Part shown: positions 1 to 64,000 of the stretch, piece by piece | Layout: every line of letters begins with the position of its first letter | Position numbering within the stretch: position 1 is the first letter of the stretch | Assembly: GCF_055900595.2 (NCBI RefSeq) | Contig: NZ_CM148325.1 | Length of the DNA stretch: 64,000 bases | Strand: one strand, 5' to 3' | The notes under the pieces: generated by a model | The model's database searches: none | What the model was told of the DNA's origin: nothing | The model's input: the letters and a program-made list of their open reading frames with translations, nothing else | Translations under genes and position numbers: made by a program

Positions 1-24
1 GCGATGTTGACACGTCTTATTCTT

Positions 25-94
25 CAAAGTCGGATGCGACGCTGATGCGTCTTATCCGACCTACAGTTGGCATGCATCCGGCAATGTTGTAAGG
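25..94. repeat. REP (repetitive extragenic palindromic) element(s) downstream of ubiF
   Basis: Sequence cggatgcgacgctgatgcgtcttatccgacctac at 31..64, with a second gcatccggca-type half-unit after it, matches the enterobacterial REP/PU consensus; lies in an extragenic position. Confidence 0.6.
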
Positions 95-1270
95 CTACAA
101 CCCTAACGCATATTTCAGCGCCTGACGTTTCAACACGCCAGCTCGCTCCGCCGCCATTAACCCGAGATTACGCATAAAACGCAGTGGCGGCAGATTATTG
201 CTGAATCCGGCATAAAACAGATCCATACCGCTTTGCATAATGAAGTTATCCGCCATACGCCGCATCTGGTAACGCTTGAGGACAGGATAACTGGCCCACG
301 CTTCACCGTAGCTGCGGGCATTCACCAGAACGTCAATCAGCGCATCAACATCGCGATAACCAAGATTCACCCCCTGCCCCGCCAGCGGATGAATGGTGTG
401 CGCCGCATCGCCCACCAGCGCAAGCCCTGGTTGCACATACTGCAACGCATGGCGGCGCGTCAGCGGAAACGCACCAGCGGCGAGTGGCATCACGTACCCA
501 AGACGCGACGGGAAATGCTTCGCGATTTCCGCCTGGAGCTGCGCCATATTCATATTCTGCAACTGGCGAATACGCACCGGAGAGTCATACCACACCAGCG
601 ACGCCCAGTTATCAAACAGCGGCAGAAACGCGCGCGGCCCGTCCGGAGTAAACTGCTGCCAGGTGCTGTCGCCGGGATCATTCTCGCACTGTACGCTAAT
701 CAACATACACGACTGCGCATACTGCCAGGCATGAACGCCAATTCCCGCCATTTGCCGCACCTGCGAATTTGCACCGTCAGCGCCAATCACCAGCTTCGCC
801 TGGATCACTTCGCCCCCCTTCAGTTCCAGTTCCTGAAGATCATTATGGCGATGCAGAGCAATCAGTGAGCCTGGCACACGTAACGTTACTTTCGGATGCG
901 CTTCCAGCGCCTGCCACAGCGCCTGTTGCAGGACAGTGTTTTCCACCATATAGCCAAGCAACGGCAGCTTCAATTCGGCTGCATCAAACACCACATGCGC
1001 CGTTTCCCACTCCCACGTTTCCAGTCTGCGATAAGGATGGCAACGCATGGCCTGTACCGCGTCCCAGACGCCTAAATCTTTAAGCAATGATACCGAAGCC
1101 GCGCTGATCGCCGAGATCCGCACGTCAGGCTGGCTGTCAGCGACAAACGGTGCAGGTTCTGCGTGCTCGATTACCGTTACCGAAAATCCGTGCTGTGCCA
1201 GTCCCAGCGCCAGTGCGCCGCCGACCATTCCTCCGCCGACAATGGCAATTTCCGTTGGTTGATTTGTCAT
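95..1270 (-). CDS. ubiF: 2-octaprenyl-3-methyl-6-methoxy-1,4-benzoquinol hydroxylase (FAD-dependent monooxygenase)
   Basis: ORF-track 393 aa; N-terminus MTNQPTEIAIVGGGMVGG (FAD-binding GxGxxG) from the ATG at 1270; synteny next to miaB. Confidence 0.9.
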   Translation of the reverse strand: MTNQPTEIAIVGGGMVGGALALGLAQHGFSVTVIEHAEPAPFVADSQPDVRISAISAASVSLLKDLGVWDAVQAMRCHPYRRLETWEWETAHVVFDAAELKLPLLGYMVENTVLQQALWQALEAHPKVTLRVPGSLIALHRHNDLQELELKGGEVIQAKLVIGADGANSQVRQMAGIGVHAWQYAQSCMLISVQCENDPGDSTWQQFTPDGPRAFLPLFDNWASLVWYDSPVRIRQLQNMNMAQLQAEIAKHFPSRLGYVMPLAAGAFPLTRRHALQYVQPGLALVGDAAHTIHPLAGQGVNLGYRDVDALIDVLVNARSYGEAWASYPVLKRYQMRRMADNFIMQSGMDLFYAGFSNNLPPLRFMRNLGLMAAERAGVLKRQALKYALGL

Positions 1271-1415
1271 GGTCAATCATCCTGTTAGCAATATGCTTTA
1301 AGTTTACAGGATTTTTACCCCCAAGGGCTGATAACGCTCATACTGGTCACAACGGCAGCAAAGCATTACACTATGCGCCCTGCATTCCTGGCTACTATTT
1401 CGCAAGAGCAAGTCG

Positions 1416-2840
1416 ATGACCAAAAAACTCCATATTAAAACCTGGGGCTGTCAGATGAACGAGTACGATTCATCGAAGATGGCCGATCTGCTGGATGCCA
1501 CCCACGGCTATCAACTGACCGACGTGGCGGAAGAAGCGGATGTGCTGCTGCTGAACACCTGCTCAATCCGCGAGAAGGCTCAGGAAAAAGTCTTCCATCA
1601 GTTGGGTCGCTGGAAACTGTTAAAAGAGAAGAATCCAGACCTGATTATCGGCGTCGGCGGCTGCGTGGCATCGCAAGAAGGCGAGCACATTCGCCAGCGC
1701 GCCCACTATGTTGATATTATTTTTGGGCCGCAAACGCTGCACCGTCTGCCGGAGATGATCAACTCCGTACGCGGCGACCGCAGCCCGGTTGTAGATATCA
1801 GCTTCCCGGAAATCGAGAAGTTTGACCGTCTGCCGGAACCGCGTGCCGAAGGACCAACCGCGTTTGTCTCCATCATGGAAGGCTGCAATAAATATTGCAC
1901 CTACTGTGTGGTGCCTTACACCCGTGGTGAAGAGGTAAGCCGTCCTTCCGACGATATTCTGTTTGAGATTGCCCAGCTTGCGGCTCAGGGCGTGCGTGAA
2001 GTCAACCTGCTCGGTCAGAACGTGAACGCCTGGCGTGGTGAGAACTACGACGGCACCACCGGATCGTTTGCCGATCTGCTGCGTCTGGTTGCGGCGATCG
2101 ACGGGATCGATCGTATTCGCTTTACCACCAGCCATCCGATCGAATTCACCGACGATATCATCGAAGTGTATCGCGACACGCCGGAGCTGGTGAGCTTCCT
2201 GCATCTGCCGGTTCAGAGCGGTTCCGATCGCATTCTAAACCTGATGGGACGTACCCACACGGCGCTGGAGTACAAAGCGATCATCCGTAAATTGCGTGCG
2301 GCGCGTCCTGATATTCAGATCAGTTCTGACTTCATTGTCGGCTTCCCGGGTGAAACCACCGAAGACTTCGAAAAAACGATGAAGCTGATTGCCGACGTCA
2401 ATTTCGACATGAGCTACAGCTTTATCTTCTCCGCTCGTCCAGGAACGCCTGCCGCCGATATGGTTGATGATGTTCCGGAAGAAGAGAAGAAGCAGCGTCT
2501 GTATATTCTGCAAGAGCGCATTAATCAGCAAGCGATGGCATGGAGCCGCCGTATGCTCGGCACCACCCAGCGTATTCTGGTAGAAGGTACATCGCGTAAG
2601 AGCATCATGGAGCTTTCCGGTCGTACTGAAAATAACCGCGTGGTCAACTTCGAAGGTACGCCGGATATGATCGGTAAATTCGTCGATGTAGAAATTACCG
2701 ACGTCTACCCGAACTCTCTGCGCGGTAAAGTGGTGCGAACTGAAGATGAAATGGGTCTGCGCGTGGCAGAAACACCGGAATCGGTGATTGCCCGTACCCG
2801 CAAAGAAAATGACCTGGGCGTGGGTTATTATCAGCCGTAA
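1416..2840 (+). CDS. miaB: tRNA-i6A37 methylthiotransferase (radical SAM)
   Basis: 474 aa; radical-SAM motif CNKYCTYC; N-terminus [19 protein letters not shown]. Confidence 0.95.
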
Positions 2841-2845
2841 TTCTC

Positions 2846-2880
2846 AGGCCCGCCGTTCCGGTGGGCCTTGTTTTTTCTCT
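2846..2880 (+). terminator. Hairpin plus T-run after miaB (intrinsic terminator or attenuator before ybeZ)
   Basis: GC-rich inverted repeat aggcccgccgttccggtgggcct followed by tgttttttctct. Confidence 0.5.
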
Positions 2881-2992
2881 CTTTATCCCCATCTTTATCG
2901 CAATGCTTGCGCCTTTTTCCTGTGGCGTGAATAATTTCCTTATAGGCCGGTGAATGTTCAGCTTCCGGCGGCATACAGATAAGAGGAACGGT

Positions 2993-4033
2993 TTGAACAT
3001 AGACACTCGCGAAATCACTCTGGAGCCAGCAGACAACGCACGTCTGTTGAGCCTGTGCGGCCCGTTTGATGACAACATCAAACAACTCGAACGCCGTCTC
3101 GGCATCGAAATCAATCGCCGCGATAATCATTTTAAACTGACCGGCCGTCCGATTTGCGTCACCGCTGCGGCAGACATTCTGCGTAGCCTGTATGTCGATA
3201 CTGCCCCGATGCGCGGTCAGATTCAGGATATCGAGCCGGAACAGATCCACCTTGCGATTAAAGAAGCGCGCGTGCTGGAACAAAGTGCGGAGAGCGTGCC
3301 GGAGTATGGCAAAGCGGTCAATATCAAGACCAAACGCGGTGTAATTAAACCGCGCACGCCAAACCAGGCGCAGTACATCGCCAATATTCTCGACCATGAC
3401 ATTACCTTCGGCGTTGGCCCGGCGGGTACGGGTAAAACCTACCTGGCAGTGGCTGCGGCAGTTGATGCCCTGGAGCGTCAGGAAATTCGCCGTATTCTGC
3501 TGACTCGTCCGGCGGTAGAAGCCGGTGAGAAACTGGGCTTCCTGCCTGGCGATTTAAGCCAGAAAGTGGACCCGTATCTGCGCCCGCTGTATGACGCGCT
3601 GTTTGAAATGTTGGGCTTTGAGAAAGTCGAGAAGCTGATTGAGCGCAACGTTATTGAAGTCGCACCACTGGCCTATATGCGTGGTCGTACGTTGAACGAC
3701 GCGTTTATCATTCTTGATGAGAGCCAGAACACCACCATCGAACAGATGAAGATGTTCCTGACTCGTATCGGTTTTAACTCAAAAGCGGTTATTACCGGCG
3801 ATGTCACGCAGATCGACTTACCGCGTAATACTAAATCAGGTTTACGTCACGCTATCGAAGTGTTAGCCGATGTCGAAGAGATCAGCTTTAACTTCTTCCA
3901 CAGCGAAGACGTGGTTCGTCACCCGGTGGTAGCGCGTATCGTTAACGCTTATGAAGCCTGGGAAGAAGCCGAACAAAAACGAAAAGCGGCGCTGGCAGCA
4001 GAACGCAAGCGCGAAGAACAGGAACAAAAATGA
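2993..4033 (+). CDS. ybeZ: PhoH-like ATPase
   Basis: Walker [12 protein letters not shown] at 2993 is preceded by aagagga (SD) and gives 346 aa, which is the length I recall; the in-frame ATG at 2954 (359 aa) lacks an SD. Confidence 0.85.
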
Positions 4034-4497
4034 GTCAGGTGATCCTCGATTTACAACTGGCATGTGAAGATAATTCCGGGTTACCGGAAGAGAGCCAGTT
4101 TCAGACATGGCTGAATGCGGTGATCCCGCAGTTTCAGGAAGAATCGGAAGTGACTATTCGCGTGGTCGATACCGCCGAAAGCCACAGTCTCAATCTGACC
4201 TATCGCGGTAAGGATAAGCCGACCAACGTGCTCTCCTTCCCGTTTGAAGTACCGCCTGGCATGGAGATGTCGCTGCTGGGCGATCTGGTTATCTGCCGTC
4301 AGGTGGTTGAGAAGGAAGCACAGGAGCAAGGCAAACCACTGGAAGCGCACTGGGCGCATATGGTGGTGCACGGCAGTCTGCATTTGTTAGGTTACGATCA
4401 CATCGAAGACGACGAAGCAGAAGAAATGGAAGCCCTCGAAACAGAGATTATGCTTGCTCTGGGCTATGAGGATCCGTACATTGCCGAGAAAGAATAA
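4030..4497 (+). CDS. ybeY: Endoribonuclease YbeY (16S rRNA 3'-end maturation factor)
   Basis: 155 aa; metal-binding motif [11 protein letters not shown]; start overlaps the ybeZ stop (ATGA). Confidence 0.95.
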
Positions 4498-4586
4498 TTT
4501 GCCAGGCATTTGACTGGCAGACGTCCCCGCCGTTGGTGATTAACGACGGCGTTTTGATTAACTAACATGAGAACCCATACGACGCC

Positions 4587-5465
4587 ATGAGCGACGACAA
4601 TTCACACAGTAGTGACACGATAAGCAACAAGAAGGGATTTTTCTCCCTGTTACTCAGCCAACTTTTCCACGGTGAACCGAAAAACCGTGACGAACTGCTG
4701 GCGCTGATCCGTGATTCCGGGCAGAACGACCTTATCGACGAAGATACGCGCGATATGCTCGAAGGGGTGATGGACATCGCAGACCAACGCGTTCGCGACA
4801 TCATGATCCCCCGCTCCCAGATGATTACCCTGAAACGCAACCAGACGCTGGACGAATGCCTTGATGTCATCATCGAGTCCGCCCACTCACGTTTCCCGGT
4901 GATTAGCGAAGACAAAGATCACATTGAAGGGATTCTGATGGCGAAAGACTTGCTGCCGTTTATGCGCAGCGATGCTGAAGCCTTCAGCATGGACAAAGTG
5001 TTACGTCAGGCGGTTGTCGTTCCTGAAAGTAAGCGCGTAGACCGGATGCTGAAAGAGTTTCGCTCTCAGCGTTACCACATGGCGATCGTCATTGACGAAT
5101 TCGGTGGGGTTTCCGGTCTGGTGACCATTGAAGATATCCTGGAGCTGATTGTTGGTGAGATTGAAGACGAGTATGACGAAGAAGATGATATCGACTTCCG
5201 TCAGCTGAGTCGTCATACCTGGACCGTGCGCGCACTGGCTTCCATCGAAGATTTCAACGAAGCCTTCGGCACCCACTTTAGCGATGAAGAAGTCGACACC
5301 ATCGGAGGTCTGGTGATGCAGGCATTTGGGCATCTCCCGGCGCGTGGCGAAACCATCGACATCGACGGTTACCAGTTCAAAGTGGCGATGGCTGACAGTC
5401 GGCGTATTATTCAGGTTCATGTCAAAATCCCGGATGACTCACCCCAGCCAAAGCTGGATGAATAA
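4587..5465 (+). CDS. corC: CBS-domain Mg/Co efflux-associated protein CorC
   Basis: 292 aa; CBS pair plus CorC/HlyC C-terminal domain; synteny ybeZ-ybeY-corC-lnt. Confidence 0.9.
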
Positions 5466-5489
5466 AACCGAAACTGGATAGATAACTAC

Positions 5490-7028
5490 ATGGCTTTTGC
5501 CTCATTAATTGAACGCCAGCGCATTCGCCTGCTGCTGGCGTTATTATTCGGTGCCTGCGGAACGCTGGCCTTCTCTCCTTACGACGTCTGGCCTGCGGCG
5601 ATTATTTCGCTGATGGGGCTTCAGGCGCTGACCTTTAACCGCCGTCCACTCCAGTCTGCCGCTATTGGCTTTTGCTGGGGATTTGGCCTGTTTGGCAGCG
5701 GTATTAACTGGGTCTATGTCAGCATCGCGACCTTTGGCGGAATGCCTGGCCCAGTTAACATCTTCCTGGTGGTGCTGCTGGCAGCGTATTTGTCGCTGTA
5801 TACCGGACTGTTTGCTGGCGTGCTGTCGCGTCTGTGGCCGAAAACCACCTGGCTACGCGTGGCGATTGCCGCCCCTGCTCTCTGGCAAGTGACCGAGTTT
5901 CTGCGCGGTTGGGTGCTGACTGGCTTCCCGTGGTTGCAGTTCGGCTATAGCCAGATTGACGGTCCGTTAAAAGGACTGGCACCGATAATGGGCGTGGAAG
6001 CCATTAACTTCCTGCTGATGATGGTAAGCGGCCTGCTGGCACTGGCGTTGGTCAAACGCAACTGGCGTCCGCTGGTGGTGGCCGTCGTGCTGTTTGCCCT
6101 TCCCTTCCCGCTACGTTACATCCAGTGGTTTACCCCGCAACCGGAGAAAACCATTCAGGTATCGATGGTTCAGGGCGACATTCCGCAATCGCTGAAGTGG
6201 GATGAAGGCCAGCTTCTCAATACGCTGAAGATTTACTACAACGCAACGGCACCGCTGATGGGCAAGTCATCGCTGATTATCTGGCCGGAGTCGGCGATAA
6301 CCGACCTGGAAATTAATCAGCAGCCGTTCCTCAAAGCACTGGACGGTGAGTTGCGTGATAAAGGTAGCTCGCTGGTCACCGGGATTGTCGACGCGCGTCT
6401 CAATAAGCAGAACCGCTACGATACCTACAACACCATCATCACGCTGGGTAAAGGTGCACCGTATAGCTACGAATCAGCCGATCGCTATAACAAAAACCAT
6501 CTGGTGCCGTTTGGCGAGTTTGTCCCGCTGGAGTCGATTCTGCGTCCGTTAGCACCGTTCTTTGACCTGCCGATGTCGTCATTCAGCCGTGGACCATATA
6601 TCCAACCACCGCTGTCGGTAAATGGTATTGAGCTTACTGCGGCTATTTGCTACGAGATCATTCTCGGCGAGCAAGTGCGCGATAACTTCCGCCCGGATAC
6701 CGACTATCTGCTGACTATCTCCAACGATGCGTGGTTTGGTAAGTCTATTGGCCCATGGCAGCACTTTCAGATGGCGCGAATGCGTGCGCTGGAGCTGGCG
6801 CGCCCGCTGCTGCGTAGCACCAATAATGGCATCACGGCGGTGATTGGTCCGCAGGGTGAGATTCAGGCGATGATCCCGCAATTCACCCGCGAGGTGTTGA
6901 CCACTAATGTGACGCCGACTACCGGACTCACACCGTACGCACGTACCGGCAACTGGCCGCTGTGGGTGCTGACGGCACTGTTTGGTTTTGCCGCTGTGCT
7001 GATGAGACTGCGAGCACGTCAACGTTAA
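5490..7028 (+). CDS. lnt: Apolipoprotein N-acyltransferase
   Basis: 512 aa; multi-TM N-terminus followed by a carbon-nitrogen hydrolase domain; synteny. Confidence 0.95.
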
Positions 7029-7032
7029 TGTG

Positions 7033-7067
7033 AATGATGCACTGGCCAGCAAAATCGCATCATTTTT
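7033..7067 (+). terminator. Candidate intrinsic terminator after lnt
   Basis: 8-bp perfect stem aatgatgc / gcatcatt with a 16-nt loop, followed by ttt. Confidence 0.4.
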
Positions 7068-7132
7068 GCAGGCCAGATAAACTGTTCACACCACATCCGG
7101 TATCAACAAAACGTACTTTCTCATTGAGCTGT

Positions 7133-7160
7133 GGGGCGTGATTATCATGCCCCTTTTTTT
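7133..7160 (+). terminator. Hairpin plus T7 run abutting the stop of the convergent rhomboid-propeller ORF
   Basis: ggggcgtgat / atcatgcccc imperfect stem followed by ttttttt; the T-run overlaps the TAA stop (reverse strand) of ORF 7159..9096. Confidence 0.45.
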
Positions 7161-9096
7161 ACGGTTCAGGGATACAAGCCACATCGCCATATTGGGGATG
7201 CCGAATAATTGCCTGCGGATCAAGCGAGCGCGTCCTGTCCATTTGGATTAACCCGTTCTTCGCCATAACAAATATCTTTCTACCATCCGCTGAAAAACGA
7301 AGATGATTAACGTAGCTGGCAGGATAAACGCCAATAATCTGCCCGGCATTAATATTGAGCAGGATGACATAACCTTGCAGGCCATATGACACCAACGCTA
7401 AATACTGACCGTCCGGGCTAATACCCTCAACAGAATAAACGCTCCTGCTACACCATTGCGTCATAATGCTGGCTTGTTGATCCCCTGTGCTTATACCTGA
7501 AATCCCCTGACTATCGGCAAAAATAACCTCACCATTTTTTGGTCGGAATCCCATCGCAGAAACGACACCACGCGCATCACCTGCGGGAAAATCTTCTTTC
7601 TGATGCGTGATGGTATTGATCCGCACGATGTTACCTCTGCCTGCTCCCGGAACCAGTAATGTTTTTTCATCCGGGGAAAGTGCCATAACCCAGGCGCCTG
7701 GTTTACCGCTCGTCCCCGTCCCGTCGTATTTCTCCAGTGGGATATCCGCCACATGCTGATAAGTCACCAGATCAATCGCTGACACACTATTACTGGTGCG
7801 ATTCATCACCCAGGCTTTTGTGCCATCACGCGAGAGGATAAGGCTGTCAGGATGGGCGCCGGTGGTAATCGACTGAATAATCTCCCCCGTCGCCACGTTA
7901 ATGACCGATACTGCATTCGCTTCAAATGAAGTCGCATACAGCAACTTTTCATCGGGGCTTAACACCAGCGATCTGACGCCCTGATCTTTACAGCCACCAC
8001 AATGTTTGACTGACTTTTCTTTCGCTATGGGCGCTGTAAAGGTATGCAGGATTTTCTTTTGTCCGAGGTCGAAAACAACAATACTGTTCGTGTTTTCAAT
8101 TGCGGCATAAAACGTATTACCATCCCGACTGATCGCCATATCATGGATATCGGCAATCTCAGCGAGCAAATCACCACTGGCCTGTTCACGACTTACCGGA
8201 GCGGGTAATGTTTCCCTGAGGGCGTTGCGTTCCTCCGCTAACTGCTGCTTTTTATGCCGTCGCTCTTGTTCAATCTCCTGCGGATAAAACTCTTCACGCA
8301 GGCTTTGCCTGACCTGCAAAACTGATTCATCAATCTGCTGCTGCACAAGCCAGATAGCCCCGGTCAGTAGAAGACTACCCGCAACAATAATCCCGCCTTC
8401 CGTAACAAGTCGGTTTTGCCCAGATAAACGCGCACTCAGCCAACCCAACGCGCCCCCCGCAATCAGGCCGCCAATGTGGCAAGCGTTATCTATTCCTGTT
8501 TGCCGGGTACCATACAACAGTGTCAGCGCCACCATACCCAACAGAGAAAATACTCGCCGCTGGTTTTTATGGTGTGTACCCGCACCTGAAGAAAGCTGTG
8601 TTGCTATCGCAGCGCCAGCTATTCCCATAATTGCCCCGGATGCCCCAACGCTGATGACTATCTGCTCACTTTCGCGTAACGCATAACAGGCGCTGATGAG
8701 CCCACCAAAGATGCCGGAGAATAACCAGATAATCAGGAGTCGCCATTTCCCCAGTATCCGTTCCGCCACTGTCCCCACCACCAGGAGTGCAAACATATTC
8801 ATCAGCAAATGGGAAAAACTACTGTGCAGAAAAACACTGCTCAATAAGCGCCAGGGTTCACCCGACAACGTGAGAGAGGCAACGTTAGCGCCGAGATGGA
8901 TGAGTGCGGATTGATCGACTTCTTCATAACTCATCCATTGTGCGAGGTAACAAAATATCCCAACACATAGCGCAAAAAGGATCAGGGTTATTGCGGGTAA
9001 TTGAACATTTAACGGCTTAACCGAAGATGCAGACATAAGGTGATTCTTCCTTGAAAAGACAGGTAAAAAAGCATTTTTCCCGTGTGCAGTTATCAT
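7159..9096 (-). CDS. Rhomboid-family intramembrane serine protease fused to a C-terminal beta-propeller-like domain (YVTN/lactonase-type repeats); uncharacterised
   Basis: 645-aa ORF. Rhomboid signatures seen directly: WRLLSSVFLHSSFSHLLMNM, catalytic-Ser motif GASGAIMG, catalytic-His motif HIGGLIAGG, about 7 hydrophobic segments. C-terminal ~330 aa carry repeated S(P/R)DG...hydrophobic-strand units (SRDGNTFYAA, SPDEKLLYAT, SRDGTKAWVM, SPDEKTLLVP, SPDGQYLALV, SADGRKIFVM). Alternative start at the ATG at 9036 (625 aa) has a better SD (aggaag). Confidence 0.8.
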   Translation of the reverse strand: MITAHGKNAFLPVFSRKNHLMSASSVKPLNVQLPAITLILFALCVGIFCYLAQWMSYEEVDQSALIHLGANVASLTLSGEPWRLLSSVFLHSSFSHLLMNMFALLVVGTVAERILGKWRLLIIWLFSGIFGGLISACYALRESEQIVISVGASGAIMGIAGAAIATQLSSGAGTHHKNQRRVFSLLGMVALTLLYGTRQTGIDNACHIGGLIAGGALGWLSARLSGQNRLVTEGGIIVAGSLLLTGAIWLVQQQIDESVLQVRQSLREEFYPQEIEQERRHKKQQLAEERNALRETLPAPVSREQASGDLLAEIADIHDMAISRDGNTFYAAIENTNSIVVFDLGQKKILHTFTAPIAKEKSVKHCGGCKDQGVRSLVLSPDEKLLYATSFEANAVSVINVATGEIIQSITTGAHPDSLILSRDGTKAWVMNRTSNSVSAIDLVTYQHVADIPLEKYDGTGTSGKPGAWVMALSPDEKTLLVPGAGRGNIVRINTITHQKEDFPAGDARGVVSAMGFRPKNGEVIFADSQGISGISTGDQQASIMTQWCSRSVYSVEGISPDGQYLALVSYGLQGYVILLNINAGQIIGVYPASYVNHLRFSADGRKIFVMAKNGLIQMDRTRSLDPQAIIRHPQYGDVACIPEP

Positions 9097-9390
9097 CCCG
9101 GCAAACGTCCCATACCGAAAAGTTAACTCTGTCCGAAATATGACTTTTTCAGCCTGAAATTACAATCGTAATTAATTCATCCCTAAGTATTTTTTGGCAT
9201 GTAAGTTGCTTTATTTACTGTGTAAGCAATGAAATCAGCCGCAACGCAACCGGGTTGCACCAACACAAATCAGCGGTAGCACCAAAAAGGTGCGGTTTAA
9301 GAATTTTGCTTCGGAATGGTGCGGCGCATCTCGCAAAAACAAACAATAAAACATCAATATCTTTACATTTAGCCAAACTAAATGTTACCT

Positions 9391-9448
9391 AACAAACACA
9401 ACACTGCACAATAAAGTTGCAGATGATAACAACACAAACACTCACAAC
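9391..9448 (+). promoter_or_regulatory. C/A-rich elements in the gltI 5' leader (candidate GcvB sRNA target site)
   Basis: aacaaacacaacactgcacaa (9391..9411) and aacaacacaaacactcacaac (9428..9448), 44-100 nt upstream of the gltI ATG; gltI is a known GcvB target through a C/A-rich leader element in Salmonella/E. coli. Confidence 0.5.
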
Positions 9449-9491
9449 GGGTATCCATGCGTTCTTAACGCAGAAGATAAAGGAGTTGGAT

Positions 9492-10400
9492 ATGCAATTA
9501 CGTAAACCTGCCACAGCAATCCTGGCCCTGGCGCTTTCCGCAGGACTGGCACAGGCAGATGACGCCGCCCCGGCAGCGGGCAGTACGCTGGACAAAATCG
9601 CCAAAAACGGTGTGATTGTCGTCGGTCACCGTGAATCTTCAGTACCTTTCTCTTATTACGACAATCAGCAAAAAGTGGTGGGTTACTCGCAGGATTACTC
9701 CAACGCCATTGTTGAAGCAGTGAAAAAGAAACTCAACAAACCGGACTTGCAGGTGAAACTGATTCCGATCACCTCACAAAACCGTATTCCTCTGCTGCAA
9801 AACGGCACTTTCGATTTTGAATGTGGTTCTACCACCAACAACGTCGAACGCCAAAAACAGGCGGCTTTCTCTGACACTATTTTCGTGGTCGGTACGCGCC
9901 TGCTGACCAAAAAGGGCGGCGATATCAAAGATTTTGCCGACCTGAAAGGCAAAGCCGTAGTCGTTACTTCCGGCACTACCTCTGAAGTTTTGCTCAACAA
10001 ACTGAATGAAGAGCAAAAAATGAATATGCGCATCATCAGCGCCAAAGATCACGGTGACTCTTTCCGCACCCTGGAAAGCGGTCGTGCCGTTGCCTTTATG
10101 ATGGATGACGCTCTGTTAGCCGGTGAGCGAGCGAAAGCGAAGAAACCAGACAACTGGGAAATCGTCGGCAAGCCGCAGTCTCAGGAAGCCTACGGTTGCA
10201 TGTTGCGTAAAGACGATCCGCAGTTCAAAAAGCTGATGGATGACACTATCGCTCAGGTGCAGACCTCCGGTGAAGCGGAAAAATGGTTTGATAAGTGGTT
10301 CAAAAATCCAATTCCGCCGAAAAACCTGAACATGAATTTCGAACTGTCGGACGAAATGAAAGCACTGTTCAAAGAACCGAATGACAAGGCACTGAACTAA
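9492..10400 (+). CDS. gltI: Glutamate/aspartate ABC transporter periplasmic binding protein
   Basis: 302 aa from the ATG at 9492 (SD aggag at 9481..9485); signal peptide MQLRKPATAILALALSAGLAQA; the ORF-track start at 9417 is an upstream in-frame extension. Confidence 0.9.
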   Translation: MQLRKPATAILALALSAGLAQADDAAPAAGSTLDKIAKNGVIVVGHRESSVPFSYYDNQQKVVGYSQDYSNAIVEAVKKKLNKPDLQVKLIPITSQNRIPLLQNGTFDFECGSTTNNVERQKQAAFSDTIFVVGTRLLTKKGGDIKDFADLKGKAVVVTSGTTSEVLLNKLNEEQKMNMRIISAKDHGDSFRTLESGRAVAFMMDDALLAGERAKAKKPDNWEIVGKPQSQEAYGCMLRKDDPQFKKLMDDTIAQVQTSGEAEKWFDKWFKNPIPPKNLNMNFELSDEMKALFKEPNDKALN

Positions 10401-10556
10401 TTACAAGAACCAGGGGCGGAAATTCCAGCCCTCTCGATTGTTACGTAGCACGGACAGACTATACGCCTGATGGTCGTTCCCCATCGGGCCTGAAAACCGC
10501 AATACGCTGGGTAACAATCTTCGAGGGTAGCAGTTAACGCTGCTACCCTCTTTTTT
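10401..10556 (+). ncRNA. sroC: SroC-like sRNA processed from the gltI-gltJ intergenic region
   Basis: Intergenic segment immediately 3' of gltI ending in a strong Rho-independent terminator (gagggtagcagttaacgctgctaccctc + tttttt at 10523..10556); position matches the known origin of SroC in the gltIJKL mRNA. The 5' end is not determinable from sequence. Confidence 0.5.
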
Positions 10557-10569
10557 CTGGAGTAGATTT

Positions 10570-11310
10570 ATGTCTATAGACTGGAACTGGGGTATTTTTT
10601 TACAACAAGCCCCGTTCGGCAACACCACCTATCTTGGTTGGATCTGGAGTGGTTTTCAGGTGACGATCGCTTTGTCGATCTGCGCCTGGATTATCGCTTT
10701 CCTTGTCGGTTCATTTTTCGGCATTTTACGTACCGTTCCAAACCGTTTTCTCTCCGGTCTGGGTACGTTGTATGTCGAACTGTTCCGCAACGTGCCGTTG
10801 ATTGTGCAATTCTTTACCTGGTATCTGGTTATCCCTGAACTGTTGCCGGAAAAAATCGGCATGTGGTTTAAGGCAGAACTAGACCCAAATATTCAGTTTT
10901 TCCTCTCCTCCATGCTCTGTCTGGGACTGTTTACTGCAGCTCGTGTTTGCGAACAAGTACGCGCCGCGATTCAGTCGTTGCCGCGTGGGCAAAAGAATGC
11001 CGCGCTGGCAATGGGTCTGACGCTACCGCAGGCTTACCGCTACGTACTGTTGCCTAACGCTTATCGCGTTATCGTCCCGCCAATGACCTCTGAGATGATG
11101 AACCTGGTAAAAAACTCCGCCATCGCCTCGACCATCGGTCTGGTGGATATGGCGGCGCAGGCCGGTAAATTGCTCGATTACTCGGCCCACGCCTGGGAGT
11201 CATTTACCGCCATTACGCTGGCGTATGTGTTGATTAACGCTTTTATCATGCTGGTGATGACGCTGGTTGAACGTAAAGTTCGCCTGCCCGGCAACATGGG
11301 GGGCAAATAA
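10570..11310 (+). CDS. gltJ: Glutamate/aspartate ABC transporter permease
   Basis: 246 aa polytopic membrane protein; synteny gltIJKL. Confidence 0.9.
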
Positions 11311-11983
11311 TGTACGAGTTTGACTGGAGTTCCATTGTTCCTTCCCTGCCATATCTGCTCGACGGGCTGGTGATCACCCTGAAAATCACCATCACGGCGG
11401 TGGTCATTGGTATTTTGTGGGGTACGATGCTGGCAGTAATGCGCTTGTCCAGCTTTGCGCCGATTGCCTGGTTTGCCAAAGCCTACGTTAACGTATTCCG
11501 CTCGATTCCTTTAGTCATGGTTTTGCTGTGGTTTTACCTGATTGTGCCGGGTTTTCTGCAAAACGTGCTGGGATTATCGCCAAAAAATGATATCCGTTTA
11601 ATTTCGGCGATGGTGGCGTTTTCGATGTTTGAAGCGGCCTACTATTCAGAGATTATCCGTGCCGGTATTCAAAGTATTTCCCGTGGGCAGTCGAGCGCCG
11701 CGCTGGCGTTGGGGATGACTCACTGGCAGTCGATGAAACTGATTATTCTGCCGCAGGCGTTCCGCGCTATGGTGCCGCTGCTGCTCACTCAGGGCATCGT
11801 ACTGTTCCAGGATACCTCACTGGTGTATGTGTTATCTCTGGCCGATTTCTTCCGTACCGCCTCAACCATTGGTGAGCGTGATGGTACACAGGTCGAAATG
11901 ATTCTGTTTGCCGGGTTTGTTTATTTCGTTATTAGCCTTAGCGCATCGTTGTTGGTCAGCTACTTGAAAAGAAGGACAGCATA

Positions 11984-11984
<1 letters not shown>
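11310..11984 (+). CDS. gltK: Glutamate/aspartate ABC transporter permease
   Basis: 224 aa; start overlaps the gltJ stop by 1 nt; ABC permease. Confidence 0.9.
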
Positions 11985-12709
<725 letters not shown>

Positions 12710-12826
12710 TCACTCTGGCGCGCATACCCAAGTGCGCGCCATCTCACGCTTTCTCGTTTCGGCCCTCGTATCTGTTACATCCTGGCGTTACCCTTGTCGC
12801 AAAGAAGCACACAACAAGGAGCAACA

Positions 12827-13762
12827 ATGGCACTGCCAATTCTGTTAGATTGCGATCCAGGTCATGACGACGCTATCGCAATAGTTCTCGCCCTCGCCTC
12901 ACCAGAGCTTGATGTCAAAGCAATTACGTCTTCCGCCGGAAACCAGACACCAGAAAAAACCTTACGCAATGTTCTGCGTATGCTGACCTTGCTTAATCGC
13001 ACCGATATTCCGGTAGCAGGCGGCGCGGTAAAACCATTAATGCGTGATTTGATTATCGCGGACAATGTGCACGGCGAAAGCGGTCTCGACGGCCCTGCAT
13101 TACCGGAACCGACGTTCGCACCGCAAAACTGTACGGCGGTGGAGTTGATGGCGAAAACGCTGCGTGAAAGTGCGGAACCTGTCACGATTGTTTCTACCGG
13201 ACCGCAAACTAACGTTGCCTTGCTGCTCAATAGCCACCCGGAACTGCATAGCAAAATCGCCCGAATCGTGATTATGGGCGGCGCAATGGGGATTGGTAAC
13301 TGGACGCCAGCCGCCGAGTTTAATATTTATGTTGACCCGGAAGCGGCAGAAATTGTCTTCCAGTCAGGGATCCCGGTGGTGATGGCCGGTCTGGATGTTA
13401 CTCACAAAGCGCAAATTTACGTTGAGGACACCGAGCGTTTCCGCGCGATTGGCAACCCTGTTTCAACCATTGTTGCCGAACTGCTGGATTTCTTCCTCGA
13501 ATATCATAAAGACGAAAAATGGGGCTTTGTTGGCGCACCGCTGCATGACCCATGCACCATCGCCTGGCTGTTGAAACCAGAGTTGTTTACCACTGTTGAG
13601 CGCTGGGTTGGCGTGGAAACACAAGGGAAATATACCCAGGGTATGACGGTTGTTGATTATTATTATCTGACCGGCAATAAACCGAATGCTACTGTAATGG
13701 TCGATGTTGATCGTCAGGGCTTTGTTGATTTACTGGCTGATCGTCTGAAATTTTACGCTTAA
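12827..13762 (+). CDS. rihA: Pyrimidine-specific ribonucleoside hydrolase
   Basis: 311 aa from the ATG at 12827 (SD aagga); nucleoside hydrolase motif [17 protein letters not shown]. Confidence 0.9.
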
Positions 13763-13773
13763 CACACGTCATT

Positions 13774-13826
13774 GATTAAGATCACCACGCGTTACCTGGG
13801 TGGTCTTAATCTGTTTATCTCTTTTT
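13774..13826 (+). terminator. Candidate intrinsic terminator after rihA
   Basis: Stem gattaagatcacc / ggtggtcttaatc (12 of 13 bp) followed by T-rich tgtttatctctttttcc. Confidence 0.45.
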
Positions 13827-13845
13827 CCTTTAAGATATAAATGCA

Positions 13846-15516
13846 ATGGATAATGCAGAACTCGCCATTGGTATCGATCTCGGTACTACCAATAGTTTAA
13901 TTGCCGTCTGGAAAGACGGTGCCGCGCAATTAATTCCAAATAAGTTCGGTGAATATTTAACACCATCCATAATTAGCATGGATGAAAATAATCATATTTT
14001 AGTCGGAAAACCCGCTGTATCACGGCGCACTTCGCATCCGGATAAAACGGCAGCGTTATTTAAACGTGCAATGGGCAGTAATACCAACTGGCGGTTAGGC
14101 AGCGACACATTTAACGCGCCTGAACTGTCCTCTTTGGTATTACGCTCATTAAAAGAAGATGCCGAAGAATTTCTGCAACGTCCGATTAAAGATGTGGTGA
14201 TCTCCGTTCCGGCTTATTTCAGCGATGAACAACGCAAGCATACCCGTTTAGCAGCGGAGTTAGCCGGGTTAAATGCGGTACGCTTAATTAATGAACCCAC
14301 AGCAGCTGCGATGGCATATGGCCTGCATACGCAACAAAATACCCGCTCGCTGGTTTTTGATCTCGGTGGCGGCACGTTTGACGTCACGGTGCTCGAATAC
14401 GCCACGCCGGTGATTGAAGTTCACGCCTCCGCTGGCGACAACTTTCTTGGCGGCGAAGATTTTACTCATATGCTGGTGGATGAAGTTTTAAAACGCGCCG
14501 CAGTGGCTAAAAACATGCTCAACGAAAGTGAGCTGGCAGCCCTGTACACCAGCGTGGAAGCGGCAAAATGCAGCAATCAATTACCGCTGCAAATTAGCTG
14601 GCAGTATCAGGAAGAAACGCGTGAGTGCGAATTTTACGAGAACGAACTGGAAGATTTGTGGTTGCCGCTGCTCAATCGCTTGCGAGTGCCGATTGAACAG
14701 GCGTTGCGCGATGCACGTCTGAAGCCAAGTCAAATCGACAGTCTGGTGCTGGTTGGCGGCGCATCACAAATGCCGCTGGTGCAGCGAATCGCCGTGCGTC
14801 TGTTTGGCAAATTACCGTATCAAAGTTACGACCCGAGTACTATTGTCGCGCTGGGCGCAGCGATCCAGGCCGCCTGCCGCTTACGCAGCGAAGACATTGA
14901 AGAAGTGATCCTCACCGATATTTGCCCCTACTCCTTAGGTGTTGAAGTTAACCGCCAGGGCGTTTCCGGCATTTTCTCACCGATTATTGAACGAAACACC
15001 ACTGTACCGGTGTCGCGTGTAGAAACTTACTCGACCATGCACCCGGAACAGGATTCAATTACGGTTAACGTCTATCAGGGAGAAAACCACAAAGTTAAAA
15101 ATAACATTCTGGTAGAATCCTTCGATGTGCCGTTGAAGAAAACCGGGGCTTATCAGTCGATTGATATTCGCTTTAGTTATGATATCAACGGGTTGCTTGA
15201 AGTTGACGTGCTTCTGGAAGACGGCAGCGTTAAGTCCAGAGTCATTAACCACAGTCCTGTAACATTGAGCGCACAGCAGATTGAAGAGAGTCGGACGCGG
15301 TTATCCGCATTGAAAATTTATCCGCGCGATATGCTCATCAACCGCACCTTTAAGGCCAAACTGGAAGAGTTGTGGGCGCGGGCGCTGGGTGACGAGCGAG
15401 AAGAGATCGGCCGGGTGATCACCGATTTTGATGCGGCGTTGCAGTCAAACGATATGGCCCGCGTCGATGAAGTTCGGCGACGGGCGAGCGATTATTTGGC
15501 TATTGAGATCCCTTAA
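13846..15516 (+). CDS. hscC: Hsp70-family chaperone HscC (Hsc62)
   Basis: 556 aa; Hsp70 ATPase motif IDLGTTNS near the N-terminus, DLGGGTFD, substrate-binding domain. Confidence 0.95.
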   Translation: MDNAELAIGIDLGTTNSLIAVWKDGAAQLIPNKFGEYLTPSIISMDENNHILVGKPAVSRRTSHPDKTAALFKRAMGSNTNWRLGSDTFNAPELSSLVLRSLKEDAEEFLQRPIKDVVISVPAYFSDEQRKHTRLAAELAGLNAVRLINEPTAAAMAYGLHTQQNTRSLVFDLGGGTFDVTVLEYATPVIEVHASAGDNFLGGEDFTHMLVDEVLKRAAVAKNMLNESELAALYTSVEAAKCSNQLPLQISWQYQEETRECEFYENELEDLWLPLLNRLRVPIEQALRDARLKPSQIDSLVLVGGASQMPLVQRIAVRLFGKLPYQSYDPSTIVALGAAIQAACRLRSEDIEEVILTDICPYSLGVEVNRQGVSGIFSPIIERNTTVPVSRVETYSTMHPEQDSITVNVYQGENHKVKNNILVESFDVPLKKTGAYQSIDIRFSYDINGLLEVDVLLEDGSVKSRVINHSPVTLSAQQIEESRTRLSALKIYPRDMLINRTFKAKLEELWARALGDEREEIGRVITDFDAALQSNDMARVDEVRRRASDYLAIEIP

Positions 15517-15520
15517 ACAC

Positions 15521-15562
15521 GGCTGCCGGATGCGGCATAAACGCTGCATTCGGCATCGGCGC
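15521..15562. repeat. REP-like palindromic element between hscC and djlC
   Basis: gctgccggatgcggcataaacgctgcattcggcatcggcgc resembles the REP consensus (gccggatgcg...); extragenic between convergent genes. Confidence 0.5.
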
Positions 15563-15575
15563 AAAAAACACATCC

Positions 15576-17027
15576 TCAGCTAAACAACATCGCGATTTTT
15601 CCGAGAGCATAACCTATCACCAGCACCGTTAAGCTGATTTTGATAATGCTGGTAATGCTCTGTGGTTTTTCATCCTCATCATTTTTTTCTTCGTGGTTTT
15701 CAGGTGTTGGCTCATCGACATCTTCATCCTCCGGCTCGAGTTTCACTTTCGTCAACAGCATCCGCGTGATAATGGCCTCTAATGGATGAGCATCTCCACC
15801 TTCCAGCCTTGTATTAAGACGGGCCAGCATCTCTTGTTTCGGGAACGCTTCCAGCACAACCTGTTCCGCTACCCGATACAAATCCAGTAACGGTGAATCT
15901 TGTTCTGTCTCGCTACCGACTCTCGATTTCCACCATGCCCATGTTTTGCGCTTGAAGAATAACGACTCAATAAACGATTGACCTAACGGCGATAATTTTC
16001 CGCTATGTAAAATTTCCGCCCATAACAGCCTCGTCCGGGCGCTCTCACCAGGAACATATTTCAGCGGCTTACCTTGCGCATCAACCATGCTTCGCGCTTC
16101 GATAACCATCACTAACAGCGCGAAGTAATCCGGGCAATGTTGCGCACTCCACTGCAGTAATAAATTATCGGCTTGTGTAGATGGATAACTTTCCCAGTAA
16201 CCACAGAGATCGGCAAGCATGCTTTCACCCTCGCCGCAGTATAACCGTTGCGCACACTGGTAATATCGGGCATCTTCACTTTCTGGTTCTTCCGTTTGCC
16301 ACTGTTGCGCTACAGAAATGAGTTCCGCCATACCTGTTTGCACCGAGCTATACCAGCGCAACAATTTGCGATGCAACTTCGCATCATCGGGAATGAACCA
16401 CGGACCTTCCATCGCCAAAAACGCAGTGACATAGTCAGGGTGATAACGGCAGCAGCGTTCCAATGCGAAGTAATACTCAACAGTCTGGTTCTGCAACGCG
16501 ACGGGATATTCCAGAAGGCTTAGAAAATCGAAACAATCCCCGGCCTGAATGGCCTCAAGAAAAGCCTCCCGTTCTTCCTCGTCCATGCCTTCACTTTCAT
16601 TAAATGAATGCCAGTTCAAACGCTCTGCCAGCAAAGAAGCACAATTTAATGAAAGATATCGCGCTTCTGTAGCGATTGCACACAGCGGCCAGCGTAATTG
16701 ATCGACATCCTCCATGTTCCAGGTATTTAATTGCTGAATAAATTTCTGCCAGGCGGAGGGCTGAAAACGATCGCTTTCCGAAGCCAGTAAGGTTCTGAAC
16801 GCTTTCAGTGCTTCGTGCTCTTCTGCAAGATTTTTCTCGTCATCAGCATTTTTTTCGTCCGGATTGACAGCCAGTCGCAGCGCCTCTTCATAGGCCTGGC
16901 GTAATGCTTTAAACCCCTGCGGATCGGTTTCGGGATGACACAACGGTAAGCGAGCAAGATAAGCCTGGCGGATACTGTCTATTTGCGTCGTGCTTTCAAT
17001 TTCGAGGATTTGCCAACATGTTTTCAT
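15576..17027 (-). CDS. djlC: J-domain-like co-chaperone of HscC with C-terminal membrane anchor
   Basis: 483 aa; N-terminus [11 protein letters not shown]...LCHPETDP (J-domain-like, HPE tripeptide); C-terminal hydrophobic tail [26 protein letters not shown]; ATG overlaps the ybeU stop (ATGA). Confidence 0.9.
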
Positions 17028-17731
17028 AGGTCGCTCACATCCTTAAGCGTTACCGGGCATTCAGGCTGGACAATTAATGGCTGCCAGGGAAGCGTGGCAT
17101 AGAAACGATCGCTTCCCGCTGCCAACTCCTCGAACATCCGACTCCCGGCGTTATCGTATTTGTACAGGGTTAGCGCCTCGCGTAGCGAAGCGTTGTCTTC
17201 ACACTGGGAAGATTGCCAGTAGAGACGTCCTAATGAATAGGCGGCAAAATAGTGAATCCAGCTGTGATAATAATGGTGAGCTCGTACATAAACGCGCGAT
17301 TGCAGCCATAAACTCTCTTCTTCCGTCAGCCAATTGTTGAGCACACCGACCCGCGATAAAAACCCCATCCGCACATAATCCCAGGCTTTGATTCCCCCTT
17401 CCCCACAACACATAGCGGTTTGGGCAACGAATTGGGTATAAATCAACCCTCTCTCCGAGCCGCCAGCAATTAATGTTTTCCACTCTTCAGGGGAAGAGCG
17501 ATGCCATGTCAGATATAAGCCAGCTAAATCATTGGCATGACCATCATCGGTCATCTGATAAATAGTCTGAATTAAATCATCACGATTATTTATTCCCCAG
17601 GATGATGAGAGATCGAATTCTTTTATCCCAGTATACATTTTTGGCGAGTCATGCGCTGGCTTGCAACCCTGATTAAGTATTTCCATGGGTGCAGAAAGCG
17701 CAAAAAGAAGATATTGTTCTTCCTTATTCAT
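17024..17731 (-). CDS. ybeU: DUF1266-family protein
   Basis: 235 aa; paralogous to the downstream ybeR product (shared blocks FALSAPMEI / [41 protein letters not shown]). Confidence 0.85.
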
Positions 17732-17831
17732 TTGTTAATAATCCCTTAAGTGCATTAACTGACTACTTTTTTATTATCGATGAGTATAAACTTGACGTTT
17801 TCAAAATAAAAGAAAATAGAAGTATTCATGC

Positions 17832-18386
17832 ATGAATAAAAAATTAATATATATATTCGCAATATTTATAGTTGCGGCAATTACCTGTATTAGCCAACCC
17901 AACAAAACGACCCTGCGCGATAAAGCTATGGCGAATTATGTCTTTGATTATTTAAGCTCACCGGGCAGTCTTCCGTTTACCACGGCAGCAACAGAGCTTT
18001 CCGCCATTCATGGTCACTCAACGTCGCAATATAGACTTGGCGAATTTTATCTTCATGGTAGCGATGGTAAGCCTCTGGATTATACAAAGGCGAGATACTG
18101 GTATGAGCAATCAGCGGAACAGGAAAATCCACGCGCGCAAAGTCAACTGGGATGGATCTACCTGAAAGGTTTGGGAGTCAATCCCGATACCCGTAAAGCA
18201 ATTCTCTGGCATAAGGAAGCAGCTGAACAAGGGCATGTTCATGCACAATACACGTTGGGTTTGATCTACAGAAACGGCACGGGCATTAGCACCAACAATT
18301 ATGAAGCTCGCAAATGGTTAGAACTGGCGGCAGAGCAACATTATAAAAATGCGGAAAGATTACTTGCAGAGCTTCCCGCACATTAA
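17832..18386 (+). CDS. ybeT: Sel1-repeat (TPR-like) protein
   Basis: 184 aa; N-terminal signal/TM segment followed by Sel1-type repeats ([30 protein letters not shown]). Confidence 0.85.
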
Positions 18387-18395
18387 CGTCGACTT

Positions 18396-19823
18396 TCACC
18401 CGAACAGATGAAGTATTTTCCCTATCAAACCGGCAAAGATAAAAATATAGAAAATAATTTTAATGATGCCCAGACAGCCCGGCCCACCATCGTCAACGGG
18501 CATTGGCTGCGGTTGCGGCTCCGGCTTGACGGTTTGTTGCCCGGCAAAATTCGCCGACTGAATTAATAATCGTCGAATTATTAATGCGTCCAGAGGACAA
18601 CGATCTTCTGCATCAAGGCGGGCGACGATCGGCATCAATGATTCTTCTGTCGGTTGGCTGGTCTTCACTAATTGTTTAGCAACTAAATATAATGGCCATA
18701 AGGGATGTTCTGTATCACGCGTGAGTGAGATTCGCGGCTTACGCCCTTTGTGCAAAACCATCTCAACCAGAGAACGCCCCAGCGCAGAGAGTTTCTCATC
18801 GCTGAGTATTTCGTATAATTGAAAGCGCGTACGCGCACTGTCGCCAGGAACATAAAGTAACGGTTTCCCCTGATCGTTAACCAGTTCACGTGCTTCAATC
18901 ATCATCACGACTAACGGGTAATAATCGACCCGATGCTGACGGCACCATTGCAACATTAATACATCTGCCTGGGTCGAGGGAGACTCGCGCCAGAAGTCAC
19001 AAAGTTCTGCCAGCAAGCTTTCGCCTTCTCCACAATAGACGCGTTGCGCGTATTCATAATAACGCGCATCTTCATTATCAGGTTCAGTTTCCCGCCATGA
19101 CCGGGCGTAGTCCAGGAGTTCGGGTATTCCCAGGCGGACTGCGCTATACCAGCACAGTAAATTTCTGTGCAGTTTTACATCATCGGGGATAATTACCGCA
19201 CGATGTTGCGATAAATATAATGTCAGCCATTCTGGATGCGATGACCAAATCCGCGCGAACATTTGGTAAAAATCAATGGTTTCATTTTGCACGGCAACAG
19301 GCAGATGCAGAATGGTCTGGAAGTTAAAAACATTCCCCTTCGCAATGGCATATAAAAAGGATTCCAGTTCTTCTTCGTCTATTTCCCCGGTGTTTTCCTC
19401 CTGTCGCCACCGCAATCTTTCTGCTAATAAAGCCACGCACTCGAAGGATAAATGGGCAGTGTTCATGGCTATTGTGCACAGTGACCAGCGTAATTCATCA
19501 ATATCTTCCATCGAGCAATAATTTAATTGCTGAATGAATCGCTGCCAGGCAGAGGGCAGAAAACGTTCGCTATCAGAGGCGAGTAACGCACGAAAGGCGA
19601 ACAGTATTTCATGTTCTGCAACTTCATGTTCTTCTGGTTGCCAAACAGATTTAGCAGGCGACTGCGCAATCCGTAGCGCGTCCTCATACGCCTGACGAAG
19701 TTGTTTAAAACCCTGCGGATCGGTTTCTGGATGAAAGGACGGTAACAGCGCCAGATAAGCGCGGCGGATAATATCGACTTCAGTCGTTTCCTCTATTTCG
19801 AGAATCTTCCAGCAATTTTTCAT
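18396..19823 (-). CDS. djlB: J-domain-like co-chaperone with C-terminal membrane anchor (DjlC paralog)
   Basis: 475 aa; N-terminus [36 protein letters not shown]; C-terminal hydrophobic tail; ATG overlaps the ybeR stop. Confidence 0.9.
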
Positions 19824-20527
19824 AGGTCGCTCATATCCTTAAGCGTTTCCGGGCATGCAGAATAGTAAGCCAATGGTTGCCAGGACAAGGTAGGGTAATA
19901 CGCATCATCACTGGCAAATAATTGATAAAACATATCATTGCCGGAATCGTCGTATTCTTTACGCGCTAAAAATTCACGTAATAACTGAAGATTATCATCT
20001 TCGGGAGACTGCCAATATTGCCGACCAAAGGTATAACCGGCAAAGTATTGCTGCCAGTTACTATAATAACGTAGCGCCCGTAGATGAATGCGCGACTGGA
20101 TCCATAGACTTTCTTCTTCGCTCAACCAGTTATTAAGTACGCCCATTCGGCTTAAAAAACCCATCCGGACATAATCCCAGGCTTTGATTCCCCCTTCGCC
20201 ACAGCATTCGGCGGTGCTGGCGACAAATTGCGCATAAGCCTGACCTTGCTCATTTAGTTCAGCAAGATAATCACGCCATTCACATGGAGAATAACGAAAC
20301 CAGCGGTGATAAAGCCCTGCCAACCGAGCGGCATGACCGTTATCGATCATTCGGTGAATTGTACGCAGCAGGTCATCACGGTCATCAATTCCCCATGAGG
20401 AAGAAAGGTCAAAAAAGCATGTACCTAAATACATTTTGGGGGATGAATGCGAAGGTAAACAGCATTCATTGCGTATTTCCATCGGAGTGGAAAGTGCAAA
20501 CAATATTTTTTGCGACTCCATGTCCAT
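19820..20527 (-). CDS. ybeR: DUF1266-family protein (YbeU paralog)
   Basis: 235 aa from the ATG at 20527 ([18 protein letters not shown]); the ORF track extends 12 codons further upstream. Confidence 0.85.
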
Positions 20528-20690
20528 ATAATTTATCCTTAAACATTCATTTAATGAATACAAACTACATTGCGAGACTCAGTTATTTATACTTTTCTGA
20601 CGCAACATAATACGCATAAAATAAGGCTTACGCAAAAATGGAATACATAAAAATATAATATGTTTTATCTACAACCATAAGGAAATGATA

Positions 20691-21668
20691 ATGATTTTTA
20701 CGTCAAGTTGCTGCGATAATTTATCAATAGATGAGATTATCGAACGTGCTGAAAAAGGCGATTGCGAGGCTCAATATATTGTTGGGTTTTATTATAATCG
20801 CGATAGCGCAATTGACTCTCCGGACGACGAAAAGGCCTTTTACTGGCTGAAGCTGGCCGCTGAGCAAGGTCATTGTGAAGCACAATATTCCTTAGGGCAA
20901 AAGTATACCGAGGATAAAAGCCGTCATAAAGATAATGGGCAAGCCATCTTTTGGCTGAAAAAAGCTGCCCTACAAGGCCATACTTTCGCTTCCAACGCCC
21001 TTGGCTGGATACTGGATCGTGGAGAAGACCCCAACTATAAAGAAGCGGTTGCCTGGTATCAGATAGCCGCGGAGAGCGGAATGTCTTATGCGCAAAATAA
21101 TCTTGGGTGGATGTACAGAAATGGCAACGGAGTCACACAAGATTATGCGCTGGCATTTTTCTGGTACAAACAAGCTGCATTGCAAGGCCATAGTTACGCA
21201 CAAGACAATCTGGCCGATCTTTATGAAGACGGTAAAGGTGTTGCCCAAAACAAAGCTCTTGCCGCATTCTGGTATTTGAAAAGCGCACAGCAAGGTAATC
21301 GGCACGCTCAATTTCAAATTGCGTGGGATTATAACGCTGGCGAAGGGGTTGACCAGGACTATAAGCAAGCAATGTACTGGTATCTGAAGGCTGCCGCTCA
21401 GGAAAGCGTCGGCGCTTACGTTAACATCGGCTATATGTATAAACACGGTCAAGGCGTTGAGAAGGATTATCAGGCCGCCTTTGAATGGTTTACGAAAGCC
21501 GCTGAATGCGATAATGCCACTGCCTGGTATAACCTTGCCATTATGTATCATTACGGAGAAGGAAGACCTGTCGATCTCCGACAGGCTCTCGATCTGTATC
21601 GTAAAGTTCAGTCATCCGGTACCAGGGATGTCAGTCAAAAAATCCGTGAGATTGAAGATTTACTGTAG
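20691..21668 (+). CDS. ybeQ: Sel1-repeat protein
   Basis: 325 aa from the ATG at 20691 (SD aagga, 7 nt spacing); multiple Sel1 repeats (AQYSLGQKY, AQNNLGWMYRNGNGV, AQDNLADLYEDGKGV and others). Confidence 0.85.
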   Translation: MIFTSSCCDNLSIDEIIERAEKGDCEAQYIVGFYYNRDSAIDSPDDEKAFYWLKLAAEQGHCEAQYSLGQKYTEDKSRHKDNGQAIFWLKKAALQGHTFASNALGWILDRGEDPNYKEAVAWYQIAAESGMSYAQNNLGWMYRNGNGVTQDYALAFFWYKQAALQGHSYAQDNLADLYEDGKGVAQNKALAAFWYLKSAQQGNRHAQFQIAWDYNAGEGVDQDYKQAMYWYLKAAAQESVGAYVNIGYMYKHGQGVEKDYQAAFEWFTKAAECDNATAWYNLAIMYHYGEGRPVDLRQALDLYRKVQSSGTRDVSQKIREIEDLL

Positions 21669-21737
21669 AGATAAAAACAAGGGCCGGGGAATTTTATTCG
21701 GCCCATATTCTCTTTATTGCTGTTTGAAATCGGACCA

Positions 21738-22220
21738 TTAAGGCTCGAACGGGCGTCTCTGGAACTGATCATGACCACATTTCGGGCATAGCGTCAGCAC
21801 TTCCGGTGTGTAGATTGGGAGATGGAAGTGACATTTCTCGCAGACCAGATTCCCCAGACCTACGACTTCCCCGCTGTGATAAACCCCGTGATGATTGAGG
21901 TCCTGGAAAACTTCGCGCCATTCAAGCTGCGTTTTATCGGTGATGTCTGCCAGTTCCTGCCACAAGCTTTCTTTAATCACCCGCATAAAGACGCTGTCAG
22001 ACTCTTCTTTCAGGCTCTCTTCATAGCTCATGGCGAACTCTTCCAGGTCACGTCTGACAGCTCGCGTCAGCTCATCGACCTCGGTTCGCGTTAACTCCCC
22101 TGTTTTTATTACGCGCTCGCGCGCCTGTTCCACCAGTGCGTCGATATCACGTTCGCCATTACGCAGGCGTTCGCTCAGTGACGCGACCAGTTCACGGTAA
22201 TATTGAGCAACCTTGTTCAT
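21738..22220 (-). CDS. ybeL: DUF1451-family protein with C-terminal Cys4 zinc-ribbon
   Basis: 160 aa; C-terminal CEKCHF...CPKCGH zinc-ribbon-like motif. Confidence 0.85.
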   Translation of the reverse strand: MNKVAQYYRELVASLSERLRNGERDIDALVEQARERVIKTGELTRTEVDELTRAVRRDLEEFAMSYEESLKEESDSVFMRVIKESLWQELADITDKTQLEWREVFQDLNHHGVYHSGEVVGLGNLVCEKCHFHLPIYTPEVLTLCPKCGHDQFQRRPFEP

Positions 22221-22455
22221 CGTTTCATCTCCCGGGTCGTTAACTGACTATAATAATAGACGTTCTTTGTTCCTTGCTTTGCTATTACGCCCACAAACTC
22301 TGTAAATTAATGTATGAATAATCCGGGCATCATTTCAACGTCGAGTGCGCGAAAGGCTGTTTTGACGCGGACGTTTGGGCTATGCTATGCGGATCTGAAA
22401 AACCACCTCTAACGCTACTTTTGTAGCCGTATTGAAAACAGGACCACTGGCTGCC

Positions 22456-25038
22456 ATGCAAGAGCAATACCGCCCGGAAGAGATAGAATCCAAAGTACAG
22501 CTTCATTGGGATGAGAAGCGCACATTTGAAGTAACAGAAGACGAGAGCAAAGAGAAGTATTACTGCCTGTCTATGCTTCCCTATCCTTCTGGTCGACTAC
22601 ACATGGGCCACGTACGTAACTACACCATCGGTGACGTGATCGCCCGTTACCAGCGCATGCTGGGCAAAAACGTTCTGCAGCCGATCGGCTGGGACGCGTT
22701 TGGTCTGCCTGCGGAAGGCGCAGCGGTGAAAAATAACACCGCGCCAGCACCGTGGACGTACGACAACATCGCGTACATGAAAAACCAGCTCAAAATGCTG
22801 GGCTTTGGTTATGACTGGAGCCGCGAGCTGGCAACCTGTACACCGGAATACTACCGTTGGGAACAGAAATTCTTCACCGAGCTGTATAAAAAAGGCCTGG
22901 TATATAAGAAGACTTCTGCGGTCAACTGGTGCCCGAACGACCAGACCGTACTGGCGAACGAACAGGTTATCGACGGCTGCTGCTGGCGCTGCGATACCAA
23001 AGTTGAGCGTAAAGAGATCCCGCAGTGGTTTATCAAAATCACCGCTTACGCTGACGAGCTGCTCAACGATCTGGATAAACTGGATCACTGGCCAGACACC
23101 GTTAAAACCATGCAGCGTAACTGGATCGGTCGTTCCGAAGGAGTGGAAATCACCTTCAACGTTAACGACTATGACAACACGCTGACCGTTTACACTACCC
23201 GCCCGGACACCTTTATGGGTTGTACCTACCTGGCGGTAGCGGCAGGTCATCCGCTGGCACAGAAAGCGGCGGAAAATAATCCTGAACTGGCCGCCTTTAT
23301 TGACGAATGCCGTAACACCAAAGTTGCCGAAGCTGAAATGGCGACGATGGAGAAAAAAGGCGTCGATACTGGCTTTAAAGCGGTTCACCCATTAACGGGC
23401 GAAGAAATTCCGGTTTGGGCAGCAAACTTCGTATTGATGGAATATGGCACCGGCGCAGTCATGGCGGTTCCGGGTCACGATCAGCGCGACTACGAGTTTG
23501 CCTCTAAATACGGCCTGAATATCAAGCCGGTTATCCTGGCAGCTGACGGCTCTGAGCCAGATCTTTCTCAGCAAGCCCTGACCGAAAAAGGCGTGCTGTT
23601 CAACTCTGGCGAGTTCAACGGCCTTGATCATGAAGCAGCCTTCAACGCCATCGCCGATAAACTGACTGCGATGGGTGTTGGCGAGCGTAAAGTGAACTAC
23701 CGCCTGCGCGACTGGGGTGTTTCCCGTCAACGTTACTGGGGCGCGCCGATTCCGATGGTGACGCTGGAAGACGGTACTGTAATGCCGACCCCGGACGACC
23801 AACTGCCGGTGATCCTGCCGGAAGATGTGGTGATGGACGGCATTACCAGCCCAATCAAAGCTGATCCTGAGTGGGCGAAAACCACCGTTAACGGTATGCC
23901 TGCGCTGCGTGAAACCGATACTTTCGACACCTTTATGGAGTCCTCCTGGTACTATGCGCGCTACACTTGCCCTGAGTACAAAGAAGGTATGCTGGATTCC
24001 GAAGCGGCCAACTACTGGCTGCCGGTGGATATCTACATTGGTGGTATCGAACACGCCATTATGCACCTGCTCTACTTCCGCTTCTTCCATAAACTGATGC
24101 GTGATGCAGGCATGGTGAACTCTGACGAACCAGCAAAACAGTTGCTGTGTCAGGGTATGGTGCTGGCGGATGCCTTCTACTATGTTGGCGAAAACGGCGA
24201 GCGTAACTGGGTTTCCCCAGTTGATGCTATCGTTGAACGTGACGAGAAAGGCCGTATCGTGAAAGCGAAAGATGCGGCAGGCCATGAACTGGTTTATACC
24301 GGCATGAGCAAAATGTCTAAGTCGAAGAACAACGGTATCGACCCACAGGTGATGGTTGAACGTTACGGCGCGGACACCGTTCGTCTGTTTATGATGTTTG
24401 CTTCTCCGGCGGATATGACTCTCGAATGGCAGGAGTCTGGCGTGGAAGGGGCTAACCGCTTCCTGAAACGTGTCTGGAAACTGGTTTACGAGCACACTGC
24501 AAAAGGTGATGTTGCAGCACTGAATGTCGACGCGTTGACTGAAGATCAGAAAGCACTGCGTCGCGATGTTCATAAAACTATCGCTAAAGTGACCGATGAT
24601 ATCGGCCGTCGTCAGACCTTCAACACCGCGATTGCGGCAATTATGGAGCTGATGAACAAACTGGCGAAAGCACCGACCGATGGCGAGCAGGATCGCGCCC
24701 TGATGCAGGAAGCGCTGCTGGCGGTAGTCCGTATGCTTAACCCGTTCACCCCGCACATCTGCTTCACGCTGTGGCAGGAACTGAAAGGCGAAGGCGATAT
24801 CGACAACGCGCCGTGGCCGGTTGCTGACGAAAAAGCGATGGTGGAAGACTCCACCCTGGTGGTGGTGCAGGTTAACGGTAAAGTCCGTGCCAAAATCACT
24901 GTTCCGGTGGACGCAACGGAAGAACAGGTTCGCGAACGTGCTGGTCAGGAACATCTGGTAGCAAAATATCTTGATGGCGTTACCGTGCGTAAAGTGATTT
25001 ACGTACCGGGTAAACTCCTCAATCTGGTCGTTGGCTAA
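22456..25038 (+). CDS. leuS: Leucyl-tRNA synthetase
   Basis: 860 aa from the ATG at 22456 ([11 protein letters not shown]); class I aaRS motifs HMGH and KMSKS present. Confidence 0.95.
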
Positions 25039-25052
25039 GCGCGGGAGGAAGC

Positions 25053-25634
25053 GTGCGATATCTGGCAACATTGTTGTTATCTCTGGCGGTGTTAATCACC
25101 GCCGGGTGTGGCTGGCATCTGCGTGATACTACGCAGGTTCCTTCCACTATGAAGGTCATGATCCTGGACTCTGGCGACCCGAACGGGCCGTTAAGTCGTG
25201 CGGTACGTAACCAGTTACGTCTGAACGGTGTCGAGTTGCTTGATAAAGAAACCACGCGTAAGGACGTTCCATCCCTGCGTTTGGGTAAAGTGAGCATCGC
25301 GAAAGATACCGCATCGGTATTCCGTAACGGTCAAACAGCAGAGTATCAGATGATCATGACGGTCAATGCGACCGTGTTGATCCCCGGCCGTGACATCTAC
25401 CCGATTAGCGCCAAAGTCTTCCGTTCGTTCTTCGATAACCCGCAAATGGCGTTAGCGAAAGATAACGAACAAGACATGATCGTAAAAGAGATGTACGACC
25501 GTGCTGCCGAACAGCTGATTCGTAAGCTGCCAAGCATCCGTGCTGCGGATATTCGTTCCGACGAAGAACAGACGTCGACCACAACGGATACTCCGGCAAC
25601 GCCTGCACGCGTCTCTACCACGCTGGGTAACTGA
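25053..25634 (+). CDS. lptE: LPS assembly lipoprotein LptE
   Basis: 193 aa; GTG start; lipobox LITAGC; synteny leuS-lptE-holA. Confidence 0.9.
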
Positions 25635-26665
25635 TGATTCGGTTGTACCCGGAACAACTTCGCGCGCAGCTCAATGAAGGGCTGCGCGCGGCGTATCTTT
25701 TACTTGGTAACGATCCTCTGTTATTGCAGGAAAGCCAGGACGCTATTCGTCAGGTCGCTGCGGCACAAGGATTCGAAGAACACCACACTTTTTCCATTGA
25801 TCCCAACACTGACTGGAATGCGGTCTTTTCGTTATGCCAGGCCATGAGTCTGTTTGCCAGTCGACAAACGCTATTGCTGTTGTTACCAGAAAACGGACCG
25901 AATGCGGCGATCAATGAACAACTTCTCACACTCACTGGACTTCTGCATGACGACCTGCTGTTGATCGTCCGCGGTAATAAATTAAGCAAAGCGCAAGAAA
26001 ATGCTGCCTGGTTTACTGCTCTTGCGAATCGCAGCGTGCAGGTGACCTGTCAGACGCCGGAGCAGGCTCAGCTTCCCCGCTGGGTTGCTGCGCGTGCAAA
26101 ACAGCTCAACTTAGAACTGGATGACGCCGCAAATCAGGTGCTCTGCTACTGTTATGAAGGTAACCTGCTGGCACTGGCCCAGGCACTGGAGCGTTTATCG
26201 CTGCTCTGGCCGGACGGCAAACTGACATTACCGCGCGTTGAACAGGCGGTGAATGATGCCGCGCATTTCACCCCTTTTCATTGGGTTGATGCTTTGTTGA
26301 TGGGAAAAAGTAAGCGCGCATTGCATATTCTTCAGCAACTGCGTCTGGAAGGCAGCGAGCCGGTTATTTTGTTGCGCACATTACAACGAGAACTGTTGTT
26401 ACTGGTTAACCTGAAACGCCAGTCTGCCCATACGCCACTGCGTGCGTTGTTTGATAAACATCGCGTTTGGCAGAACCGCCGGGGCATGATGGGCGAGGCG
26501 CTAAACCGCTTAAGCCAGTCGCAGTTACGTCAGGCCGTGCAACTCCTGACACGAACGGAACTCACCCTCAAACAAGATTACGGTCAGTCAGTATGGGCAG
26601 AGCTGGAAGGGTTATCTCTTCTGTTGTGCCATAAACCGCTGGCGGACGTATTTATCGACGGTTGA
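25634..26665 (+). CDS. holA: DNA polymerase III delta subunit
   Basis: 343 aa; start overlaps the lptE stop (TGATG); synteny. Confidence 0.9.
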
Positions 26666-26666
26666 T

Positions 26667-27308
26667 ATGAAATCTTTACAGGCTCTGTTTGGTGGCACCT
26701 TTGATCCGGTGCACTATGGTCATCTTAAGCCCGTGGAAACGCTGGCGAACTTGATTGGTCTGACGCGAGTCACCATCATCCCTAATAATGTTCCTCCGCA
26801 TCGTCCCCAGCCGGAAGCAACCAGTGTGCAGCGTAAACACATGCTTGAACTGGCGATTGCCGACAAGCCACTGTTTACCCTTGATGAACGCGAGCTAAAG
26901 CGCAATGCTCCCTCTTACACTGCACAAACACTGAAAGAATGGCGGCAGGAACAAGGGCCAGATGTGCCGCTGGCATTTATTATTGGCCAGGATTCACTGC
27001 TCACCTTTCCAACCTGGTACGAATACGAAACGATACTCGACAATGCACATTTGATCGTCTGTCGGCGTCCCGGTTACCCACTAGAAATGGCGCAACCGCA
27101 ATACCAGCAATGGCTGGAAGATCATTTGACACATAACCCGGAAGATCTTCACCTTCAGCCTGCCGGTAAAATTTATCTGGCTGAAACGCCGTGGTTTAAC
27201 ATCTCGGCGACCATCATCCGTGAACGTTTGCAAAACGGTGAATCGTGTGAGGATTTATTGCCGGAACCGGTACTGACTTACATTAACCAACAAGGCTTGT
27301 ATCGCTGA
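26667..27308 (+). CDS. nadD: Nicotinate-nucleotide adenylyltransferase
   Basis: 213 aa; nucleotidyltransferase motif [11 protein letters not shown]. Confidence 0.95.
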
Positions 27309-27331
27309 TACCTGTCGTTACGGAGGGCATG

Positions 27332-27943
27332 ATGCGACTGTGGTTAATTCGTCATGGCGAAACGCAAGCGAATATCGATGGTCTGTACAGCGGTTATGCT
27401 CCCACCCCCCTGACTGCGCGCGGAATTGAGCAAGCGCAAAATCTGCATACGCTGCTACATGGTGTTTCCTTTGACCTGGTTTTATGCAGTGAACTGGAAC
27501 GGGCACAGCATACCGCGCGACGGGTTCTCAGTGATCGCCAGCTCCCCGTGCAAATCATCCCTGAACTCAACGAAATGTTTTTTGGCGACTGGGAGATGCG
27601 ACATCATCGCGACCTCATGCAAGAAGATGCCGAAAACTATAGCGCGTGGTGCAATGACTGGCAGCATGCTGTCCCCACGAACGGTGAAGGATTTCAGGCA
27701 TTTTCACAACGTGTGGAACGGTTTATCGCAAGGCTTAGTGAATATCAGCACTATCAGAATATTTTAGTCGTCAGCCATCAGGGTGTGCTGAGTCTGTTAA
27801 TCGCCCGTTTAATGGGTATGCCTGCCGAGGCTATGTGGCATTTTCGCGTTGACCAGGGGTGTTGGAGCGCCATTGATATCAACCAAAAATTCGCGACGCT
27901 ACGCGTCCTCAATAGCCGTGCCATCGGGGTCGAGAATACATGA
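27332..27943 (+). CDS. cobC: Adenosylcobalamin/alpha-ribazole phosphatase (histidine phosphatase family)
   Basis: 203 aa from the ATG at 27332; phosphoglycerate-mutase-family motif LIRHGETQAN. Confidence 0.9.
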   Translation: MRLWLIRHGETQANIDGLYSGYAPTPLTARGIEQAQNLHTLLHGVSFDLVLCSELERAQHTARRVLSDRQLPVQIIPELNEMFFGDWEMRHHRDLMQEDAENYSAWCNDWQHAVPTNGEGFQAFSQRVERFIARLSEYQHYQNILVVSHQGVLSLLIARLMGMPAEAMWHFRVDQGCWSAIDINQKFATLRVLNSRAIGVENT

Positions 27944-28184
27944 CTTTTCTGTTTTTTTACGGGTAAGCCGCAACGACCATTGACAGCCCCGGGCAGGCTG
28001 ATATTCTCCGCAGCCAGACTTTTTTCGCCAGACACGACTTTGTAGAAATTGTTTTACAAAAATGGCGATGCAATCTGCGGCGCGGGGTGGGATGATAGCC
28101 CACTTTCGAAAGCCGATTCGGCGACAATTGTCCCGAAATCGCCTCTGGTTCAGGTATACTGACAGACCATTTTTATCTATTTGA

Positions 28185-28520
<336 letters not shown>

Positions 28521-28523
28521 TGC

Positions 28524-28991
28524 GTGAAGCTGCAACTTGTCGCCGTGGGAACGAAAATGCCGGACTGGGTACAAACCGGTTTTACCGAGTACCTGCGTCG
28601 TTTTCCGAAAGATATGCCCTTCGAGCTGATTGAAATTCCGGCCGGAAAACGCGGCAAGAATGCGGACATCAAGCGCATACTCGACAAAGAGGGTGAGCAG
28701 ATGCTGGCAGCCGCAGGCAAAAACCGCATTGTCACCCTCGATATTCCAGGCAAGCCCTGGGATACGCCGCAGTTAGCCGCTGAACTGGAACGCTGGAAGC
28801 TGGATGGTCGCGACGTCAGTCTGCTGATTGGCGGGCCTGAAGGGTTGTCGCCTGCCTGCAAAGCGGCGGCGGAACAAAGCTGGTCGCTGTCGGCGCTTAC
28901 CCTTCCCCATCCGCTGGTTCGCGTGCTGGTCGCAGAGAGTCTGTACCGGGCGTGGAGCATCACCACCAACCATCCTTATCACCGTGAGTGA
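28524..28991 (+). CDS. rlmH: 23S rRNA (pseudouridine1915-N3)-methyltransferase
   Basis: 155 aa; GTG start 3 nt after the rsfS stop; SPOUT family. Confidence 0.9.
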
Positions 28992-29021
28992 TAAGGGAGC
29001 TTTGAGTAGAAAACGCAGCGG

Positions 29022-30923
29022 ATGAAACTACAGAACTCTTTTCGCGACTATACGGCAGAGTCCGCGCTGTTTGTGCGCCGGGCGCTGGTCGCCTTTTTGG
29101 GGATTTTGCTGCTGACCGGCGTGCTTATCGCCAACCTGTATAATCTGCAAATTGTTCGCTTTACCGATTACCAGACCCGATCTAATGAAAACCGCATTAA
29201 GCTGGTGCCTATCGCGCCCAGCCGCGGCATTATCTACGACCGTAACGGTATCCCTCTGGCACTTAACCGCACTATCTACCAGATAGAGATGATGCCGGAG
29301 AAAGTCGATAACGTGCAGCAAACGCTGGACGCTTTGCGCAGTGTGGTTGATCTGACCGATGACGATATTGCTGCATTCCGAAAAGAGCGCGCACGTTCAC
29401 ACCGTTTCACCTCCATTCCGGTGAAAACTAACCTGACTGAAGTACAAGTGGCACGCTTTGCCGTCAATCAGTACCGTTTTCCGGGTGTCGAAGTTAAAGG
29501 CTATAAGCGTCGTTACTATCCTTACGGTTCGGCGTTGACCCACGTCATCGGCTATGTGTCGAAAATCAACGATAAAGACGTCGAACGCCTGAATAATGAC
29601 GGCAAACTGGCCAACTATGCGGCAACGCATGATATCGGTAAGCTGGGCATTGAGCGTTACTATGAAGACGTGCTGCACGGTCAGACCGGTTATGAAGAGG
29701 TTGAAGTTAACAACCGTGGGCGTGTTATCCGCCAGTTAAAAGAAGTGCCACCGCAAGCCGGACACGATATTTACCTGACGCTGGATCTCAAACTCCAGCA
29801 ATATATTGAAACGCTGCTGGCGGGTAGCCGCGCAGCGGTGGTAGTCACCGATCCGCGTACAGGTGGGGTGCTGGCGCTGGTTTCCACGCCTAGTTATGAC
29901 CCAAACCTGTTTGTTGACGGTATCTCCAGCAAAGATTATTCCGCCTTGCTGAACGACCCAAATACACCGCTGGTGAACCGCGCCACACAGGGGGTTTATC
30001 CTCCCGCGTCTACAGTTAAACCCTATGTGGCGGTTTCGGCATTGAGCGCCGGAGTGATCACGCGCAATACGACGCTGTTTGACCCAGGCTGGTGGCAACT
30101 GCCAGGTTCAGAAAAACGTTATCGTGACTGGAAAAAATGGGGCCACGGGCGTCTGAATGTCACAAGATCGCTGGAAGAATCTGCGGATACCTTCTTCTAT
30201 CAGGTGGCCTACGATATGGGAATCGATCGCCTCTCCGAATGGATGGGTAAATTCGGTTATGGTCATTACACCGGTATCGACCTGGCGGAAGAACGTTCCG
30301 GCAACATGCCTACCCGCGAATGGAAACAGAAACGCTTTAAAAAACCGTGGTATCAGGGTGACACCATTCCGGTTGGTATCGGTCAGGGTTACTGGACAGC
30401 GACCCCAATCCAGATGAGTAAGGCACTGATGATCCTGATTAATGACGGTATCGTGAAAGTTCCACATTTGCTGATGAGCACCGCTGAAGACGGCAAACAG
30501 GTGCCATGGGTACAACCGCATGAACCGCCCGTCGGCGATATTCATTCCGGTTACTGGGAGCTGGCAAAAGACGGTATGTACGGTGTTGCTAACCGCCCTA
30601 ACGGTACGGCGCATAAATACTTTGCCAGCGCACCGTACAAAATTGCAGCAAAATCCGGTACGGCTCAGGTCTTCGGCCTGAAAGCGAACGAAACCTATAA
30701 TGCGCACAAAATTGCCGAGCGTTTACGTGACCACAAACTGATGACCGCCTTTGCGCCATACAACAATCCGCAAGTCGCTGTCGCCATGATTCTGGAGAAC
30801 GGCGGTGCGGGTCCGGCGGTTGGTACGCTGATGCGCCAGATCCTCGACCACATTATGCTGGGTGATAACAACACCGATCTGCCTGCGGAAAATCCAGCGG
30901 TTGCCGCAGCGGAGGACCATTAA
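29022..30923 (+). CDS. mrdA: Peptidoglycan D,D-transpeptidase PBP2
   Basis: 633 aa; transpeptidase active-site motif STVK; N-terminal TM anchor. Confidence 0.95.
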
Positions 30924-30925
30924 TC

Positions 30926-32038
30926 ATGACGGATAATCCGAATAAAAAAACATTCTGGGATAAAGTCCATCTCGATCCCACAATGCTGCTGATCTTACTG
31001 GCATTGCTGGTTTACAGCGCCCTGGTTATCTGGAGCGCCAGCGGTCAGGATATTGGCATGATGGAGCGTAAAATCGGCCAAATCGCGATGGGTCTGGTCA
31101 TCATGGTGGTGATGGCGCAAATTCCTCCACGCGTTTATGAAGGCTGGGCCCCCTATCTCTATATCATCTGTATTATTTTGCTGGTAGCAGTAGATGCTTT
31201 TGGTGCCATCTCTAAAGGCGCTCAACGCTGGCTGGACCTCGGTATCGTTCGTTTTCAGCCGTCGGAAATTGCCAAAATAGCCGTACCACTGATGGTAGCA
31301 CGCTTTATCAACCGCGACGTTTGCCCGCCATCGTTGAAGAACACCGGCATCGCGCTGGTGCTGATATTTATGCCCACGCTGCTGGTGGCTGCACAGCCTG
31401 ACCTGGGAACATCAATCCTCGTTGCGCTTTCTGGTCTGTTTGTACTGTTCCTCTCTGGCCTTAGCTGGCGTCTGATTGGCGTCGCAGTAGTGCTGGTAGC
31501 GGCGTTCATTCCGATTCTGTGGTTCTTCCTGATGCATGATTACCAGCGCCAGCGCGTAATGATGCTCCTGGACCCGGAATCAGACCCACTCGGCGCGGGC
31601 TATCACATTATTCAGTCTAAAATTGCTATTGGCTCCGGCGGATTACGCGGCAAAGGCTGGCTGCATGGCACTCAGTCACAGCTTGAATTTCTCCCCGAAC
31701 GCCATACCGACTTTATCTTCGCGGTACTGGCGGAAGAGCTGGGATTAGTGGGCATTTTGATTCTGCTCGCTCTCTACATTCTGCTGATCATGCGCGGGCT
31801 GTGGATAGCCGCCAGAGCGCAAACCACCTTTGGTCGCGTCATGGCTGGCGGCTTAATGCTGATATTATTCGTTTATGTCTTCGTAAATATTGGTATGGTA
31901 AGCGGTATTCTGCCGGTTGTAGGGGTTCCGCTCCCACTGGTCAGTTATGGAGGATCGGCGCTAATTGTGCTGATGGCTGGGTTCGGGATTGTAATGTCAA
32001 TCCACACCCACAGGAAAATGTTGTCGAAAAGCGTGTAA
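30926..32038 (+). CDS. mrdB: Peptidoglycan glycosyltransferase RodA (SEDS family)
   Basis: 370 aa polytopic membrane protein; synteny after mrdA. Confidence 0.95.
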
Positions 32039-32048
32039 GAGGTGCGCA

Positions 32049-33137
32049 ATGCGTAAGCAGTGGCTCGGGATCTGCATCGCGGCAGGAATGCTCGCGGCAT
32101 GTACAAGCGATGATGGTCAGCAACAGACGGTAAGTGTACCGCAGCCTGCGGTATGTAACGGCCCCATAGTTGAAATTAGCGGGGCGGACCCGCGTTTCGA
32201 ACCACTGAACGCGACGGCAAATCAGGATTACCAGCGCGACGGTAAAAGCTACAAAATCGTGCAGGATCCGTCTCGATTTAGCCAGGCGGGACTGGCGGCA
32301 ATCTATGATGCCGAACCCGGCAGTAACCTGACGGCCTCTGGCGAAGCATTCGATCCGACACAGCTGACAGCGGCCCATCCAACGCTTCCGATCCCCAGCT
32401 ACGCCAGAATCACTAACCTGGCTAACGGGCGAATGATCGTGGTGCGCATTAATGATCGCGGTCCTTACGGCAACGACCGCGTTATTTCGCTTTCTCGCGC
32501 GGCAGCTGACCGTCTTAACACGTCAAACAACACCAAAGTTCGTATCGATCCGATTATTGTCGCCCAGGATGGTTCGCTTTCTGGTCCTGGTATGGCCTGT
32601 ACCACAGTTGCCAAACAGACTTACGCCCTGCCTGCACCTCCCGATTTAAGCGGTGGCGCGGGAACAAGTTCAGTGTCTGGCCCGCAGGGTGACATTCTTC
32701 CGGTCAGTAATTCGACGCTAAAAAGCGAAGATCCGACCGGCGCGCCGGTAACCAGCAGCGGTTTCCTCGGTGCACCAACGACGTTAGCGCCTGGTGTGCT
32801 GGAAGGCAGCGAACCAACACCTGCGCCACAGCCCGTTGTTACAGCTCCCTCGACAACGCCTGCAACCTCGCCTGCAATGGTGACACCGCAAGCCGCCTCG
32901 CAAAGCACTAGCGGCAACTTTATGGTGCAAGTTGGGGCCGTAAGCGATCAGGCGCGTGCGCAACAGTACCAACAGCAACTGGGACAGAAGTTCGGCGTCC
33001 CCGGTCGCGTAACTCAAAATGGCGCGGTCTGGCGGATCCAGCTTGGCCCATTCGCCAGCAAAGCCGAAGCCAGTACCTTGCAGCAACGTTTGCAAACCGA
33101 AGCCCAATTACAGTCATTTATTACCACCGCGCAGTAG
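32049..33137 (+). CDS. rlpA: Septal ring lytic transglycosylase RlpA (lipoprotein, C-terminal SPOR domain)
   Basis: 362 aa; lipobox MLAAC; DPBB domain; Pro/Ala/Thr-rich linker; C-terminal SPOR domain (FMVQVGAVSDQARAQQ...). Confidence 0.95.
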   Translation: MRKQWLGICIAAGMLAACTSDDGQQQTVSVPQPAVCNGPIVEISGADPRFEPLNATANQDYQRDGKSYKIVQDPSRFSQAGLAAIYDAEPGSNLTASGEAFDPTQLTAAHPTLPIPSYARITNLANGRMIVVRINDRGPYGNDRVISLSRAAADRLNTSNNTKVRIDPIIVAQDGSLSGPGMACTTVAKQTYALPAPPDLSGGAGTSSVSGPQGDILPVSNSTLKSEDPTGAPVTSSGFLGAPTTLAPGVLEGSEPTPAPQPVVTAPSTTPATSPAMVTPQAASQSTSGNFMVQVGAVSDQARAQQYQQQLGQKFGVPGRVTQNGAVWRIQLGPFASKAEASTLQQRLQTEAQLQSFITTAQ

Positions 33138-33211
33138 CGTAAAGCAGGCATCTGATGTGTCAATTTCTGTAAATGACGTTAACAAAGTCACGCGGAAAGT
33201 CAGATGCCTGC

Positions 33212-33247
33212 CGGTAGTGCATTTGCTATAGTAGGGCACTTTTTTTA
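33212..33247 (+). terminator. Candidate terminator after rlpA
   Basis: Short stem agtgc / gcact followed by ttttttt (33241..33247); lies just 3' of a 12-bp inverted repeat (33144..33155 / 33200..33211). Confidence 0.35.
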
Positions 33248-33276
33248 ATTCCATCACGGATGTCGTAGTTCAGACC

Positions 33277-34488
33277 ATGAATACCATTTTTTCCGCTCGT
33301 ATCATGAAGCGCCTGGCGCTCACCACGGCTCTTTGCACAGCCTTTATCTCTGCTGCACATGCCGATGACCTGAATATCAAAACTATGATCCCGGGTGTAC
33401 CGCAGATCGATGCGGAGTCCTACATCCTGATTGACTATAACTCGGGCAAAGTGCTCGCCGAACAGAACGCAGATGTCCGCCGCGATCCTGCCAGCCTGAC
33501 CAAAATGATGACCAGTTACGTTATCGGCCAGGCAATGAAAGCCGGTAAATTTAAAGAAACTGATTTAGTCACCATCGGCAACGACGCATGGGCCACCGGT
33601 AACCCGGTATTTAAAGGTTCTTCGCTGATGTTCCTCAAACCGGGCATGCAGGTTCCGGTTTCTCAGCTGATCCGCGGTATTAACCTGCAATCGGGTAACG
33701 ATGCTTGCGTCGCCATGGCCGATTTTGCCGCTGGTAGCCAGGACGCTTTTGTTGGCTTGATGAACAGCTACGTTAACGCACTGGGCCTGAAAAACACTCA
33801 CTTCCAGACCGTGCACGGTCTCGACGCTGACGGTCAGTACAGCTCCGCGCGAGATATGGCGCTGATCGGCCAGGCGTTGATCCGTGACGTACCGAATGAA
33901 TACTCGATCTATAAAGAAAAAGAATTTACGTTTAACGGTATTCGCCAGCTGAACCGTAACGGCCTGTTATGGGATAACAGCCTGAATGTCGACGGCATCA
34001 AAACCGGACACACTGACAAAGCAGGTTACAACCTTGTTGCTTCTGCGACTGAAGGCCAGATGCGCTTGATCTCTGCGGTGATGGGCGGACGTACTTTTAA
34101 AGGCCGTGAAGCCGAAAGTAAAAAACTGCTAACCTGGGGCTTCCGTTTCTTCGAAACCGTTAACCCACTGAAAGTAGGTAAAGAGTTCGCCTCTGAACCG
34201 GTTTGGTTTGGTGATTCTGATCGCGCTTCGTTAGGTGTTGATAAAGACGTGTACCTGACCATTCCGCGTGGCCGCATGAAAGATCTGAAAGCCAGCTATG
34301 TGCTGAACAGCAGTGAATTGCATGCGCCGCTGCAAAAGAATCAGGTCGTCGGTACTATCAACTTCCAGCTTGATGGCAAAACGATTGAACAACGCCCGCT
34401 GGTTGTGCTGCAAGAAATCCCGGAAGGCAACTTCTTCGGCAAAATCATTGATTACATTAAGTTAATGTTCCATCACTGGTTTGGTTAA
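33277..34488 (+). CDS. dacA: D-alanyl-D-alanine carboxypeptidase PBP5
   Basis: 403 aa; signal peptide; active-site SLTK and SGN motifs. Confidence 0.95.
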
Positions 34489-34545
34489 AAATCGAACACT
34501 TGAAAGTGTGATTTCCGCCCCCATATACTAAGCATCAGTAAAAAA

Positions 34546-34565
34546 CTCCCGCCTTCTGGCGGGAG
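34546..34565. terminator. Hairpin between dacA and ybeD (terminator-like)
   Basis: ctcccgcc-ttct-ggcgggag perfect 8-bp stem flanked by an A-run upstream and T-rich sequence downstream. Confidence 0.35.
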
Positions 34566-34597
34566 TTGCTATTTAATTACGTTACGCCGGAGCTGAC

Positions 34598-34861
34598 ATG
34601 AAAACCAAACTTAACGAACTGCTTGAATTCCCTACTCCTTTTACTTACAAAGTTATGGGGCAGGCGTTACCTGAGCTGGTTGATCAGGTGGTTGAAGTGG
34701 TACAGCGCCATGCGCCAGGTGACTACACCCCAACGGTAAAACCAAGCAGCAAAGGCAACTACCACTCGGTATCTATCACTATCAACGCCACTCATATTGA
34801 GCAGGTTGAAACACTGTATGAAGAACTGGGCAAAATCGATATTGTCCGCATGGTTCTGTAA
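34598..34861 (+). CDS. ybeD: UPF0250 protein YbeD
   Basis: 87 aa; conserved position immediately upstream of lipB. Confidence 0.9.
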
Positions 34862-34961
34862 CTCGCGTATTCTTTACCCGGCCCCTGGTCGGGTAACTCC
34901 CCTCTCCTCGCTGTGATATACTTTTCCCCCACTTTTACTCATTCTCCACGGAGATGCCGTT

Positions 34962-35603
34962 TTGTATCAGGATAAAATTCTTGTCCGCCAGCTCGGTCTT
35001 CAGCCTTACGAGCCAATCTCCCAGGCTATGCATGAATTCACCGATACCCGCGATGAAAGTACTCTTGATGAAATCTGGCTGGTCGAGCACTATCCGGTAT
35101 TCACCCAAGGGCAGGCAGGAAAAGCGGAGCACATTTTAATGCCGGGCGATATTCCGGTGATCCAAAGCGATCGCGGTGGGCAGGTGACTTATCACGGGCC
35201 GGGGCAACAGGTGATGTATGTGTTGCTTAACCTGAAACGCCGTAAACTCGGTGTGCGTGAACTGGTGACCTTGCTCGAGCAAACAGTGGTGAATACCCTG
35301 GCTGAACTGGGTATAGAAGCACATCCTCGGGCTGACGCGCCTGGTGTCTATGTCGGGGAAAAGAAAATTTGCTCACTTGGCTTACGTATTCGGCGCGGTT
35401 GTTCATTCCACGGTCTGGCATTAAACGTCAATATGGATCTTTCGCCATTTTTACGTATTAATCCTTGTGGGTATGCCGGAATGGAAATGGCTAAAATATC
35501 ACAATGGAAACCCGAAGCGACAACTAATAATATTGCACCGCGTTTGCTAGAAAATATTTTAGTGCTACTAAACAATCCCGACTTCGAATATATTACCGCT
35601 TAA
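34962..35603 (+). CDS. lipB: Octanoyltransferase (lipoyl(octanoyl)transferase)
   Basis: 213 aa; TTG start ([12 protein letters not shown]); synteny ybeD-lipB. Confidence 0.9.
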
Positions 35604-35862
35604 TTACATACATCAATGGCCCAATTTACACTGGGTCATTACTCATAATACCTGCTAATGCTTTACTTCTCCTTCGCGTTTGTATATTTTCTTTATCACT
35701 TGCAGAAATGCGATGCAATGCTTCGCTCCGTAACTCACCCCATTGATTAACTTATTGAAATAGTTGACTATGGTGAGCAAAAGCGTTCCATTCAAATTAG
35801 ATATAAGATTATTGTAATTTTTTTAAATATTATTTTTCCATGAATAAAATTGGAGTAAGTGC

Positions 35863-36816
35863 GTGGATAGTAATAATCAAATTGAACCCTGTTTAAGCAG
35901 AAAGTCGTCAGAAGGTAAACCACAAATATTTACAACCTTACGAAATATTGATCTTAACCTTCTGACTATTTTTGAAGCTGTGTATGTGCATAAAGGGATC
36001 GTTAATGCAGCGAAAGTGCTTAATCTGACACCCTCGGCAATCAGTCAGTCTATTCAGAAACTGCGCGTTATATTCCCTGACCCATTGTTTATTCGCAAAG
36101 GCCAGGGCGTCACTCCTACTGCATTTGCAATGCATTTGCATGAGTATATCAGTCAGGGCCTTGAATCCATTCTCGGCGCGCTGGATATCGAAGGAACCTA
36201 TGATAAGCAACGAACGATAACTATCGCGACCACCCCCTCGGTCGGAGCCCTGGTCCTTCCTGTCATCTATCGGGCGATTAAATCTCACTATCCGCAGCTT
36301 TTACTGCGCACCCCCCCCATCAGCGACGCGGAAAACCAACTCAGTCAGTTTCAAACCGATCTCATCATCGATAACATGTTTTGCACCAATCGTACGGTGC
36401 AACATCATGTTCTGTTCACCGACAATATGGTGTTAATTTGCCGCGAGGGAAATCCGCTACTCTCTTTAGAAGATGACAGAGAGACTATTGACAACGCTGC
36501 GCATATACTCCTGTTACCGGAAGGGCAAAATTTCAGCGGTCTGCGGCAGAGAGTTCAAGAGATGTTTCCGGACCGGCAAATCAGTTTCACCAGCTACAAC
36601 ATTTTGACAATCGCTGCACTGGTTGCCAACAGTGACATGTTAGCGATTATTCCCAGCCGTTTTTATAACCTGTTTAGCCGTTGCTGGCCGCTGGAAAAAC
36701 TGCCTTTTCCGTCCTTAAATGAGGAGCAAGTAGATTTCTCTATCCACTACAACAAATTCAGCCTGCGTGATCCCATCCTGCACGGGGTAATAGATGTTAT
36801 CCGTAATGCATTTTGA
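35863..36816 (+). CDS. ybeF: LysR-family transcriptional regulator
   Basis: 317 aa; GTG start with SD ggag; N-terminal HTH (LNLLTIFEAVYVHKGIVNAAKVLNLTPSAISQSIQKLR). Confidence 0.85.
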   Translation: MDSNNQIEPCLSRKSSEGKPQIFTTLRNIDLNLLTIFEAVYVHKGIVNAAKVLNLTPSAISQSIQKLRVIFPDPLFIRKGQGVTPTAFAMHLHEYISQGLESILGALDIEGTYDKQRTITIATTPSVGALVLPVIYRAIKSHYPQLLLRTPPISDAENQLSQFQTDLIIDNMFCTNRTVQHHVLFTDNMVLICREGNPLLSLEDDRETIDNAAHILLLPEGQNFSGLRQRVQEMFPDRQISFTSYNILTIAALVANSDMLAIIPSRFYNLFSRCWPLEKLPFPSLNEEQVDFSIHYNKFSLRDPILHGVIDVIRNAF

Positions 36817-37024
36817 AAAAGTATTGTTACAGCCAGATCACAGCGAAGAACGAAAAAATGGCACAATCCAACAACAATTTTACATTTTCGCGACCGCTTT
36901 GGCTGCTTTCAGGTCCGTTTCAATGATATACTGCCAGTCGTTAATTCAAAAATAGTTGATAATTACAACAATCTATTGAATTGAAACGCTTTCCTTCGTA
37001 ATTCGCAACTGGAACACGCACGCT

Positions 37025-37990
37025 ATGAGTAAACCCATTGTGATGGAACGCGGTGTTAAATACCGCGATGCCGATAAGATGGCCCTTATCCCGGTTAAAA
37101 ACGTGGCAACAGAGCGCGAAGCCCTGCTGCGCAAGCCGGAATGGATGAAAATCAAGCTTCCAGCGGACTCTACACGTATCCAGGGCATCAAAGCCGCAAT
37201 GCGCAAAAATGGCCTGCATTCTGTCTGCGAGGAAGCCTCCTGCCCTAACCTGGCGGAATGCTTCAACCACGGCACAGCAACGTTTATGATCCTCGGCGCT
37301 ATTTGTACCCGCCGTTGTCCGTTCTGTGACGTTGCCCACGGTCGCCCGGTAGCTCCGGATGCCAATGAACCAGTGAAACTGGCGCAGACCATTGCCGATA
37401 TGGCGCTGCGTTATGTGGTTATCACCTCCGTTGACCGTGATGACCTGCGCGATGGCGGTGCCCAGCACTTTGCGGATTGCATTACTGCCATTCGGGAAAA
37501 AAGCCCGCAAATCAAAATTGAAACTCTGGTGCCGGATTTCCGCGGTCGTATGGATCGTGCTCTGGATATTCTGACCGCCACACCACCAGATGTGTTCAAC
37601 CATAACCTGGAAAACGTACCGCGTATTTACCGTCAGGTACGGCCTGGTGCAGATTACAACTGGTCGCTGAAGCTGCTGGAACGCTTTAAAGAAGCGCATC
37701 CGGAAATCCCGACCAAGTCTGGGCTGATGGTGGGTCTGGGTGAAACCAATGAAGAAATTATTGAGGTAATGCGCGACCTGCGCCGTCATGGTGTGACGAT
37801 GCTAACGCTGGGGCAATATTTGCAGCCAAGCCGCCATCACCTGCCGGTTCAACGTTACGTTAGCCCGGATGAGTTCGACGAAATGAAAGCCGAAGCGCTG
37901 GCGATGGGCTTTACCCATGCTGCATGCGGTCCGTTTGTCCGCTCGTCTTACCACGCCGATTTGCAGGCGAAAGGGATGGAAGTTAAGTAA
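37025..37990 (+). CDS. lipA: Lipoyl synthase (radical SAM)
   Basis: 321 aa; Cys clusters CPNLAEC and CTRRCPFC. Confidence 0.95.
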
Positions 37991-38020
37991 TCCTGTAATA
38001 ATTACTTACATCTGTCTGAT

Positions 38021-38050
38021 AAAAAACCCGCTTTTTGAAGCGGGTTTTTT
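38021..38050. terminator. Bidirectional intrinsic terminator between convergent lipA and tatE
   Basis: aaaaaa-cccgctttttgaagcggg-tttttt: perfect hairpin flanked by A- and T-runs. Confidence 0.8.
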
Positions 38051-38090
38051 GTATCGAACAAGATATTGAGGGAGCGTCCTGCTCGCCACG

Positions 38091-38294
38091 TCACTCTTTA
38101 TGAGAGAGCTTTTCAGCCTGAAGATCAACGTCTGCGCCTTTTTTCGCCGCAGCATCGTCATCATTCATCGCCTTCTTGAACCCTTTAATGGCCGCTCCAA
38201 GGTCTCCGCCCAGCGTACGTAACTTCTTAGTCCCAAACAGCAGAACGACCAGCGCCGCAACCACCAGCAGTTTGGTAATACTAATCTCACCCAT
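38091..38294 (-). CDS. tatE: Twin-arginine translocase subunit TatE
   Basis: 67 aa; N-terminal TM helix plus amphipathic helix ([33 protein letters not shown]). Confidence 0.95.
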
Positions 38295-38422
38295 AGATAC
38301 CTTCTTGACATATAACCGGCAACAGAACGCGCCTTAAAAACCAGAGAATATTAACGGTCATTCGACGCGCGCACACAATAGCAATCTGTAACAAGGTGAA
38401 TCAAGCGCCGAGTAAAAAAACA

Positions 38423-39211
38423 TCATAATAATTGCGGCGGCGCAAAGCGACGGTTGTTTAAGACGGGCAGTTGCGCGCGCACCTGACGCACACGTTCGGG
38501 CGTCACTTCCGCCATAATGAGTGCAGGCATTTCTGACGCTGCCGCAATGGTGACGCCAAAGGGATCTATAATCCGGCTTTGCCCGATATTTTTGTTCCCG
38601 CACTCCCCCGCCGCCACCATATAACAGGTGGTATCCAGCGCACGAGCGGCAAGCAACGTTGACCAGTGATGCTCTTTGAGCGGCCCGCGAACCCAGGCGG
38701 CAGGAAGTACCAGAATTTCAGCTCCCTGTAATGCCTGTGCCAGCGCCAGCTCTGGAAAGCGTAAGTCATAACAGGTCATCAGACCGACCTTCATCCCTTC
38801 CACCTCCAGTAACGGAGCTATTTCATTACCAGCATCAACATGGCGTGATTCCTGAATGGCAAATGCATCATAGAGATGCAGTTTGGCATAACGGGCGACG
38901 ATGTTTCCTGCCTGTAGCGCCACCAGCATATTCCATGCGCGCCCCGGCGTTGAAGGAACATGAATCGTCAGAATTGTCGTCATCATGTTACGTTTACTTT
39001 CTCGCCGTAAACGTCCGAGAAATTCGCCTTCCAGCAGCTGTGCTGATTTAACCGATAGATCTGCATCATGATCATCACGCGCCAACAATGCTTCCGGCAG
39101 GACAAACAGCGAAACGTCGTTTTCCGCCGCCTGCGCCATCAACGAGGCACAAATCTCAGCGTTCTTTTCCCACACAGATGTAACAGCAAACTGTCCTGCG
39201 GCAACCAGCAT
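38423..39211 (-). CDS. ybeM: Carbon-nitrogen hydrolase (nitrilase superfamily, Nit1/deaminated-glutathione-amidase-like); intact
   Basis: 262 aa from the ATG at 39211 (SD aggagg); catalytic Cys context [13 protein letters not shown]; uninterrupted reading frame here. Confidence 0.85.
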
Positions 39212-39306
39212 TGCCACCTCCTCCTGTCAGAGTCGTAAAATTCGCCAACGGCGATTATTCGGCGTTACACTTATCACTCATACAAATCAAATAGCAGGAT
39301 TTTGCA

Positions 39307-39690
39307 GTGTTACAACTTCTTTTAGCAGTTTTTATTGGCGGTGGTACGGGAAGCGTGGCGAGATGGCTGTTAAGTATGCGATTTAACCCGCTGCATCAGG
39401 CGATTCCGTTGGGGACGCTGGCTGCAAACCTGATTGGGGCATTCATCATAGGAATGGGATTCGCCTGGTTTAGCAGGATGACGAACATTGATCCAGTGTG
39501 GAAAGTATTAATCACCACCGGATTTTGTGGCGGTCTAACAACCTTCTCAACATTTTCGGCAGAAGTGGTGTTTTTGTTACAAGAGGGCCGCTTTGGCTGG
39601 GCATTACTGAACGTTTTCGTCAACCTTCTGGGGTCTTTTGCCATGACCGCACTGGCTTTCTGGCTGTTTTCGGCCTCAACCGCACACTAA
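39307..39690 (+). CDS. crcB: Fluoride ion channel CrcB/FluC
   Basis: 127 aa; four TM segments; conserved GxxGGxTTFSTF motif ([12 protein letters not shown]). Confidence 0.95.
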
Positions 39691-39694
39691 AGAC

Positions 39695-39726
39695 CAAAAA
39701 AAACCCGCTGATTAAGCGGGTTTTGA
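39695..39726. terminator. Bidirectional intrinsic terminator between convergent crcB and cspE
   Basis: aaaaaaaa-cccgctgattaagcggg-tttt hairpin with flanking A/T runs. Confidence 0.8.
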
Positions 39727-39743
39727 ATTCTTGCTGACGTATC

Positions 39744-39953
39744 TTACAGAGCGATTACGTTTGCAGCAGAAGGGCCTTTGGCACCGTTAGTGATTTCGAA
39801 CTCTACGCGCTGACCTTCAGCAAGAGTTTTAAAACCATTAGTCTGGATTGCAGAGAAGTGTACGAACACGTCTTTGCTGCCGTCTTCCGGAGTAATGAAA
39901 CCGAATCCTTTGGACTCATTAAACCACTTAACGTTACCTTTAATCTTAGACAT
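39744..39953 (-). CDS. cspE: Cold-shock-domain protein CspE
   Basis: 69 aa from the ATG at 39953: [20 protein letters not shown] with RNP1/RNP2 motifs; the ORF track extends further upstream. Confidence 0.95.
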
Positions 39954-40127
39954 CAAAATTACCTTTACATGAAAAATAGACACAAATGCTGTGTCGGTTA
40001 CCAGTACACCAATTGTGGTACGCTTTGTCCAGTGCAACTTTACTAAAAAGTGATAAAAGTCGCGTTATTTTTGATGTTAATTATTTTAGTCATTGATTTT
40101 AAAGAAGTTACTAAAATTTCATTTGTC

Positions 40128-40688
40128 TCAAAACTGAAAGCGCATCCAGGCAAAGTACACATTGCCATTGTTATAGGTACCCGGAATGTAGGTCATCTGA
40201 AAAGTCACTGGACCATAACCCACAGAGGCCAATGGCAGTAGAACCGGGAGAGGGATGTAATTCCAGTTATCGCGTGCCGTTACGCCAGCGGTGAATCCCA
40301 GTCCTAAATGAAAATTTTCATCCGCCAGCGGTCGCCAGGTACTTTCCCATCCGTATCCGGCAATCGGTTCCCATTTGTTCCACGAGTCCTTAAATGCCAT
40401 GGCATACAGGCCATGCCAGTTTCCTTTTTCATCCCAACGCGACTGACCAAAACCGCCCCCCCACGGTCGCTCGTTATAGCGATCGGTTTTTTCTTTGTCG
40501 TAAGCGAAACGAGCATGCCAGGTGATGGCAGGAATATATAAATCATAATGTTCAGGCTGTTGCCAGGTTTGTGTAATATTTTCTCCAAACGTTGTCATCC
40601 ACTCATCTGCGTTAGCTAAAACTTTACCAACGCTGATTAACTGAATAAAAACAAAGGAAAATATAGCGACATATTTACTCACGTTCAT
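40128..40688 (-). CDS. pagP: Lipid A palmitoyltransferase (outer-membrane beta-barrel)
   Basis: 186 aa from the ATG at 40688; signal peptide [25 protein letters not shown]; full-length match to the PagP family. Confidence 0.9.
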
Positions 40689-41173
40689 TTGTGACCATAA
40701 AACATTTATCAAAAATCTACTACTAGCATAGCAAAACTACAATTAACATAACCTTAATAGACCCAACATGAAGAATAATCTGAATAGCTGCTCTATTTAT
40801 TTCCGCTTGTTCAAGTTAAATATTTCCGCGCATCGATTAAAGATGATGCGTCGTTTTCTGCGATGGGAATAGTCAAAAAAGAAAAACCAAGTCTTTTTTG
40901 ATGACAAAATGCAATCAAAGAAAAATTATTTTATTTTTTAACTAGATACAACAATCATCTTAACGAAGTATATAATATATATCGTCAACCCATGCTCATG
41001 GTAGATTATTTTATGAGCACACAACCGCAGCTAACACCATTGCAATTAACAAATTTGCATCAATCCACCATCAATTTACACACATTATTATGTGATAATT
41101 GCCAACCGCTAAATATGCGTTTTGTTATCTATGTATAAAAACAGCAACTTCAATGTCTTAATGGCAGTTTTTC

Positions 41174-41187
41174 TTGATTTTAATCAG
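41174..41187 (+). promoter_or_regulatory. FNR-like site (TTGAT-N4-ATCAg) upstream of dcuC
   Basis: ttgattttaatcag, about 90-100 bp upstream of the dcuC ATG; dcuC is known to be anaerobically induced via FNR. The assignment is by consensus match only. Confidence 0.45.
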
Positions 41188-41276
41188 CATTCACCGCCAA
41201 TTTATTGGGCATATTTTTTCCTTAAGCTTTAGGAATTTTTTATTATTTACCTTGGGGCCTGGAGACAGGAAAAATT

Positions 41277-42662
41277 ATGCTGACATTCATTGAACTCCTT
41301 ATTGGGGTTGTGGTTATTGTGGGTGTAGCTCGCTACATCATTAAAGGGTATTCCGCCACCGGCGTGTTATTTGTCGGTGGCCTGTTATTGCTGATTATCA
41401 GTGCCATTATGGGGCACAAAGTGTTACCGTCCAGCCAGGCTTCAACAGGCTACAGCGCCACGGATATCGTTGAATACGTTAAAATATTGCTAATGAGCCG
41501 CGGCGGCGACCTCGGCATGATGATTATGATGCTGTGTGGCTTTGCCGCTTACATGACCCATATCGGCGCGAATGATATGGTGGTCAAGCTGGCGTCAAAA
41601 CCATTGCAGTATATTAACTCCCCTTACCTGCTGATGATTGCCGCCTATTTTGTCGCCTGTCTGATGTCTCTGGCCGTCTCTTCCGCAACCGGTCTGGGTG
41701 TTTTGCTGATGGCAACCCTGTTTCCGGTGATGGTAAACGTTGGTATCAGTCGTGGCGCAGCAGCTGCAATTTGTGCCTCTCCAGCGGCGATTATTCTTGC
41801 ACCGACTTCAGGGGATGTGGTGCTGGCGGCGCAGGCTTCCGAAATGTCGCTGATTGATTTCGCCTTCAAAACGACGCTGCCTATCTCGATTGCTGCGATT
41901 ATCGGCATGGCGATCGCCCACTTCTTCTGGCAACGTTATCTGGATAAAAAAGAGCACATCTCTCATGAAATGTTAGATGTCAGTGAAATCACCACCACTG
42001 CCCCTGCGTTTTACGCCATTCTGCCGTTCACGCCGATCATCGGAGTACTGATTTTTGACGGCAAATGGGGTCCGCAATTACACATCATCACAATTCTGGT
42101 GATCTGTATGCTGATTGCCTCCATTCTGGAGTTCATTCGCAGCTTTAATACTCAGAAAGTGTTCTCGGGCCTGGAAGTGGCTTATCGCGGGATGGCAGAT
42201 GCGTTTGCTAACGTGGTGATGCTGCTGGTTGCCGCTGGGGTATTCGCTCAGGGGCTTAGCACCATCGGCTTTATTCAAAGTCTGATTTCTATCGCCACTT
42301 CGTTTGGTTCGGCGAGTATCATCCTGATGCTGGTATTGGTGATCCTGACAATGCTGGCAGCAGTCACGACCGGTTCAGGCAATGCGCCGTTTTATGCGTT
42401 TGTTGAGATGATCCCGAAACTGGCGCACTCTTCCGGCATTAACCCGGCGTATTTGACTATCCCAATGCTGCAGGCGTCAAACCTCGGTCGTACCCTGTCA
42501 CCCGTTTCTGGCGTAGTCGTTGCGGTTGCCGGGATGGCGAAAATCTCACCATTTGAAGTCGTAAAACGCACCTCGGTGCCGGTGCTTGTTGGGCTGGTGA
42601 TTGTTATCGTTGCTACAGAGCTGATGGTGCCAGGAACGGCAGCCGCGGTAACAGGCAAGTAA
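41277..42662 (+). CDS. dcuC: Anaerobic C4-dicarboxylate transporter DcuC
   Basis: 461 aa polytopic membrane protein; SD ggagacagga; synteny with pagP and dpiA. Confidence 0.9.
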   Translation: MLTFIELLIGVVVIVGVARYIIKGYSATGVLFVGGLLLLIISAIMGHKVLPSSQASTGYSATDIVEYVKILLMSRGGDLGMMIMMLCGFAAYMTHIGANDMVVKLASKPLQYINSPYLLMIAAYFVACLMSLAVSSATGLGVLLMATLFPVMVNVGISRGAAAAICASPAAIILAPTSGDVVLAAQASEMSLIDFAFKTTLPISIAAIIGMAIAHFFWQRYLDKKEHISHEMLDVSEITTTAPAFYAILPFTPIIGVLIFDGKWGPQLHIITILVICMLIASILEFIRSFNTQKVFSGLEVAYRGMADAFANVVMLLVAAGVFAQGLSTIGFIQSLISIATSFGSASIILMLVLVILTMLAAVTTGSGNAPFYAFVEMIPKLAHSSGINPAYLTIPMLQASNLGRTLSPVSGVVVAVAGMAKISPFEVVKRTSVPVLVGLVIVIVATELMVPGTAAAVTGK

Positions 42663-42702
42663 ATAGTCATGCCGGAGGCAAGCTTCCTCCGGCTTTATCA
42701 TG

Positions 42703-43383
42703 TCACCCACTGTGGTATATGCGTTGCGGTCTGCCAACTTTGCCGTGAACAATTTCAGCAATAATCAGATGGCGGCTGGCGCAATATTCAAGATAACGTC
42801 TGGCAGTGGTGCGGCTGATAGTCAGTGCCTGCGCCACCGTTTCTGCCGTATGTTGCACACCAGGCTCTTTAAACAGTTTTCGCACCGCGTTTAGCGTCAA
42901 GGGGTCAATGCCGGTCGGCAGTTCGTCTTTGGGTTCACCGCGAGCATAGGCATTAAACATCTCATCGATTTGCTTCTGGCTGGCGCTATCAATACTTTCC
43001 AGCATATGTTTACGCTGGCGGAAACGGGTTAGCGTTTGCCCCAGCCGTTCATAGGCAATTGGCTTAATGAGATAATCAAATACACCACAACGTACGGCTT
43101 CAGACACCGTTTCCATATCACTGGCTGCAGTGGTAAACACCACGTCGCCGGGATAATGCGCCTGCACCAGTTCATGCAGTAAATTAATCCCTCTACCGTC
43201 AGGAAGATAGTTATCGAGCAAGATTAGCCCCGGCTTAAAACGCTCGATCATCATTCGGGCCTGCGCCAGGTTTCCCGCCAGTAATATCTGACTGAATCCG
43301 GGAATGTGACGAATATATTCCGCATGCATCTCTGCCAGCGGCGTTTCGTCCTCAACGATCAATAGGGTTAATGGAGCTGTCAT
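42703..43383 (-). CDS. dpiA: Two-component response regulator DpiA (CitB)
   Basis: 226 aa; receiver domain (LTLLIVEDE...LILLDNYLPDG) plus C-terminal HTH. Confidence 0.9.
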   Translation of the reverse strand: MTAPLTLLIVEDETPLAEMHAEYIRHIPGFSQILLAGNLAQARMMIERFKPGLILLDNYLPDGRGINLLHELVQAHYPGDVVFTTAASDMETVSEAVRCGVFDYLIKPIAYERLGQTLTRFRQRKHMLESIDSASQKQIDEMFNAYARGEPKDELPTGIDPLTLNAVRKLFKEPGVQHTAETVAQALTISRTTARRYLEYCASRHLIIAEIVHGKVGRPQRIYHSG

Positions 43384-45010
43384 TAGGTTTCACTTTCGGA
43401 ATATAGATTGAAAATAAGGTACCGCAGGGATCATTATCTTCGAGAGTGATAACACCACCGCAGCGCGTTACGTAGCTGGCAATCAAGTACAACCCAATGC
43501 CATGTTCGCCGGGCTCGTCAGCACGCGTACTGACACCCTGCTCAAATATTTTGTCTCGTAGAGACTCTGGAACGCCGCAGCCCTGATCGGCGACTTCAAT
43601 CACCACATCATCGCCTTCATCGCTGAGGAATAATTCAACGATCTTGTTTCCTTCATCGCTACGCAGGCTGGCTTCGAAGGCGTTATCAAGTAAATTGCCA
43701 ACAATGGCTGCAAACTCGGTGCTGTCCAGTCCTGGCGGCAGTTGCGAAAGATGACTTCCGGGGACGATGACCATTTTTAGCCCCAGTTCGCGGGCGCGCT
43801 GCACTTTACCAAAAAGCAGCCCCGCCACCTGGCGATCGGCAAACGCCTCGCGCAGGCTATCAATAAGCTGTTGCTGGGCCTGAGACTCCCCCTGCACCAT
43901 CGCCAACACGCGATCATACTCTTTCATCTGCAACAGACCATTGAGCGTCGACATCCAATTGAGATGCTCGTGTCGCAATGTGCGCAGGCTCTCGACGTAT
44001 TGTTTAATTTGCGTCAGTTGTGCATTGAGGGTGGATATTTCGTCTTTACTACGAAAGCTGATAATGGCCCCCAGCAAATCATCACCAGAACGAATAGCTT
44101 CCCGGTTGGCAATAACGCTCAGACCGTTAAAGTTCGCCACCACATCCTGACGTTTTTCATCAATCTGTTCGGTAAAGAAATCGGCGGGCCTGACCACTTC
44201 AGCAATGGGTTTACCCAACCATTGCCGTCCGGGGGAACTCAGCCCCAGCATCTTTCTTGCGTTACGATTGATGGCGGTAATGTAACCGTGCGGATCCACC
44301 GCAATCAGCCCTTCATAAACCGAACTAAACAGCGCCTCTTGCTGACGGACCACGCGTGCGATTTGCTTTGGCTCCATGCCCATCATTTGCCGACGGATAT
44401 GCGCGGCCAGGAACCACGACAGCAACATCAGAATCCCTAACAGCACGACAAACACGCCAGCCATCGGTAATAAAAACTCAGCCCGCCAGCTATCGATTTT
44501 ACTCACCAGGTAGCCAATCGACACCACGCCGATGACTTTTCCATCGTCATCAAAGATTGGCGTTTTGGCACGCATCGCCATGCCAATTGACCCTTTCCCG
44601 GTGATAAAGTAGCTCTCCCCTTTCTCCAGCGCGCCCGGTTTGGTGAACTGCATAGGATAACCAATTTTCTCCGGATTAGGATGGTAAAGACGAATCGAGT
44701 GCCGATCGCCAATCACCACATAATCGAAATCAGTATCTCTTTGTAATTTGTCAGCGATGGTCGCCAGCCTCTTGTAGTCACGCGTTTTCACTGCGCTGAT
44801 GATACTGTCATTAGAAGCAATAATTTTTGCCTGATTCATTGCCATGTCGCGCACATGAAGCGTTAAATAGTCCTCAAAACTGGCCGTAAAATATTGCGCC
44901 AGGGCTGCAATGACAAATATTGAGAACACCAGAATCAGCAAAAAGATACGCAGCGGAAATGCCAGTCTTTGGAAAAATGCAAACTGTTTATTCTCGTTAA
45001 GCTGCAACAT
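43352..45010 (-). CDS. dpiB: Sensor histidine kinase DpiB (CitA)
   Basis: 552 aa from the ATG at 45010 (MLQLNENKQFAFF); two TM segments flanking a periplasmic PAS-like domain; H-box LRHEHLNWMSTL; overlaps the dpiA start. Confidence 0.9.
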   Translation of the reverse strand: MLQLNENKQFAFFQRLAFPLRIFLLILVFSIFVIAALAQYFTASFEDYLTLHVRDMAMNQAKIIASNDSIISAVKTRDYKRLATIADKLQRDTDFDYVVIGDRHSIRLYHPNPEKIGYPMQFTKPGALEKGESYFITGKGSIGMAMRAKTPIFDDDGKVIGVVSIGYLVSKIDSWRAEFLLPMAGVFVVLLGILMLLSWFLAAHIRRQMMGMEPKQIARVVRQQEALFSSVYEGLIAVDPHGYITAINRNARKMLGLSSPGRQWLGKPIAEVVRPADFFTEQIDEKRQDVVANFNGLSVIANREAIRSGDDLLGAIISFRSKDEISTLNAQLTQIKQYVESLRTLRHEHLNWMSTLNGLLQMKEYDRVLAMVQGESQAQQQLIDSLREAFADRQVAGLLFGKVQRARELGLKMVIVPGSHLSQLPPGLDSTEFAAIVGNLLDNAFEASLRSDEGNKIVELFLSDEGDDVVIEVADQGCGVPESLRDKIFEQGVSTRADEPGEHGIGLYLIASYVTRCGGVITLEDNDPCGTLFSIYIPKVKPNDSSINPIDR

Positions 45011-45389
45011 TGTTTTCCTTGCGGGTTGTCCCGAGCCTCTTTGACGGATGTAATTAAAATGTTGAATCAAAATACATAGATATTAAATATAATCGTGGCA
45101 AATTTTATTCATTAAATCAATTAAATCACTTAAACCTGCGGGTCATTTCGTAATTACATTAATTAAAAAACTTAAAACCATTAAATAAATAAAAAACCAC
45201 TAACTCTATGTGAAATAAATCAAAATTTCACGCTGCAATACTCCTTAGGATGTATAGCGAAAGGAGAAAAAGATATACCTCGATCGCCCCCCTTTCTCCC
45301 AAGTGAAAATAAAAGGTTATCAGTTTGCAACATCGAACAACATTCGTTGCAAATCGATAACAACATGCACCTTCAGGATACTATTTATT

Positions 45390-46448
45390 ATGTTCGGCAA
45401 TGATATTTTCACCCGTGTAAAACGTTCAGAAAATAAAAAAATGGCGGAAATCGCCCAATTCCTGCATGAAAATGATTTGAGCGTTGACACCACAGTCGAA
45501 GTATTTATTACCGTAACCCGCGATGAAAAGCTTATCGCGTGCGGTGGAATTGCCGGAAATATTATTAAATGCGTTGCTATCAGTGAATCCGTTCGCGGTG
45601 AAGGACTGGCGCTGACATTAGCCACTGAATTGATAAACCTCGCCTATGAGCGGCACAGCACGCATCTGTTTATTTATACCAAAACCGAATACGAGGCGCT
45701 GTTCCGCCAGTGCGGTTTTTCCACGCTGACCAGTGTACCCGGCGTGATGGTGCTGATGGAAAACAGCGCCACGCGACTGAAACGCTATGCCGAATCGCTG
45801 AAAAAATTTCGTCATCCAGGGAACAAGATTGGCTGCATTGTGATGAACGCCAATCCCTTTACGAATGGTCACCGTTATCTGATTCAACAGGCTGCAGCAC
45901 AGTGCGACTGGTTGCATCTGTTTTTAGTTAAAGAAGATTCTTCACGCTTTCCCTATGAAGACCGGCTGGATCTGGTGTTAAAAGGCACCGCCGATATTCC
46001 ACGCCTGACTGTGCATCGCGGCTCCGAATACATCATCTCCCGCGCTACGTTCCCTTGCTACTTCATTAAAGAACAGAGCGTCATTAACCATTGTTACACC
46101 GAAATTGATCTGAAGATTTTCCGTCAGTACCTCGCTCCCGCGCTGGGTGTAACTCACCGCTTTGTCGGTACTGAACCCTTTTGTCGCGTTACCGCCCAGT
46201 ACAACCAGGATATGCGCTACTGGCTGGAAACGCCGACTATCTCCGCACCGCCCATCGAACTGGTTGAAATTGAGCGGCTGCGTTACCAGGAGATGCCGAT
46301 ATCCGCTTCCCGGGTACGTCAACTGCTGGCGAAAAACGATCTCACGGCTATCGCGCCGCTGGTCCCTGCAGTCACGCTGCATTATTTGCAGAACCTGCTT
46401 GAGCACTCCCGCCAGGACGCGGCAGCTCGTCAAAAGACCCCCGCATGA
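45390..46448 (+). CDS. citC: [Citrate (pro-3S)-lyase] ligase
   Basis: 352 aa from the ATG at 45390 (MFGNDIFTRVKRSENKK); synteny citCDEFXG. Confidence 0.9.
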   Translation: MFGNDIFTRVKRSENKKMAEIAQFLHENDLSVDTTVEVFITVTRDEKLIACGGIAGNIIKCVAISESVRGEGLALTLATELINLAYERHSTHLFIYTKTEYEALFRQCGFSTLTSVPGVMVLMENSATRLKRYAESLKKFRHPGNKIGCIVMNANPFTNGHRYLIQQAAAQCDWLHLFLVKEDSSRFPYEDRLDLVLKGTADIPRLTVHRGSEYIISRATFPCYFIKEQSVINHCYTEIDLKIFRQYLAPALGVTHRFVGTEPFCRVTAQYNQDMRYWLETPTISAPPIELVEIERLRYQEMPISASRVRQLLAKNDLTAIAPLVPAVTLHYLQNLLEHSRQDAAARQKTPA

Positions 46449-46462
46449 GAAACAGGTGAAAA

Positions 46463-46759
46463 ATGAAAATAAACCAGCCCGCCGTTGCAGGCACCCTTGA
46501 GTCTGGGGATGTGATGATACGCATCGCCCCACTCGATACGCAGGATATCGACCTGCAAATCAACAGCAGCGTTGAAAAACAGTTTGGTGATGCCATTCGC
46601 ACCACCATTCTGGACGTTCTCGCCCGCTACAACGTGCGCGGCGTACAGCTGAATGTCGATGACAAAGGCGCACTGGACTGCATTTTACGTGCACGACTGG
46701 AAGCCCTGCTGGCACGCGCCAGCGGTATCCCGGCTCTGCCATGGGAGGATTGCCAATGA
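46463..46759 (+). CDS. citD: Citrate lyase acyl carrier protein (gamma subunit)
   Basis: 98 aa; conserved prosthetic-group Ser context (AGTLESGD). Confidence 0.9.
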
Positions 46760-47664
46760 TTTCCGCTTCGCTGCAACAACGTAAAACTCGCACCCGCCGC
46801 AGCATGTTGTTTGTGCCTGGTGCCAATGCCGCGATGGTCAGCAACTCATTCATCTACCCGGCTGATGCCCTGATGTTTGACCTCGAAGACTCCGTAGCAT
46901 TACGTGAAAAAGACACCGCCCGCCGCATGGTTTACCACGCGCTGCAACATCCGCTGTATCGCGATATTGAAACCATTGTGCGTGTAAACGCGCTGGATTC
47001 CGAATGGGGTGTCAACGACCTGGAAGCCGTCGTTCGCGGTGGTGCGGACGTTGTGCGTCTGCCGAAAACCGATACCGCTCAGGATGTTCTGGATATCGAA
47101 AAAGAGATCCTGCGTATCGAAAAAGCCTGTGGTCGTGAACCCGGCAGTACCGGCTTGCTGGCGGCGATTGAATCTCCACTGGGCATTACCCGCGCAGTGG
47201 AAATCGCTCACGCTTCCGAGCGTTTGATCGGTATCGCCCTCGGTGCAGAAGACTATGTGCGCAACCTGCGTACAGAACGCTCCCCGGAAGGAACTGAACT
47301 GCTGTTCGCTCGCTGCTCCATTTTGCAGGCCGCGCGATCTGCGGGTATTCAGGCGTTCGATACCGTCTATTCTGACGCAAACAACGAAGCCGGATTCCTG
47401 CAAGAAGCCGCCCATATCAAACAGCTGGGCTTTGACGGCAAATCGCTGATCAACCCGCGTCAGATTGATCTGCTGCACAACCTCTACGCACCGACCCAGA
47501 AAGAAGTGGATCACGCCCGCCGCGTCGTAGAAGCCGCTGAAGCCGCCGCTCGCGAAGGCCTCGGCGTGGTTTCCCTGAACGGCAAGATGGTGGACGGTCC
47601 GGTTATCGATCGCGCCCGTCTGGTGCTCTCCCGTGCAGAACTTTCCGGCATCCGCGAAGAATAA
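46756..47664 (+). CDS. citE: Citrate lyase beta subunit (citryl-ACP lyase)
   Basis: 302 aa from the ATG at 46756 (SD gggagga); overlaps the citD stop by 4 nt. Confidence 0.9.
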
Positions 47665-47674
47665 GGCAATCAAA

Positions 47675-49207
47675 ATGACGCAGAAAATTGAACAATCTCA
47701 ACGACAAGAACGGGTAGCGGCCTGGAATCGTCGCGCTGAATGCGATCTTGCCGCTTTCCAGAACTCGCCAAAGCAAACCTACCAGGCTGAAAAAGCGCGC
47801 GATCGCAAACTGTGCGCCAACCTGGAAGAAGCGATTCGTCGCTCGGGTTTACAGGACGGCATGACGGTTTCCTTCCATCACGCTTTCCGTGGCGGTGACC
47901 TGACCGTCAATATGGTGATGGACGTCATCGCGAAGATGGGCTTTAAAAACCTGACTCTGGCCTCCAGCTCCCTGAGTGATTGCCATGCGCCGCTGGTAGA
48001 ACACATTCGCCAGGGCGTGGTTACCCGCATTTATACCTCTGGCCTGCGCGGTCCACTGGCGGAAGAAATCTCCCGTGGTCTGCTGGCGGAACCGGTGCAA
48101 ATCCACTCTCACGGCGGACGTGTGCATCTGGTACAGAGCGGCGAACTGAATATCGATGTGGCTTTCCTCGGCGTCCCGTCCTGTGATGAATTCGGTAATG
48201 CCAACGGCTACACCGGTAAAGCCTGCTGCGGCTCCCTCGGCTATGCAATGGTTGATGCCGACAACGCAAAACAGGTCGTGATGCTTACCGAAGAACTGCT
48301 GCCTTATCCGCATAATCCGGCAAGCATTGAGCAAGATCAGGTTGATCTGATCGTCAAAGTTGATCGCGTTGGCGATGCTGCAAAAATCGGCGCTGGTGCT
48401 ACCCGTATGACCACTAACCCGCGCGAACTGCTTATTGCCCGTAGCGCTGCGGATGTGATTGTTAACTCTGGCTACTTCAAAGAAGGTTTCTCCATGCAGA
48501 CCGGCACCGGCGGCGCATCGCTGGCGGTAACCCGTTTCCTGGAAGACAAAATGCGTAGCCGCGATATTCGCGCTGACTTCGCCCTCGGTGGTATTACCGC
48601 AACGATGGTTGATCTGCACGAAAAAGGTCTGATCCGCAAACTGCTGGATGTGCAGAGCTTTGACAGCCACGCTGCACAATCGCTGGCCCGTAACCCCAAT
48701 CACATCGAAATCAGCGCCAACCAGTACGCTAACTGGGGTTCAAAAGGTGCATCGGTTGATCGTCTCGACGTGGTGGTACTGAGCGCGCTGGAAATTGACA
48801 CCCAGTTCAACGTTAACGTGCTGACCGGCTCTGACGGCGTACTGCGTGGCGCTTCCGGTGGTCACTGCGATACCGCGATTGCCTCTGCACTTTCCATCAT
48901 CGTCGCACCGCTGGTACGCGGTCGTATTCCGACTCTGGTGGATAACGTGCTGACCTGCATCACCCCGGGCTCCAGTGTCGATATTCTGGTCACAGACCAC
49001 GGTATCGCAGTTAACCCGGCACGTCCGGAACTGGCAGAACGTCTGCAGGAAGCGGGGATCAAAGTGGTTTCTATTGAGTGGCTGCGTGAACGTGCGCGTC
49101 TGCTGACCGGTGAACCACAGCCGATTGAATTCACCGACCGCGTCGTTGCCGTTGTGCGTTACCGCGATGGCTCGGTGATCGATGTTGTGCATCAGGTGAA
49201 GGAATAA
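47675..49207 (+). CDS. citF: Citrate lyase alpha subunit (citrate CoA-transferase)
   Basis: 510 aa from the ATG at 47675 (MTQKIEQSQRQ). Confidence 0.9.
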   Translation: MTQKIEQSQRQERVAAWNRRAECDLAAFQNSPKQTYQAEKARDRKLCANLEEAIRRSGLQDGMTVSFHHAFRGGDLTVNMVMDVIAKMGFKNLTLASSSLSDCHAPLVEHIRQGVVTRIYTSGLRGPLAEEISRGLLAEPVQIHSHGGRVHLVQSGELNIDVAFLGVPSCDEFGNANGYTGKACCGSLGYAMVDADNAKQVVMLTEELLPYPHNPASIEQDQVDLIVKVDRVGDAAKIGAGATRMTTNPRELLIARSAADVIVNSGYFKEGFSMQTGTGGASLAVTRFLEDKMRSRDIRADFALGGITATMVDLHEKGLIRKLLDVQSFDSHAAQSLARNPNHIEISANQYANWGSKGASVDRLDVVVLSALEIDTQFNVNVLTGSDGVLRGASGGHCDTAIASALSIIVAPLVRGRIPTLVDNVLTCITPGSSVDILVTDHGIAVNPARPELAERLQEAGIKVVSIEWLRERARLLTGEPQPIEFTDRVVAVVRYRDGSVIDVVHQVKE

Positions 49208-49210
49208 GCC

Positions 49211-50615
<1,405 letters not shown>

Positions 50616-50665
50616 TTATTTAAGCACTTGATAAATTTGGAAATATTAATTTTCGGAGAACCCGT

Positions 50666-52129
50666 ATGTCTTTAGCAAAAGATAATATATGGAAACTATT
50701 GGCCCCACTGGTGGTGATGGGCGTCATGTTTCTTATCCCTGTCCCCGACGGTATGCCACCGCAGGCATGGCATTACTTCGCTGTGTTTGTGGCAATGATT
50801 GTCGGCATGATCCTCGAGCCAATTCCGGCAACAGCGATCAGTTTTATTGCGGTTACTATTTGCGTTATTGGCAGTAATTACCTTCTCTTTGATGCCAAAG
50901 AATTAGCTGACCCAGCGTTTAATGCGCAAAAACAGGCGCTGAAATGGGGTCTGGCTGGTTTTTCCAGCACCACGGTATGGCTGGTATTTGGTGCATTTAT
51001 TTTTGCATTAGGGTATGAAGTTTCCGGGTTAGGTCGTCGCATTGCCCTTTTCCTGGTGAAATTCATGGGCAAACGCACGCTGACGTTAGGTTATGCGATA
51101 GTCATTATCGACATTCTGCTGGCACCGTTTACACCTTCCAACACCGCGCGTACCGGGGGTACGGTTTTTCCGGTCATTAAAAACCTGCCGCCGCTGTTTA
51201 AATCATTCCCGAACGATCCGTCCGCGCGTCGTATTGGCGGCTATTTGATGTGGATGATGGTCATTAGTACCAGTCTGAGTTCGTCCATGTTTGTCACCGG
51301 TGCGGCACCAAACGTGCTGGGTCTGGAGTTCGTCAGCAAAATTGCCGGCATCCAGATTAGCTGGTTGCAGTGGTTCCTCTGCTTCCTGCCGGTTGGCGTT
51401 ATCTTACTTATCATTGCGCCGTGGCTTTCCTACGTGCTTTACAAACCGGAAATCACACACAGTGAAGAAGTAGCAACCTGGGCGGGTGATGAACTAAAAA
51501 CCATGGGTGCGCTGACACGCAGAGAGTGGACGCTGATTGGCCTTGTATTGCTCAGCTTAGGTTTGTGGGTATTTGGCAGTGAAGTCATTAATGCTACTGC
51601 GGTAGGTCTGCTGGCAGTTTCGCTAATGCTGGCCCTGCACGTTGTGCCGTGGAAAGACATTACCCGCTATAACAGCGCATGGAACACGCTGGTCAACCTG
51701 GCAACTTTGGTTGTGATGGCTAATGGCCTGACTCGTTCTGGCTTTATTGACTGGTTCGCCGGTACCATGAGTACGCACCTGGAAGGATTCTCACCAAACG
51801 CAACGGTGATTGTACTGGTTCTGGTGTTCTACTTTGCGCACTACCTGTTTGCCAGCCTGTCTGCGCACACCGCAACCATGCTGCCGGTTATTCTGGCCGT
51901 CGGTAAAGGTATTCCGGGCGTACCAATGGAACAACTGTGTATCCTGCTGGTGCTGTCTATCGGTATCATGGGCTGTCTGACGCCGTATGCAACCGGTCCT
52001 GGGGTGATTATTTATGGCTGCGGCTATGTGAAATCAAAAGATTACTGGCGACTTGGTGCAATCTTCGGGGTGATTTACATCTCTATGTTGCTGTTGGTTG
52101 GCTGGCCGATTCTCGCCATGTGGAACTAA
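50666..52129 (+). CDS. citT: Citrate:succinate antiporter (DASS family)
   Basis: 487 aa polytopic membrane protein; downstream of the cit lyase genes. Confidence 0.9.
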   Translation: MSLAKDNIWKLLAPLVVMGVMFLIPVPDGMPPQAWHYFAVFVAMIVGMILEPIPATAISFIAVTICVIGSNYLLFDAKELADPAFNAQKQALKWGLAGFSSTTVWLVFGAFIFALGYEVSGLGRRIALFLVKFMGKRTLTLGYAIVIIDILLAPFTPSNTARTGGTVFPVIKNLPPLFKSFPNDPSARRIGGYLMWMMVISTSLSSSMFVTGAAPNVLGLEFVSKIAGIQISWLQWFLCFLPVGVILLIIAPWLSYVLYKPEITHSEEVATWAGDELKTMGALTRREWTLIGLVLLSLGLWVFGSEVINATAVGLLAVSLMLALHVVPWKDITRYNSAWNTLVNLATLVVMANGLTRSGFIDWFAGTMSTHLEGFSPNATVIVLVLVFYFAHYLFASLSAHTATMLPVILAVGKGIPGVPMEQLCILLVLSIGIMGCLTPYATGPGVIIYGCGYVKSKDYWRLGAIFGVIYISMLLLVGWPILAMWN

Positions 52130-52160
52130 TACGTTCGCCAAACGCTGAATAAATCATCAC

Positions 52161-52195
52161 GCCCGCCAGGTAAGCCCACCTGGCGGGCTTTTTTA
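52161..52195 (+). terminator. Intrinsic terminator after citT
   Basis: Perfect 11-bp stem gcccgccaggt / acctggcgggc followed by tttttt. Confidence 0.8.
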
Positions 52196-52242
52196 TGATT
52201 TAATAGATAGTATTCAGTGTATGTATGAGTTCCACACCCATT

Positions 52243-53049
52243 ATGAAAGCATTCTGGCGTAACGCCGCGTTGCTCGCGGTTTCTCTGCTTCCCTTCTCTT
52301 TTGCCAACGCCGTGGCGTTGCAGGCAAAACAGTATGGCGATTTTGATCGCTATGTCCTGGCCCTCTCCTGGCAAACCGGATTTTGCCAGAGTCAACACGA
52401 TCGAAATCGTAACGAACGAGATGAATGTCGCCTGCAAACCGAAACGACCAACAAAGCTGATTTTCTGACCGTACATGGTCTATGGCCAGGATTGCCTAAA
52501 TCGGTTGCTGCCCGTGGTGTTGATGAACGCCGCTGGATGCGCTTCGGTTGCGCTACTCGCCCAATCCCGAATCTACCAGAGGCGCGCGCCAGCCGGATGT
52601 GTTCATCGCCGGAAACTGGGTTATCACTGGAAACGGCAGCTAAACTAAATGAAGTCATGCCGGGAGCTGGCGGTCGTTCCTGCCTGGAACGTTACGAATA
52701 TGCCAAACACGGCGTCTGCTTTGGTTTTGATCCGGACGCTTACTTCAGCACGATGGTACGTCTGAATCAAGAAATTAAAGAGAGCGAAACCGGAAAATTT
52801 CTTGCGGATAACTACGGTAAAACAGTGAGCCGCCGTGATTTTGATGCCGCCTTTGCCAAAAGCTGGGGAAAAGAGAACGTGAAAGCCGTTAAGCTAACGT
52901 GCCAGGGTAACCCTGCGTATTTGACTGAAATTCAGATTTCAATCAAAGCTGACGCCATCAACGCTCCGCTTTCTGCAAACTCATTCTTGCCACAACCACA
53001 CCCAGGCAACTGTGGCAAAACCTTTGTGATTGATAAAGCAGGTTATTAA
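52243..53049 (+). CDS. rna: Periplasmic ribonuclease I (RNase T2 family)
   Basis: 268 aa from the ATG at 52243 (MKAFWRNAALLAVSLLPFSFANA signal peptide); catalytic-His motif FLTVHGLWP. Confidence 0.9.
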   Translation: MKAFWRNAALLAVSLLPFSFANAVALQAKQYGDFDRYVLALSWQTGFCQSQHDRNRNERDECRLQTETTNKADFLTVHGLWPGLPKSVAARGVDERRWMRFGCATRPIPNLPEARASRMCSSPETGLSLETAAKLNEVMPGAGGRSCLERYEYAKHGVCFGFDPDAYFSTMVRLNQEIKESETGKFLADNYGKTVSRRDFDAAFAKSWGKENVKAVKLTCQGNPAYLTEIQISIKADAINAPLSANSFLPQPHPGNCGKTFVIDKAGY

Positions 53050-53196
53050 TCCTCTGATTTACAAAAGACGCTAATTCGTCTTCCATAAACTATGACGATT
53101 AAGATTTATACATAATGCGCTGCATTGAGGAATTCCCTGAATGTGACGCAAATCACTTCAAAGAGTGAGCAACAGTCAGTATCATCATGTGAGTTA

Positions 53197-53230
53197 AACC
53201 CTCGCCGCCTGACGGTGAGGGTTTTCTTTT
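53197..53230 (+). terminator. Candidate intrinsic terminator between rna and rnk
   Basis: aaccctcgccgcc / ggtgagggtt stem followed by ttttctttt. Confidence 0.5.
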
Positions 53231-53278
53231 GGGTATGTTTATCTGCGACACTCGCAGTACCGACGACATGGAGTAAAA

Positions 53279-53689
53279 ATGTCCAGACCAACTATCATCA
53301 TTAACGACCTGGATGCCGAACGCATCGATATTCTGCTGGAGCAACCCGCCTATGCTGGTTTGCCAATCGCCGACGCGTTAAACGCAGAGTTGGATCGCGC
53401 CCAAATGTGTTCGCCAGAAGAGATGCCACACGACGTGGTGACAATGAACAGCCGGGTTAAATTCCGCAATCTTAGCGATGGCGAAGTGCGTGTGCGCACG
53501 CTGGTGTATCCGGCAAAAATGACCGATAGCAATACTCAGCTTTCCGTTATGGCTCCGGTAGGTGCCGCACTGCTGGGGCTGCGCGTTGGCGATTCCATTC
53601 ACTGGGAACTTCCGGGCGGCGTTGCAACCCACCTTGAAGTGCTGGAACTCGAATACCAGCCAGAAGCTGCTGGCGACTACCTGCTTTAA
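53279..53689 (+). CDS. rnk: Regulator of nucleoside diphosphate kinase (GreA/GreB-like C-terminal domain)
   Basis: 136 aa; synteny rna-rnk. Confidence 0.9.
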
Positions 53690-54044
53690 TCCCATCTGCA
53701 CAAGCGACAACTCGCTTTGCCCAGAGGATGCACTCGCATCCTCTTTCCGCTCAAATATCAACCAGATTTATCATTTTGCTCTTAAGCACAGCATTCTAAT
53801 CTGAACTGGTTATTCATCTGCGGAACCCCATATGAGCGAAGCTCTCAGTATCACTGCGTTTTATATATTCATAGCAGCTATTATTGTTGCTGCAGTGCTA
53901 TACCTTGAACAACGCTGGTAGTACCTGGTTTTATTTATTTTCCAGATCAATCGCAAATTCAGATCGAATCAGCCTCGCAAATCATAGATTCATAATCAAT
54001 AATGTGCTGTTATGTATACATGCAAAAACAAGGAGAGAATGCTT

Positions 54045-54473
54045 ATGTACAAAACAATCATCATGCCAGTGGATGTTTTCGAAATGGAATTGAGCGACAA
54101 AGCTGTTCGCCACGCTGAATTCCTCGCCCAGGATGACGGAGTTATTCATCTACTTCACGTACTACCGGGGTCAGCCAGCCTGAGCCTGCACCGTTTTGCC
54201 GCTGATGTACGTCGTTTTGAAGAGCATCTGCAACATGAAGCAGAAGAACGTCTGCAAACGATGGTCAGCCACTTCACCATCGATCCTTCCCGCATTAAAC
54301 AACATGTCCGTTTTGGTAGCGTGCGGGATGAAGTCAATGAGTTGGCAGAAGAACTGGGGGCTGATGTTGTCGTTATCGGTTCGCGCAACCCATCGATTTC
54401 GACCCATCTGTTAGGTTCTAACGCCTCAAGCGTTATCCGCCACGCCAATCTGCCGGTGCTGGTCGTTCGCTAA
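54045..54473 (+). CDS. uspG: Universal stress protein G
   Basis: 142 aa from the ATG at 54045 (SD aaggagag); UspA-like fold motif [10 protein letters not shown]. Confidence 0.9.
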
Positions 54474-54493
54474 TAGATAAAAGTATTTATGTC

Positions 54494-54528
54494 GCCCTGC
54501 CCGGAGCCATCCCGGCGGGGCTTTTTAT
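54494..54528 (+). terminator. Candidate terminator after uspG
   Basis: Imperfect GC hairpin gccctgcccgg...cccggcggggc followed by tttttatt. Confidence 0.5.
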
Positions 54529-54534
54529 TGCAAT

Positions 54535-54566
54535 AAAAAAGCCGCCAGGTTTGACCCCGGCGGCTA
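54535..54566 (-). terminator. Candidate terminator after ahpF (reverse strand)
   Basis: Reverse-strand hairpin gccgccgggg...cctggcggc followed by tttttt. Confidence 0.55.
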
Positions 54567-54594
54567 AGCAATTGCAGGTGAATCTTACTTCTTC

Positions 54595-56160
54595 TTATGC
54601 TGTTTTGGTGCGAATCAGGTAGTCAAAAGCACTCAGAGAGGCTTTGGCACCTTCGCCAGTGGCGATGATGATCTGCTTGTACGGAACCGTTGTACAGTCA
54701 CCCGCAGCGAACACGCCTTTGACGTTGGTTTCGCATTTCGCATCAATGATAATCTCGCCCATGCGGTTACGTTCGACTGCGCCTTCGAGCCAGTTGGTGT
54801 TCGGCAGCAGACCAATCTGGACGAAAATACCGGCCAGTTCGATGTTGTGAATATCGCCGCTGACACGATCGCGATATTCCAGACCAACAACTTTGCTGCC
54901 GTCGCCTTTCACTTCCGTGGTTTGCGCATTCAGAATAATGTCGACGTTTTTCAGGCTGCGCAGTTTGTCCTGCAGAACCTGGTCGGCTTTCATTTCTGGC
55001 GCAAATTCCAGCAGAGTTACGTGCTCAACGATACCCGCCAGGTCGATTGCCGCTTCCACGCCGGAGTTACCGCCGCCGATGACCGCTACGCGTTTGCCTT
55101 TAAACAGCGGGCCGTCGCAGTGCGGGCAGTAGGTCACGCCTTTGGTGCGATATTGATCTTCGCCCGGAACGTTCATGTTACGCCATTTTGCACCGGTCGC
55201 CACGATAATACTGCGTGCTTTCAGTACCGCGCCAGAAGCTGTTTCAATCTGATGCAGGCCGCCTTCAACCGCTGCCGGGATCAGTTTGCTGGCGCTCTGG
55301 CTGTCGATCACATCAACGTCGTATTCATCAACGTGAACTTTCAGCGCACCTGCCAGCTTCTGCCCTTCGGTCTTCGGTACAGAAATGTAGTTTTCGATAT
55401 CAACGGTATCGAGGATCTGACCACCAAAACGTTCGCCCATCAGACCAGTACGAATACCTTTACGTGCGGAGTAAATTGCTGCCGCTGCACCCGCAGGGCC
55501 GGAACCAACGATTAATACGTCATAAGCATCACGCTTGTTCAGCTCTTCTGCCGCACGTTTTTCCGCGCCAGTATCGATTTTGGCGACGATTTCGGAAATA
55601 GTCATGCGGCCCTGACCAAACTCTTTCCCGTTTACGAACACTGCCGGAACGCCCATCACGTTGCGATCGGTGATTTCGTTCTGGAAGGTGCCGCCGTCAA
55701 TTGCCGTATGCTTGATGCGCGGGTTCAGTACGCTCATCAGGTTCAGCGCCTGCACCACGTCCGGGCAGTTGTGGCAAGAGAGCGAGTAATAGGTTTCGAA
55801 TTCAAAATCACCGTCAATATGGCGAATCTGCTCCAGCAGAGACTGCGCTTCTTTCGACGGATGACCACCGGTCCACAACAACGCCAGTACCAGCGAGGTG
55901 AACTCGTGGCCCAGCGGGGAACCTGCAAAACGTGGCCCCTGGTTGGAACCTGGGTTAGTGATCAGGAAAGACGGCTTACGCACCGGCAAGCTGTTATCTT
56001 CTTTAAAGGTGACTTTGTCTGACAGTTCTGCGATTTCAGCCAACAGTTCCTTGATTTCTGCCGATTTAGCGCTGTCATCCAGCGTGGCAATTAACTCAAC
56101 AGGCTTGGTCAATTTCTCAAGGTAAGCCTTGAGTTGAGTTTTCATATTTGTGTCGAGCAT
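54595..56160 (-). CDS. ahpF: Alkyl hydroperoxide reductase subunit F
   Basis: 521 aa from the ATG at 56160 ([17 protein letters not shown]); redox motifs CHNC and CPHCDG; FAD/NAD-binding Rossmann motifs. Confidence 0.95.
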
Positions 56161-56330
56161 GTTTATCTCCTGGGCTTTAAACATCATCATGCAAGCGGCC
56201 TCTGCGGCTACCTGGATGCAGCTTGCATCATGGTGCGGGGAAGAAAATCGGGTGCCGCAGCACCCGAAGAATTAGGTGAATTTCCGAAGTATTTCGCGCC
56301 GGAGTTGGTAGCGCGAAAGACGAAGGAAAT

Positions 56331-56894
56331 TTAGATTTTACCAACCAGGTCCAGAGACGGAGCCAGAGTTGCTTCACCTTCTTTCCATTTAGCCGGGCAA
56401 ACTTCACCTGGGTGAGAAGCTACGTACTGTGCTGCTTTGATTTTACGCAGCAGGTCAGACGCGTCACGGCCAATGCCTTCAGCGGTAACTTCGATTGCCT
56501 GGATGATACCCTGCGGGTCAACAACGAAGGTCGCACGGTCAGCCAGACCTTCATCTTCACGCATGTTGTCGAAGTTACGGGTCAGGGCGCCAGTCGGGTC
56601 GCCGATCATCGCATATTTGATTTTAGCGATAGTTTCAGAGCTGCTGTGCCATGCTTTGTGGGTGAAGTGAGTATCGGTAGATACTGCGTATACATCTACG
56701 CCCAGTTTCTGCAGTTCTTCGTAGTGGTCAGCAACGTCACCCAGTTCGGTCGGGCATACGAAAGTAAAGTCAGCCGGGTAGAAGAAGAAGACGCTCCAGC
56801 GGCCTTCGGTATCTTTTTCGGTGATTTCGATGAATTCGCCGTTTTTGAATGCCTGGTTTTTAAAAGGTTTAATTTTGGTGTTAATCAAGGACAT
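56331..56894 (-). CDS. ahpC: Alkyl hydroperoxide reductase subunit C (peroxiredoxin)
   Basis: 187 aa; peroxidatic Cys motif FTFVCPTEL; SD ggagga. Confidence 0.95.
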
Positions 56895-57266
56895 CTATAC
56901 TTCCTCCGTGTTTTCGATGAGATGTAAGGTAACCAATTTTTGCCGATTCGGCTAATGCGTTTCCATTATCAAATCGATAAGTTTTACCTTACAACCGTCG
57001 TAAGACAACTTTGTGAACTTTGCACCGCCAGTGGCGATAAAAAGTAAAATGGGCCCTCTTTCCAGGTGACCGTGTAATCTGAACTACCCTTTGGTATCTT
57101 CAGCGCCTGCCTGCAGGCTGTGGTGTTGCCCTTACAAATGCAACAACGACATGGATTACAACACCCTCATAAACAAAGGGCAATCACCTGATCTAAGCTC
57201 TTACCTATGACAGTGATAGGTTATGCCTTTTACTCCATTTTTGCACTGACTGAAAAGGACAAATTA
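56895..57266. promoter_or_regulatory. Divergent ahpC / dsbG control region (expected OxyR-regulated promoters)
   Basis: Intergenic region between divergently transcribed ahpC and dsbG; ahpCF and dsbG are established OxyR regulon members. No specific site is pinpointed from sequence. Confidence 0.4.
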
Positions 57267-58013
57267 ATGTTAAAAAAGATACTTTTACTGGCTCTGCTTC
57301 CTACAATCGCCTTTGCAGAGGAACTTCCTGCTCCGGTAAAAGCGATTGAAAAACAGGGCATTAAGATCATCAAAACGTTCGATGCCCCCGGCGGAATGAA
57401 AGGTTATCTCGGCAAGTATCAGGATATGGGCGTCACCATCTACCTGACTCCAGATGGTAAGCACGCTATCTCTGGTTACATGTACAACGAGAAAGGTGAA
57501 AACCTGAGTAACATGCTTATCGAAAAAGAAATTTATGCGCCAGCCGGACGCGAAATGTGGCAACGGATGGAACAATCGCACTGGCTCCTCGACGGTAAAA
57601 AAGACGCGCCAGTCATAGTCTACGTTTTCGCCGATCCGTTCTGCCCATATTGTAAACAGTTCTGGCAGCAGGCGCGCCCGTGGGTTGATTCTGGCAAAGT
57701 ACAGTTGAGAACATTGTTGGTTGGGGTTATCAAACCAGAAAGTCCGGCGACAGCCGCGGCAATTCTGGCCTCTAAAGATCCCGCAAAAACCTGGCAAGAA
57801 TATGAAGCCTCTGGCGGCAAACTTAAGCTAAATGTGCCTACAAACGTAAGTGCAGAGCAAATGAAAGTGTTAAGCGACAACGAGAAACTCATGGACGATC
57901 TGGGGGCAAATGTCACACCGGCTATCTATTACATGAGTAAGGAAAATACGCTGCAACAGGCCGTGGGGTTGCCCGATCAGAAAACGCTTAATATCATCAT
58001 GAGAAATAAATAG
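57267..58013 (+). CDS. dsbG: Periplasmic thiol:disulfide isomerase DsbG
   Basis: 248 aa from the ATG at 57267 ([17 protein letters not shown] signal peptide); CPYC active site; the ORF track extends 20 codons upstream. Confidence 0.9.
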
Positions 58014-58220
58014 AAGGTAATTCATGGGTGGTTGAAATACATTCTTGCTTTTCAACCATTCTAAAAACGCATGAATTGCTTCTTCCCCTCCTGACAACTG
58101 TGTTACTTTAGAAAAACTTAATCCAGAGTTAAGTAATAAAACATAACAAATATAAATAAAACAGTAGAATCATTGATTACAAGAATGATTTATGGAAAAG
58201 ATAATATAACGGAGTATGTT

Positions 58221-59123
58221 ATGGCTAATCTTTATGATTTAAAAAAATTCGACCTCAATTTACTGGTCATATTTGAGTGCATTTATCAACACCTCAGCAT
58301 TAGCAAAGCAGCAGAATCATTATATATAACGCCATCTGCCGTTAGTCAGTCGTTACAACGTTTACGCGCGCAATTTAATGACCCGTTATTCATCCGCTCA
58401 GGGAAAGGTATCGCGCCGACTACAACAGGGTTAAATCTGCATCACCATCTTGAGAAAAATCTCCGAGGCCTTGAACAAACGATCAATATCGTTAATAAGT
58501 CTGAGCTGAAGAAAAATTTTATTATCTACGGTCCTCAGCTTATTTCTTGTAGTAATAACAACATGCTAATCCGCTGTCTAAGACAAGATACTTCAATCGA
58601 TATAGAATGCCATGACATACTGCTTTCAGCTGAAAACGCTGAAGAATTGTTAGTTCAACGCAAAGCTGACCTGGCAATTACACTGCAACCAGTAATTAGC
58701 CGCTCTGTCATCTGCATGCCGGTACATACTATTCGCAATTCTCTTATATGTAGCAACAAACATCCTCGTATTACCGATACCAGTAACTATGAACAAATTA
58801 TCGCCGAAGAATTCACCTTGTTGATATCTAAATCAGCAGGGATTGACGAAATTCAAATGGACATAGATGAACGTTTTATGAACCGTAAAGTTTCATTTCG
58901 CAGTTCTTCTTTGTTGACGATAATTAATAGTATTTCTGTTACTGACTTATTGGGCATTGTGCCCACCGAACTGTACGATTTACATCGTGATTTTTTGAAG
59001 TTACAAGAGATAAAACTGGAACGACCACTTCCTACGGTTAAACTTTATATTTCCTATAACAAGGCTTCGTTGAACAACCTTGTCTTCTCACGATTCATAG
59101 ATCGTTTAAATGATAGCTTCTGA
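58221..59123 (+). CDS. ybdO: LysR-family transcriptional regulator
   Basis: 300 aa from the ATG at 58221; HTH LNLLVIFECIYQHLSISKAAESLYITPSAVSQSLQRLR; low-GC, AT-rich codon usage. Confidence 0.85.
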   Translation: MANLYDLKKFDLNLLVIFECIYQHLSISKAAESLYITPSAVSQSLQRLRAQFNDPLFIRSGKGIAPTTTGLNLHHHLEKNLRGLEQTINIVNKSELKKNFIIYGPQLISCSNNNMLIRCLRQDTSIDIECHDILLSAENAEELLVQRKADLAITLQPVISRSVICMPVHTIRNSLICSNKHPRITDTSNYEQIIAEEFTLLISKSAGIDEIQMDIDERFMNRKVSFRSSSLLTIINSISVTDLLGIVPTELYDLHRDFLKLQEIKLERPLPTVKLYISYNKASLNNLVFSRFIDRLNDSF

Positions 59124-59269
59124 TTTATTACCACGGATAAATGTTATATTACGCATCAATTGATTCATTGTGTGAATATAAAATAATGTGCTCTATCTTG
59201 CTTCGTTTACCCTATAATTAGCGGATTCATCTCACAAGTCACCCAGTAACGTTCAGAGAGCGTTTTCAG

Positions 59270-60490
59270 ATGTCTATTTATAAAATCCCTCTTCCGCTGA
59301 ATATTTTAGAAGCTGCACAGGAACGTATTACCTGGACACTTAACACATTGCCCCGTGTTTGCGTTTCTTTTTCGAGGGGTAAAGATTCCGGATTAATGCT
59401 GCATCTTACCGCCGAACTTGCCAGAAAATTGGGAAAAAAAATCTGCGTTTTGTTTATCGACTGGGAAGCACAGTTCTCTTGTACCATCGACTATGTACAG
59501 TCGTTACGCGAGTTGTATACCGACGTTATTGAAGAGTTTTACTGGGTAGCACTCCCACTCAAGACGCAAAATTCCCTTTCACAATACCAACCAGAATGGC
59601 AGTGCTGGGAATCTGATGTCGAATGGGTGCGTCAGCCCCCGCAAGAAGCGATAACCGATCCTGACTTTTTCTCCTTTTACCAGCCAGGCATGACCTTCGA
59701 ACAATTTGTACGTGAGTTTGCCGAATGGTTTTCACAAAAACGTCCGGCGGCGATGATGATCGGCATCCGTGCGGATGAGTCCTACAACCGTTTTGTCGCC
59801 ATCGCCAGTTTAAGTAAACAACGTTTTGCCGATGATAAGCCCTGGACCACAGCCGCACCAGGCGGTCACAGCTGGTACATTTACCCCATCTACGACTGGA
59901 AAGTAGCTGATATCTGGACCTGGTATGCTAATCATAAATCCCTATGTAACCCATTGTATAATATCATGTATCAGGCAGGCGTTCCCCTGCGTCATATGCG
60001 AATTTGCGAACCTTTTGGCCCGGAGCAACGGCAAGGATTATGGCTCTATCACGTTATCGAACCGGATCGCTGGGCTGCTATGTGCGCACGAGTTAGCGGG
60101 GTAAAAAGTGGCGGCATTTACGCCGGACATGACAATCATTTTTATGGTCATCGGAAAATCCTCAAACCAGAGCATTTAGACTGGCAAGAGTATGCATTAT
60201 TGCTGCTTGATAGCATGCCGGAGAAAACGGCTGAGCATTACCGCAACAAAATTGCCATTTACTTGCATTGGTATCAGAAAAAAGGTGTCGAGGTGCCACA
60301 GACCCAGCACGGGGACATTGGCGCGAAAGATATCCCCTCCTGGCGGCGAATTTGCAAGGTGTTACTGAATAACGATTACTGGTGTCGGGCATTATCATTT
60401 AGCCCAACCAAAGCGAAGAATTATCAGCGTTATAACGAACGGATAAAAGTAAAACGTCAGGAGTGGGGAATACTATGCAACAACAATTAA
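59270..60490 (+). CDS. ybdN: PAPS-reductase-like (PP-loop ATP pyrophosphatase superfamily) protein with C-terminal extension
   Basis: 406 aa; PP-loop-type motif SFSRGKDSG near the N-terminus. Confidence 0.85.
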   Translation: MSIYKIPLPLNILEAAQERITWTLNTLPRVCVSFSRGKDSGLMLHLTAELARKLGKKICVLFIDWEAQFSCTIDYVQSLRELYTDVIEEFYWVALPLKTQNSLSQYQPEWQCWESDVEWVRQPPQEAITDPDFFSFYQPGMTFEQFVREFAEWFSQKRPAAMMIGIRADESYNRFVAIASLSKQRFADDKPWTTAAPGGHSWYIYPIYDWKVADIWTWYANHKSLCNPLYNIMYQAGVPLRHMRICEPFGPEQRQGLWLYHVIEPDRWAAMCARVSGVKSGGIYAGHDNHFYGHRKILKPEHLDWQEYALLLLDSMPEKTAEHYRNKIAIYLHWYQKKGVEVPQTQHGDIGAKDIPSWRRICKVLLNNDYWCRALSFSPTKAKNYQRYNERIKVKRQEWGILCNNN

Positions 60491-61092
60491 CGCAGGATTT
60501 AACCCAATTTCTCGCCAGCTTGCCGGAAGACGATCGCATCAAAGCGATTAACGAAATCCGCCTGGCGATCCATCAGGTTAGCCCCTTTCGTGAAGAGCCA
60601 GTAGATTGTGTTCTGTGGGTTAAAAACAGCCAACTTATGCCAAATGATTACAACCCAAACAATGTGGCACCGCCCGAGAAAAAACTGTTACAAAAATCCA
60701 TTGAGATAGATGGTTTTACCCAACCTATTGTGGTCACGCACACAGATAAAAATGCTCTGGAAATCGTGGATGGCTTTCACCGTCATGAAATTGGTAAAGG
60801 CTCTAACACGTTAAAAATGCGATTAAAAGGATATTTACCGGTCACCTGTCTGGAAGGAACACGTAACGAACGCATCGCCGCGACTATTCGTCATAACCGC
60901 GCTCGTGGACGCCACCAAATTACAGCCATGTCAGAAATCGTTCGTGAACTCAGCCAGTTAGGATGGGACGACAATAAAATCGGCAAAGAGCTGGGTATGG
61001 ACAGCGACGAAGTGTTGCGCCTGAAACAAATTAACGGCCTGCAAGAGTTATTTGCTGACCGTCAATATTCCCGCGCCTGGACAGTAAAATAA
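60463..61092 (+). CDS. ybdM: ParB/Srx-like domain protein
   Basis: 209 aa; overlaps the ybdN 3' end by 28 nt; Arg-rich ParB-like region (ATIRHNRARGRHQ); start may instead be the internal ATG at 60475. Confidence 0.8.
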   Translation: MGNTMQQQLTQDLTQFLASLPEDDRIKAINEIRLAIHQVSPFREEPVDCVLWVKNSQLMPNDYNPNNVAPPEKKLLQKSIEIDGFTQPIVVTHTDKNALEIVDGFHRHEIGKGSNTLKMRLKGYLPVTCLEGTRNERIAATIRHNRARGRHQITAMSEIVRELSQLGWDDNKIGKELGMDSDEVLRLKQINGLQELFADRQYSRAWTVK

Positions 61093-62253
61093 TTACAGCT
61101 GGCGCAGGCGTTCAGCTGCCGCCAGCAACGTCGATTCCTTCTTGGCAAAACAGAGACGAATGAGCTTATGGGGGAAGGGATCGGCGCAAAATACCGACAG
61201 CGGGATCGCCGCCACGCCATGCTCCCGCGTCAGCCACTGGCAAAACTCAACGTCATCCAGCGAAGAAACCGCGCTGTAATCCACCAGCAAAAAGTAAGTG
61301 CCTTCGCACGGTAAAATCTCCAGCCGACTCTCACTTAAGGCGTTCACCAGAATATCGCGCTTCTGGCGATAAAAGTCCGGTAACGCAAGGTAGTGTTCAG
61401 GTTCTGCTCGCAGCATATCGGCAAGGGCCAGCTGCGCCGGGGTATTCACCGAAAAAGTCAGATACTGATGCACTTTGCGGATCTCGGCGCTGATGGGCGC
61501 AGGCGCAACGCAATAGCCCACTTTCCAGCCGGTCATATGATAGGTCTTGCCAAACGATGACACCGCCACCGCCCGCTCACGCAGTTGCGGATGCGCCAGC
61601 ACACTGGCATGGCCCTGCTGTGAAAAGTTGATATGCTCGTAAACTTCATCGCTAATGACAAAAATCTCGTGCCCGGCAATTGCCTGCCACAAAGCGGAAA
61701 AATCAGTCTGCTGCCAGACAGTAGCACTGGGGTTATGCGGGGTGTTAAGGATCACCAGTCGGGTGCGCTCGCTTAACAATGCGGCAAATTCCTGCCAGTC
61801 CACGCGAAAATGCGGTGGTTGCAGTGCAATACGTTTCACTATTCCACCCGCAAGCGTGATGGCGGGGGCGTAACTGTCATAGCTGGGATCAAAGCAAATC
61901 ACTTCATCGCCATTGCGCACCAATGCAGTAATCGCTGCGTACAGCGCTTCCGTCGCCCCTGCTGTTACGGTGATATCGCTGTCGGCATCTGGTTGATAGC
62001 CATACAGCCGTTCCGTTTTCTGAACAATCGCCTCGCGCAAGGCCTGCACGCCGGTCATGGGTGCGTATTGGTTTGCTCCGTGGGCAACGTGGTACGCCAG
62101 CCGTTCCTGCAAATAGCGCGGACCATCAAAATCAGGAAAGCCTTGCGACAGGTTAATCGCCTGGTGTTGCTGCGCCAGTGCGCTCATCTGGGTGAAAATA
62201 GTGGTGCCAAGTTGTGGAAGTTTGCTTTGTGGAATCAGAGGGTTATTTGTCAT
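61093..62253 (-). CDS. ybdL: Methionine-oxo-acid aminotransferase (PLP-dependent, class I)
   Basis: 386 aa from the ATG at 62253 (MTNNPLIPQSKLPQLG); PLP-Lys context SSFGKTYHMTGWKVG. Confidence 0.9.
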   Translation of the reverse strand: MTNNPLIPQSKLPQLGTTIFTQMSALAQQHQAINLSQGFPDFDGPRYLQERLAYHVAHGANQYAPMTGVQALREAIVQKTERLYGYQPDADSDITVTAGATEALYAAITALVRNGDEVICFDPSYDSYAPAITLAGGIVKRIALQPPHFRVDWQEFAALLSERTRLVILNTPHNPSATVWQQTDFSALWQAIAGHEIFVISDEVYEHINFSQQGHASVLAHPQLRERAVAVSSFGKTYHMTGWKVGYCVAPAPISAEIRKVHQYLTFSVNTPAQLALADMLRAEPEHYLALPDFYRQKRDILVNALSESRLEILPCEGTYFLLVDYSAVSSLDDVEFCQWLTREHGVAAIPLSVFCADPFPHKLIRLCFAKKESTLLAAAERLRQL

Positions 62254-62361
62254 TTTTATTGTGCCTGACAAAGTTGCGTGTTGAAGCCACTATAACACGA
62301 TGCTAGTATTTGGCAATCAAGACGTTTAGATGTCTAAATAAAACAATAAGGACAACACAAC

Positions 62362-63450
62362 ATGCCTCACAATCCTATCCGCGTCGTCGTTGGCCCTGCT
62401 AACTACTTTTCTCATCCCGGCAGTCTCAATCACCTGCATGATTTTTTCACTGATGAACAACTTTCTCGCGCAGTGTGGATCTACGGTGAACGTGCACTTG
62501 CCGCGGCGCAAACCAAACTTCCATCGGCGTTTGAACTGCCAGGAGCAAAGCATATTTTGTTTCGCGGTCATTGCAGTGAAAGCAATGTGCAACAACTGGC
62601 GGCTGAGTCCGGTGACGATCGCAGCGTGGTGATTGGCGTCGGCGGCGGCGCACTGCTCGACACCGCGAAAGCCCTCGCCCGCCGTCTCGGTCTGCCGTTT
62701 GTTGCCGTTCCAACGATTGCCGCTACCTGCGCTGCCTGGACACCACTCTCTGTCTGGTACAACGATGCCGGACAGGCGCTACATTATGAGATTTTTGACG
62801 ACGCCAATTTTATGGTGCTGGTGGAACCGGAGATAATCCTCAATGCGCCGCAAGAATATCTGCTGGCAGGAATCGGTGACACGCTGGCGAAATGGTATGA
62901 AGCGGTGGTGCTGGCTCCTCAGCCAGAAACGCTGCCGCTAACCGTGCGGCTGGGAATCAATAATGCGCAGGTCATTCGCGACGCCTTGTTAAACAGTAGC
63001 GAACAGGCGCTTGCCGATCAGCAAAATCAGCAGTTAACGCAATCATTTTGCGATGTGGTCGATGCGATTATCGCCGGAGGCGGAATGGTCGGTGGTCTGG
63101 GCGATCGTTTTACGCGTGTGGCGGCGGCCCATGCCGTGCATAACGGTCTGACCGTTTTGCCGCAAACCGAGAAGTTTCTCCACGGCACCAAAGTCGCCTA
63201 CGGAATTCTGGTGCAAAGCGCCTTGCTGGGTCAGGATGATGTGCTGGCGCAATTAACCGGGGCGCATCAGCGTTTTCATCTGCCGACCACGCTGGCGGAG
63301 CTGGAAGTGGATATCAATAATCAGGCAGAGATCGACAAAGTGATTGCGCACACCTTGCGTCCGGCGGAATCCATTCATTACCTGCCGGTCACGCTGACAC
63401 CAGATACGTTGCGTGCAGCGTTCGAAAAAGTGGAATCGTTTAAAGTCTGA
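62362..63450 (+). CDS. ybdH: Iron-containing alcohol dehydrogenase / glycerol dehydrogenase-family oxidoreductase (hydroxycarboxylate dehydrogenase)
   Basis: 362 aa; NAD-binding motif GVGGGALLDTAKA. Confidence 0.85.
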   Translation: MPHNPIRVVVGPANYFSHPGSLNHLHDFFTDEQLSRAVWIYGERALAAAQTKLPSAFELPGAKHILFRGHCSESNVQQLAAESGDDRSVVIGVGGGALLDTAKALARRLGLPFVAVPTIAATCAAWTPLSVWYNDAGQALHYEIFDDANFMVLVEPEIILNAPQEYLLAGIGDTLAKWYEAVVLAPQPETLPLTVRLGINNAQVIRDALLNSSEQALADQQNQQLTQSFCDVVDAIIAGGGMVGGLGDRFTRVAAAHAVHNGLTVLPQTEKFLHGTKVAYGILVQSALLGQDDVLAQLTGAHQRFHLPTTLAELEVDINNQAEIDKVIAHTLRPAESIHYLPVTLTPDTLRAAFEKVESFKV

Positions 63451-63459
63451 CGTACAGAT

Positions 63460-63657
63460 TTAGCAGCAGCGCGCGCCACCTTTTCCACCGTAGCGCGCGT
63501 CCTGCCGCTCACGGAAAAACTCCTCGTAGGTCATCGGCGTTTGATCGGGATGGTTAACCCGCATATGTTCGACATAGTTGTCGTAATCGGGCATACCAAT
63601 CATCAGCTTCGCTGCCTGACCTAAATATTTTCCGGCTTTTGCCAGTGAATCAAACAT
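63460..63657 (-). CDS. ybdD: Small DUF466 protein encoded downstream of cstA
   Basis: 65 aa from the ATG at 63657 ([33 protein letters not shown]...GGARCC). Confidence 0.85.
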
Positions 63658-63718
63658 CAATACCTCCGGTAATCAGATTGCTGAGAGAGTGCATTAATAG
63701 CTATCAACGCGCTCGGTC

Positions 63719-63795
63719 AGTCCCCTCGCCCCACCGGGGAGAGGGTTAGGGTGAGGGGGAACCCTAGGCACTACGCCAACATCCCCCTCACTCTG
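63719..63795. repeat. GC-rich imperfect palindromic intergenic repeat (BoxC-like; family assignment uncertain)
   Basis: tcccctcgccccaccggggagagggttagggtgagggggaaccc...atccccctcactct: G/C-tract dyad symmetry in the cstA-ybdD spacer. Confidence 0.45.
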
Positions 63796-63798
63796 ACT

Positions 63799-64000
63799 TT
63801 AGTGCGCGCCTTTCGCCTGCGCCACGATCTCCTCGACATTTTCCGGCATTGGCTCATACGGCGTTTCTTTCGCCGTTGGCTTCGGCTCTTTCAATGCCGC
63901 CAGTGCCGTCTTAATCGAGAACAGCGCCAGAACCACCACGACCACCATAAAGAAGATGGTTAACCCGGCATCCAGACGGTTGTTGAACACCAGTTGCGCC
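63799..64000 (-). CDS. cstA: Carbon starvation / pyruvate transporter CstA family, C-terminal fragment (gene continues beyond the window end)
   Basis: Reading frame open to the window edge; hydrophobic C-terminal TM segment (TIFFMVVVVVLALF); the ybdD-after-cstA arrangement matches known synteny. Confidence 0.7.
   Translation of the reverse strand, partial: AQLVFNNRLDAGLTIFFMVVVVVLALFSIKTALAALKEPKPTAKETPYEPMPENVEEIVAQAKGAH

Follow-up and report, generated by a model that had tools for sequence, protein, structure and literature searches.

An Escherichia coli orthologue of the Shigella sonnei rhomboid protease Rhom7, with a predicted periplasmic seven-bladed propeller, at a strain-variable site between lnt and gltI

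The window analysed here was a stretch of 64,000 nucleotides of contig NZ_CM148325.1 (NCBI RefSeq assembly GCF_055900595.2), in which a single gene lies between lnt and gltI. Its longest open reading frame, of 645 aa (7159..9096, minus strand), was present as described in an initial annotation made from the DNA sequence, together with all the motifs quoted there; the start was corrected. The real start was assigned to Met21 of this frame (position 9036), because the upstream extension is open only in the present strain and because RefSeq entry WP_032302679.1 agrees. Five other alleles have this upstream ATG either in a different frame or ahead of a stop codon (T5 versus T6 run). The coding sequence, rhom7, thus spans 7159..9036 on the minus strand (625 aa plus stop), and residue numbers follow the 625-aa protein unless given for the 645-aa ORF. 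The 20-codon extension (9037..9096, minus strand), the coding of which is not conserved, holds a Shine-Dalgarno sequence (AAGGAAG, 9046-9052) and is probably 5' UTR. In the region upstream of rhom7 (9037-9491), no FNR or CRP site with two or fewer mismatches and no Fur-like site with three or fewer was found, and the best sigma-70 match on the rhom7 strand was at most 8/12. Beyond the other end of the gene, a consensus scan indicated a terminator-like site after lnt, a GC-rich hairpin followed by T7 (7133..7153, plus strand), with the stop codon of rhom7 6 bp away.

The N-terminal part of the protein (TM1-TM6, aa 1-205; 8422..9036, minus strand) was recognised as a rhomboid core by profile match, motifs, the AF2 model and a PDB match. 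Pfam Rhomboid (PF01694) matched residues 79-221 of the 645-aa ORF with 102 bits (E=3.8e-29) over model positions 2-140 of 143, and the GlpG homologue 2nr9 was matched in the PDB with E=3e-10. The motifs present were W62-R63, H71/H76/N80, GASGA with Ser133 (codon 8638-8640, minus strand) and HIGG with His187 (codon 8476-8478, minus strand). S133, H187, H71, H76 and D183 were invariant in 51 homologues, with W62 found in 46, R63 in 50 and N80 likewise in 50. In the AF2 model, Ser133 begins helix 132-149 (TM4) and His187 lies inside helix 184-203 (TM6), which places both catalytic residues in TM helices, as the initial annotation would have it. On profile and catalytic motifs, assignment to the rhomboid intramembrane serine proteases (MEROPS S54/PF01694) was confirmed. 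The GlpG equivalog models TIGR04239 and NF008155 scored below cutoff (44.2 bits versus 250 and 39.1 versus 335, respectively), as did the rhombosortase model TIGR03902 (44.7 bits versus 84).

The AF2 model of the whole protein (pLDDT 89.9, pTM 0.77) showed seven TM-length helices, a helical linker of about 50 residues and seven blades. The seventh TM helix (aa 209-232; 8341..8412, minus strand) is predicted to carry the C-terminal part across the membrane, and is followed by the charged linker (aa 237-288; 8173..8328, minus strand). The remainder (aa 289-625; 7162..8172, minus strand) was identified from profiles, the model and a fold match as a seven-bladed YVTN-type beta-propeller. Between residues 289 and 600 the model contained 27-28 strands grouped in fours. 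The YVTN repeat model TIGR02276 matched in two stretches with 60.2 bits (cutoff 27.85; E=1.4e-16), and the best fold match in the PDB was 1l0q, a YVTN propeller (E=8.5e-17), the remaining matches being seven-bladed WD40 folds. The architecture proposed at the outset, a rhomboid core with a seventh TM helix and a periplasmic propeller, is therefore also that of the predicted structure. The periplasmic location, which follows from the odd number of TM helices, is supported as a prediction, and the conserved Cys pairs of the propeller fit an oxidising compartment of this kind. These pairs, C346/C349 (7990-8001, minus strand) and C529/C621, are conserved in 94% and 86% of homologues, respectively. 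The CGGC motif pointed out earlier is present at the first pair, but proved to be the short form of a family Cys pair with variable, mostly C-x4-C, spacing. On account of this spacing a thioredoxin-like redox or metal motif was rejected, and the pair is more likely a small structural disulfide loop.

Two annotations could be taken to mean that the C-terminal domain is itself an enzyme, either lactonase-like or associated with a PQQ pathway, in which case periplasmic catalysis would be coupled to the membrane and the rhomboid part would be secondary. One is a weak Pfam Lactonase match (E=3.7e-4) and the other comes from the nearest stand-alone relatives of the propeller, at 24-34% identity, which are annotated 'PQQ-dependent catabolism-associated beta-propeller protein'. 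However, the PQQ-associated propeller model TIGR03866 reached 53.2 bits against a cutoff of 287 and the YncE equivalog NF052280 reached 35.3 against 400, both far too low, and names of this type reflect fold and genomic association with no demonstrated activity. Neither PQQ nor dehydrogenase genes were found near the gene in E. coli, Budvicia or Trinickia, and the catalytic residues of the rhomboid part do not vary within the family, which argues that the protease is not vestigial. An enzymatic C-terminal domain is accordingly rated as highly improbable. The YVTN/YncE-type propellers (1l0q; E. coli YncE) belong to the same repeat family, TIGR02276, and have the same seven-bladed fold; they are soluble or surface proteins, whereas the propeller described here is joined to an intramembrane protease and contains two Cys pairs that mark the fusion family.

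The initial annotation took the protein to be uncharacterised. This did not stand, as the gene corresponds in sequence and locus to that for S. sonnei Rhom7 (SSON_0610, UniProt Q3Z4D6), of which it is the orthologue in E. coli. A protein named for S. sonnei (P0018) shared 585/625 residues (94%) over its full length, and its contig showed the order gltLKJI, the gene, lnt, corC, ybeY, ybeZ, which is also that of the window and of RefSeq NZ_CP098223. The machine-read Rhom7 sequence of Fig EV1 in Liu et al. 2020 (PMC7232013) matched at 566 of 610 aligned residues (~93%), and both the length of 625 aa and the Ser133/His187 numbering are identical in the two proteins. They also have the same seven predicted TM helices, C-terminal domain and lnt-gltI locus, and differ by about 40 amino-acid substitutions; the activity is known from the Shigella enzyme.

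For that enzyme, activity, catalytic residues and candidate substrates have been tested. Cleavage of a TM substrate by S. sonnei Rhom7 requires Ser133 and His187, the S133A and H187A variants being inactive (Liu et al., EMBO J 2020, PMC7232013). Plasmid-expressed Rhom7 cut HybA (hydrogenase-2) and FdnH (formate dehydrogenase-N) in their single TM anchors, with FdnH cleaved in cells without its membrane partner FdnI; the dependence of HybA cleavage on the orphan state was demonstrated with GlpG (PMC7232013). A helix-breaking Pro in the substrate TM was required, and the authors interpret the cleavage as a quality-control step by which further degradation is licensed (PMC7232013). Full-length HybA and FdnH were cleaved only by the plasmid-expressed enzyme, no cleavage being reported for the natively expressed one, and a Shigella double mutant had no growth or stress phenotype (PMC7232013). 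Seven TMDs were predicted with Phobius, and removal of the C-terminal domain left cleavage of an artificial substrate unchanged (PMC7232013). The word 'propeller' occurs 0 times in that paper (PMC7232013), later papers citing Rhom7 do so for substrates only, and a search of the available literature for the rhomboid-propeller fusion returned nothing relevant.

Among known rhomboids, E. coli GlpG, the prototype of the family, shares with Rhom7 the Ser at the start of TM4, the His in TM6, the WR loop, the H-x4-H-x3-N segment and HybA as a substrate, although the sequence similarity is only distant. GlpG, which belongs to the E. coli core, has six TM helices and an N-terminal cytoplasmic domain; Rhom7, which is variable, has no such N-terminal domain but possesses TM7 and a periplasmic propeller. 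Bacillus subtilis YqgP/GluP, which cuts MgtE and serves as an adaptor for FtsH, is like Rhom7 a quality-control rhomboid with a seventh TM helix and an extracytoplasmic repeat domain; Rhom7 has no known link to FtsH. Unlike the propeller of Rhom7, the C-terminal domain of YqgP is TPR-like, and the regulatory N-terminal cytosolic domain of YqgP is missing in Rhom7. The 6+1 TM topology is common to Rhom7 and Providencia stuartii AarA, which matures TatA, but AarA, of 281 aa, stops soon after TM7 and lacks a propeller. The two are ~30% identical, and the TM segment of P. stuartii TatA is cut by Rhom7 (PMC7232013).

Taken as a whole, the gene is very probably best explained as the E. coli orthologue of Rhom7, a '6+1 TM' intramembrane protease active in Shigella, carrying a putative periplasmic propeller platform. 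In the mechanism proposed, TM7 and the helical linker of about 50 residues would carry the seven-bladed YVTN propeller so that it forms a periplasmic protein-binding platform beside the periplasm-facing active site. The propeller would not be part of the catalytic machinery; it may assist in choosing or retaining orphan substrates by their folded periplasmic domains or, alternatively, may recruit a partner protease. The choice of substrate by rhomboids is a standing question, and few bacterial rhomboids besides Rhom7 have candidate natural substrates.

The same long helical linker, which in the AF2 model tethers the propeller beside the active site, would also suit an autoinhibitory lid or ligand sensor that keeps the active site blocked as long as neither a periplasmic ligand nor a substrate domain is bound to the propeller. 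B. subtilis YqgP, which is reportedly regulated via an extramembrane domain, offers an analogy, and the lack of detectable HybA/FdnH cleavage by native Rhom7, versus the activity of the over-expressed enzyme, could reflect a mostly 'off' state. However, no ligand-binding motif was identified, and the positions conserved in the propeller appear to be structural (Gly/Pro, the Cys pairs, and Asp/Asn where strands end). Full-length Rhom7 is moreover active on the artificial substrate, with no gain of activity reported after deletion of the C-terminal domain (PMC7232013). The unchanged cleavage without this domain, seen with an artificial substrate only, argues against strict gating, and a lid or sensor is considered unlikely.

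A more specific version of the platform proposal would make the propeller a dedicated recognition module that reads exposed surfaces of the partner-less, folded, Tat-exported Fe-S subunits HybA and FdnH, with a slip in the A7/A8 run of the linker uncoupling the protease from the propeller. This version is put forward as a speculation that is rather doubtful. If true, it would provide a bacterial rhomboid with an extramembrane substrate-selection domain, and E. coli strains with an intact gene, without the C-terminal domain or without the gene would be natural experiments on rhomboid substrate choice. At the linker site itself (8248-8256), most alleles have an A7/A8 run, which is interrupted in the present strain (CATAAAAAG). 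In the recognition-module reading, the single-base slip would already be fixed in the E. coli HS-like allele.

Across Proteobacteria, at least 50 clusters formed at 50% identity contain the same rhomboid-propeller fusion, and AFDB50 has it in Cedecea, Paraburkholderia and Phytopseudomonas. A cluster look-up assigned the homologue P0040 to Klebsiella aerogenes. Some homologues have been auto-named 'rhomboid protease GluP'. A scan of genome contigs with protease-motif patterns yielded mostly generic rhomboids and recovered about five full-length fusions. No flanking gene is common to any two of the loci in Budvicia aquatica (L005; neighbours TetR, LicT and a PTS system), Trinickia (L031; neighbours LysR regulators and TrhA) and E. 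coli. The gene thus stands alone, so that there is no operon clue to a pathway.

The site between lnt and gltI was said to be strain-variable and to concern a single gene, and the genome counts agree. The gene was present in 3231/5426 complete E. coli genomes (~60%) and absent from ~40%; 2186/5426 carried a gene-less allele of 167 bp, including K-12, which the initial annotation had correctly given as lacking the gene, and O157:H7. The segment separating the two alleles is 2234 bp long (7013..9246) and is replaced by an unrelated 167 bp in K-12, ML35 and O157:H7; its left edge falls in the last codons of lnt. The locus is supported as a single-gene presence/absence polymorphism between core genes. 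Neither direct repeats nor mobile-element ends were found at the junctions of the gene-bearing and gene-less alleles. A Klebsiella-like relative of 54% identity occupies the identical lnt-gltI position, and because of this shared location the absence of rhom7 in E. coli is probably loss. An old resident that was later lost is also favoured because dS is similar to that of the flanking genes lnt, gltI and gltJ. A recent mobile insertion was considered and rejected on the same grounds and for want of insertion scars.

Selection was compared in five full-length alleles, with the frame intact in all and dS up to 0.2. In both the rhomboid and the propeller domain dN/dS was 0.16-0.29, which indicates by computation that purifying selection acts on each of them. 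Inactive forms also occur: a frameshifted rhom7 was found as one exact haplotype in at least 67 genomes, strain HS among them, the gene is disrupted by IS1 in at least one genome, and natural alleles without the C-terminal domain exist. The gene has long resided between lnt and gltI but has been repeatedly lost or inactivated, and is therefore dispensable under many conditions. These losses and broken alleles, the missing phenotype of the Shigella mutant and a dN/dS several-fold higher than that of the neighbouring core genes could together be read as signs of a decaying, functionless remnant heading for loss in all lineages. However, dN/dS is near 0.2, not near 1, the Shigella enzyme is catalytically active (PMC7232013) and the fusion is retained in many distant Proteobacteria; a remnant is thus quite unlikely.

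To the published account of Rhom7 the present analysis adds that its C-terminal domain is predicted to be a seven-bladed YVTN propeller with conserved Cys pairs, that the fusion is widespread in Proteobacteria and that rhom7 in E. coli is a polymorphism of long standing, dispensable although maintained by selection, and that natural alleles lacking this domain occur; the identity of the gene is unchanged by these additions. K-12, the standard model strain, is without this second rhomboid, so rhomboid work in K-12 misses a locus carried by ~60% of complete genomes. The initial annotation had suggested that K-12 carries IS5 in place of the gene. In fact, this IS5 lies within the short gene-less spacer, ~145 bp from the junction, and is absent from most gene-less strains; judging from these alleles, it was inserted upstream of gltI in an independent event within the K-12 lineage.

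The longest open reading frame of rhom7, the minus-strand gene between lnt and gltI, was the 645-aa ORF described in the initial annotation (window 7159..9096). For identical DNA in strain Z0117EC0005, RefSeq gives a 625-aa product beginning at the second Met (window 7159..9036), flanked by lnt and gltI and named 'rhomboid family intramembrane serine protease' (WP_032302679.1). The 20-codon N-terminal extension (window 9037-9096, minus strand) was open in this strain only. In five other alleles, which have a T5 run at this position rather than the T6 found here, the upstream ATG either lay in another frame or had a stop after it. Since a Shine-Dalgarno sequence, AAGGAAG, was also present 9 nt 5' of Met21, Met21 is the correct start, giving 625 aa. 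The original observation was otherwise confirmed, with small corrections of this kind. In the 625-aa numbering, the rhomboid motifs are W62-R63, H71/H76/N80, GASGA with Ser133 and HIGG with His187, and the Cys motif is C346-G-G-C349.

A search of the literature for another rhomboid in enterobacteria surfaced Liu et al. (EMBO J 2020; PMC7232013). They reported that SSON_0610 of Shigella sonnei is a rhomboid, predicted to have seven TMDs and using Ser133 and His187 as its catalytic residues, and gave it the name Rhom7. The Rhom7 sequence in Fig EV1 of that paper (625 aa, machine-read copy) aligned end-to-end with the window protein, 566 of the 610 aligned residues being identical. A database protein named for S. 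sonnei was 94% identical to the window protein and had substitutions in common with the Fig EV1 sequence; its gene order (gltLKJI, the gene, lnt-corC-ybeY-ybeZ) matched that of the window. In a 2025 review, Rhom7 appears under UniProt Q3Z4D6, with FdnH, HybA and HybO as substrates. The product of the window gene is Rhom7, a known protein, here carried by an E. coli strain, and to call it uncharacterised was wrong, since its orthologue at the same locus has been studied experimentally (PMC7232013).

The proposed architecture of a rhomboid followed by a propeller was borne out by profile and structure analyses. The rhomboid part matched Pfam Rhomboid (PF01694, E=3.8e-29), and the N-terminal 260 aa matched GlpG structures (2nr9, E=3e-10). 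The C-terminal half gave weaker Pfam matches to several seven-bladed propeller families and scored 60.2 bits against the NCBIfam YVTN repeat model TIGR02276, exceeding the cutoff of 27.85. Scores against the NCBIfam equivalogs of GlpG, rhombosortase, YncE and the PQQ-associated propeller were all far below the respective cutoffs. An AlphaFold2 model built with 51 full-length homologues (pTM 0.77, mean pLDDT 89.9) exhibited seven helices of TM length (residues 15-32, 74-95, 97-121, 132-149, 152-178, 184-203 and 209-232), with Ser133 at the beginning of helix 4 and His187 within helix 6, placing both catalytic residues inside predicted TM helices. A helical linker (237-276) was followed at residues 289-600 by 27-28 strands, which grouped by four into seven blades. 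The top PDB match by Foldseek was 1l0q, an archaeal YVTN propeller (E=8.5e-17), followed by seven-bladed WD40 domains. The word propeller does not occur in PMC7232013, and the literature search found no other paper using it for this domain. The propeller identity of the C-terminal domain, undescribed before, and its putative role are where part of the remaining interest lies.

When 1.84 billion cluster representatives were scanned in full with HMMER, at least 50 clusters (50% identity) proved to contain proteins of 610-690 aa that aligned with the query from TM helix 1 through the last blade at 28-36% identity. The members, which had generic names throughout, included Klebsiella sp. and K. aerogenes; Budvicia aquatica and Cedecea neteri; Janthinobacterium and other Oxalobacteraceae; Burkholderia, Paraburkholderia and Trinickia; and Pseudomonas and Phytopseudomonas. 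The fusion is thus widespread in Proteobacteria and no oddity of E. coli. Across the 51 aligned sequences the protease residues showed no variation, C346 and C349 were kept in 48 sequences, and C529 and C621 in 44. The first pair mostly had C-x4-C spacing, within a 'GC-x4-C-xGxGA' loop, which makes the CGGC of E. coli a shorter form of it. The conserved cysteines and the odd TM count fit a C-terminal domain that would be periplasmic and disulfide-stabilised.

For the Shigella enzyme (PMC7232013), a TatA-TM reporter was cut by Rhom7, and cutting was abolished by S133A or H187A. Plasmid-encoded Rhom7 also cut full-length HybA, and FdnH in cells lacking FdnI (orphan FdnH), while the substrate mutants P300A and P259A were resistant. 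Cleavage of HybA and FdnH was reported for the plasmid-expressed enzyme, and none for the chromosomally expressed one. Assays of growth, Biolog, oxidative stress and T3SS revealed no phenotype of the double mutant. Catalysis by the window protein would, as shown for its orthologue, be a Ser/His-dependent cut within TM segments bearing a helix-breaking residue. TM7 would carry the C-terminal part across the membrane, leaving linker and propeller in the periplasm, the side to which the active sites of rhomboids open. The most economical role for a non-catalytic seven-bladed propeller is that of a docking surface, for folded periplasmic substrate domains or for a partner. It is possible that the propeller instead gates the protease, as first proposed; however, cleavage of the artificial TatA-TM reporter was unchanged on deleting the C-terminal domain, or TM7 together with it (PMC7232013), and so lends gating no support. 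That the propeller is itself an enzyme is unlikely, given the sub-threshold profile scores, the lack of pathway context and the invariant protease residues.

The suggested strain variability of the locus was evident among 5426 complete E. coli genomes: at least 80% of the stretch 7029-9491 was present in 3231, and the gene-less junction, as in ML35 and K-12, in 2186, O157:H7 included. Together the two states accounted for 5417 genomes. The alleles differ by a replacement, window 7013-9246 (2234 bp) versus an unrelated 167 bp, with no repeats at its edges. The final lnt codons vary with the allele at this edge, so that the polymorphism boundary falls within them; Lnt (window 7004-7028, plus strand) ends in ...RLRARQR here, ...SLRARKR in other gene-bearing strains and ...SLRQRRK in gene-less ones. 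By megablast, the first 66-79 bp after lnt (window 7029-7107) were unmatched in most other gene-bearing genomes, and the lnt-rhom7 spacer, 130 bp long in this strain, measured 77 or 126 bp in others. K-12 was initially described as carrying an IS5 in place of the gene. It does lack the gene and has an IS5 nearby (4146-5345 of the K-12 locus, L002), but this lies ~145 bp to the right of the gene-less junction and ~100 bp before gltI, within its upstream region (equivalent to window ~9392), and most gene-less strains have no IS5 there. The IS5 insertion and the rhom7 deletion are independent events; the former may alter how the gltI promoter is organised in K-12.

Among five intact alleles, which showed signs of intragenic recombination, dS was 0.07-0.20, like that of lnt, gltI and gltJ, and dN/dS was 0.16-0.29, the membrane and propeller halves being alike. 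A Klebsiella-like orthologue with 54% identity occupied the same position, and its flanking proteins shared 83-95% identity with their E. coli counterparts. Given this synteny and a dS like that of the flanks, rhom7 is an old, fast-evolving resident, and loss is the simplest explanation where it is absent. A dN/dS of about 0.2, like the activity of the Shigella enzyme, contradicts the idea of a functionless relic in E. coli.

Inactivated copies were also found. In NCCP12480 (L087 3952-4649) rhom7 is split by an IS1 into two annotated pseudogene fragments, a second, independent inactivation route. In most alleles the linker codons (window 8248-8256, minus strand; L091 about 2910-2920; L093, E. 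coli HS) contain a run of A7 or A8, which a T interrupts in the window strain (CATAAAAAG), where the gene is intact. A one-base deletion to A6 divides the gene into two ORFs, one of 265 aa for the rhomboid and one of 336 aa for the propeller. At least 67 complete genomes had this exact frameshift haplotype; HS is one of them, and PGAP flags its copy as 'frameshifted'. The frequent losses show that rhom7 is dispensable, and the natural alleles (intact, C-terminal-domain-less and absent) are of remaining interest.

Elsewhere in the region, gltJ (10570-11310) and lnt (5490-7028) reached dS values of 0.30 and 0.18, respectively, against five other E. coli, compared with at most 0.084 for corC; this unusual synonymous divergence points either to a region made mosaic by recombination or to a divergent lineage. 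The gltI-gltJ spacer contained a full-length match to the sRNA sroC (window 10396-10558, plus strand; Rfam RF00369, 174.8 bits), an expected core feature.

Follow-up and report, generated by a model that had tools for sequence, protein, structure and literature searches.

What ends transcription between lnt and the gene that faces it? The two genes converge on an intergenic spacer of 130 nt, and the preliminary description of this DNA placed two successive plus-strand terminator-like hairpins there: one immediately after lnt (hairpin 1) and a second (hairpin 2) with a run of seven Ts overlapping the stop codon of the opposing gene. The pair would insulate that gene from read-through of an operon running from miaB to lnt and might also serve as its own 3' end. 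We have followed up this proposal by folding, terminator scoring, homology searches and comparison across complete genomes. The window referred to throughout is the whole stretch of 64,000 nucleotides that was analysed.

The lnt/rhomboid locus

The window is E. coli DNA. Positions 6700-9500 are 100% identical to strain Z0117EC0005 (NZ_CP098223.1), compared with 93-96% identity to most other complete E. coli genomes. Identity of at least 99% over this interval is seen in only nine genomes, and the window therefore represents a minority haplotype or lineage at this locus. The two genes that flank the spacer are:

5490-7028, plus strand: lnt, apolipoprotein N-acyltransferase (open reading frame list; Pfam LNT_N and CN_hydrolase; RefSeq annotation of the identical genome)
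7159-9036, minus strand: rhomboid protease and beta-propeller gene (Pfam Rhomboid, 3.8e-29, then propeller families; annotation)

Both gene names as originally given are thus backed by Pfam and by the RefSeq annotation. The TAA stop codon of lnt, the last gene of the ybeZYX-lnt unit, lies at 7026-7028. The product of the opposing gene is annotated as a rhomboid family intramembrane serine protease of 625 amino acids, and its TAA stop codon is the complement of 7159-7161, in agreement with the PGAP annotation of the identical genome. Beyond this convergent pair come gltI and the sRNA SroC.

The rhomboid product has a catalytic Ser133 and His187. The same Ser/His numbering is given for Rhom7 of Shigella sonnei (SSON_0610) in the passages of the Rhom7 paper that we consulted (PMC7232013), which makes the rhomboid gene a probable E. 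coli counterpart (ortholog) of Rhom7; those passages make no mention of a C-terminal beta-propeller part (PMC7232013). The gene is annotated as a frameshifted pseudogene in CB6837 and EC476. Short metagenome-assembled contigs labelled 'Proteobacteria bacterium' and 'Collinsella sp.' bear E. coli-type lnt and rhomboid genes (94-95% protein identity), and the 'Collinsella sp.' contig is very likely a mis-binned E. coli contig.

The upstream boundary of the lnt unit differs from that first drawn, in which miaB was the leading gene of a single operon miaB-ybeZ-ybeY-corC-lnt. A strong terminator-like hairpin lies directly after miaB on the plus strand (2846-2868; 10 bp, eight G-C pairs, followed by TGTTTTTT; terminator score 26.9), which suggests that miaB is a unit separate from ybeZYX-lnt. 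The literature likewise names the operon ybeZYX-lnt, and describes its transcripts as 'not fully mapped'. A weaker plus-strand hairpin with a TTTT tail is located between ybeY and corC (4528-4551; 8 bp, -13.4 kcal/mol, score 1.3) and could represent an attenuator, or a site of processing, inside the operon.

Hairpin 2 has the anatomy of an intrinsic terminator

The second hairpin and its run of Ts are present exactly where they had been described:

7133-7153, plus strand: terminator-like stem-loop (hairpin 2), 9 bp including one G.U pair and six G-C pairs, 3-nt loop TTA
7154-7160, plus strand: U-tract of hairpin 2, T7, T-score 4.8

The stem is formed by GGGGCGTGA (7133-7141) pairing with TCATGCCCC (7145-7153), and begins 105 nt downstream of the lnt stop codon; the T7 run shares two nucleotides (7159-7160) with the rhomboid stop codon. 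In most other strains the U-tract reads T5-6 C TT. Folding of hairpin 2 gave -15.9 kcal/mol (z -4.56; range given, -14.7 to -15.9), and none of 200 shuffled sequences was as stable, so that the folding check proposed for this hairpin came out in its favour.

On a d'Aubenton-Carafa-type terminator score hairpin 2 reaches 37.9, close to the 39.0 obtained for the Rfam-confirmed sroC terminator elsewhere in the window (10523-10550). It is the top-scoring of four terminator-like matches in 6000-9000, where the number of matches is in no excess over the shuffled mean of 3.1, and the third strongest site in 1-13000, where the other three strongest sites likewise stand at the ends of plus-strand genes. 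When the cut-off is set at the level of hairpin 2 itself (a stem of at least 9 bp, at least six G-C pairs and at least seven Ts in eight positions), six sites are found on the two strands of the 64-kb window and none in 40 dinucleotide shuffles. The scan of the whole window also returned strong hairpin and T-run sites at 25660-25691, 52161-52188 and 53200-53221 on the plus strand and at 54565-54540 on the minus strand.

Comparison with known E. coli intrinsic terminators, of which the gltI/sroC terminator is the nearest example, points in the same direction. Hairpin 2 shares with them a GC-rich stem, a short loop, a U-tract immediately 3' of the stem, a site beyond the final gene of its transcription unit and a comparable score. 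Unlike the gltI/sroC terminator, this predicted terminator has a U-tract that enters the stop codon of a convergent gene and is confined to rhomboid carriers, being absent from K-12 and O157. In stem, U-tract, gene-end position and conservation, which are the features of a Rho-independent terminator that sequence can address, hairpin 2 has the expected form throughout.

Conservation and strand bias of hairpin 2

The 3237 genomes that have hairpin 2, out of 5426 complete E. coli genomes, comprise all of the rhomboid carriers (3237/3237); the hairpin is also found in E. whittamii and in Escherichia sp. MOD1. Among 20 sequences there are five haplotypes, with three variable positions in the stem, two of them A or G opposite U and the third C or U opposite G. 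In the plus-strand RNA these changes preserve pairing in 180 of 180 stem cells, as A-U/G.U or G-C/G.U pairs, whereas on the minus strand the same changes produce A.C mismatches and 163 of 180 cells are paired. Haplotype 2, which has an A in stem position 6, is fully paired on either strand. Formal pair counting over the 20 sequences found no double, compensatory changes in the stem, and the finding that three of three transitions are wobble-compatible on the plus strand (p = 0.125 under a 50:50 null) carries no statistical power. The variation in the stem would fit selection on the plus-strand transcript, a pattern that is suggestive and not significant. A peptide-pattern scan for the rhomboid protein across 100,044 species genomes yielded only four close Escherichia-type loci, which hold little divergence for covariation.

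We read hairpin 2 as a putative one-directional intrinsic terminator of ybeZYX-lnt, and consider this the best reading because the stem variants keep plus-strand pairing while breaking minus-strand pairing, and because of its score, its conservation and the failure of any shuffled sequence to equal it. The earlier proposal that the rhomboid gene is insulated from lnt read-through can accordingly be retained as a prediction for hairpin 2, given its anatomy, its sroC-like score, its presence in every carrier and its strand-specific pairing.

In strain 19SZHZ869Rt (NZ_CP080085.1) an IS1 element is inserted directly after the T-tract of the terminator, at CCCCTTTTTC|GGTGATGCTG (about 600-700 of locus L022). 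No rhomboid gene is annotated in this sequence; the terminator there therefore persists without a convergent neighbor.

The 3' end of the rhomboid transcript

A hairpin placed between convergent genes, 5 nt past the rhomboid stop codon, might be expected to end both transcripts. Bidirectional terminators are common to many E. coli convergent pairs (literature), and polymerase collisions may aid termination at such sites (preprint). Hairpin 2 resembles these bidirectional terminators in its position and in its nearly palindromic stem, and it also folds on the minus strand (-12.2 kcal/mol, z -3.85, for the window haplotype; range given with the C.A mismatch, -10.7 to -12.2 kcal/mol). However, the minus-strand stem has a C.A mismatch in the window and in most haplotypes, since the G.U pairs of the plus strand become C.A mismatches on its complement. 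The sequence 5' of hairpin 2 on the plus strand is GAGCTGT and includes no A-tract of the kind seen in bidirectional terminators, and the minus strand therefore has no U-tract; the minus-strand hairpin runs instead into the tail ACAGCUCAAUGAG / ACAGCUCAAUGAGAA / ACAGCTCAATGAGAA, with a T-score of 0.08 and a terminator score of -66.1. Two scanners and the terminator score found no minus-strand terminator downstream of the rhomboid stop codon or anywhere in 6000-9000. That hairpin 2 ends both the lnt and the rhomboid transcripts is, on this evidence, an improbable reading, and the suggestion that it doubles as the 3' end of the rhomboid gene is not upheld.

The rhomboid transcript is thus probably one that lacks a canonical terminator and ends by Rho action, by polymerase collision or by trimming back to a hairpin. 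A stretch of the minus strand in which C exceeds G (C/G 1.8) lies at 7038-6958, beyond the hairpin 1 region in the minus direction.

Competing folds in the hairpin 1 region

Two mutually exclusive structures can be drawn in the sequence adjoining lnt:

7033-7067, plus strand: hairpin 1 as first drawn, 8 bp, 16-nt loop, followed by T5; a weak alternative fold
7042-7076, both strands: stable alternative hairpin, 6+6 bp with an A.A mismatch (7048/7070) and a 9-nt loop

The pairing originally described, AATGATGC (7033-7040) with GCATCATT (7057-7064), does exist; its stability is not above chance (-7.2 kcal/mol, z -1.1, with 24 of 200 shuffled sequences as good), and its terminator score is -51.1. 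The minimum-energy fold of the region is the second structure, in which CTGGCC.GCAAAA pairs with TTTTGC.GGCCAG at -17.4 kcal/mol on the plus strand (z -2.9) and -16.8 kcal/mol on the minus strand. The folding check for hairpin 1 therefore gave a divided answer, with the hairpin as drawn being weak and a more stable rival overlapping it. The 3' arm of this rival incorporates the T-run of hairpin 1, and what comes next is ATAAAC and no series of Ts; the rival is without a T-run on either strand and scores -59.8 (plus) and -50.8 (minus). Taking either fold on either strand, terminator scores for the region range from -51 to -85, and the combination of stem and U-tract is lacking. No other copy of hairpin 1 was found in the window at up to three mismatches.

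These results bear directly on the proposal of tandem plus-strand terminators, with hairpin 1 acting first and partially and hairpin 2 as a back-up. It is true that hairpin 1 as drawn has an 8-bp stem followed by T5 and would form first during transcription. Its low stability, long loop and negative score, the sequestration of its T-run in the more stable 7042-7076 hairpin, its absence from 94% of genomes with the lnt-rhomboid pair and its lack of conservation even within the window-type alleles make such an arrangement extremely unlikely, and we set aside the description of the spacer as two successive terminators.

The hairpin 1 region is a decayed BIME

The origin of the region became apparent from E. 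whittamii, in which the locus was located by a species-wide scan. At the same site, 2 nt past the lnt stop codon, E. whittamii has a complete BIME consisting of a Z2 unit, a linker and a Y unit, the unit hairpins of which fold at -13.2 (Z2) and -20.9 kcal/mol (Y). Of 5426 genomes, 5425 each contain at least 40 matches to the 100-nt E. whittamii sequence, a repetition that identifies this sequence as a member of the REP/BIME family of the literature. Local alignment of the window spacer to this BIME scored 35, against 12.6 +/- 2.2 for shuffled sequences, and none of 1000 shuffles reached the observed score. The spacer of the window can accordingly be divided as follows:

7031-7103, no strand assigned: decayed BIME (REP pair) remnant, comprising a truncated Z2 unit, a mostly deleted linker and a mutated Y unit (7064-7103)
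7104-7132, plus strand: unstructured stretch separating the remnant from the terminator, from alignments; common to the short allele

Relative to the E. whittamii BIME, the window has undergone two internal deletions, one removing half of Z2 and the other most of the linker, together with substitutions in Y, which retains about 78% identity. The palindromes of the units have not survived: the Y-derived part folds at -4.2 kcal/mol (z 0.1) and the Z2-derived part at 0. The window-type variant occurs at full length in one place per genome, and is thus single-copy and not repeated, with weak REP-like partial hits elsewhere in the genomes over its positions 35-78. Since homology and location agree with REP/BIME and the unit hairpins and multiple copies do not, we file the region as a REP/BIME remnant and not as an active member of the family.

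In terms of the E. coli elements (units Y, Z1 and Z2, arranged as Z2-linker-Y), the window shares its site with the E. whittamii BIME and with a partial one in 1102 genomes, and like them the remnant lies outside genes, in a 3' UTR where two genes converge. Unlike an intact BIME, it has both unit hairpins destroyed, its linker largely deleted and only a single copy, and its sole stable hairpin is a new one. This is the 7042-7076 hairpin, made by pairing the inner, facing ends of what were once two REP units. The corresponding ends in strain 19KM1776 form a perfect 16-bp palindrome, with the region folding at -38 kcal/mol, which suggests hairpin-templated correction. In the window, EC476 and TCM3e1 the stem carries A.A, G.U and U.U changes without compensation. 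The BIME homology, the lineage restriction and this uncompensated decay together lead us to conclude that hairpin 1 is a decaying repeat remnant and not a conserved signal.

Could the remnant nonetheless act in a REP-like manner? REPs are known as partial Rho-dependent terminators and stabilizers of mRNA, they occur in about 30% of convergent intergenic regions, and where they separate two convergent genes they have been associated with increased expression of the pair (literature). The remnant might, on this account, be an exonuclease barrier, a pause that assists Rho, or both, and so define the 3' end of the rhomboid mRNA. The 7042-7076 hairpin is about equally stable on the two strands, the C>G stretch described above lies beyond it in the minus direction, and 19KM1776 has its perfect and very stable stem. 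Against this, 1933 genomes with the gene pair have no such element, the stem decays uncompensated among sister alleles and the canonical REP unit hairpins are destroyed in the window. We regard a functional remnant as unlikely; given the C>G stretch and the published behavior of REPs, the remnant may contribute to the end of the rhomboid transcript. The same account might extend to modulation of lnt translation termination, because the remnant is close to the stop codon, and is compatible with our preferred explanation. REPs near stop codons have been connected with tmRNA, an idea that we do not use as evidence.

Spacer alleles and polymorphism of the segment

Three length alleles of the lnt/rhomboid spacer account for all 3237 genomes with hairpin 2:

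77-nt spacer: short allele, 1933 genomes
126-nt spacer: allele with a Z2 REP, linker and truncated Y, 1102 genomes
130-132-nt spacer: window-type allele, 202 genomes, nine of them at least 99% identical to the window

The window-type allele is thus carried by about 6% of rhomboid carriers (202/3237). Small open reading frames in the spacer, such as one of 35 amino acids at 7034-7141, show no conservation, as the sequence that contains them is an indel polymorphism.

The whole segment 7029-9100, with the rhomboid gene and both hairpins, is itself a presence/absence polymorphism that reaches the region upstream of gltI. It is present in 3231-3237 of the 5426 complete E. coli genomes (~60%) and absent from K-12-type and O157-type genomes. 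In the genomes that lack the rhomboid gene the break begins at the lnt stop codon and the last lnt codons differ (...LRARQR* versus ...LRQRRK*); a REP-like sequence and an 11-bp hairpin follow lnt, and no canonical terminator was found there. K-12, the usual strain for Term-seq, does not have the hairpin 2 site because it lies in the segment deleted in K-12/O157-type genomes, and we found no 3'-end mapping at this locus in the literature.

The 3' UTR of lnt (7029-7160) might alternatively yield a small RNA processed from lnt mRNA, with hairpin 2 and its U-tail serving as an Hfq-binding terminator module. The long U-tract of hairpin 2 does resemble those of sRNA terminators, and the 3' UTR of neighboring gltI gives rise to SroC. 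Nevertheless, an Rfam scan of 5000-11000 at E <= 1 found no family in the spacer and only sroC (10396-10558), and a promoter scan of the spacer was likewise empty. In its upstream part the UTR is hypervariable among strains, and any conserved single-stranded seed would be confined to about 29 nt. We therefore think it very unlikely that the spacer produces an sRNA.

Discussion

Taken together, the spacer between lnt and the rhomboid gene is likely to hold two unrelated things, a one-way intrinsic terminator (hairpin 2) and a BIME remnant. From the anatomy, folding energies, conservation, homology and allele frequencies described above we infer the following steps of termination and protection. 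RNA polymerase coming from ybeZYX-lnt would transcribe the GC-rich 9-bp hairpin 2 and then seven U residues; the hairpin would form in the exit channel, the weak rU:dA hybrid would melt, and the transcript would end at about 7158-7161. With its end there, the lnt mRNA would overlap the rhomboid coding sequence by the stop codon at most. Hairpin 2 would then shield the 3' end of the lnt mRNA from exonucleases, and its stop would keep lnt read-through from proceeding antisense across the rhomboid gene.

The remnant has a separate history. In Escherichia a BIME, an inverted pair of REP units, is located a few bases past the lnt stop codon. The lineage of the window has lost the linker and half of Z2, and its Y unit has mutated; the inner ends of the units now make one new hairpin (7042-7076). 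This hairpin has no U-tract and in all likelihood is neutral, with a small part in RNA stability or pausing as the most that it would play.

A more far-reaching proposal is that the remnant, or the variable lnt 3' UTR as a whole, constitutes a strain-specific regulatory switch, or that the UTR releases an sRNA ending at hairpin 2. We hold this to be decidedly improbable; were the switch real, the mRNA of the Rhom7-like rhomboid, which has no terminator, would differ in 3' end and stability according to which of the three length alleles is present, and so would the level of antisense transcription into the essential lnt gene.

The explanation that we favor, a one-way terminator beside a BIME remnant, matters mostly for correct annotation. 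It concerns an ordinary feature and leaves the current view of termination unchanged: hairpin 2 adds one more terminator of a familiar type, standing beside a decayed REP. In the E. coli that carry the rhomboid gene, some 60% of complete genomes, the lnt unit would end at a strong terminator acting in one direction, which is missing from K-12 and O157, and what looked like a 'first terminator' is a decayed REP/BIME. The opposing gene, probably the ortholog of Rhom7, appears here without a terminator of its own, and the locus as a whole provides a tidy example of how a REP site is gained, truncated, collapsed and remodeled between strains.

Follow-up and report, generated by a model that had tools for sequence, protein, structure and literature searches.

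The C/A-rich region upstream of gltI in Escherichia coli: a probable orthologue of the Salmonella GcvB target site and a likely accessory tract

Introduction

Two C/A-rich stretches lie upstream of gltI in E. coli, and the question raised by this locus is whether one of them, both or neither serves as a target of the small RNA (sRNA) GcvB. The DNA analysed here, referred to as the window, is a stretch of 64,000 nucleotides (64 kb). A first-pass annotation of the window had placed the two stretches in tandem 44-100 nt upstream of the gltI ATG and had noted that GcvB represses gltI by pairing its G/U-rich R1 region to a C/A-rich element well upstream of the gltI ribosome-binding site (RBS). This premise agrees with the literature, both for the Salmonella element and for E. 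coli, where the GcvB-gltI interaction has been recovered by RIL-seq, CLASH and MAPS, is listed as "conserved", and has also been recovered by TRIC-seq.

In Salmonella, the CA-rich element located 45 nt upstream of the gltI AUG is described both as a translational enhancer and as the target of R1 (Sharma et al. 2007, as cited in PMC3879156, PMC4474525 and PMC11347164). Pairing of R1 with this element of the 5' UTR is Hfq-assisted, and the element works as a transferable translational enhancer. GcvB lowers 30S binding on gltI (PMC11347164). In E. coli K-12, GcvB promotes RNase E-dependent decay of gltI and release of SroC, a GcvB sponge that is processed from the gltI 3' UTR (PMC11347164). Since SroC lies in the gltI 3' UTR, one operon carries both a GcvB target site and a GcvB antagonist.

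The published work on Salmonella and K-12 suggests a sequence of events for this regulation. An unpaired C/A (ACA-rich) stretch would enhance initiation of gltI translation. When GcvB is abundant, as it is in rich medium, R1 would pair with this stretch, aided by Hfq, and reduce 30S binding from a site that is still some 35 nt away from the Shine-Dalgarno sequence (SD) on its upstream side; the untranslated gltI mRNA would become more sensitive to RNase E. Processing of the 3' UTR would then release SroC, which would in turn sponge GcvB.

The gltI locus and its C/A-rich tracts

The window derives from a non-K-12 E. coli strain, and positions 9100-9600 are 100% identical to several human-stool isolates. 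This region is matched in 5423 of 5426 complete E. coli genomes. Coverage of at least 80% of it is limited to 3236 of 5424 E. coli records, which indicates variability upstream of the gltI promoter. In the RefSeq annotation of an identical strain the gene order is lnt, a rhomboid-family gene on the opposite strand, and gltI-gltJ-gltK-gltL. The gene between lnt and gltI is a 645-aa ORF (7159-9096, minus strand), which RefSeq names a rhomboid-family intramembrane serine protease. The features of the gltI locus are collected in Table 1.

Table 1. Coordinates of features at the gltI locus. Positions are those of the window; numbers in brackets with a minus sign are relative to the gltI start codon.
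Feature	Position	Strand	Basis or remark
sigma54 (-24/-12) promoter, TGGCAT-N5-TTGCT	9195-9210	+	at -290..-300 in most of 81 species
Tract 0, C/A- and A-rich, GCAAAAACAAACAAUAAAACAUCA	9332-9357	+	at least 19/21 C/A; only in the long sigma54 leader
Candidate sigma70 promoter	-35 CAAACA 9340-9345, 18-nt spacer, -10 TACATT 9364-9369	+	start near 9376, inferred
Tract 1, C/A-rich	9391-9411 (-101..-81)	+	string occurs once; C/A 19/21
Hairpin A	9402-9425	+	MFE folds; core stem CUGCA 9404-9408 / UGCAG 9418-9422, between the tracts
Tract 2, C/A-rich	9428-9448 (-64..-44)	+	string occurs once; C/A 20/21
Hairpin B, U-GCGUU-CUU-AACGC-A	9458-9472	+	RNAalifold consensus; between tract 2 and the Shine-Dalgarno sequence
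gltI Shine-Dalgarno AAGGAG	9480-9485	+	sequence
gltI start codon	9492-9494	+	sequence, ORF list, RefSeq; CDS end 10400
SroC	10396-10558	+	Rfam RF00369, 174.8 bits, E = 7e-37

Both C/A-rich stretches of the first-pass annotation are present, and their measured positions bear out the distances given there (Table 1). Tract 2 is the sole plus-strand 21-mer in the 64-kb window with at least 20 C or A residues. The 58-nt span that covers both tracts has a C/A content of 46/58, the highest of any 58-mer on either strand of the window, and contains 10 ACA triplets (0.78 expected per 58 nt), five of them in tract 1. The term "tandem" applies loosely, to two adjacent low-complexity stretches; it does not hold in the sense of a direct repeat or of a unit that occurs twice. 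A search for direct or inverted repeats in 9300-9500 found none, so the two tracts do not make up a genuine tandem duplication. From 5' to 3', the leader is ordered as tract 1, hairpin A, tract 2, hairpin B, SD and AUG.

Rfam covariance models searched against 9150-9600 up to E = 1 gave no match, and the Rfam matches in the whole window were sroC, rnk_leader and cspA only. The rnk leader (53125-53233, plus strand, 124.9 bits) and a cspA-type thermoregulator 5' UTR (39696-40054, minus strand, 123 bits), which by position probably belongs to cspE, both match at gathering level and are unrelated to the gltI leader. The strongest C/A-rich run of the minus strand (41299-41328, at least 20/21) is antisense to the first codons of a 461-aa plus-strand ORF; since it has no R1 seed of at least 8 nt, it reflects composition only.

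Predicted pairing with GcvB R1

The window does not contain gcvB, and the K-12 sequence was used as the GcvB query; 5389 of 5425 E. coli genomes carry it at an identity of 99% or more. Perfect Watson-Crick seeds were scanned against the R1 core (GcvB nt 63-92) on both strands (128 kb). R1-complementary 10-mers formed only four clusters in this space, where shuffling predicts 2.45 individual hits; the clusters are tract 1, tract 2, a 12-mer at 62352 and one minus-strand site. The tract 2 seed, AACAACACAA, is a 10-nt perfect complement of GcvB nt 73-82, and the tract 1 seed, CAAACACAACA, is an 11-nt perfect complement of nt 79-89. The predicted duplex at tract 2 joins 9426-9450 with GcvB nt 62-84 (21 Watson-Crick pairs and one G.U pair, -27.3 kcal/mol), and that at tract 1 joins 9393-9413 with nt 71-89 (17 Watson-Crick and two G.U pairs, -23.4 kcal/mol). 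Over the various calculations, the hybrid energy of tract 2 ranged from -27 to -35 kcal/mol.

Raw hybrid energy does not discriminate, since G-rich sequences can form G.U pairs with R1. In a window-wide scan of raw energies tract 2 came second on the plus strand, and several unrelated positions reached about -30 kcal/mol. For this reason perfect-seed counts were used together with accessibility-corrected energies and a random-segment null. The corrected energies were obtained by an IntaRNA-like re-implementation in which the opening energies of both RNAs are added. Windows were restricted to R1, and RNAduplex of the full leader with full-length GcvB gives a meaningless 200-nt "duplex". In earlier work, IntaRNA and RNAup originally put the optimum in Salmonella gltI away from the verified site.

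The favourable duplex with R1 on which the first-pass annotation had staked its proposal is predicted at both tracts. Tract 2 had corrected energies of -16.6 to -18.0 kcal/mol and tract 1 of -15.3 to -16.8 kcal/mol, versus a mean of -5.1 kcal/mol (SD 3.0) for the best corrected energy in each of 220 random 172-nt segments of the window. Tract 1 falls within the top 1% of this null, and the best null segment overall (-20.4 kcal/mol) is the one that holds the gltI leader. For tract 0 a duplex of -21 kcal/mol hybrid energy and -14.0 kcal/mol after correction is predicted. The same accessibility-corrected scan of the leader predicted no favourable R1 duplex at the gltI RBS. Among shuffles of the same composition, a seed at least as long as the observed one arose with P = 0.016 (tract 1) and P = 0.064 (tract 2); the corresponding P values for a hybrid energy at least as low were 0.011 and 0.015. 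Shuffle probabilities of about 0.01-0.06 imply that base order contributes to R1 pairing besides C/A richness.

The runner-up duplex in the null lies at 44409-44436 (plus strand, -16.8 kcal/mol), antisense inside a minus-strand 572-aa ORF, and is most likely a chance match.

The longest R1 complement in the window is ACAACACAACAT at 62352-62363 (plus strand, 12 nt, GcvB nt 70-81), which sits between the SD and the ATG (62362) of hcxA/ybdH. The 12-nt perfect complement, ACAACACAACAU, lies in a predicted duplex spanning 62344-62372 (plus strand, -25.2 kcal/mol). As ybdH is a verified R1 target in Salmonella, the seed scan has an internal positive control; in E. coli this target was missed by RIL-seq and CLASH.

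Folding and accessibility of the leader

All three transcript models predict an unpaired tract 2, with a mean unpaired probability of 0.82-0.83 over the tract and 0.96-0.98 over the seed. The predicted cost of opening this seed is 0.08 kcal/mol. For the tract 1 seed the predicted unpaired probability is 0.84-0.88, and the 3' third of tract 1 lies within hairpin A.

The segment of hairpin A forms a stable hairpin (MFE of -3 kcal/mol or lower) in 57 of 58 species leaders, with registers that shift between them; 76% of cells pair in the E. coli register. Hairpin B has compensatory changes at five of its six pairs, and 87.5% of cells are paired. The joint covariation score of the two hairpins was reached by none of 500 shuffles. 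The folding predictions portray tract 2 as a single-stranded platform held open between two small conserved hairpins.

Conservation across Enterobacteriaceae and within E. coli

A scan of a genome collection provided gltI loci from 80 Enterobacteriaceae species, and zone statistics were calculated over 81 species leaders, with R1 taken as conserved in other genera, as the literature describes. The zone that contains tract 2 (-80..-36) has a median hybrid energy of -31.4 kcal/mol and a seed of at least 10 nt in 66 of 81 species. The zone that contains tract 1 (-125..-81) has a median of -17.8 kcal/mol, equal to the coding-sequence (CDS) controls, and a seed of at least 9 nt in only 5 of 81 species. 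In the RBS and three CDS control zones the medians were -14 to -18 kcal/mol, and a seed of at least 9 nt was found in none of the 81 species. Tract 0 had no perfect seed of at least 8 nt in any of them.

The sequence of tract 2 differs between lineages, being AACAACACAAACACUCACAAC in Escherichia, ACAACAUCACAA in Salmonella, Citrobacter and Enterobacter, and AACAACACAACA in others. Each version complements a different register of the internally repetitive R1. In tract 1 the core TAACAAACA is kept in many genera, whereas the R1 complement there is not.

Within E. coli, about 97% of 5421 genomes carry the identical 34-mer around tract 2. Positions 9395-9397 in tract 1 are variable: AAA, the allele of this window, occurs in 804 genomes, AAG in 1052 and AGG, the K-12 allele, in 3135. 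The A-to-G changes face U residues of GcvB, and the predicted pairing is thus almost unchanged (-23.0 vs -23.4 kcal/mol). An AAU allele (AAT in DNA) also occurs and breaks one R1 pair. A further variant, T9418C (as in JJ1886), makes the top pair of hairpin A weaker. Only 108 of about 5420 genomes have exactly the same leader haplotype as the window. The difference between 108 identical genomes for a 34-mer and 804 for a 30-mer is explicable by T9418C at the last base of the 30-mer, since BLAST trims this base from the 30-mer alignment and scores it as a mismatch in the 34-mer.

Tract 2 as the probable orthologue of the Salmonella element

The Salmonella element and E. coli tract 2 belong to the same gene and occupy the same position (-56..-45 and -64..-44, respectively). 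The Salmonella 12-mer ACAACAUCACAA ends at -45, in agreement with the published distance of 45 nt from the initiation codon. The leaders of the two species share the flanking hairpins, an invariant AUAACAAC...UCACAA frame and the pairing with R1. They differ in a 7-nt insertion (CAAACAC) in E. coli tract 2, as a result of which the E. coli duplex is longer but interrupted by two 1-nt bulges. GcvB nt 62-84 are used in E. coli, whereas one perfect 12-mer with nt 65-76 is formed in Salmonella. The evidence also differs: the Salmonella site has published genetics, whereas the E. coli site has interactome support, and compensatory mutations at the known 5' UTR site in K-12 were reported as inconclusive (PMC11347164).

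A gltI-type R1 site is characterised by a place in the leader some 45-65 nt before the AUG and clear of the SD, a seed of 7 nt or more, an unpaired target stretch and complementarity kept in related species. Tract 2, with its 10-nt seed, shows each of these features, the unpaired state by prediction. With a probability of roughly 0.9, it is the E. coli orthologue of the characterised Salmonella R1 target and translational enhancer, a finding that is already known. As its counterpart is a well-characterised site, there is nothing new in tract 2.

The possibility that the C/A-rich sequence is a chance low-complexity stretch with no regulatory role deserves very little credence. It could appeal to the short C/A-rich runs and the 8-9-nt R1 complements elsewhere in the window, which occur at about the shuffled expectation, and to the comparably strong duplex predicted antisense inside a coding region. 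Against this, the span is the most C/A-rich 58-mer of the window, the position and R1 complementarity of tract 2 are conserved across Enterobacteriaceae and nearly invariant in E. coli, and genetics and biochemistry have been published for Salmonella.

Several known sRNA targets resemble the gltI site in part. Canonical RBS-overlapping R1 sites, those of dppA, oppA and hcxA/ybdH, follow the same R1 seed logic as tract 2. Pairing there takes in the SD or AUG and can directly obstruct the ribosome, whereas the gltI site is outside the ribosome-binding window. The ACA-motif enhancer of yifK (Yang et al. 2014, PMC3879156) is, like that of gltI, a C/A-rich single-stranded ACA stretch that stimulates translation and is an R1 target; it lies immediately upstream of the SD, whereas in gltI about 35 nt, including a hairpin, separate the upstream site from the SD. 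In the AU-rich enhancer of manY targeted by SgrS and the standby site of tisB targeted by IstR-1 (PMC7534054), an upstream translation-activating element is masked and not the SD, as in gltI. These two pairs differ from GcvB-gltI in involving other sRNAs and other sequence types.

Promoters and the transcription start

The gltIJKL genes are reported to be transcribed from sigma70 and sigma54 promoters. The sigma54 promoter in Table 1 aligns with the Salmonella gltI sigma54 site TGGCACGTCTATTGCTTT, which is enriched in ChIP-chip. The corresponding start would lie near 9221, or about 170 nt before tract 1, and the resulting leader of about 271 nt would include every C/A tract. A consensus scanner for sigma70 found no promoter in 9040-9520. 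A softer sigma70 position weight matrix scan on 23 aligned genera yielded candidates only. The first candidate (Table 1) has a -10 column that recurs in 15 of 23 genera, with TTTACAT invariant and -11A and -7T retained; a start near 9376 would keep both tracts in the mRNA. The second combines a -35 TTTACA with an extended -10 TG-TACCTA that is without -7T, and its start near 9398 would cut tract 1. The third, an Escherichia-specific CTAACA/TAAAGT pair, would start near 9424 and exclude tract 1. Tract 0 overlaps the candidate sigma70 -35/UP region. A second sigma54 promoter, CTGCAC-N7-TTGCA at 9403-9420, was considered and rejected, as its spacing is 2 nt too long and its first GG reads TG.

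A transcription start downstream of the tracts had been named in the first-pass annotation as an observation that would speak against GcvB pairing. None of the starts proposed here is of this kind for tract 2, which is downstream of all candidates (sigma54 at about 9221; sigma70 at 9376, 9398 and 9424), and the K-12 interactome data imply that the site is transcribed. Tract 1 would be included with the starts at about 9221 and 9376, and cut or excluded with those near 9398 and 9424.

Other elements were seen around these promoters. A conserved NtrC-like palindrome, GCACCAAAAAGGTGC, lies at 9279-9293, with a half-site, TTGCACCA, at 9254. Since these NtrC-like sites (9254-9294) are downstream of the sigma54 promoter, the presumed enhancer would sit at about +35 to +75, an unusual geometry. 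No conserved NtrC-like site was found further upstream of the gltI sigma54 promoter in 81 species. With IS5 subtracted, a K-12 NtrC ChIP-seq peak falls in this promoter region. Enterobacteriaceae also share a near-invariant palindrome, ACATTTAG-CCAAA-CTAAATGT (9365-9385), which lies a short way upstream of tract 1 and forms a hairpin in the long leader. This palindrome may be a transcription-factor site that overlaps the candidate sigma70 promoter.

The CTAA at 9389-9392, on the 5' border of tract 1, is the site of an IS5D insertion in K-12 MG1655, 104 nt before the gltI ATG. In the K-12 stretch compared, only IS5D (1852-2801 of that stretch) is found upstream of gltI. The insertion cuts K-12 gltI off from the sigma54 promoter, the NtrC sites and the candidate sigma70 promoter, and tract 1 is left as the outermost native sequence. 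The position of IS5D fits the weak nitrogen induction reported for gltI/SroC in K-12.

The role of tract 1

Tract 1 has a seed and a favourable accessible duplex, but its complementarity is not conserved in related species. It is most likely an accessory C/A-rich part of the leader (an enhancer, an Hfq contact or simply 5'-proximal leader) and not the primary GcvB site; at most, it would be an auxiliary one.

One reading takes tract 1 to be no sRNA site at all. It would instead be part of an ACA-type enhancer, a contact for the distal face of Hfq (A-R-N) or DNA of the promoter and initiation region, and this reading stands a little short of even odds. The ACA triplets of tract 1 are in keeping with it, as ACA motifs enhance translation in yifK, and partial A-R-N repeats (AAC AAA .. 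AAC) are legible in the tract. The conservation of TAACAAACA in many genera, where the R1 complement is lost, points the same way. So do the overlap of the candidate sigma70 -10 and start positions with 9386-9398 and the location of the K-12 IS5 exactly at the 5' edge of tract 1, with nitrogen induction of the operon impaired. On the other side, the R1 complementarity of tract 1 exceeds that of same-composition shuffles (P of about 0.01-0.02), and Hfq or S1 binding, or a promoter, at these positions is putative.

The other reading is that tracts 1 and 2 are both functional R1 sites in Escherichia, redundant or cooperative, so that two GcvB molecules bind each leader or either site is enough for repression. 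This is considered unlikely. Its appeal lies in the 11-nt seed of tract 1, the accessible 5' half and the corrected energy of -15 to -17 kcal/mol, and in the AAA, AAG and AGG alleles, which keep pairing through G.U wobble. The K-12 literature also lends it some weight: besides the inconclusive compensatory mutations, the effect of R1 on SroC reportedly did not require pairing at the known site (PMC11347164). Yet A-to-G transitions are the commonest neutral change anyway, the pair-breaking AAT allele exists, and across 81 species pairing in the tract 1 zone is on a par with the CDS controls. A start near 9398 or 9424 would leave tract 1 out of the mRNA. In Salmonella, moreover, deleting 27 nt in the tract 2 region was by itself enough to abolish GcvB control of gltI, as summarised in PMC3879156.

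Implications

GcvB and gltI provide a textbook case of sRNA repression from outside the ribosome-binding site, in which a C/A-rich enhancer is masked. The recovery of tract 2 in this window shows that real sRNA target sites can be found from sequence alone. If tract 1 were a second functional site, redundancy would explain both the inconclusive compensatory results in K-12 and the R1 effect that does not require pairing at the known site (PMC11347164). As a lineage-specific R1 site, tract 1 would then illustrate on a small scale how target sites turn over within a species.

Follow-up and report, generated by a model that had tools for sequence, protein, structure and literature searches.

The gltI-gltJ spacer of an Escherichia coli genome is the locus of sroC, the known small-RNA sponge of GcvB

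The window, by which we mean the whole 64,000-nt stretch of DNA that was analysed, carries the genes gltI, gltJ, gltK and gltL on its plus strand. The gltI gene is found at 9492..10400 (+); it matches the family NF008063 along the full length of the model (668.5 bits, positions 1-302 of 302) and is annotated at the same position in E. coli K-12 MG1655 and in strain 120899. The permease and ATPase genes gltJ, gltK and gltL follow at 10570..12709 (+), as open reading frames at 10570-11310, 11310-11984 and 11984-12709, assigned by family matches and by annotation. GltK is matched by NF011687 with 479 bits, and an ABC ATPase occupies the gltL position, followed by RihA. The permease in the gltJ position (10570-11310) scores below every equivalog cutoff; gltJ is annotated at the identical position in two genomes. 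The gene order around the spacer is the same in the MG1655 and strain 120899 annotations. As the TAA stop codon of gltI lies at 10398-10400 and the ATG of gltJ at 10570, the spacer covers 10401-10569 and is 169 nt long, which is the length given in the preliminary description of this DNA.

The window strain departs from K-12 only in the region upstream of gltI. In MG1655 the insertion sequence IS5D (insH3) lies between lnt and gltI, whereas the window lacks IS5D and has a rhomboid-domain open reading frame instead, so that it must stem from an E. coli other than K-12. This 645-aa reading frame (7159-9096, minus strand) combines an N-terminal rhomboid protease domain with C-terminal beta-propeller repeats, and its annotation in strain 120899 is 'rhomboid family intramembrane serine protease'.

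The identity of the spacer RNA was determined by a covariance-model scan of the whole 64-kb window against Rfam 15 at gathering thresholds, and by comparison with annotated genomes. The sroC family (RF00369) is found at 10396-10558 (+) with 174.8 bits against a gathering threshold of 45 (E = 7.4e-37), and the match is not truncated, i.e. it spans model positions 1-163 of 163. The region is identical to K-12 MG1655 in 201 of 201 nucleotides, which include the gene b4763 and its flanks. In the MG1655 reference annotation b4763 is the ncRNA sroC, 'small regulatory RNA SroC', 163 nt long, at 686681-686843 on the minus strand, and it overlaps the last 5 nt of gltI. The preliminary description had recognised the spacer as SroC, and two of the three checks that it named, an alignment to the annotated gene and an Rfam covariance-model search, bear this out; the third, a discrete transcript, is answered by the published species of about 160 nt (PMC4474525). 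Its placement of the RNA in the spacer also stands, but the start has to be moved from 10401 to 10396, i.e. the RNA begins inside gltI and includes the gltI stop codon. The 3' end lies at about 10556-10558, within the U-tract. We thus place the 163-nt SroC RNA at 10396..10558 (+), on the grounds of the Rfam match, the identity to MG1655 and the fold described below.

The locus is present in practically all complete genomes of the species. A 201-nt query around the spacer matched 5421 of the 5426 complete E. coli genomes; the median copy number is one, 5372 records are at least 99% identical to the query, and the locus always lies between gltI and gltJ. Hence sroC is a single-copy core-genome locus in E. 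coli. We also considered, and rejected, that the spacer is a REP or some other repeat or mobile element of intergenic DNA, in view of the median of one copy per genome. The PGAP annotation of strain 120899 lists only two CDSs at the sroC position; the missing sroC entry is a difference between annotation pipelines and not a biological one.

Two further RNA elements were detected elsewhere in the window by the same scan. The rnk leader (RF01771) has a full-length match at 53125-53233 (+), with 124.9 bits against a gathering threshold of 50. The cspA thermoregulator model (RF01766) matches at 39696-40054 (-) with 123 bits against a threshold of 78, and this region comprises a gene of the cold-shock family together with its 5' UTR. 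The 5' part of this second match aligns poorly, and the gene, instead of being cspA, may be one of its paralogues, e.g. cspE.

The 163-nt RNA folds much more stably than would be expected from its composition. The minimum free energy (MFE) is -66.3 kcal/mol as compared to -40.5 +/- 4.0 kcal/mol for dinucleotide shuffles (z = -6.5), and none of the 200 shuffles was as good. The fold consists of three elements. The first is a 5' stem-loop, SL1 (SroC nt 18-37, 10413..10432, +). The second is a long central stem-loop, SL2 (SroC nt 41-124, 10436..10519, +), which is present in the MFE structure, is supported by covariation and holds both GcvB sites. The third is the terminator hairpin (SroC nt 128-155).

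The Rho-independent terminator is located at 10523..10556 (+), with the stem at 10523-10550 and the T6 tract at 10551-10556. Its sequence is GAGGGTAGCAG-TTAACG-CTGCTACCCTC, the two arms occupying 10523-10533 and 10540-10550, followed by TTTTTT. The preliminary description had spoken of a near-perfect hairpin plus T6; in fact the stem is perfect, with 11 Watson-Crick pairs and an additional closing U-G pair. The terminator scan recorded 12 pairs, 7 of them G-C, and a 4-nt loop, which makes it the longest-stemmed terminator-like site within 9000-13000. The same hairpin is described in the literature as a conserved, leaky Rho-independent terminator (PMC4474525). The terminator at 10523-10556 forms the 3' end both of SroC and of a monocistronic gltI mRNA, and is leaky toward gltJKL. 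A scan of the plus strand between 9000 and 13000 found no sigma-70-like promoter, which is consistent with an RNA that arises by processing and not as a primary transcript.

Homologues were collected by one DNA-pattern scan of a species-representative genome set, the pattern being placed inside the conserved core. The scan returned 97 matching stretches; 58 of these carry an SroC homologue and the remainder are chance matches in unrelated phyla. The homologues come from Escherichia, Salmonella, Citrobacter, Klebsiella/Raoultella, Enterobacter and Kluyvera, and further from Kosakonia, Siccibacter, Pluralibacter, Intestinirhabdus, Superficieibacter and Huaxiibacter. Note that the invariance of the columns AGCACGGAC and ACTATA is circular, as these were fixed by the construction of the search pattern.

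The MFE structure of the window RNA was then compared with an alignment of 55 of these sequences (72% mean column identity). The structure leaves 88.9% of the cells paired, as opposed to 38-55% when the pairing partners are slid by 1-3 columns, and the covariation score is 0.203 as opposed to at most 0.069 for the slid controls. None of 500 shuffles reached the observed percentage of paired cells, the number of cells changed on both sides or the covariation score. SL1 is paired in 86.8% of the cells and has 2 compensatory pairs, the basal helix of SL2 has 6 compensatory pairs, and the terminator is paired in 99% of the cells. The apical helix of SL2 (10465-10473 with 10481-10489) is 97.2% paired, and 6 of its 9 pairs are compensatory. 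When no structure was given, RNAalifold recovered this apical helix, i.e. the stem that presents the first GcvB site, with its 6 compensatory pairs, and also the terminator.

There are differences between the genera. The Salmonella SroC has substitutions in SL1 and in the stems of SL2 with respect to the window, and these are largely compensatory. Another example of variability is an insertion of 6-9 nt in the terminator loop (10534-10541 in the window, columns 155-165 of the alignment), which occurs in Escherichia and Kluyvera (13 of the 55 sequences). It extends the stem to 12 pairs, as compared to 9 pairs in Salmonella, Citrobacter, Klebsiella and Enterobacter. With the longer stem the efficiency of termination could differ from genus to genus, and with it the amount of SroC relative to gltJKL. 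In Siccibacter colletis (L016:3480-3740, minus strand) and S. turicensis (L051:11866-12130, plus strand) there is an insertion of about 100 nt between SL2 and the terminator; the terminator AATCTTCGAGGGTAGCGCTGCTACCCTC is retained just before the gltJ ATG, and the first GcvB site carries one change (CCGTTCC). The possibility that the Siccibacter homologues are truncated, like those of Yersinia, was rejected on account of this insertion and the retained terminator. The insertion predicts an SroC variant of about 260 nt in this genus.

SroC is known as a sponge of GcvB derived from the 3' UTR of gltI (Miyakoshi, Chao and Vogel 2015, PMC4474525). Two GcvB-binding sites have been mapped in it, 7 and 8 nt long and separated by 14 nt, one at the tip of SL2 and the other in an internal bulge; on the GcvB side the contacts are in SL1 (protections at G14 and G18) and in the region around G156 (PMC4474525). 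We searched for blocks of exact complementarity between SroC of the window and the MG1655 gcvB sequence. RNAduplex runs with full-length SroC, or with the gltI leader, against the whole of GcvB were dropped since they force whole-molecule pairing and are uninformative. The first site, BS1, is UCGUUCC (SroC nt 79-85, 10474..10480, +), an exact 7-nt complement to GcvB nt 13-19 in SL1. The second, BS2, is GGACAGAC (SroC nt 57-64, 10452..10459, +), which forms an exact 8-nt Watson-Crick block with GcvB nt 156-163 in the R3/SL4 region. The gap between BS2 and BS1 is 14 nt, so that the published site lengths, the spacing and the GcvB partner positions are all matched in the window.

The position of the two sites in the fold agrees with the published picture as well. 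In the MFE structure the 7-nt loop at the apex of SL2 coincides exactly with BS1, and this loop is carried by the best-covarying helix. Cross-species pairing is weak in the helices that overlap BS2 (64% for helix 4), which fits an accessible bulge. Of 57 distinct homologues, which come from at least 12 genera, 55 retain the 14-nt spacing and BS1, a site absent from the search pattern, and all homologues have AG at the two positions left free inside BS2.

The complementarity between SroC and GcvB is, taken alone, statistically weak and only marginally above chance. There are 6 complementary 7-mer words where 1.9 are expected (p ~0.04) and 2 complementary 8-mers where 0.49 are expected (p ~0.11). 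Equally long complement blocks that do not correspond to published sites are found in stems (SroC 101-108 with GcvB 189-196, and SroC 146-152 with GcvB 114-120). The case for BS1 and BS2 therefore rests on their match to the experimentally mapped sites. Both of these are intact in the window and their function is published (PMC4474525), which supports the preliminary reading of the RNA as a sponge of GcvB.

A candidate GcvB site had also been proposed in the 5' leader of gltI. We cut GcvB to its G/U-rich R1 segment (nt 63-91) and scanned it against 12,792 windows of 40 nt on both strands of the 64-kb window. A C/A-rich element at 9417..9449 (+) is the predicted target of the R1 seed; it gives the best duplex in the window (-33.0 kcal/mol, rank 1 of 12,792; mean -14.2, sd 4.2), even though it is not a clear outlier, the next values being -32.3 and -31.5 kcal/mol. 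Its core AACAACACAAACACTCACAAC lies at 9428-9448, i.e. at -64 to -44 from the ATG at 9492, and the whole element extends from -75 to -43. The position of the C/A-rich core is conserved across genera as judged from the aligned block, the position relative to the ATG in the individual species being unreliable. The proposed site is thus borne out as a conserved element with the best R1 duplex, and a verified GcvB site upstream of the RBS (ribosome-binding site) in the gltI leader is known from the literature. A simple composition filter (at least 22 C/A in 24 nt) caught only an A-rich stretch at 9334 and not the element at 9417-9449, and was dropped.

Another C/A-rich stretch, CAAACACAACA, is found in the leader at 9393-9403 (+), and all 11 nt of it can form Watson-Crick pairs with GcvB nt 79-89. 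Lying about 25 nt upstream of the main element, it could offer R1 an additional or alternative contact. Deletion of the leader C/A site has little effect on GcvB depletion (PMC4474525); the leader is therefore the repressed arm and does not belong to the sponge.

Taken together, the present analysis shows the identity and anatomy of SroC and the covariation of its structure, and it shows that both pairing sites and the leader element are present and conserved. We consider it nearly certain (about 97%) that the spacer between gltI and gltJ is the sroC locus of E. coli, whose RNA is a processed fragment of the gltI mRNA that pairs with GcvB and depletes it.

The processing, the Hfq dependence, the decay of GcvB and the physiological effect are transferred to this locus from the literature. 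A single glt promoter gives rise to a full-length gltIJKL mRNA and to a monocistronic gltI mRNA (PMC4474525). SroC has a 5' monophosphate and no transcription start site of its own; RNase E excises it from gltI transcripts that have terminated prematurely, its 5' end lies within gltI, and the maturation requires RNase E, 5'-P sensing and Hfq (PMC4474525). A stable species of about 160 nt is seen in E. coli, Salmonella and Klebsiella (PMC4474525). In the window, transcription from the gltI promoter would mostly end at the strong but leaky terminator at 10523-10556 and yield the monocistronic gltI mRNA, and a minority of transcripts would pass into gltJKL, which would be expressed only by this read-through. 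RNase E, acting in a 5'-end-dependent and Hfq-guided manner, would then trim the gltI mRNA to the stable 163-nt SroC (10396-10558).

Together with Hfq, SroC would pair with two distant parts of GcvB, the BS1 loop with SL1 and the BS2 bulge with R3/SL4, and this pairing would license GcvB's breakdown by RNase E. Deletion of sroC increases GcvB's half-life from 1.7 to more than 15 min, i.e. SroC triggers decay by RNase E and does not merely sequester GcvB (PMC4474525). Loss of GcvB would de-repress its regulon of amino-acid and peptide transport and metabolism genes, e.g. opp and dpp, and would also de-repress gltI itself through the C/A-rich R1 target upstream of its RBS. When SroC pairing is lost, OppA and GltI reporters go down in a GcvB-dependent manner and growth on peptides is slower (PMC4474525). 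The mechanistic experiments were mostly done in Salmonella, and the evidence from E. coli consists of a two-plasmid test, in which the E. coli homologues of SroC and GcvB work equally well (PMC4474525), and of interactome data. In E. coli RIL-seq the GcvB-SroC chimeras rise to about 70% of the GcvB reads in stationary phase (PMC9299463), and the pair was recovered again by TRIC-seq (10.1101/2025.09.11.675593). Other reported partners of SroC are MgrR, which is sponged, and fliE and flhBAE, which are repressed.

The regulatory circuit had been described in advance as a feed-forward loop encoded within one operon, and this statement holds in part. The loop itself is published, and 'feed-forward loop' is the term used by the primary paper (PMC4474525), while a later review speaks of positive feedback. 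It is not contained in one operon, since its central node, gcvB, is encoded elsewhere: the Rfam scan of the 64-kb window gave no match to the GcvB family, and in K-12 gcvB is at 2.94 Mb as compared to 0.69 Mb for the sroC locus.

It is possible to ask whether the terminator has a regulatory role besides the sponge. One could imagine a terminator/anti-terminator switch, controlled by a ligand, a protein or a small RNA, that tunes the release of SroC versus read-through into gltJKL; the same possibility was raised by the authors of PMC4474525. In such a switch CCCUC at SroC nt 34-38 would compete with the 3' arm of the terminator for GAGGG at nt 128-132. CCCUC is identical to the terminator 3' arm and is able to pair with the 5' arm. 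Moreover, two regions outside BS1 and BS2 are invariant or nearly so among the 55 homologues, namely CCCUCUCGAUUG, i.e. the CCCTCTCGATTG region (SroC nt 34-45, 10429-10440), and AUCUUCGAGGGUAG, i.e. the ATCTTCGAGGGTAG region (SroC nt 122-135, 10517-10530). As long as the 3' arm has not been transcribed, the alternative pairing lies only 1.6 to 3.6 kcal/mol above the MFE of the nascent RNA, and in that MFE structure G128-G130 are already paired with the base of SL2. At full length, however, the forced anti-terminator is 9.2 kcal/mol above the MFE and the pair probability of the terminator is about 0.9999. Since the columns concerned show no variation, covariation can speak neither for nor against the switch, and their invariance could equally reflect recognition by Hfq or RNase E, or pairing with MgrR, fliE and flhBAE. 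In addition, apart from sroC, the Rfam scan gave no riboswitch or leader family at the locus. We regard such a switch as unlikely.

Still less probable, and in our judgement very improbable, is that the spacer is only an intra-operon attenuator that sets the dosage of GltI above that of GltJKL, the 160-nt RNA being an inert by-product of decay. The terminator is placed where differential expression of an ABC-transporter operon would be set, it is invariant across genera, and, leaky as it is, it yields the monocistronic gltI mRNA (PMC4474525). For attenuation, however, the hairpin alone would suffice, yet about 125 nt upstream of it are conserved; compensatory changes occur in SL2, and the 7-nt loop that is complementary to GcvB is invariant. 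GcvB, OppA and growth on peptides all change when sroC alone is deleted or its binding sites carry point mutations, whereas deletion of gltJKL has no effect (PMC4474525). As the sole explanation attenuation is thus already refuted by the published base-pairing mutants; the two roles coexist and attenuation is a partial description only.

Finally, that the spacer encodes a small protein, be it from a short plus-strand reading frame or from the 75-aa GTG-start frame on the minus strand (10401-10628) that spans the spacer in the list of reading frames, was rejected as having a negligible probability, as there are many indels between the homologues whose length is not divisible by three and which break the frame (gaps of 1, 2, 6/7 and 9 nt), the substitutions are compensatory in RNA stems instead of following codons, MG1655 and strain 120899 have no CDS annotated there, and the minus-strand frame runs antisense into the start of gltJ.

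Returning to SroC as the GcvB sponge, we can compare the locus with known systems. The E. coli K-12 SroC has the same sequence (100% identity), length, gltI-gltJ position, 5' end inside gltI and terminator; it also has the same secondary structure as published, with BS1 and BS2 at 14-nt spacing, and nothing is different at the locus. In a broader sense SroC belongs with SdhX, OppZ, NarS, the chbBC spacer sponge of ChiX, 3'ETS-leuZ and AgvB, the class to which we compared it. Like other small RNAs and sponges that RNase E processes from 3' UTRs or from within operons, SroC is cut from a longer transcript and shares the terminator of its host mRNA. The members of this class are Hfq-associated and act by short base pairing, and some of them sponge other small RNAs, as SroC does. 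There are two differences. Firstly, the terminator of SroC lies inside the operon, in contrast to the class where it lies at the operon end. Secondly, SroC triggers the decay of its target small RNA via two separated sites, whereas AgvB, another antagonist of GcvB, blocks GcvB without destabilising it.

The sroC gene is already known, being an annotated gene with a published mechanism, and there is no new feature at the locus. The K-12 gene has been annotated since the early 2000s, and the mechanism was published in 2015. SroC itself reportedly goes back to Vogel et al. in 2003. The locus shows that a processed small RNA, its terminator and its regulatory logic are recognisable from raw sequence alone, and the first call made in this way was correct. 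If termination between gltI and gltJ were indeed regulated, some factor or condition would decide how much SroC is released relative to read-through into gltJKL, and in this way the level of GcvB. Regulated termination would in this case add an input to the control of GcvB, which governs one of the largest small-RNA regulons of the enterobacteria.

Follow-up and report, generated by a model that had tools for sequence, protein, structure and literature searches.

E. coli has a third Hsp70 system (Kluck et al. 2002, reviewed in PMC8215388), formed by HscC (Hsc62) and the J-proteins DjlC (Hsc56/YbeV) and DjlB (YbeS). The Hsp70 does not depend on GrpE and its J-proteins carry an HPE motif in place of HPD. 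In E. coli K-12 the ATPase of HscC is reported to be stimulated only by DjlC, its own J-protein; HPE is accepted as functional with HscC, tail anchoring of both Djl proteins and membrane insertion of DjlC have been reported, and deletion mutants of the system show sensitivity to Cd2+ and UV. J-proteins of the HPE type, DjlB and DjlC among them, are described as having no other domains, and reviews treat the system formed by HscC, DjlB and DjlC as having two parts. Of the three types of Hsp70 found in bacteria, HscC is the one least understood.

We analysed a gene block, corresponding to this system, that lies within a stretch of 64,000 nucleotides (the window; contig NZ_CM148325.1, RefSeq assembly GCF_055900595.2). 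At an E. coli locus 97% identical to this block, RefSeq annotates, in order, hscC, djlC, ybeU, ybeT, djlB, ybeR and ybeQ (Table 1). A preliminary description, made from the sequence, had taken the function of the DUF1266 proteins YbeU and YbeR and of the Sel1 proteins YbeT and YbeQ to be unsettled; the searchable literature gives no role to YbeU or YbeR, and DUF1266 is named in a single paper.

Organization of the locus and paralogous genes

The open reading frames of the preliminary description were recovered at the positions that it gives. Its arrangement into convergent units, on the other hand, had to be corrected: ybeT and ybeU-djlC are divergent, as are ybeQ and ybeR-djlB, and the convergent pair is that of hscC and djlC. 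The spacer between these two (gccggatgcggc...gcattcggcatcggcgc) contains a putative REP-like palindromic element. The start of ybeR follows RefSeq (window position 20527), the reading frame being extendable to a TTG at 20563. GC content is about 0.40-0.43 in the ybeU/ybeT intergenic region, compared to about 0.50 in the flanks, and 0.38 across positions 20400-20999, around the ybeR/ybeQ divergent region. Promoter and terminator scans of the locus did not rise above shuffled controls, and were set aside.

Table 1. Coordinates of the genes and intergenic features of the hscC block within the window
Feature	Position	Strand	Description
hscC	13846..15516	+	556 aa specialised Hsp70, convergent with djlC; ORF and RefSeq
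hscC/djlC spacer	15520..15575	.	59 nt; presumed REP-like palindromic element
djlC	15576..17027	-	483 aa predicted J-domain protein; HPE motif, TPR-like helical cytosolic domain, acidic linker, C-terminal tail anchor
ybeU	17024..17731	-	235 aa DUF1266 protein; gene 1 of the ybeU-djlC operon; stop overlaps djlC start (ATGA)
ybeU/ybeT divergent control region	17732..17831	.	AT-rich
ybeT	17832..18386	+	184 aa Sel1-repeat protein; N-terminal hydrophobic signal or anchor
djlB	18396..19823	-	475 aa djlC paralogue; predicted HPE J domain, tail anchor
ybeR	19820..20527	-	235 aa DUF1266 paralogue of ybeU; stop overlaps djlB start (ATGA)
ybeR/ybeQ divergent region	20528..20684	.	AT-rich
ybeQ	20685..21668	+	327 aa Sel1-repeat protein, cytoplasmic; RefSeq start 6 nt later

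Against the NCBIfam models of the DnaK/HscA type, HscC scores 379-387 bits (E=2e-115 for DnaK), far below their equivalog cut-offs; it is a full-length protein of the ~550-580 aa class, distinct from both DnaK and HscA, and belongs with the HscC-type Hsp70s. DjlC matches the Pfam DnaJ model weakly (E=0.017) and over residues 4-47 only. Where the J-domain fold has an HPD tripeptide between helices II and III, Djl has HPE, the string HPExxPxGF being invariant across 16 homologues, and NPE is carried by distant Djl-like proteins. The C-terminal hydrophobic tails previously noticed in both proteins were confirmed as one segment each, residues 457-483 in DjlC and 446-475 in DjlB, with none elsewhere, as in tail-anchored proteins; homologues outside Enterobacteriaceae end in a multi-span DUF805 domain instead. 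NCBIfam and PADLOC scans returned no match for Djl or DUF1266, and a PDB sequence search with DjlC gave nothing meaningful.

Pairwise alignment of the paralogues, proposed in the preliminary description, showed 51% identity between DjlC and DjlB over 453 aa (E=1e-157) and 60% between YbeU and YbeR (E=1e-106), where the long shared blocks already noted extend, gapless, over all 235 aa. YbeT and YbeQ, both of which are recognised by Pfam as Sel1-repeat proteins, as had been claimed, are 31-38% identical (best E=2e-20), at the level of the Sel1 repeat only and in several alternative registers. The repeat, taken as a tandem unit of about 36 residues, occurs 3 times in YbeT and 8 times in YbeQ at E<=0.0022 (7 at E<=0.001). 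YbeT features a hydrophobic segment at residues 1-24, and YbeQ none: because of this difference the two are not equivalent copies. To judge from this N-terminal signal or anchor, the Sel1 domain of YbeT is probably periplasmic. Derivation of ybeT from ybeQ in recent times was rejected, because their products share less identity than the members of the older paralogue pairs do.

Three direct-repeat blocks of 150-235 nt, with 73-77% identity, were found at the DNA level, all of them exactly 2796 nt apart. DUF1266 and Djl trees are congruent, both featuring U/C and R/B clades with a Salmonella copy in each, and the single-copy Budviciaceae and Pseudomonas sequences branch outside them. Constant spacing and congruent trees bear out the tandem duplication that the preliminary description had proposed. 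The DUF1266-djl pair has been duplicated in tandem, independently, at another locus (L055), where one Djl copy has no J domain and its DUF1266 partner is still kept.

Conservation of DUF1266 with djl and hscC

Linkage was followed in two scans, whose retained loci are mostly from Enterobacteriaceae and Pseudomonas. The first started from DUF1266 in genomes (about 43 Pseudomonas species, Escherichia species, Klebsiella, Pragia and Leminorella) and found djl directly downstream of 52/52 YbeU-like genes; the second started from Djl in metagenome loci and found DUF1266 directly upstream of 89/89 Djl genes, and 93/94 YbeU-like genes have a djl partner. Of the loci that could be tested for a convergent HscC homologue beside the pair, 39/41 and 16/16, respectively, have one; in Leminorella no HscC was found within 10 kb of the pair. 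Distant metagenome representatives feature the same DUF1266-djl arrangement, and in still more distant lineages the order becomes Hsp70, Djl-like, DUF1266, the three genes staying together. The linkage of DUF1266 to Djl is as tight as that of Djl to HscC, and the unit conserved across bacteria is the trio formed by HscC, its J-type helper and DUF1266. A functional tie of DUF1266 to Djl and HscC is supported. Independent occurrence of DUF1266 genes, against which the preliminary description was to be checked, is not seen among YbeU-like proteins and is seen in the wider Pfam family.

Both DUF1266 stop codons in the window overlap the djl start as cctATGAaa. This 4-nt overlap (offset -3), correctly reported for both units, recurs in nearly every one of some 60 pairs from different genera, Pseudomonas included, and its conservation predicts translational coupling and co-production of DUF1266 and Djl.

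YbeU matches Pfam DUF1266 (PF06889) with E=2.7e-44 over model positions 2-175 of 175, and its AF2 model is all-alpha and confident (pLDDT 93.7, pTM 0.91). No solved structural relative was retrieved: a PDB search with the DUF1266 profile gave nothing meaningful, and Foldseek against AFDB50 returned nothing but DUF1266 proteins, apart from two gene models that are fused or contaminants. Residues W45, H65, W117, D118, R121, R127, E139, W158, G168, W172 and W216 are conserved family-wide. The family counts about 1500 sequence clusters; its wider membership, revealed by a profile search of representatives (a word-index protein search reached close relatives only), includes secreted and multidomain proteins without any Hsp70, and the domain must therefore have an activity of its own, for which the subunit model proposed below does not account. 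The His/Asp/Arg/Glu/Trp set common to secreted members hints that the domain may bind or modify a defined ligand, possibly an envelope-related one.

A linked YbeU-(GGGGS)8-DjlC(1-435) model, an artificial single chain built on only 19 paired sequences and evaluated by one pTM value, reached a pTM of 0.75, with linker pLDDT <50. By our own arithmetic an unplaced YbeU would cap this figure near 0.56; the model thus points indirectly to a YbeU-DjlC complex. Among 264 proteins, the only candidates for natural DUF1266-Djl fusions were a partial E. coli sequence with parts of both (P0117) and fused gene models.

The block lies at a fixed chromosomal position, with housekeeping genes on either side. 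It is complete in 67% of complete E. coli genomes, partial in about 15% and missing in about 18%, one loss being a replacement by IS1, and many E. coli can dispense with it. Purifying selection acts on all seven genes (dN/dS 0.04-0.15); this selection, the linkage of the DUF1266-djl pair, its coupled arrangement and its co-duplication are what the data show. The dN/dS of the block is higher than that of flanking genes and its dS matches theirs. A foreign origin was rejected because of this equal dS, although intergenic GC is slightly low. SlyA overexpression raises ybeT 4.1-fold and the ybeU-hscD operon 2.8-fold, and both belong to the H-NS regulon (SlyA/H-NS regulon paper); in an hns mutant of EAEC 042 a DUF1266 gene is up 308-fold.

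Proposed role of DUF1266 and competing explanations

We consider it reasonably probable that the Djl co-chaperone has an obligate partner in DUF1266, the two making up a three-part Hsp70 machine together with HscC. HscC would be the ATP-driven Hsp70, and Djl, with its HPE motif and TPR-like helical domain, its dedicated J-type co-chaperone, presumably anchored in the inner membrane in the lineages with a tail anchor. DUF1266, which would be translated from the same mRNA just before Djl, most likely binds the TPR-like, non-J part of Djl as an obligate subunit, and would select the client or tune the recruitment of HscC by Djl; both this physical complex and its role are what we infer. Tandem duplication of the DUF1266-djl pair as one unit, in an ancestor shared by Escherichia, Salmonella and Klebsiella, would have given ybeU-djlC and ybeR-djlB. 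The two resulting DUF1266-Djl heterodimers may have diverged together, plausibly towards different clients, with one HscC common to both, and the Sel1 genes ybeQ and ybeT would have joined the locus later, outside its core.

More tentatively, HscC-type Hsp70s could be three-component machines throughout bacteria, DUF1266 being the obligate Djl subunit that sets the targets of HscC, and duplication of the pair, as in Enterobacteriaceae and at L055, multiplying specificities around one Hsp70. If DUF1266 is an obligate partner, a component may have been missed in assays that used HscC and DjlC only and in strains deleted for djlB and djlC only; YbeU and YbeR would offer a direct way to HscC clients, and the DUF1266 family would gain its first functional context.

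Several observations count against the proposed machine: the Hsp70-free members of the wider DUF1266 family, the lack of an HscC near the Leminorella pair, the preponderance of Enterobacteriaceae and Pseudomonas among the retained loci, and the E. coli genomes in which the block is partial or missing. The linkage data also fit a DUF1266 acting as client or as inhibitor. That DUF1266 is a dedicated client of HscC and Djl, the carrier of an activity remodelled by the chaperone pair in the manner of IscU, is in our opinion unlikely. The same linkage would be expected, single-client specialised Hsp70s are established (HscA-HscB-IscU, reviewed), the domain is autonomous in many Hsp70-free architectures, and its conserved polar and aromatic residues suggest a ligand-binding or catalytic site of its own; yet clients of catalytic chaperones are not usually made as a 1:1 coupled product, the confident, compact YbeU model (pLDDT 93.7) does not resemble a folding-deficient protein, and a J-less Djl that keeps its DUF1266, as at L055, fits scaffold binding better than J-dependent delivery. 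The coupled gene kept by this J-less paralogue also speaks against DUF1266 being a specific inhibitor or gatekeeper of Djl, in the way CbpM blocks the J domain of CbpA. Such a function is improbable, even if it has a reviewed precedent in CbpA/CbpM, where a small co-operonic protein is specific to one J-protein, and is compatible with both the co-production of DUF1266 and Djl through the conserved overlap and the YbeU-DjlC fusion model: the DUF1266 gene is upstream of djl, whereas cbpM is downstream of cbpA.

Two further explanations concern the block as a whole. The preliminary description had regarded Sel1, DUF1266 and Djl as a three-protein module, duplicated whole, with Sel1 as an integral part. 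A divergent Sel1 gene does lie beside each pair in Escherichia, where the 2796-nt period spans ybeT and where ybeT and ybeU-djlC respond jointly to SlyA/H-NS, and Salmonella keeps ybeQ next to ybeR. In Salmonella, however, ybeT is absent and 12 nt separate the two DUF1266-djl pairs; orthologues of YbeT (>=72% identity) are restricted to Escherichia, the next matches being generic Sel1 proteins at <=43%, and ybeQ is found in Escherichia and Salmonella (L060) only, being absent at the K. spallanzanii, Budviciaceae and Pseudomonas loci. No Sel1 gene at all was detected at the loci of K. spallanzanii and the ~43 Pseudomonas species, which feature one DUF1266-djl pair, nor at those of Pragia, Leminorella and the metagenome relatives. 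Similarity between YbeT and YbeQ, moreover, stays at the repeat level, below that of the Djl and DUF1266 duplicates, and the Sel1 domain of YbeT is probably periplasmic, no hydrophobic segment being present in YbeU, YbeR or YbeQ. Participation of Sel1 in the duplicated module is accordingly very improbable, and the duplicated and conserved unit is the two-gene pair DUF1266-djl, not three genes. Lastly, the variable presence in E. coli, H-NS silencing, a dN/dS above that of flanking genes and independent duplications might evoke a mobile accessory or conflict system, such as anti-phage defence, duplicated in an arms race. We give this hardly any credit: HscC, DjlC, DjlB, YbeU and YbeR have no PADLOC match, and the Sel1 proteins only marginal ones to a PtuA model, with no domain confirmed by HMMER; the chromosomal site is fixed, in Pseudomonas the block adjoins ordinary genes (dusC and that of a c-di-GMP enzyme), dS matches the flanks and gives no sign of foreign origin, and one loss is an IS1 replacement.

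Comparison with known chaperone systems

The three-part machine favoured here resembles HscA-HscB-IscU, in which a specialised Hsp70, independent of a nucleotide exchange factor, is likewise encoded together with an exclusive J-protein and a third small protein. IscU, however, has no sequence or fold relation to DUF1266, and it is to the J-protein that DUF1266 is predicted to be coupled. From CbpA-CbpM the present arrangement differs in gene order, which is reversed, and in the part played by the J domain: it is the site bound by CbpM, yet a Djl copy devoid of it keeps its DUF1266; the small proteins are not homologous. Co-chaperones of the P58IPK/DNAJC3 type, combining TPR with a J domain, are among the closest known systems to Djl. 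DjlA of E. coli is similarly a J-protein anchored in the inner membrane, which brings an Hsp70 to the membrane, but it features an N-terminal anchor and an HPD motif, has DnaK as partner and is not known to be accompanied by DUF1266. Finally, the HscC/DjlC/DjlB system, to which the locus itself corresponds, comprises two kinds of components in the literature; here DUF1266 is linked to them as a third.

Gene content, paralogy and selection in the hscC block

ORF calling placed the seven ORFs where the preliminary description had put them; in a 97%-identical E. coli chromosome they are annotated as hscC, djlC, ybeU, ybeT, djlB, ybeR and ybeQ, flanked by rihA on one side and ybeL-leuS on the other. 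The window is from E. coli, as the flanking leuS gene matches every E. coli genome at 95-99.5% identity. In both units, as originally observed, the DUF1266 gene (ybeU or ybeR), terminating in ...GAC CTA TGA, shares four bases with the djl ATG. The units are not convergent, as had been stated: ybeT is divergent from ybeU-djlC and ybeQ from ybeR-djlB, the convergent pair of the block being hscC/djlC, which enclose what we take to be a REP-like palindromic element (gccggatgcggc...gcattcggcatcggcgc). Rfam matches in the window are listed in the table.

Two of the three proposed paralogous pairs hold over their full length: DjlC and DjlB, 51% identical end to end (E=1e-157), and YbeU and YbeR, 60% identical and gapless across all 235 residues (E=1e-106). 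YbeT and YbeQ, featuring 3 and 8 Sel1 repeats (Pfam), are alike only repeat by repeat (31-38%, in multiple alternative registers). In the nucleotide sequence, three 150-235-nt blocks, 73-77% identical, recur at a spacing of exactly 2796 nt. A single hydrophobic segment is found at the C-terminus of DjlC and DjlB and at the N-terminus of YbeT, which would probably place the YbeT repeats in the periplasm, apart from the cytosolic parts; none was found in the YbeU, YbeR and YbeQ sequences.

SlyA has been reported to induce ybeT and the ybeU-hscD (djlC) operon, both within the H-NS regulon, and mutation of hns to derepress a DUF1266 gene 308-fold. In growing cells, HscC, DjlB and DjlC fall under the detection limit; DjlC is tail-anchored, the HscC ATPase is stimulated by DjlC alone, and both hscC and djlB djlC mutants feature Cd2+ and UV sensitivity. 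The literature that could be searched gives no role for YbeU or YbeR.

All seven genes are kept by selection, and are less tightly constrained than the genes around them: dN/dS, measured against strain MRE162, is 0.04 for hscC, 0.10 for djlC, 0.12 for ybeU, 0.14 for ybeT, 0.15 for djlB, 0.13 for ybeR and 0.10 for ybeQ, and 0-0.04 for flanking genes. In the same comparison, dS is similar in the block (0.06-0.38) and the flanks (0.14-0.25), evidence against a foreign origin. At least 80% of the block is present in 3660 out of 5426 complete genomes, some of it in 4448, and none in about 980. In E. coli EM20-18-50, IS1 replaces hscC through ybeQ, leaving 38 nt of hscC, and a deletion in the blood isolate AF23 extends over djlB-ybeR into the 5' part of ybeQ.

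Coordinates of features in the window and in comparison loci (L-numbers)
Locus	Position	Strand	Feature
Window	10396-10558	+	sroC sRNA (Rfam, above gathering score)
Window	15520-15575		presumed REP-like element
Window	39696-40054	-	cspA thermoregulator (Rfam, above gathering score)
Window	53125-53233	+	rnk leader (Rfam, above gathering score)
L002, Escherichia sp. MOD1-EC7003	3648-5003		third, broken Djl-like frame (93 + 344 aa) between ybeL and ybeQ
L006, 'Paenibacillus sp. USDA918EY'	9728-10388		contig end, 95% protein identity to E. coli YbeU
L007, Leminorella grimontii	10711-13422		~900-aa Djl, terminal DUF805 in place of single tail anchor
L019	10693-13383		~900-aa Djl, terminal DUF805 in place of single tail anchor
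L019	15163-18519		PAS-GGDEF-EAL protein
L052	141-536		GGDEF protein
L055, AP023055.1 (1.9-Mb replicon)	2409-9470		separate tandem duplication of DUF1266-djl pair beside one HscC gene
L055	3164-5785		first Djl copy
L060, Salmonella	11951-13189		412-aa ORF between hscC and rihA, absent from window
L144	1018-5696		co-directional operon Hsp70, Djl-like (717-728 aa), DUF1266
L145	1098-5654		co-directional operon Hsp70, Djl-like (717-728 aa), DUF1266

Linkage of DUF1266, Djl and HscC across genera

Searching 1.84 billion representative proteins with the DUF1266 profile resulted in 1474 clusters. Long proteins are frequent among them, with signal peptides, TPR regions, cell-wall-type domains or a second DUF1266 copy. 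There is thus no tie to Hsp70 across the whole Pfam family, whereas the stand-alone, YbeU-like subfamily has one. In the wider family, DUF1266 genes do occur independently of djl and hscC; in this subfamily they were not seen apart from djl. Scanning a single genome for each species gave 50 loci, from about 43 Pseudomonas species, several Escherichia species, Klebsiella spallanzanii, Pragia and Leminorella, 44 of them ordered DUF1266, djl, convergent hscC. Among genes with enough flanking DNA, djl lies directly downstream in 52 out of 52. In the reverse scan of metagenomes, seeded by a Djl N-terminal alignment, DUF1266 lies directly upstream of djl in 89 out of 89, the only Djl genes devoid of it being those at contig edges. 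HscC is the convergent neighbour in 39 out of 41 (genomes) and 16 out of 16 (metagenomes) testable cases; L. grimontii has the pair, but 10 kb of downstream sequence gave no HscC homologue.

The 4-nt overlap recurs in almost every DUF1266-djl pair, including those of Pseudomonas and Budviciaceae. More distant metagenome representatives keep the same arrangement, the HPE J domain always beginning at the DUF1266 stop. Still more distant members (profile E ~1e-21 and ~1e-17) lie in reordered operons, in which DUF1266 comes last; their Djl-like protein is soluble, devoid of hydrophobic segments, matches Pfam TPR, and has NPE at the HPE/HPD position. That linkage persists even where the genes are reordered is the best comparative evidence for a joint function of the three proteins. 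One distant member (L057), adjoining a beta-helix/TPR protein with no Hsp70, marks the boundary of the linked clade. In L019 and L052, which are unrelated lineages, genes for c-di-GMP signalling proteins adjoin the trio, perhaps by coincidence.

Outside Escherichia, Salmonella and Klebsiella, Djl proteins are about 900 residues long. They share with DjlC the HPE J domain and a following stretch of 300-400 residues, and their C-terminus is formed by a multi-span DUF805 membrane domain; enterobacterial Djl are shortened forms that have one tail anchor instead. HPExxPxGF is invariant in 16 diverse homologues. YbeU is predicted with high confidence (pLDDT 93.7, pTM 0.91) to form 12 helices, with no strands of 3 or more residues; Foldseek against AFDB50 returned nothing other than DUF1266 proteins, and profile searches of PDB sequences gave no match. 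W45, L53, G64, H65, W117, D118, R121, L125, R127, E139, W158, G168, W172 and W216 are conserved family-wide, and about 20 further positions, candidate contact sites, only in the Djl-linked clade.

A 627-aa E. coli model named 'Hsc56 co-chaperone of HscC' (A0A2X3M2D5) and a 932-aa 'Trichuris' protein 92% identical to YbeU (A0A077ZGN2) look like fused gene models, the latter from bacterial contamination; the most likely source of the 'Paenibacillus' contig end is contamination or chimeric assembly.

History of the duplication

The Salmonella locus reads ybeL, ybeQ, DUF1266-djl, a 12-nt gap, DUF1266-djl and convergent hscC, with no ybeT; that of K. spallanzanii contains only one pair and lacks a Sel1 gene. 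The DUF1266 tree and that of the Djl N-terminal 330 residues, both built by neighbour joining, agree: one Salmonella copy falls within each of the YbeU/DjlC and YbeR/DjlB clades, the Klebsiella pair groups with the latter, and Pragia, Leminorella and Pseudomonas lie outside both. A two-gene unit was thus duplicated in an ancestor of these Enterobacteriaceae, and its partners have since co-diverged. YbeT orthologues are confined to Escherichia (next best matches being generic Sel1 proteins, at most 43% identical) and ybeQ extends only to Salmonella: the Sel1 genes are late, lineage-specific additions. Of the three-gene module originally proposed, the duplication and the ATGA coupling stand, while the module itself is reduced to two genes plus a shared HscC.

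The broken frame in L002, with no DUF1266 gene in front, may be the remnant of a further copy. The 412-aa Salmonella ORF has no NCBIfam match, and no Pfam match on record.

A proposed three-part machine and its alternatives

The best supported explanation is that HscC, Djl and DUF1266 work as a single machine; linkage, coupling at the level of gene overlap, co-duplication and selection are all documented here. We infer a DUF1266:Djl complex, and its role, as follows: DUF1266 would be co-translated with Djl and bound to its TPR-like part, and the duplication would have produced two co-diverged pairs sharing a single HscC.

Two main rivals draw on the same data. By analogy with IscU, DUF1266 could be a dedicated client, as its conserved polar residues and the independent life of the domain in other proteins would suggest; by analogy with CbpM, it could be an inhibitor. 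Either role needs a J domain, and in L055 the first Djl copy, which begins past the J domain, has nonetheless retained a DUF1266 gene of its own, overlapping by 4 nt; this argues mildly against both. A defence system finds no support in PADLOC or in the genomic neighbourhood.

The locus as such is already annotated in E. coli K-12. The apparent novelty lies in the strict, order-independent, cross-genus tie of a DUF1266 clade to HPE/NPE Djl and HscC, an association which recasts HscC as an apparent three-component system.

Follow-up and report, generated by a model that had tools for sequence, protein, structure and literature searches.

Near-identical overlapping junctions of two paralogous DUF1266/J-protein gene pairs are probably conserved sites of translational coupling

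The window analyzed here, a 64,000-nucleotide stretch of contig NZ_CM148325.1 (assembly GCF_055900595.2), carries two paralogous gene units on its minus strand, ybeU-djlC (U) and ybeR-djlB (R), each consisting of a DUF1266 gene followed by a J-protein gene. Two nearly identical blocks mark the junctions of these units. The conservation pattern suggests that the blocks are probably the translation-initiation regions of djlC and djlB lying inside the ends of the DUF1266 genes, where coupled translation would be maintained under dual constraint. All features are listed in Table 1.

Results

Both DUF1266 products scored above the Pfam gathering cut-off for PF06889 (152 bits for ybeU and 158 bits for ybeR, cut-off 27), with a profile that spans residues 41-216 and leaves the conserved C-terminal tail outside it. 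For ybeR, the list of open reading frames also held a longer TTG start at 20563, which RefSeq does not use. Matches of djlC and djlB to Pfam DnaJ were weak (20.8-21.1 bits, 20.8 for djlC) and fell under the 27.8-bit cut-off; the DjlB and DjlC orthologues have precomputed matches to PF27158 (DjlB_C_2nd), and the RefSeq names are djlC and djlB.

Table 1. Features of the two DUF1266/J-protein units, in window coordinates
Feature	Position	Strand	Basis and remarks
djlC, tail-anchored J-domain co-chaperone gene	15576..17027	-	ORF of 483 aa; K-12 orthologue is co-chaperone DjlC; downstream gene, unit 1
ybeU, DUF1266 gene	17024..17731	-	ORF of 235 aa; Pfam PF06889, E = 2.3e-44; K-12 orthologue is ybeU; upstream gene, unit 1
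Invariant 44-nt run	17008..17051	-	-24 to +20 from the djlC ATG; seven Escherichia lineages
Conserved block, ybeU/djlC junction	17021..17065	-	41/44 bases shared with 19817-19860
ATGA, djlC ATG over ybeU TGA	17024..17027	-	Direct reading of the sequence; 4 nt
Candidate weak hairpin CGCUUA-AGGAUG-UGAGCG, SD core in loop	17032..17049	-	RNAalifold; not supported as conserved
SD-like UAAGGAUGUGA for djlC, within ybeU codons L-K-D-V-S	17035..17045	-	Complementary to the 16S 3' tail
djlB, J-domain protein gene	18396..19823	-	ORF of 475 aa; K-12 orthologue is djlB; downstream gene, unit 2
ybeR, DUF1266 gene	19820..20527	-	Pfam PF06889, E = 3.5e-46; RefSeq K-12 CDS of 708 nt; upstream gene, unit 2
Conserved block, ybeR/djlB junction	19817..19860	-	41/44 bases shared with 17021-17064
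ATGA, djlB ATG over ybeR TGA	19820..19823	-	Direct reading of the sequence; 4 nt
SD-like UAAGGAUAUGA for djlB, within ybeR codons L-K-D-M-S	19831..19841	-	Anti-SD duplex energy

The near-identical blocks were found where the initial annotation had placed them, with a gapless match of 93% between positions 17021-17064 and 19817-19860, as compared to codon-aligned nucleotide identities of 63.1% for ybeU/ybeR and 56.1% for djlC/djlB. Read on the minus strand, the ybeU/djlC block is CTGAATGCCCGGTAACGCTTAAGGATGTGAGCGACCTATGAAAA and the ybeR/djlB block is CTGCATGCCCGGAAACGCTTAAGGATATGAGCGACCTATGAAAA; each contains the last ~13 DUF1266 codons, a Shine-Dalgarno (SD)-like UUAAGGAuGUGA, the ATGA overlap and the first J-protein codons. 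When the two units were compared in 2,086 windows of 44 nt, the mean was 25.8 +/- 5.8 matches, and at least 41 of 44 matches were reached only at the junction and in one other block, located in the middle of the DUF1266 genes (17363-17407 / 20159-20203, up to 42/44). The expectation that the junction would stand out in a sliding-window comparison was thus borne out in that it forms a clear peak above the rest of the units, but it is not the sole peak, the mid-gene block being as high. This second peak is explained mainly by protein conservation and possibly by micro-conversion.

The conserved, structured C-terminal tail of the DUF1266 proteins accounts for a large share of the 93% block identity. 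The tail CPxTLKxVSDL (CPxTLKDxSDL in the two blocks) is conserved as protein across Enterobacteriaceae homologues and was modelled confidently (pLDDT 88-93, helix at 227-232); when the YbeU model was compared with PDB structures by Foldseek, no meaningful match emerged (E > 1, TM < 0.25). The conservation and modelled structure of the tail favor a constraint on protein alone, in which the amino-acid sequences of the tail and the J-domain start would be what is conserved, with codon sharing due to chance or codon bias, as do the equally high mid-gene peak and the probability of ~0.07 obtained for the run of 9 shared codons in a genome-pair scan. However, when codon pairs were drawn at random from elsewhere in the genes and matched by amino-acid class, 28.4 +/- 2.5 matches were expected, against 39 of 45 observed at the junction (P ~1e-5), so the identity goes beyond what protein conservation alone predicts. 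Codon usage alone likewise accounted poorly for the codon sharing (P = 1.3e-4). Several shared codons are rare, which led us to discard codon bias as the cause; rare codons among the conserved ones are CTT (9.6% of Leu), CTA (2% of Leu) and AAG (22% of Lys).

The junction was then compared among 21 junctions from Escherichia, Citrobacter, Salmonella, Klebsiella, Leminorella and one metagenome contig, extending to 40-44% protein identity. Diverse junctions were gathered through protein matches and their encoding contigs, and a scan of genome contigs with an N-terminal peptide pattern gave 4 loci. The 4-nt ATGA overlap was kept in all 21 junctions, as was an SD-like purine run at the same codon register (-6/-5). 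The residues encoded at -6/-5 differ among these relatives (KD, KA, KG, KE, QE, RG and AE) while the SD is retained, and a change from AAG GAT to AAA GGA preserves AAGGA; retention of the SD under varying amino acids speaks against a constraint acting on protein only. Wherever the flank could be seen, an HscC-type Hsp70 adjoined the DUF1266/J-protein pair. Of 4,277 E. coli genomes, 3,769 carry the 60-nt junction with an identity of 99% or more, whereas identity over the 5.3-kb region is ~93.6%. Across seven Escherichia lineages, in which 24.6% of the sites of the U unit are variable, its longest invariant run was the 44-nt stretch at the start of djlC. In size, this run around the djlC AUG is similar to a ribosome footprint.

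Synonymous conservation across the family pointed to the same place. Over the final 11 codons of DUF1266, the same-codon fraction was 0.68, versus a mean of 0.46 +/- 0.07 over the ~700-codon unit, and junction windows ranked 1, 2 and 4 of 634 (P = 0.0012 with random column sets), where the P values are approximate since the sequences behind the statistics are related. That this conservation peaks exactly at the junction further weakens the protein-only explanation, which we consider improbable. Of the readings offered in the initial annotation, a constrained translational-coupling element agrees with these results, the ATGA and the SD-like site being conserved in position throughout and synonymous constraint being stronger at the junction than anywhere else in the unit.

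The SD motif inside the 3' end of each upstream gene reads UAAGGAuGUGA in both units. The optimal spacing between SD and AUG is 5 nt, and that of djlC and djlB is longer; the SD is imperfect, with an aligned gap of ~9 nt between the last base of UAAGGAUGU and the AUG. Duplex energies with the 13-nt tail were -11.6 kcal/mol for djlC and -8.3 kcal/mol for djlB. With the 9-nt anti-SD they were -6.8 and -5.9 kcal/mol, respectively, weaker than the -8.4 kcal/mol threshold for a 'strong SD' (PMC6728339). Each of the two sites nevertheless pairs better with the anti-SD than 98.7% of the synonymous recodings of the same peptide. Across the family, duplexes with the 9-nt anti-SD ranged from -5.5 to -11.6 kcal/mol; the mean was -7.66 kcal/mol versus -3.54 kcal/mol for synonymous recodings, and 14 of 14 representatives were stronger than their recoded mean. 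Other sites with anti-SD pairing as good as that of the junction SD occur elsewhere inside the genes.

The codons ACG (Thr) and AGC (Ser) beside the SD core are synonymously invariant, for which SD pairing alone offers no obvious explanation. A conserved hairpin (CGCUUA / loop AGGAUG / UGAGCG) that shows or hides the SD, and thereby gates djl translation, for example by blocking de novo initiation and making coupling strict, would account for both codons. This hairpin was also the only consensus structure found, and local structures that block de novo initiation have been hypothesized for overlapping gene pairs of E. coli (PMC6728339). The structure is weak, however, with an RNAalifold consensus energy of -4.65 kcal/mol and a covariation term of +0.28. 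Its covariation score of 0.092 was below the shuffled mean of 0.107 (329 of 500 shuffles at least equal), and its 6 pairs held a single, doubtful double change as compensatory evidence. Pairs are broken in loci L004 and L012, where synonymous positions vary; L011 and L013 lack the hairpin and retain the SD. Neither junction was significantly more stable than shuffled sequence in 71- and 121-nt windows (fold z-scores of +1.00, -0.12, -1.26 and +0.21), and no Rfam match at E <= 1 was obtained in the scanned region 15400-20800. Consequently, the suggestion of an RNA-structure element found no support, and gating by this hairpin appears quite improbable. A consensus scan for promoters and terminators gave none at either junction, with a total under the shuffle expectation.

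Local gene conversion between the paralogous units, another origin proposed in the initial annotation, would have homogenized the junction recently. In quartet comparisons with Salmonella, a concerted pattern was indeed observed at the junction and the J-domain (~5-6 vs 1-2 sites per 90-nt window), and the short mid-gene block looks lineage-homogenized in E. coli. The junction block groups by orthologue, which argues against conversion there: over 48 nt, U matched the albertii U at 47 positions and R matched R at 44, whereas U matched R at only 42, and the Citrobacter and Salmonella paralogues were less alike (34-39/48). Differences between U and R (GTA/GCA vs GAA, GTG vs ATG, ACA vs AAT) persist from one Escherichia species to another, and genomes with a single copy, such as Klebsiella spallanzanii (L004), share the same core sequence. 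With differences that follow the orthologues in this way, the junction can be explained without gene conversion, which we regard as highly improbable there.

Discussion

Altogether, the junctions appear from their sequences to be of the ordinary translational-coupling type rather than a new element. In E. coli, an ATGA overlap combined with an intragenic SD leads to tight termination-reinitiation coupling, and removal of the SD usually cuts reinitiation by 60-100% (PMC6728339). Overlaps of this type are enriched among subunits of heteromeric complexes (PMC10666635). The proposed initiation region would lie within the last ~8 codons of ybeU and ybeR and would comprise the SD-like UUAAGGAnGUGA, a spacer of 7-9 nt and the AUG, whose A would be shared with the last sense codon and whose UG would be shared with the upstream UGA stop (AUGA). 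A ribosome would end the DUF1266 protein at the UGA overlapping the J-protein AUG, SD/anti-SD pairing would hold it there, and reinitiation on the J-protein gene would follow, so that the amounts of DUF1266 protein and J-protein would be coupled. The bases concerned also encode the structured C-terminal tail, and the junction would thus carry two constraints at once. Such a double constraint would suppress synonymous change, and may have kept two ancient paralogous copies ~93% identical while the rest of the units drifted to 56-63%.

As the striking block would be explained by an ordinary mechanism, further work on it as a novel RNA element or repeat is not warranted. Rather, ybeU-djlC and ybeR-djlB can be described as conserved, probably translationally coupled pairs, and they offer a clean example of a downstream ribosome-binding site that shapes codon choice, and possibly also the choice of residues (K-D/E), at the C-terminus of the upstream protein. 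Additionally, they provide a testable hint that the uncharacterized DUF1266 proteins work at a fixed ratio to DjlC and DjlB, the co-chaperones of HscC. Strict conservation of the ATGA junction down to 40% identity, together with the adjoining HscC-type Hsp70, may mean a DUF1266/J-protein partnership. It is conceivable, although we lean against it, that DUF1266 proteins are obligate, stoichiometric and co-translationally assembled partners of membrane-anchored DjlB/DjlC-type J-proteins, and hence an unrecognized component of the HscC chaperone system. If so, the C-terminal helix TLKDVSDL would emerge as synthesis of the J-domain begins. DjlB and DjlC were under detection in exponential phase (PMC8215388).

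The junctions can be placed alongside three known situations. Concerted evolution by gene conversion of duplicated bacterial genes, such as tufA/tufB, gives local peaks of identity between paralogues. The mid-gene DUF1266 block alone resembles this case in hinting at lineage-specific homogenization, whereas the junction pattern is orthologue-specific and common to single-copy genomes. A second situation is that of regions in which a coding sequence overlaps the ribosome-binding site of its neighbor, where enterobacterial codon-usage studies find reduced synonymous divergence. As in those regions, a downstream SD and start constrain the last upstream codons and rare codons are tolerated; unlike in those regions, the constraint at the junctions appears as a paralogue-to-paralogue identity peak that coincides with a conserved protein tail. 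The coupled pairs of Huber et al. 2019 (PMC6728339) and 2023 (PMC10666635) share with the present units co-directional genes, an ATGA overlap, an SD in the upstream 3' end and an overlap kept among orthologues, and ybeU-djlC and ybeR-djlB plausibly encode interacting partners as well. They differ in that the SD here is imperfect and rather far from the AUG, that coupling is read from sequence, and that two paralogous copies in one locus keep the same junction.

Organization of the hscC locus

The region corresponds to the Escherichia hscC locus, with a gene order identical to that of the E. coli K-12 annotation. Pfam assigned YbeU and YbeR to DUF1266 and Sel1 repeats to YbeT and YbeQ; the DnaJ matches of DjlC and DjlB were sub-threshold only. 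Across 5.3 kb (15400-20700), the window shared ~93.6% identity with K-12 and the majority of E. coli genomes and 96.2% with the best E. coli match (strain EC42405), and thus derives from a somewhat divergent Escherichia lineage. Some E. coli genomes (H26-H29; 61% query coverage) keep hscC-djlC-ybeU-ybeT and are missing the djlB-ybeR unit, and ~1,000 of 5,426 genomes had no match to the locus, which is therefore a presence/absence polymorphism.

Features of the hscC locus in the window
Feature	Coordinates	Strand	Remark
hscC	13846-15516	+	
djlC	15576-17027	-	
ybeU	17024-17731	-	
ybeT	17832-18386	+	
djlB	18396-19823	-	
ybeR	19820-20527	-	
ybeQ	20685-21668	+	followed by ybeL and leuS
ybeU/djlC junction block	17021-17064	-	
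ybeR/djlB junction block	19817-19860	-	
Mid-gene block, ybeU	17363-17407	-	
Mid-gene block, ybeR	20159-20203	-	
Shine-Dalgarno (SD), ybeU	17735-17755	-	CUUAAGGGAU
SD, ybeR	20530-20548	-	UUUAAGGAUA
Mini-ORF AUGUGA	17035-17040	-	U junction, third frame
Tail-anchor peak, djlC	about 15580-15650		
Tail-anchor peak, djlB	about 18400-18470		

Compared with window positions 15576-21668, the architecture varied among the loci L006, L007, L008, L004, L012, L011 and L013. In Escherichia the Sel1 gene ybeT sits between both DUF1266-djl units, and in Citrobacter- and Salmonella-type loci the two units are directly in tandem. One unit was present in Klebsiella spallanzanii and L012, and likewise in Leminorella and the metagenome contig, where the J-protein is ~900 aa long. 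An HscC-type Hsp70 gene adjoins the unit in the window and in L006, L007, L008, L004, L012 and L013; no Hsp70 gene was called within the 12.7-kb Leminorella locus (L011).

Sequence identity at the gene junctions

The near-identical blocks described in the initial annotation at the ybeU/djlC (U) and ybeR/djlB (R) junctions were located at its coordinates, matching at 41 of 44 bases without gaps, and the surrounding paralogous coding sequence was indeed more diverged (codon-aligned identity of 63% for ybeU/ybeR and 56% for djlC/djlB). Each block, read on the coding (minus) strand, comprises the last 13 DUF1266 codons, a 4-nt ATGA in which the ATG of djlC or djlB overlaps the TGA stop of ybeU or ybeR, and the first J-protein codons. 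The junction was far above the paralogue mean of 25.8 +/- 5.8 matches per 44-nt window, as had been claimed, but it was equalled by a block inside DUF1266 encoding a 15-residue peptide. Since these two places, and only these, reached at least 41 matches, the junction is a true yet non-unique peak.

Codons were shared at 46.5% (ybeU/ybeR) and 39.6% (djlC/djlB) of identical degenerate residues, and at 9/9 of the last nine identical DUF1266 residues (C, P, T, L, K, D, S, D, L). When codon pairs matched for amino-acid class were resampled from elsewhere in the genes, they yielded 28.4 +/- 2.5 matches per 45 positions; 39 were observed (P about 1e-5). Codon bias was rejected as the cause, as the shared codons include rare ones (CTT, AAG and CTA, at 9.6% of Leu, 22% of Lys and 2% of Leu codons, respectively, in the window's long ORFs) and codon usage alone gave P = 1.3e-4 for the ten shared codons. 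The junction identity is thus real and statistically supported.

The mid-gene block matched at up to 42/44 positions, and at 47/51 over the 15-residue block. It showed no family-wide synonymous conservation (same-codon fraction 0.41-0.52), and its peak therefore reflects strict protein conservation and lineage-specific codon sharing. Here, E. coli U and R were closer to each other than either was to its E. albertii orthologue (41-42/51), with GCG common to albertii U and R and GCC to coli U and R. Judged from these sequences, the mid-gene block may mark a short tract of gene conversion specific to the lineage.

At the junction, homogenization by local gene conversion, one of three explanations originally offered, was not supported. 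Within a 48-nt block, orthologues matched at 47/48 and 44/48 positions versus 42/48 for within-genome paralogues, and U/R differences were orthologue-specific throughout Escherichia species. Citrobacter and Salmonella paralogues were further apart (34-39/48), and single-copy genomes carried the same junction core. Quartet sites supported U and R unit orthology with Citrobacter (135 against 52 and 51) and were ambiguous with Salmonella.

Conservation across relatives

DUF1266-to-J-protein junctions gathered for comparison (21)
Source	Locus	Junctions
This window		2
E. coli K-12	L001	2
Other Escherichia species	L002, L003, L005	1 each
Escherichia contig with protein P0049 (named E. fergusonii by NCBI)	L009	2
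E. albertii	L010	2
Citrobacter-type genomes	L006, L007	2 each
Salmonella	L008	2
Klebsiella spallanzanii	L004	1
Enterobacterales genome	L012	1
Leminorella richardii	L011	1
Metagenome contig	L013	1

The ATGA overlap was present in every junction, including those where protein identity falls to 40-44%. Thirteen representatives were codon-aligned (634 windows across both genes): the same-codon fraction among identical residues was 0.68 for the last 11 DUF1266 codons versus a mean of 0.46 +/- 0.07, junction windows took ranks 1, 2 and 4, and 0.68 was reached by random 11-column sets with P = 0.0012. No stretch of the ybeU-djlC unit stayed invariant for longer across seven Escherichia lineages than the 44 nt spanning -24 to +20 relative to the djlC ATG. 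Of 4,277 E. coli genomes, 3,769 matched the 60-nt junction at 99% identity or better, against a divergence of ~6% in the surrounding region.

The third-highest synonymous conservation across the family (0.63-0.68; alignment columns 512-526) was at the 3' ends of djlC and djlB, in the C-terminal tail-anchor segment (IIKI...). This peak may be compositional, given few comparable pairs and Ile/Phe/Lys-rich codons.

Constraints on the junction

Within the junction, cUUAAGGAuGUGAgc is similar to UAAGGAGGUGAUC, the sequence complementary to the 3' tail of 16S rRNA, and anti-SD duplexes were predicted directly upstream of the J-protein ATG at all junctions. The residues at codons -6/-5 from the end of the DUF1266 gene differ (KD, KA, KG, KE, QE, RG, AE), and the G-rich purine run holds register in every variant: AAG GAT becomes AAA GGA in the Citrobacter and Salmonella U units, retaining AAGGA, and the run is CAGGAGGUGA in the Salmonella R unit, GGAGGU in Leminorella and AAGGAG in the metagenome contig. 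Against 2,000 synonymous recodings per peptide, anti-SD pairing was stronger than the recoded mean in 14/14 representatives (means of -7.66 versus -3.54 kcal/mol; individual P 0.002 to 0.21). The ATGA overlap demands an A at the end of the last DUF1266 sense codon, which is always NNA (CTA, TTA, CAA or TCA). The SDs of the leading genes share the flavour of the internal junctions, so that all four starts use UUAAGG(A/G)AU. The U junction also holds a start-stop mini-ORF within the SD region (GAT GTG), whose ATG has as its R counterpart an in-frame Met codon of ybeR.

The encoded DUF1266 tail, CPxTLKxVSDL, is kept in Enterobacteriaceae homologues and loosens to P-x-[ST]-L...[DE] in distant ones. 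It lies outside the Pfam profile (residues 41-216). An all-alpha AlphaFold model of YbeU, built from 38 sequences (pLDDT 88.3, pTM 0.88), positioned it with confidence and folded residues 227-232 into a short helix. Because it is conserved and confidently modelled beyond the profile, the tail is probably also constrained as protein, which would make the junction block a dual-constraint region. A Foldseek search of the model against the PDB returned nothing meaningful (best E = 1.7, TM < 0.25); DUF1266 appears to be without a solved structural relative.

An RNA-structure element, also suggested initially, was not borne out: fold z-scores ranged from -1.26 to +1.0 and Rfam gave no match across 15400-20800. 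The sole consensus structure was a 6-bp hairpin (CGCUUA / AGGAUG / UGAGCG, -4.65 kcal/mol). Its covariation term was positive and its covariation score was below that of shuffles, its pairs break wherever synonymous positions vary, and distant members that retain the SD do not have it; the hairpin is thus not supported. It may still play a minor part in Enterobacteriaceae, where it would explain why the ACG and AGC codons are invariant.

Probable translational coupling

Of the explanations offered, translational coupling is the one favoured by the ATGA overlap in 21/21 junctions and the SD held in register; by this sequence evidence, ribosomes ending YbeU or YbeR would reinitiate on djlC or djlB. 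Coupling depends on an overlap or a very small gap between the genes, and subunits of heteromeric complexes are unusually often encoded by such pairs (PMC10666635). DjlC and DjlB are membrane proteins with a tail anchor and are present in very low amounts; DjlC stimulates HscC, and DjlB is assumed to do likewise (PMC8215388). The only wider interest is a hint that DUF1266 proteins may be fixed-ratio partners of DjlB/DjlC-type J-proteins. In E. coli reporters, ATGA overlaps with an intragenic SD give tight, usually SD-dependent termination-reinitiation coupling, and this is the commonest layout of co-directional prokaryotic genes (PMC6728339). The junction adds one more ordinary example, not described before, to this well-known architecture.
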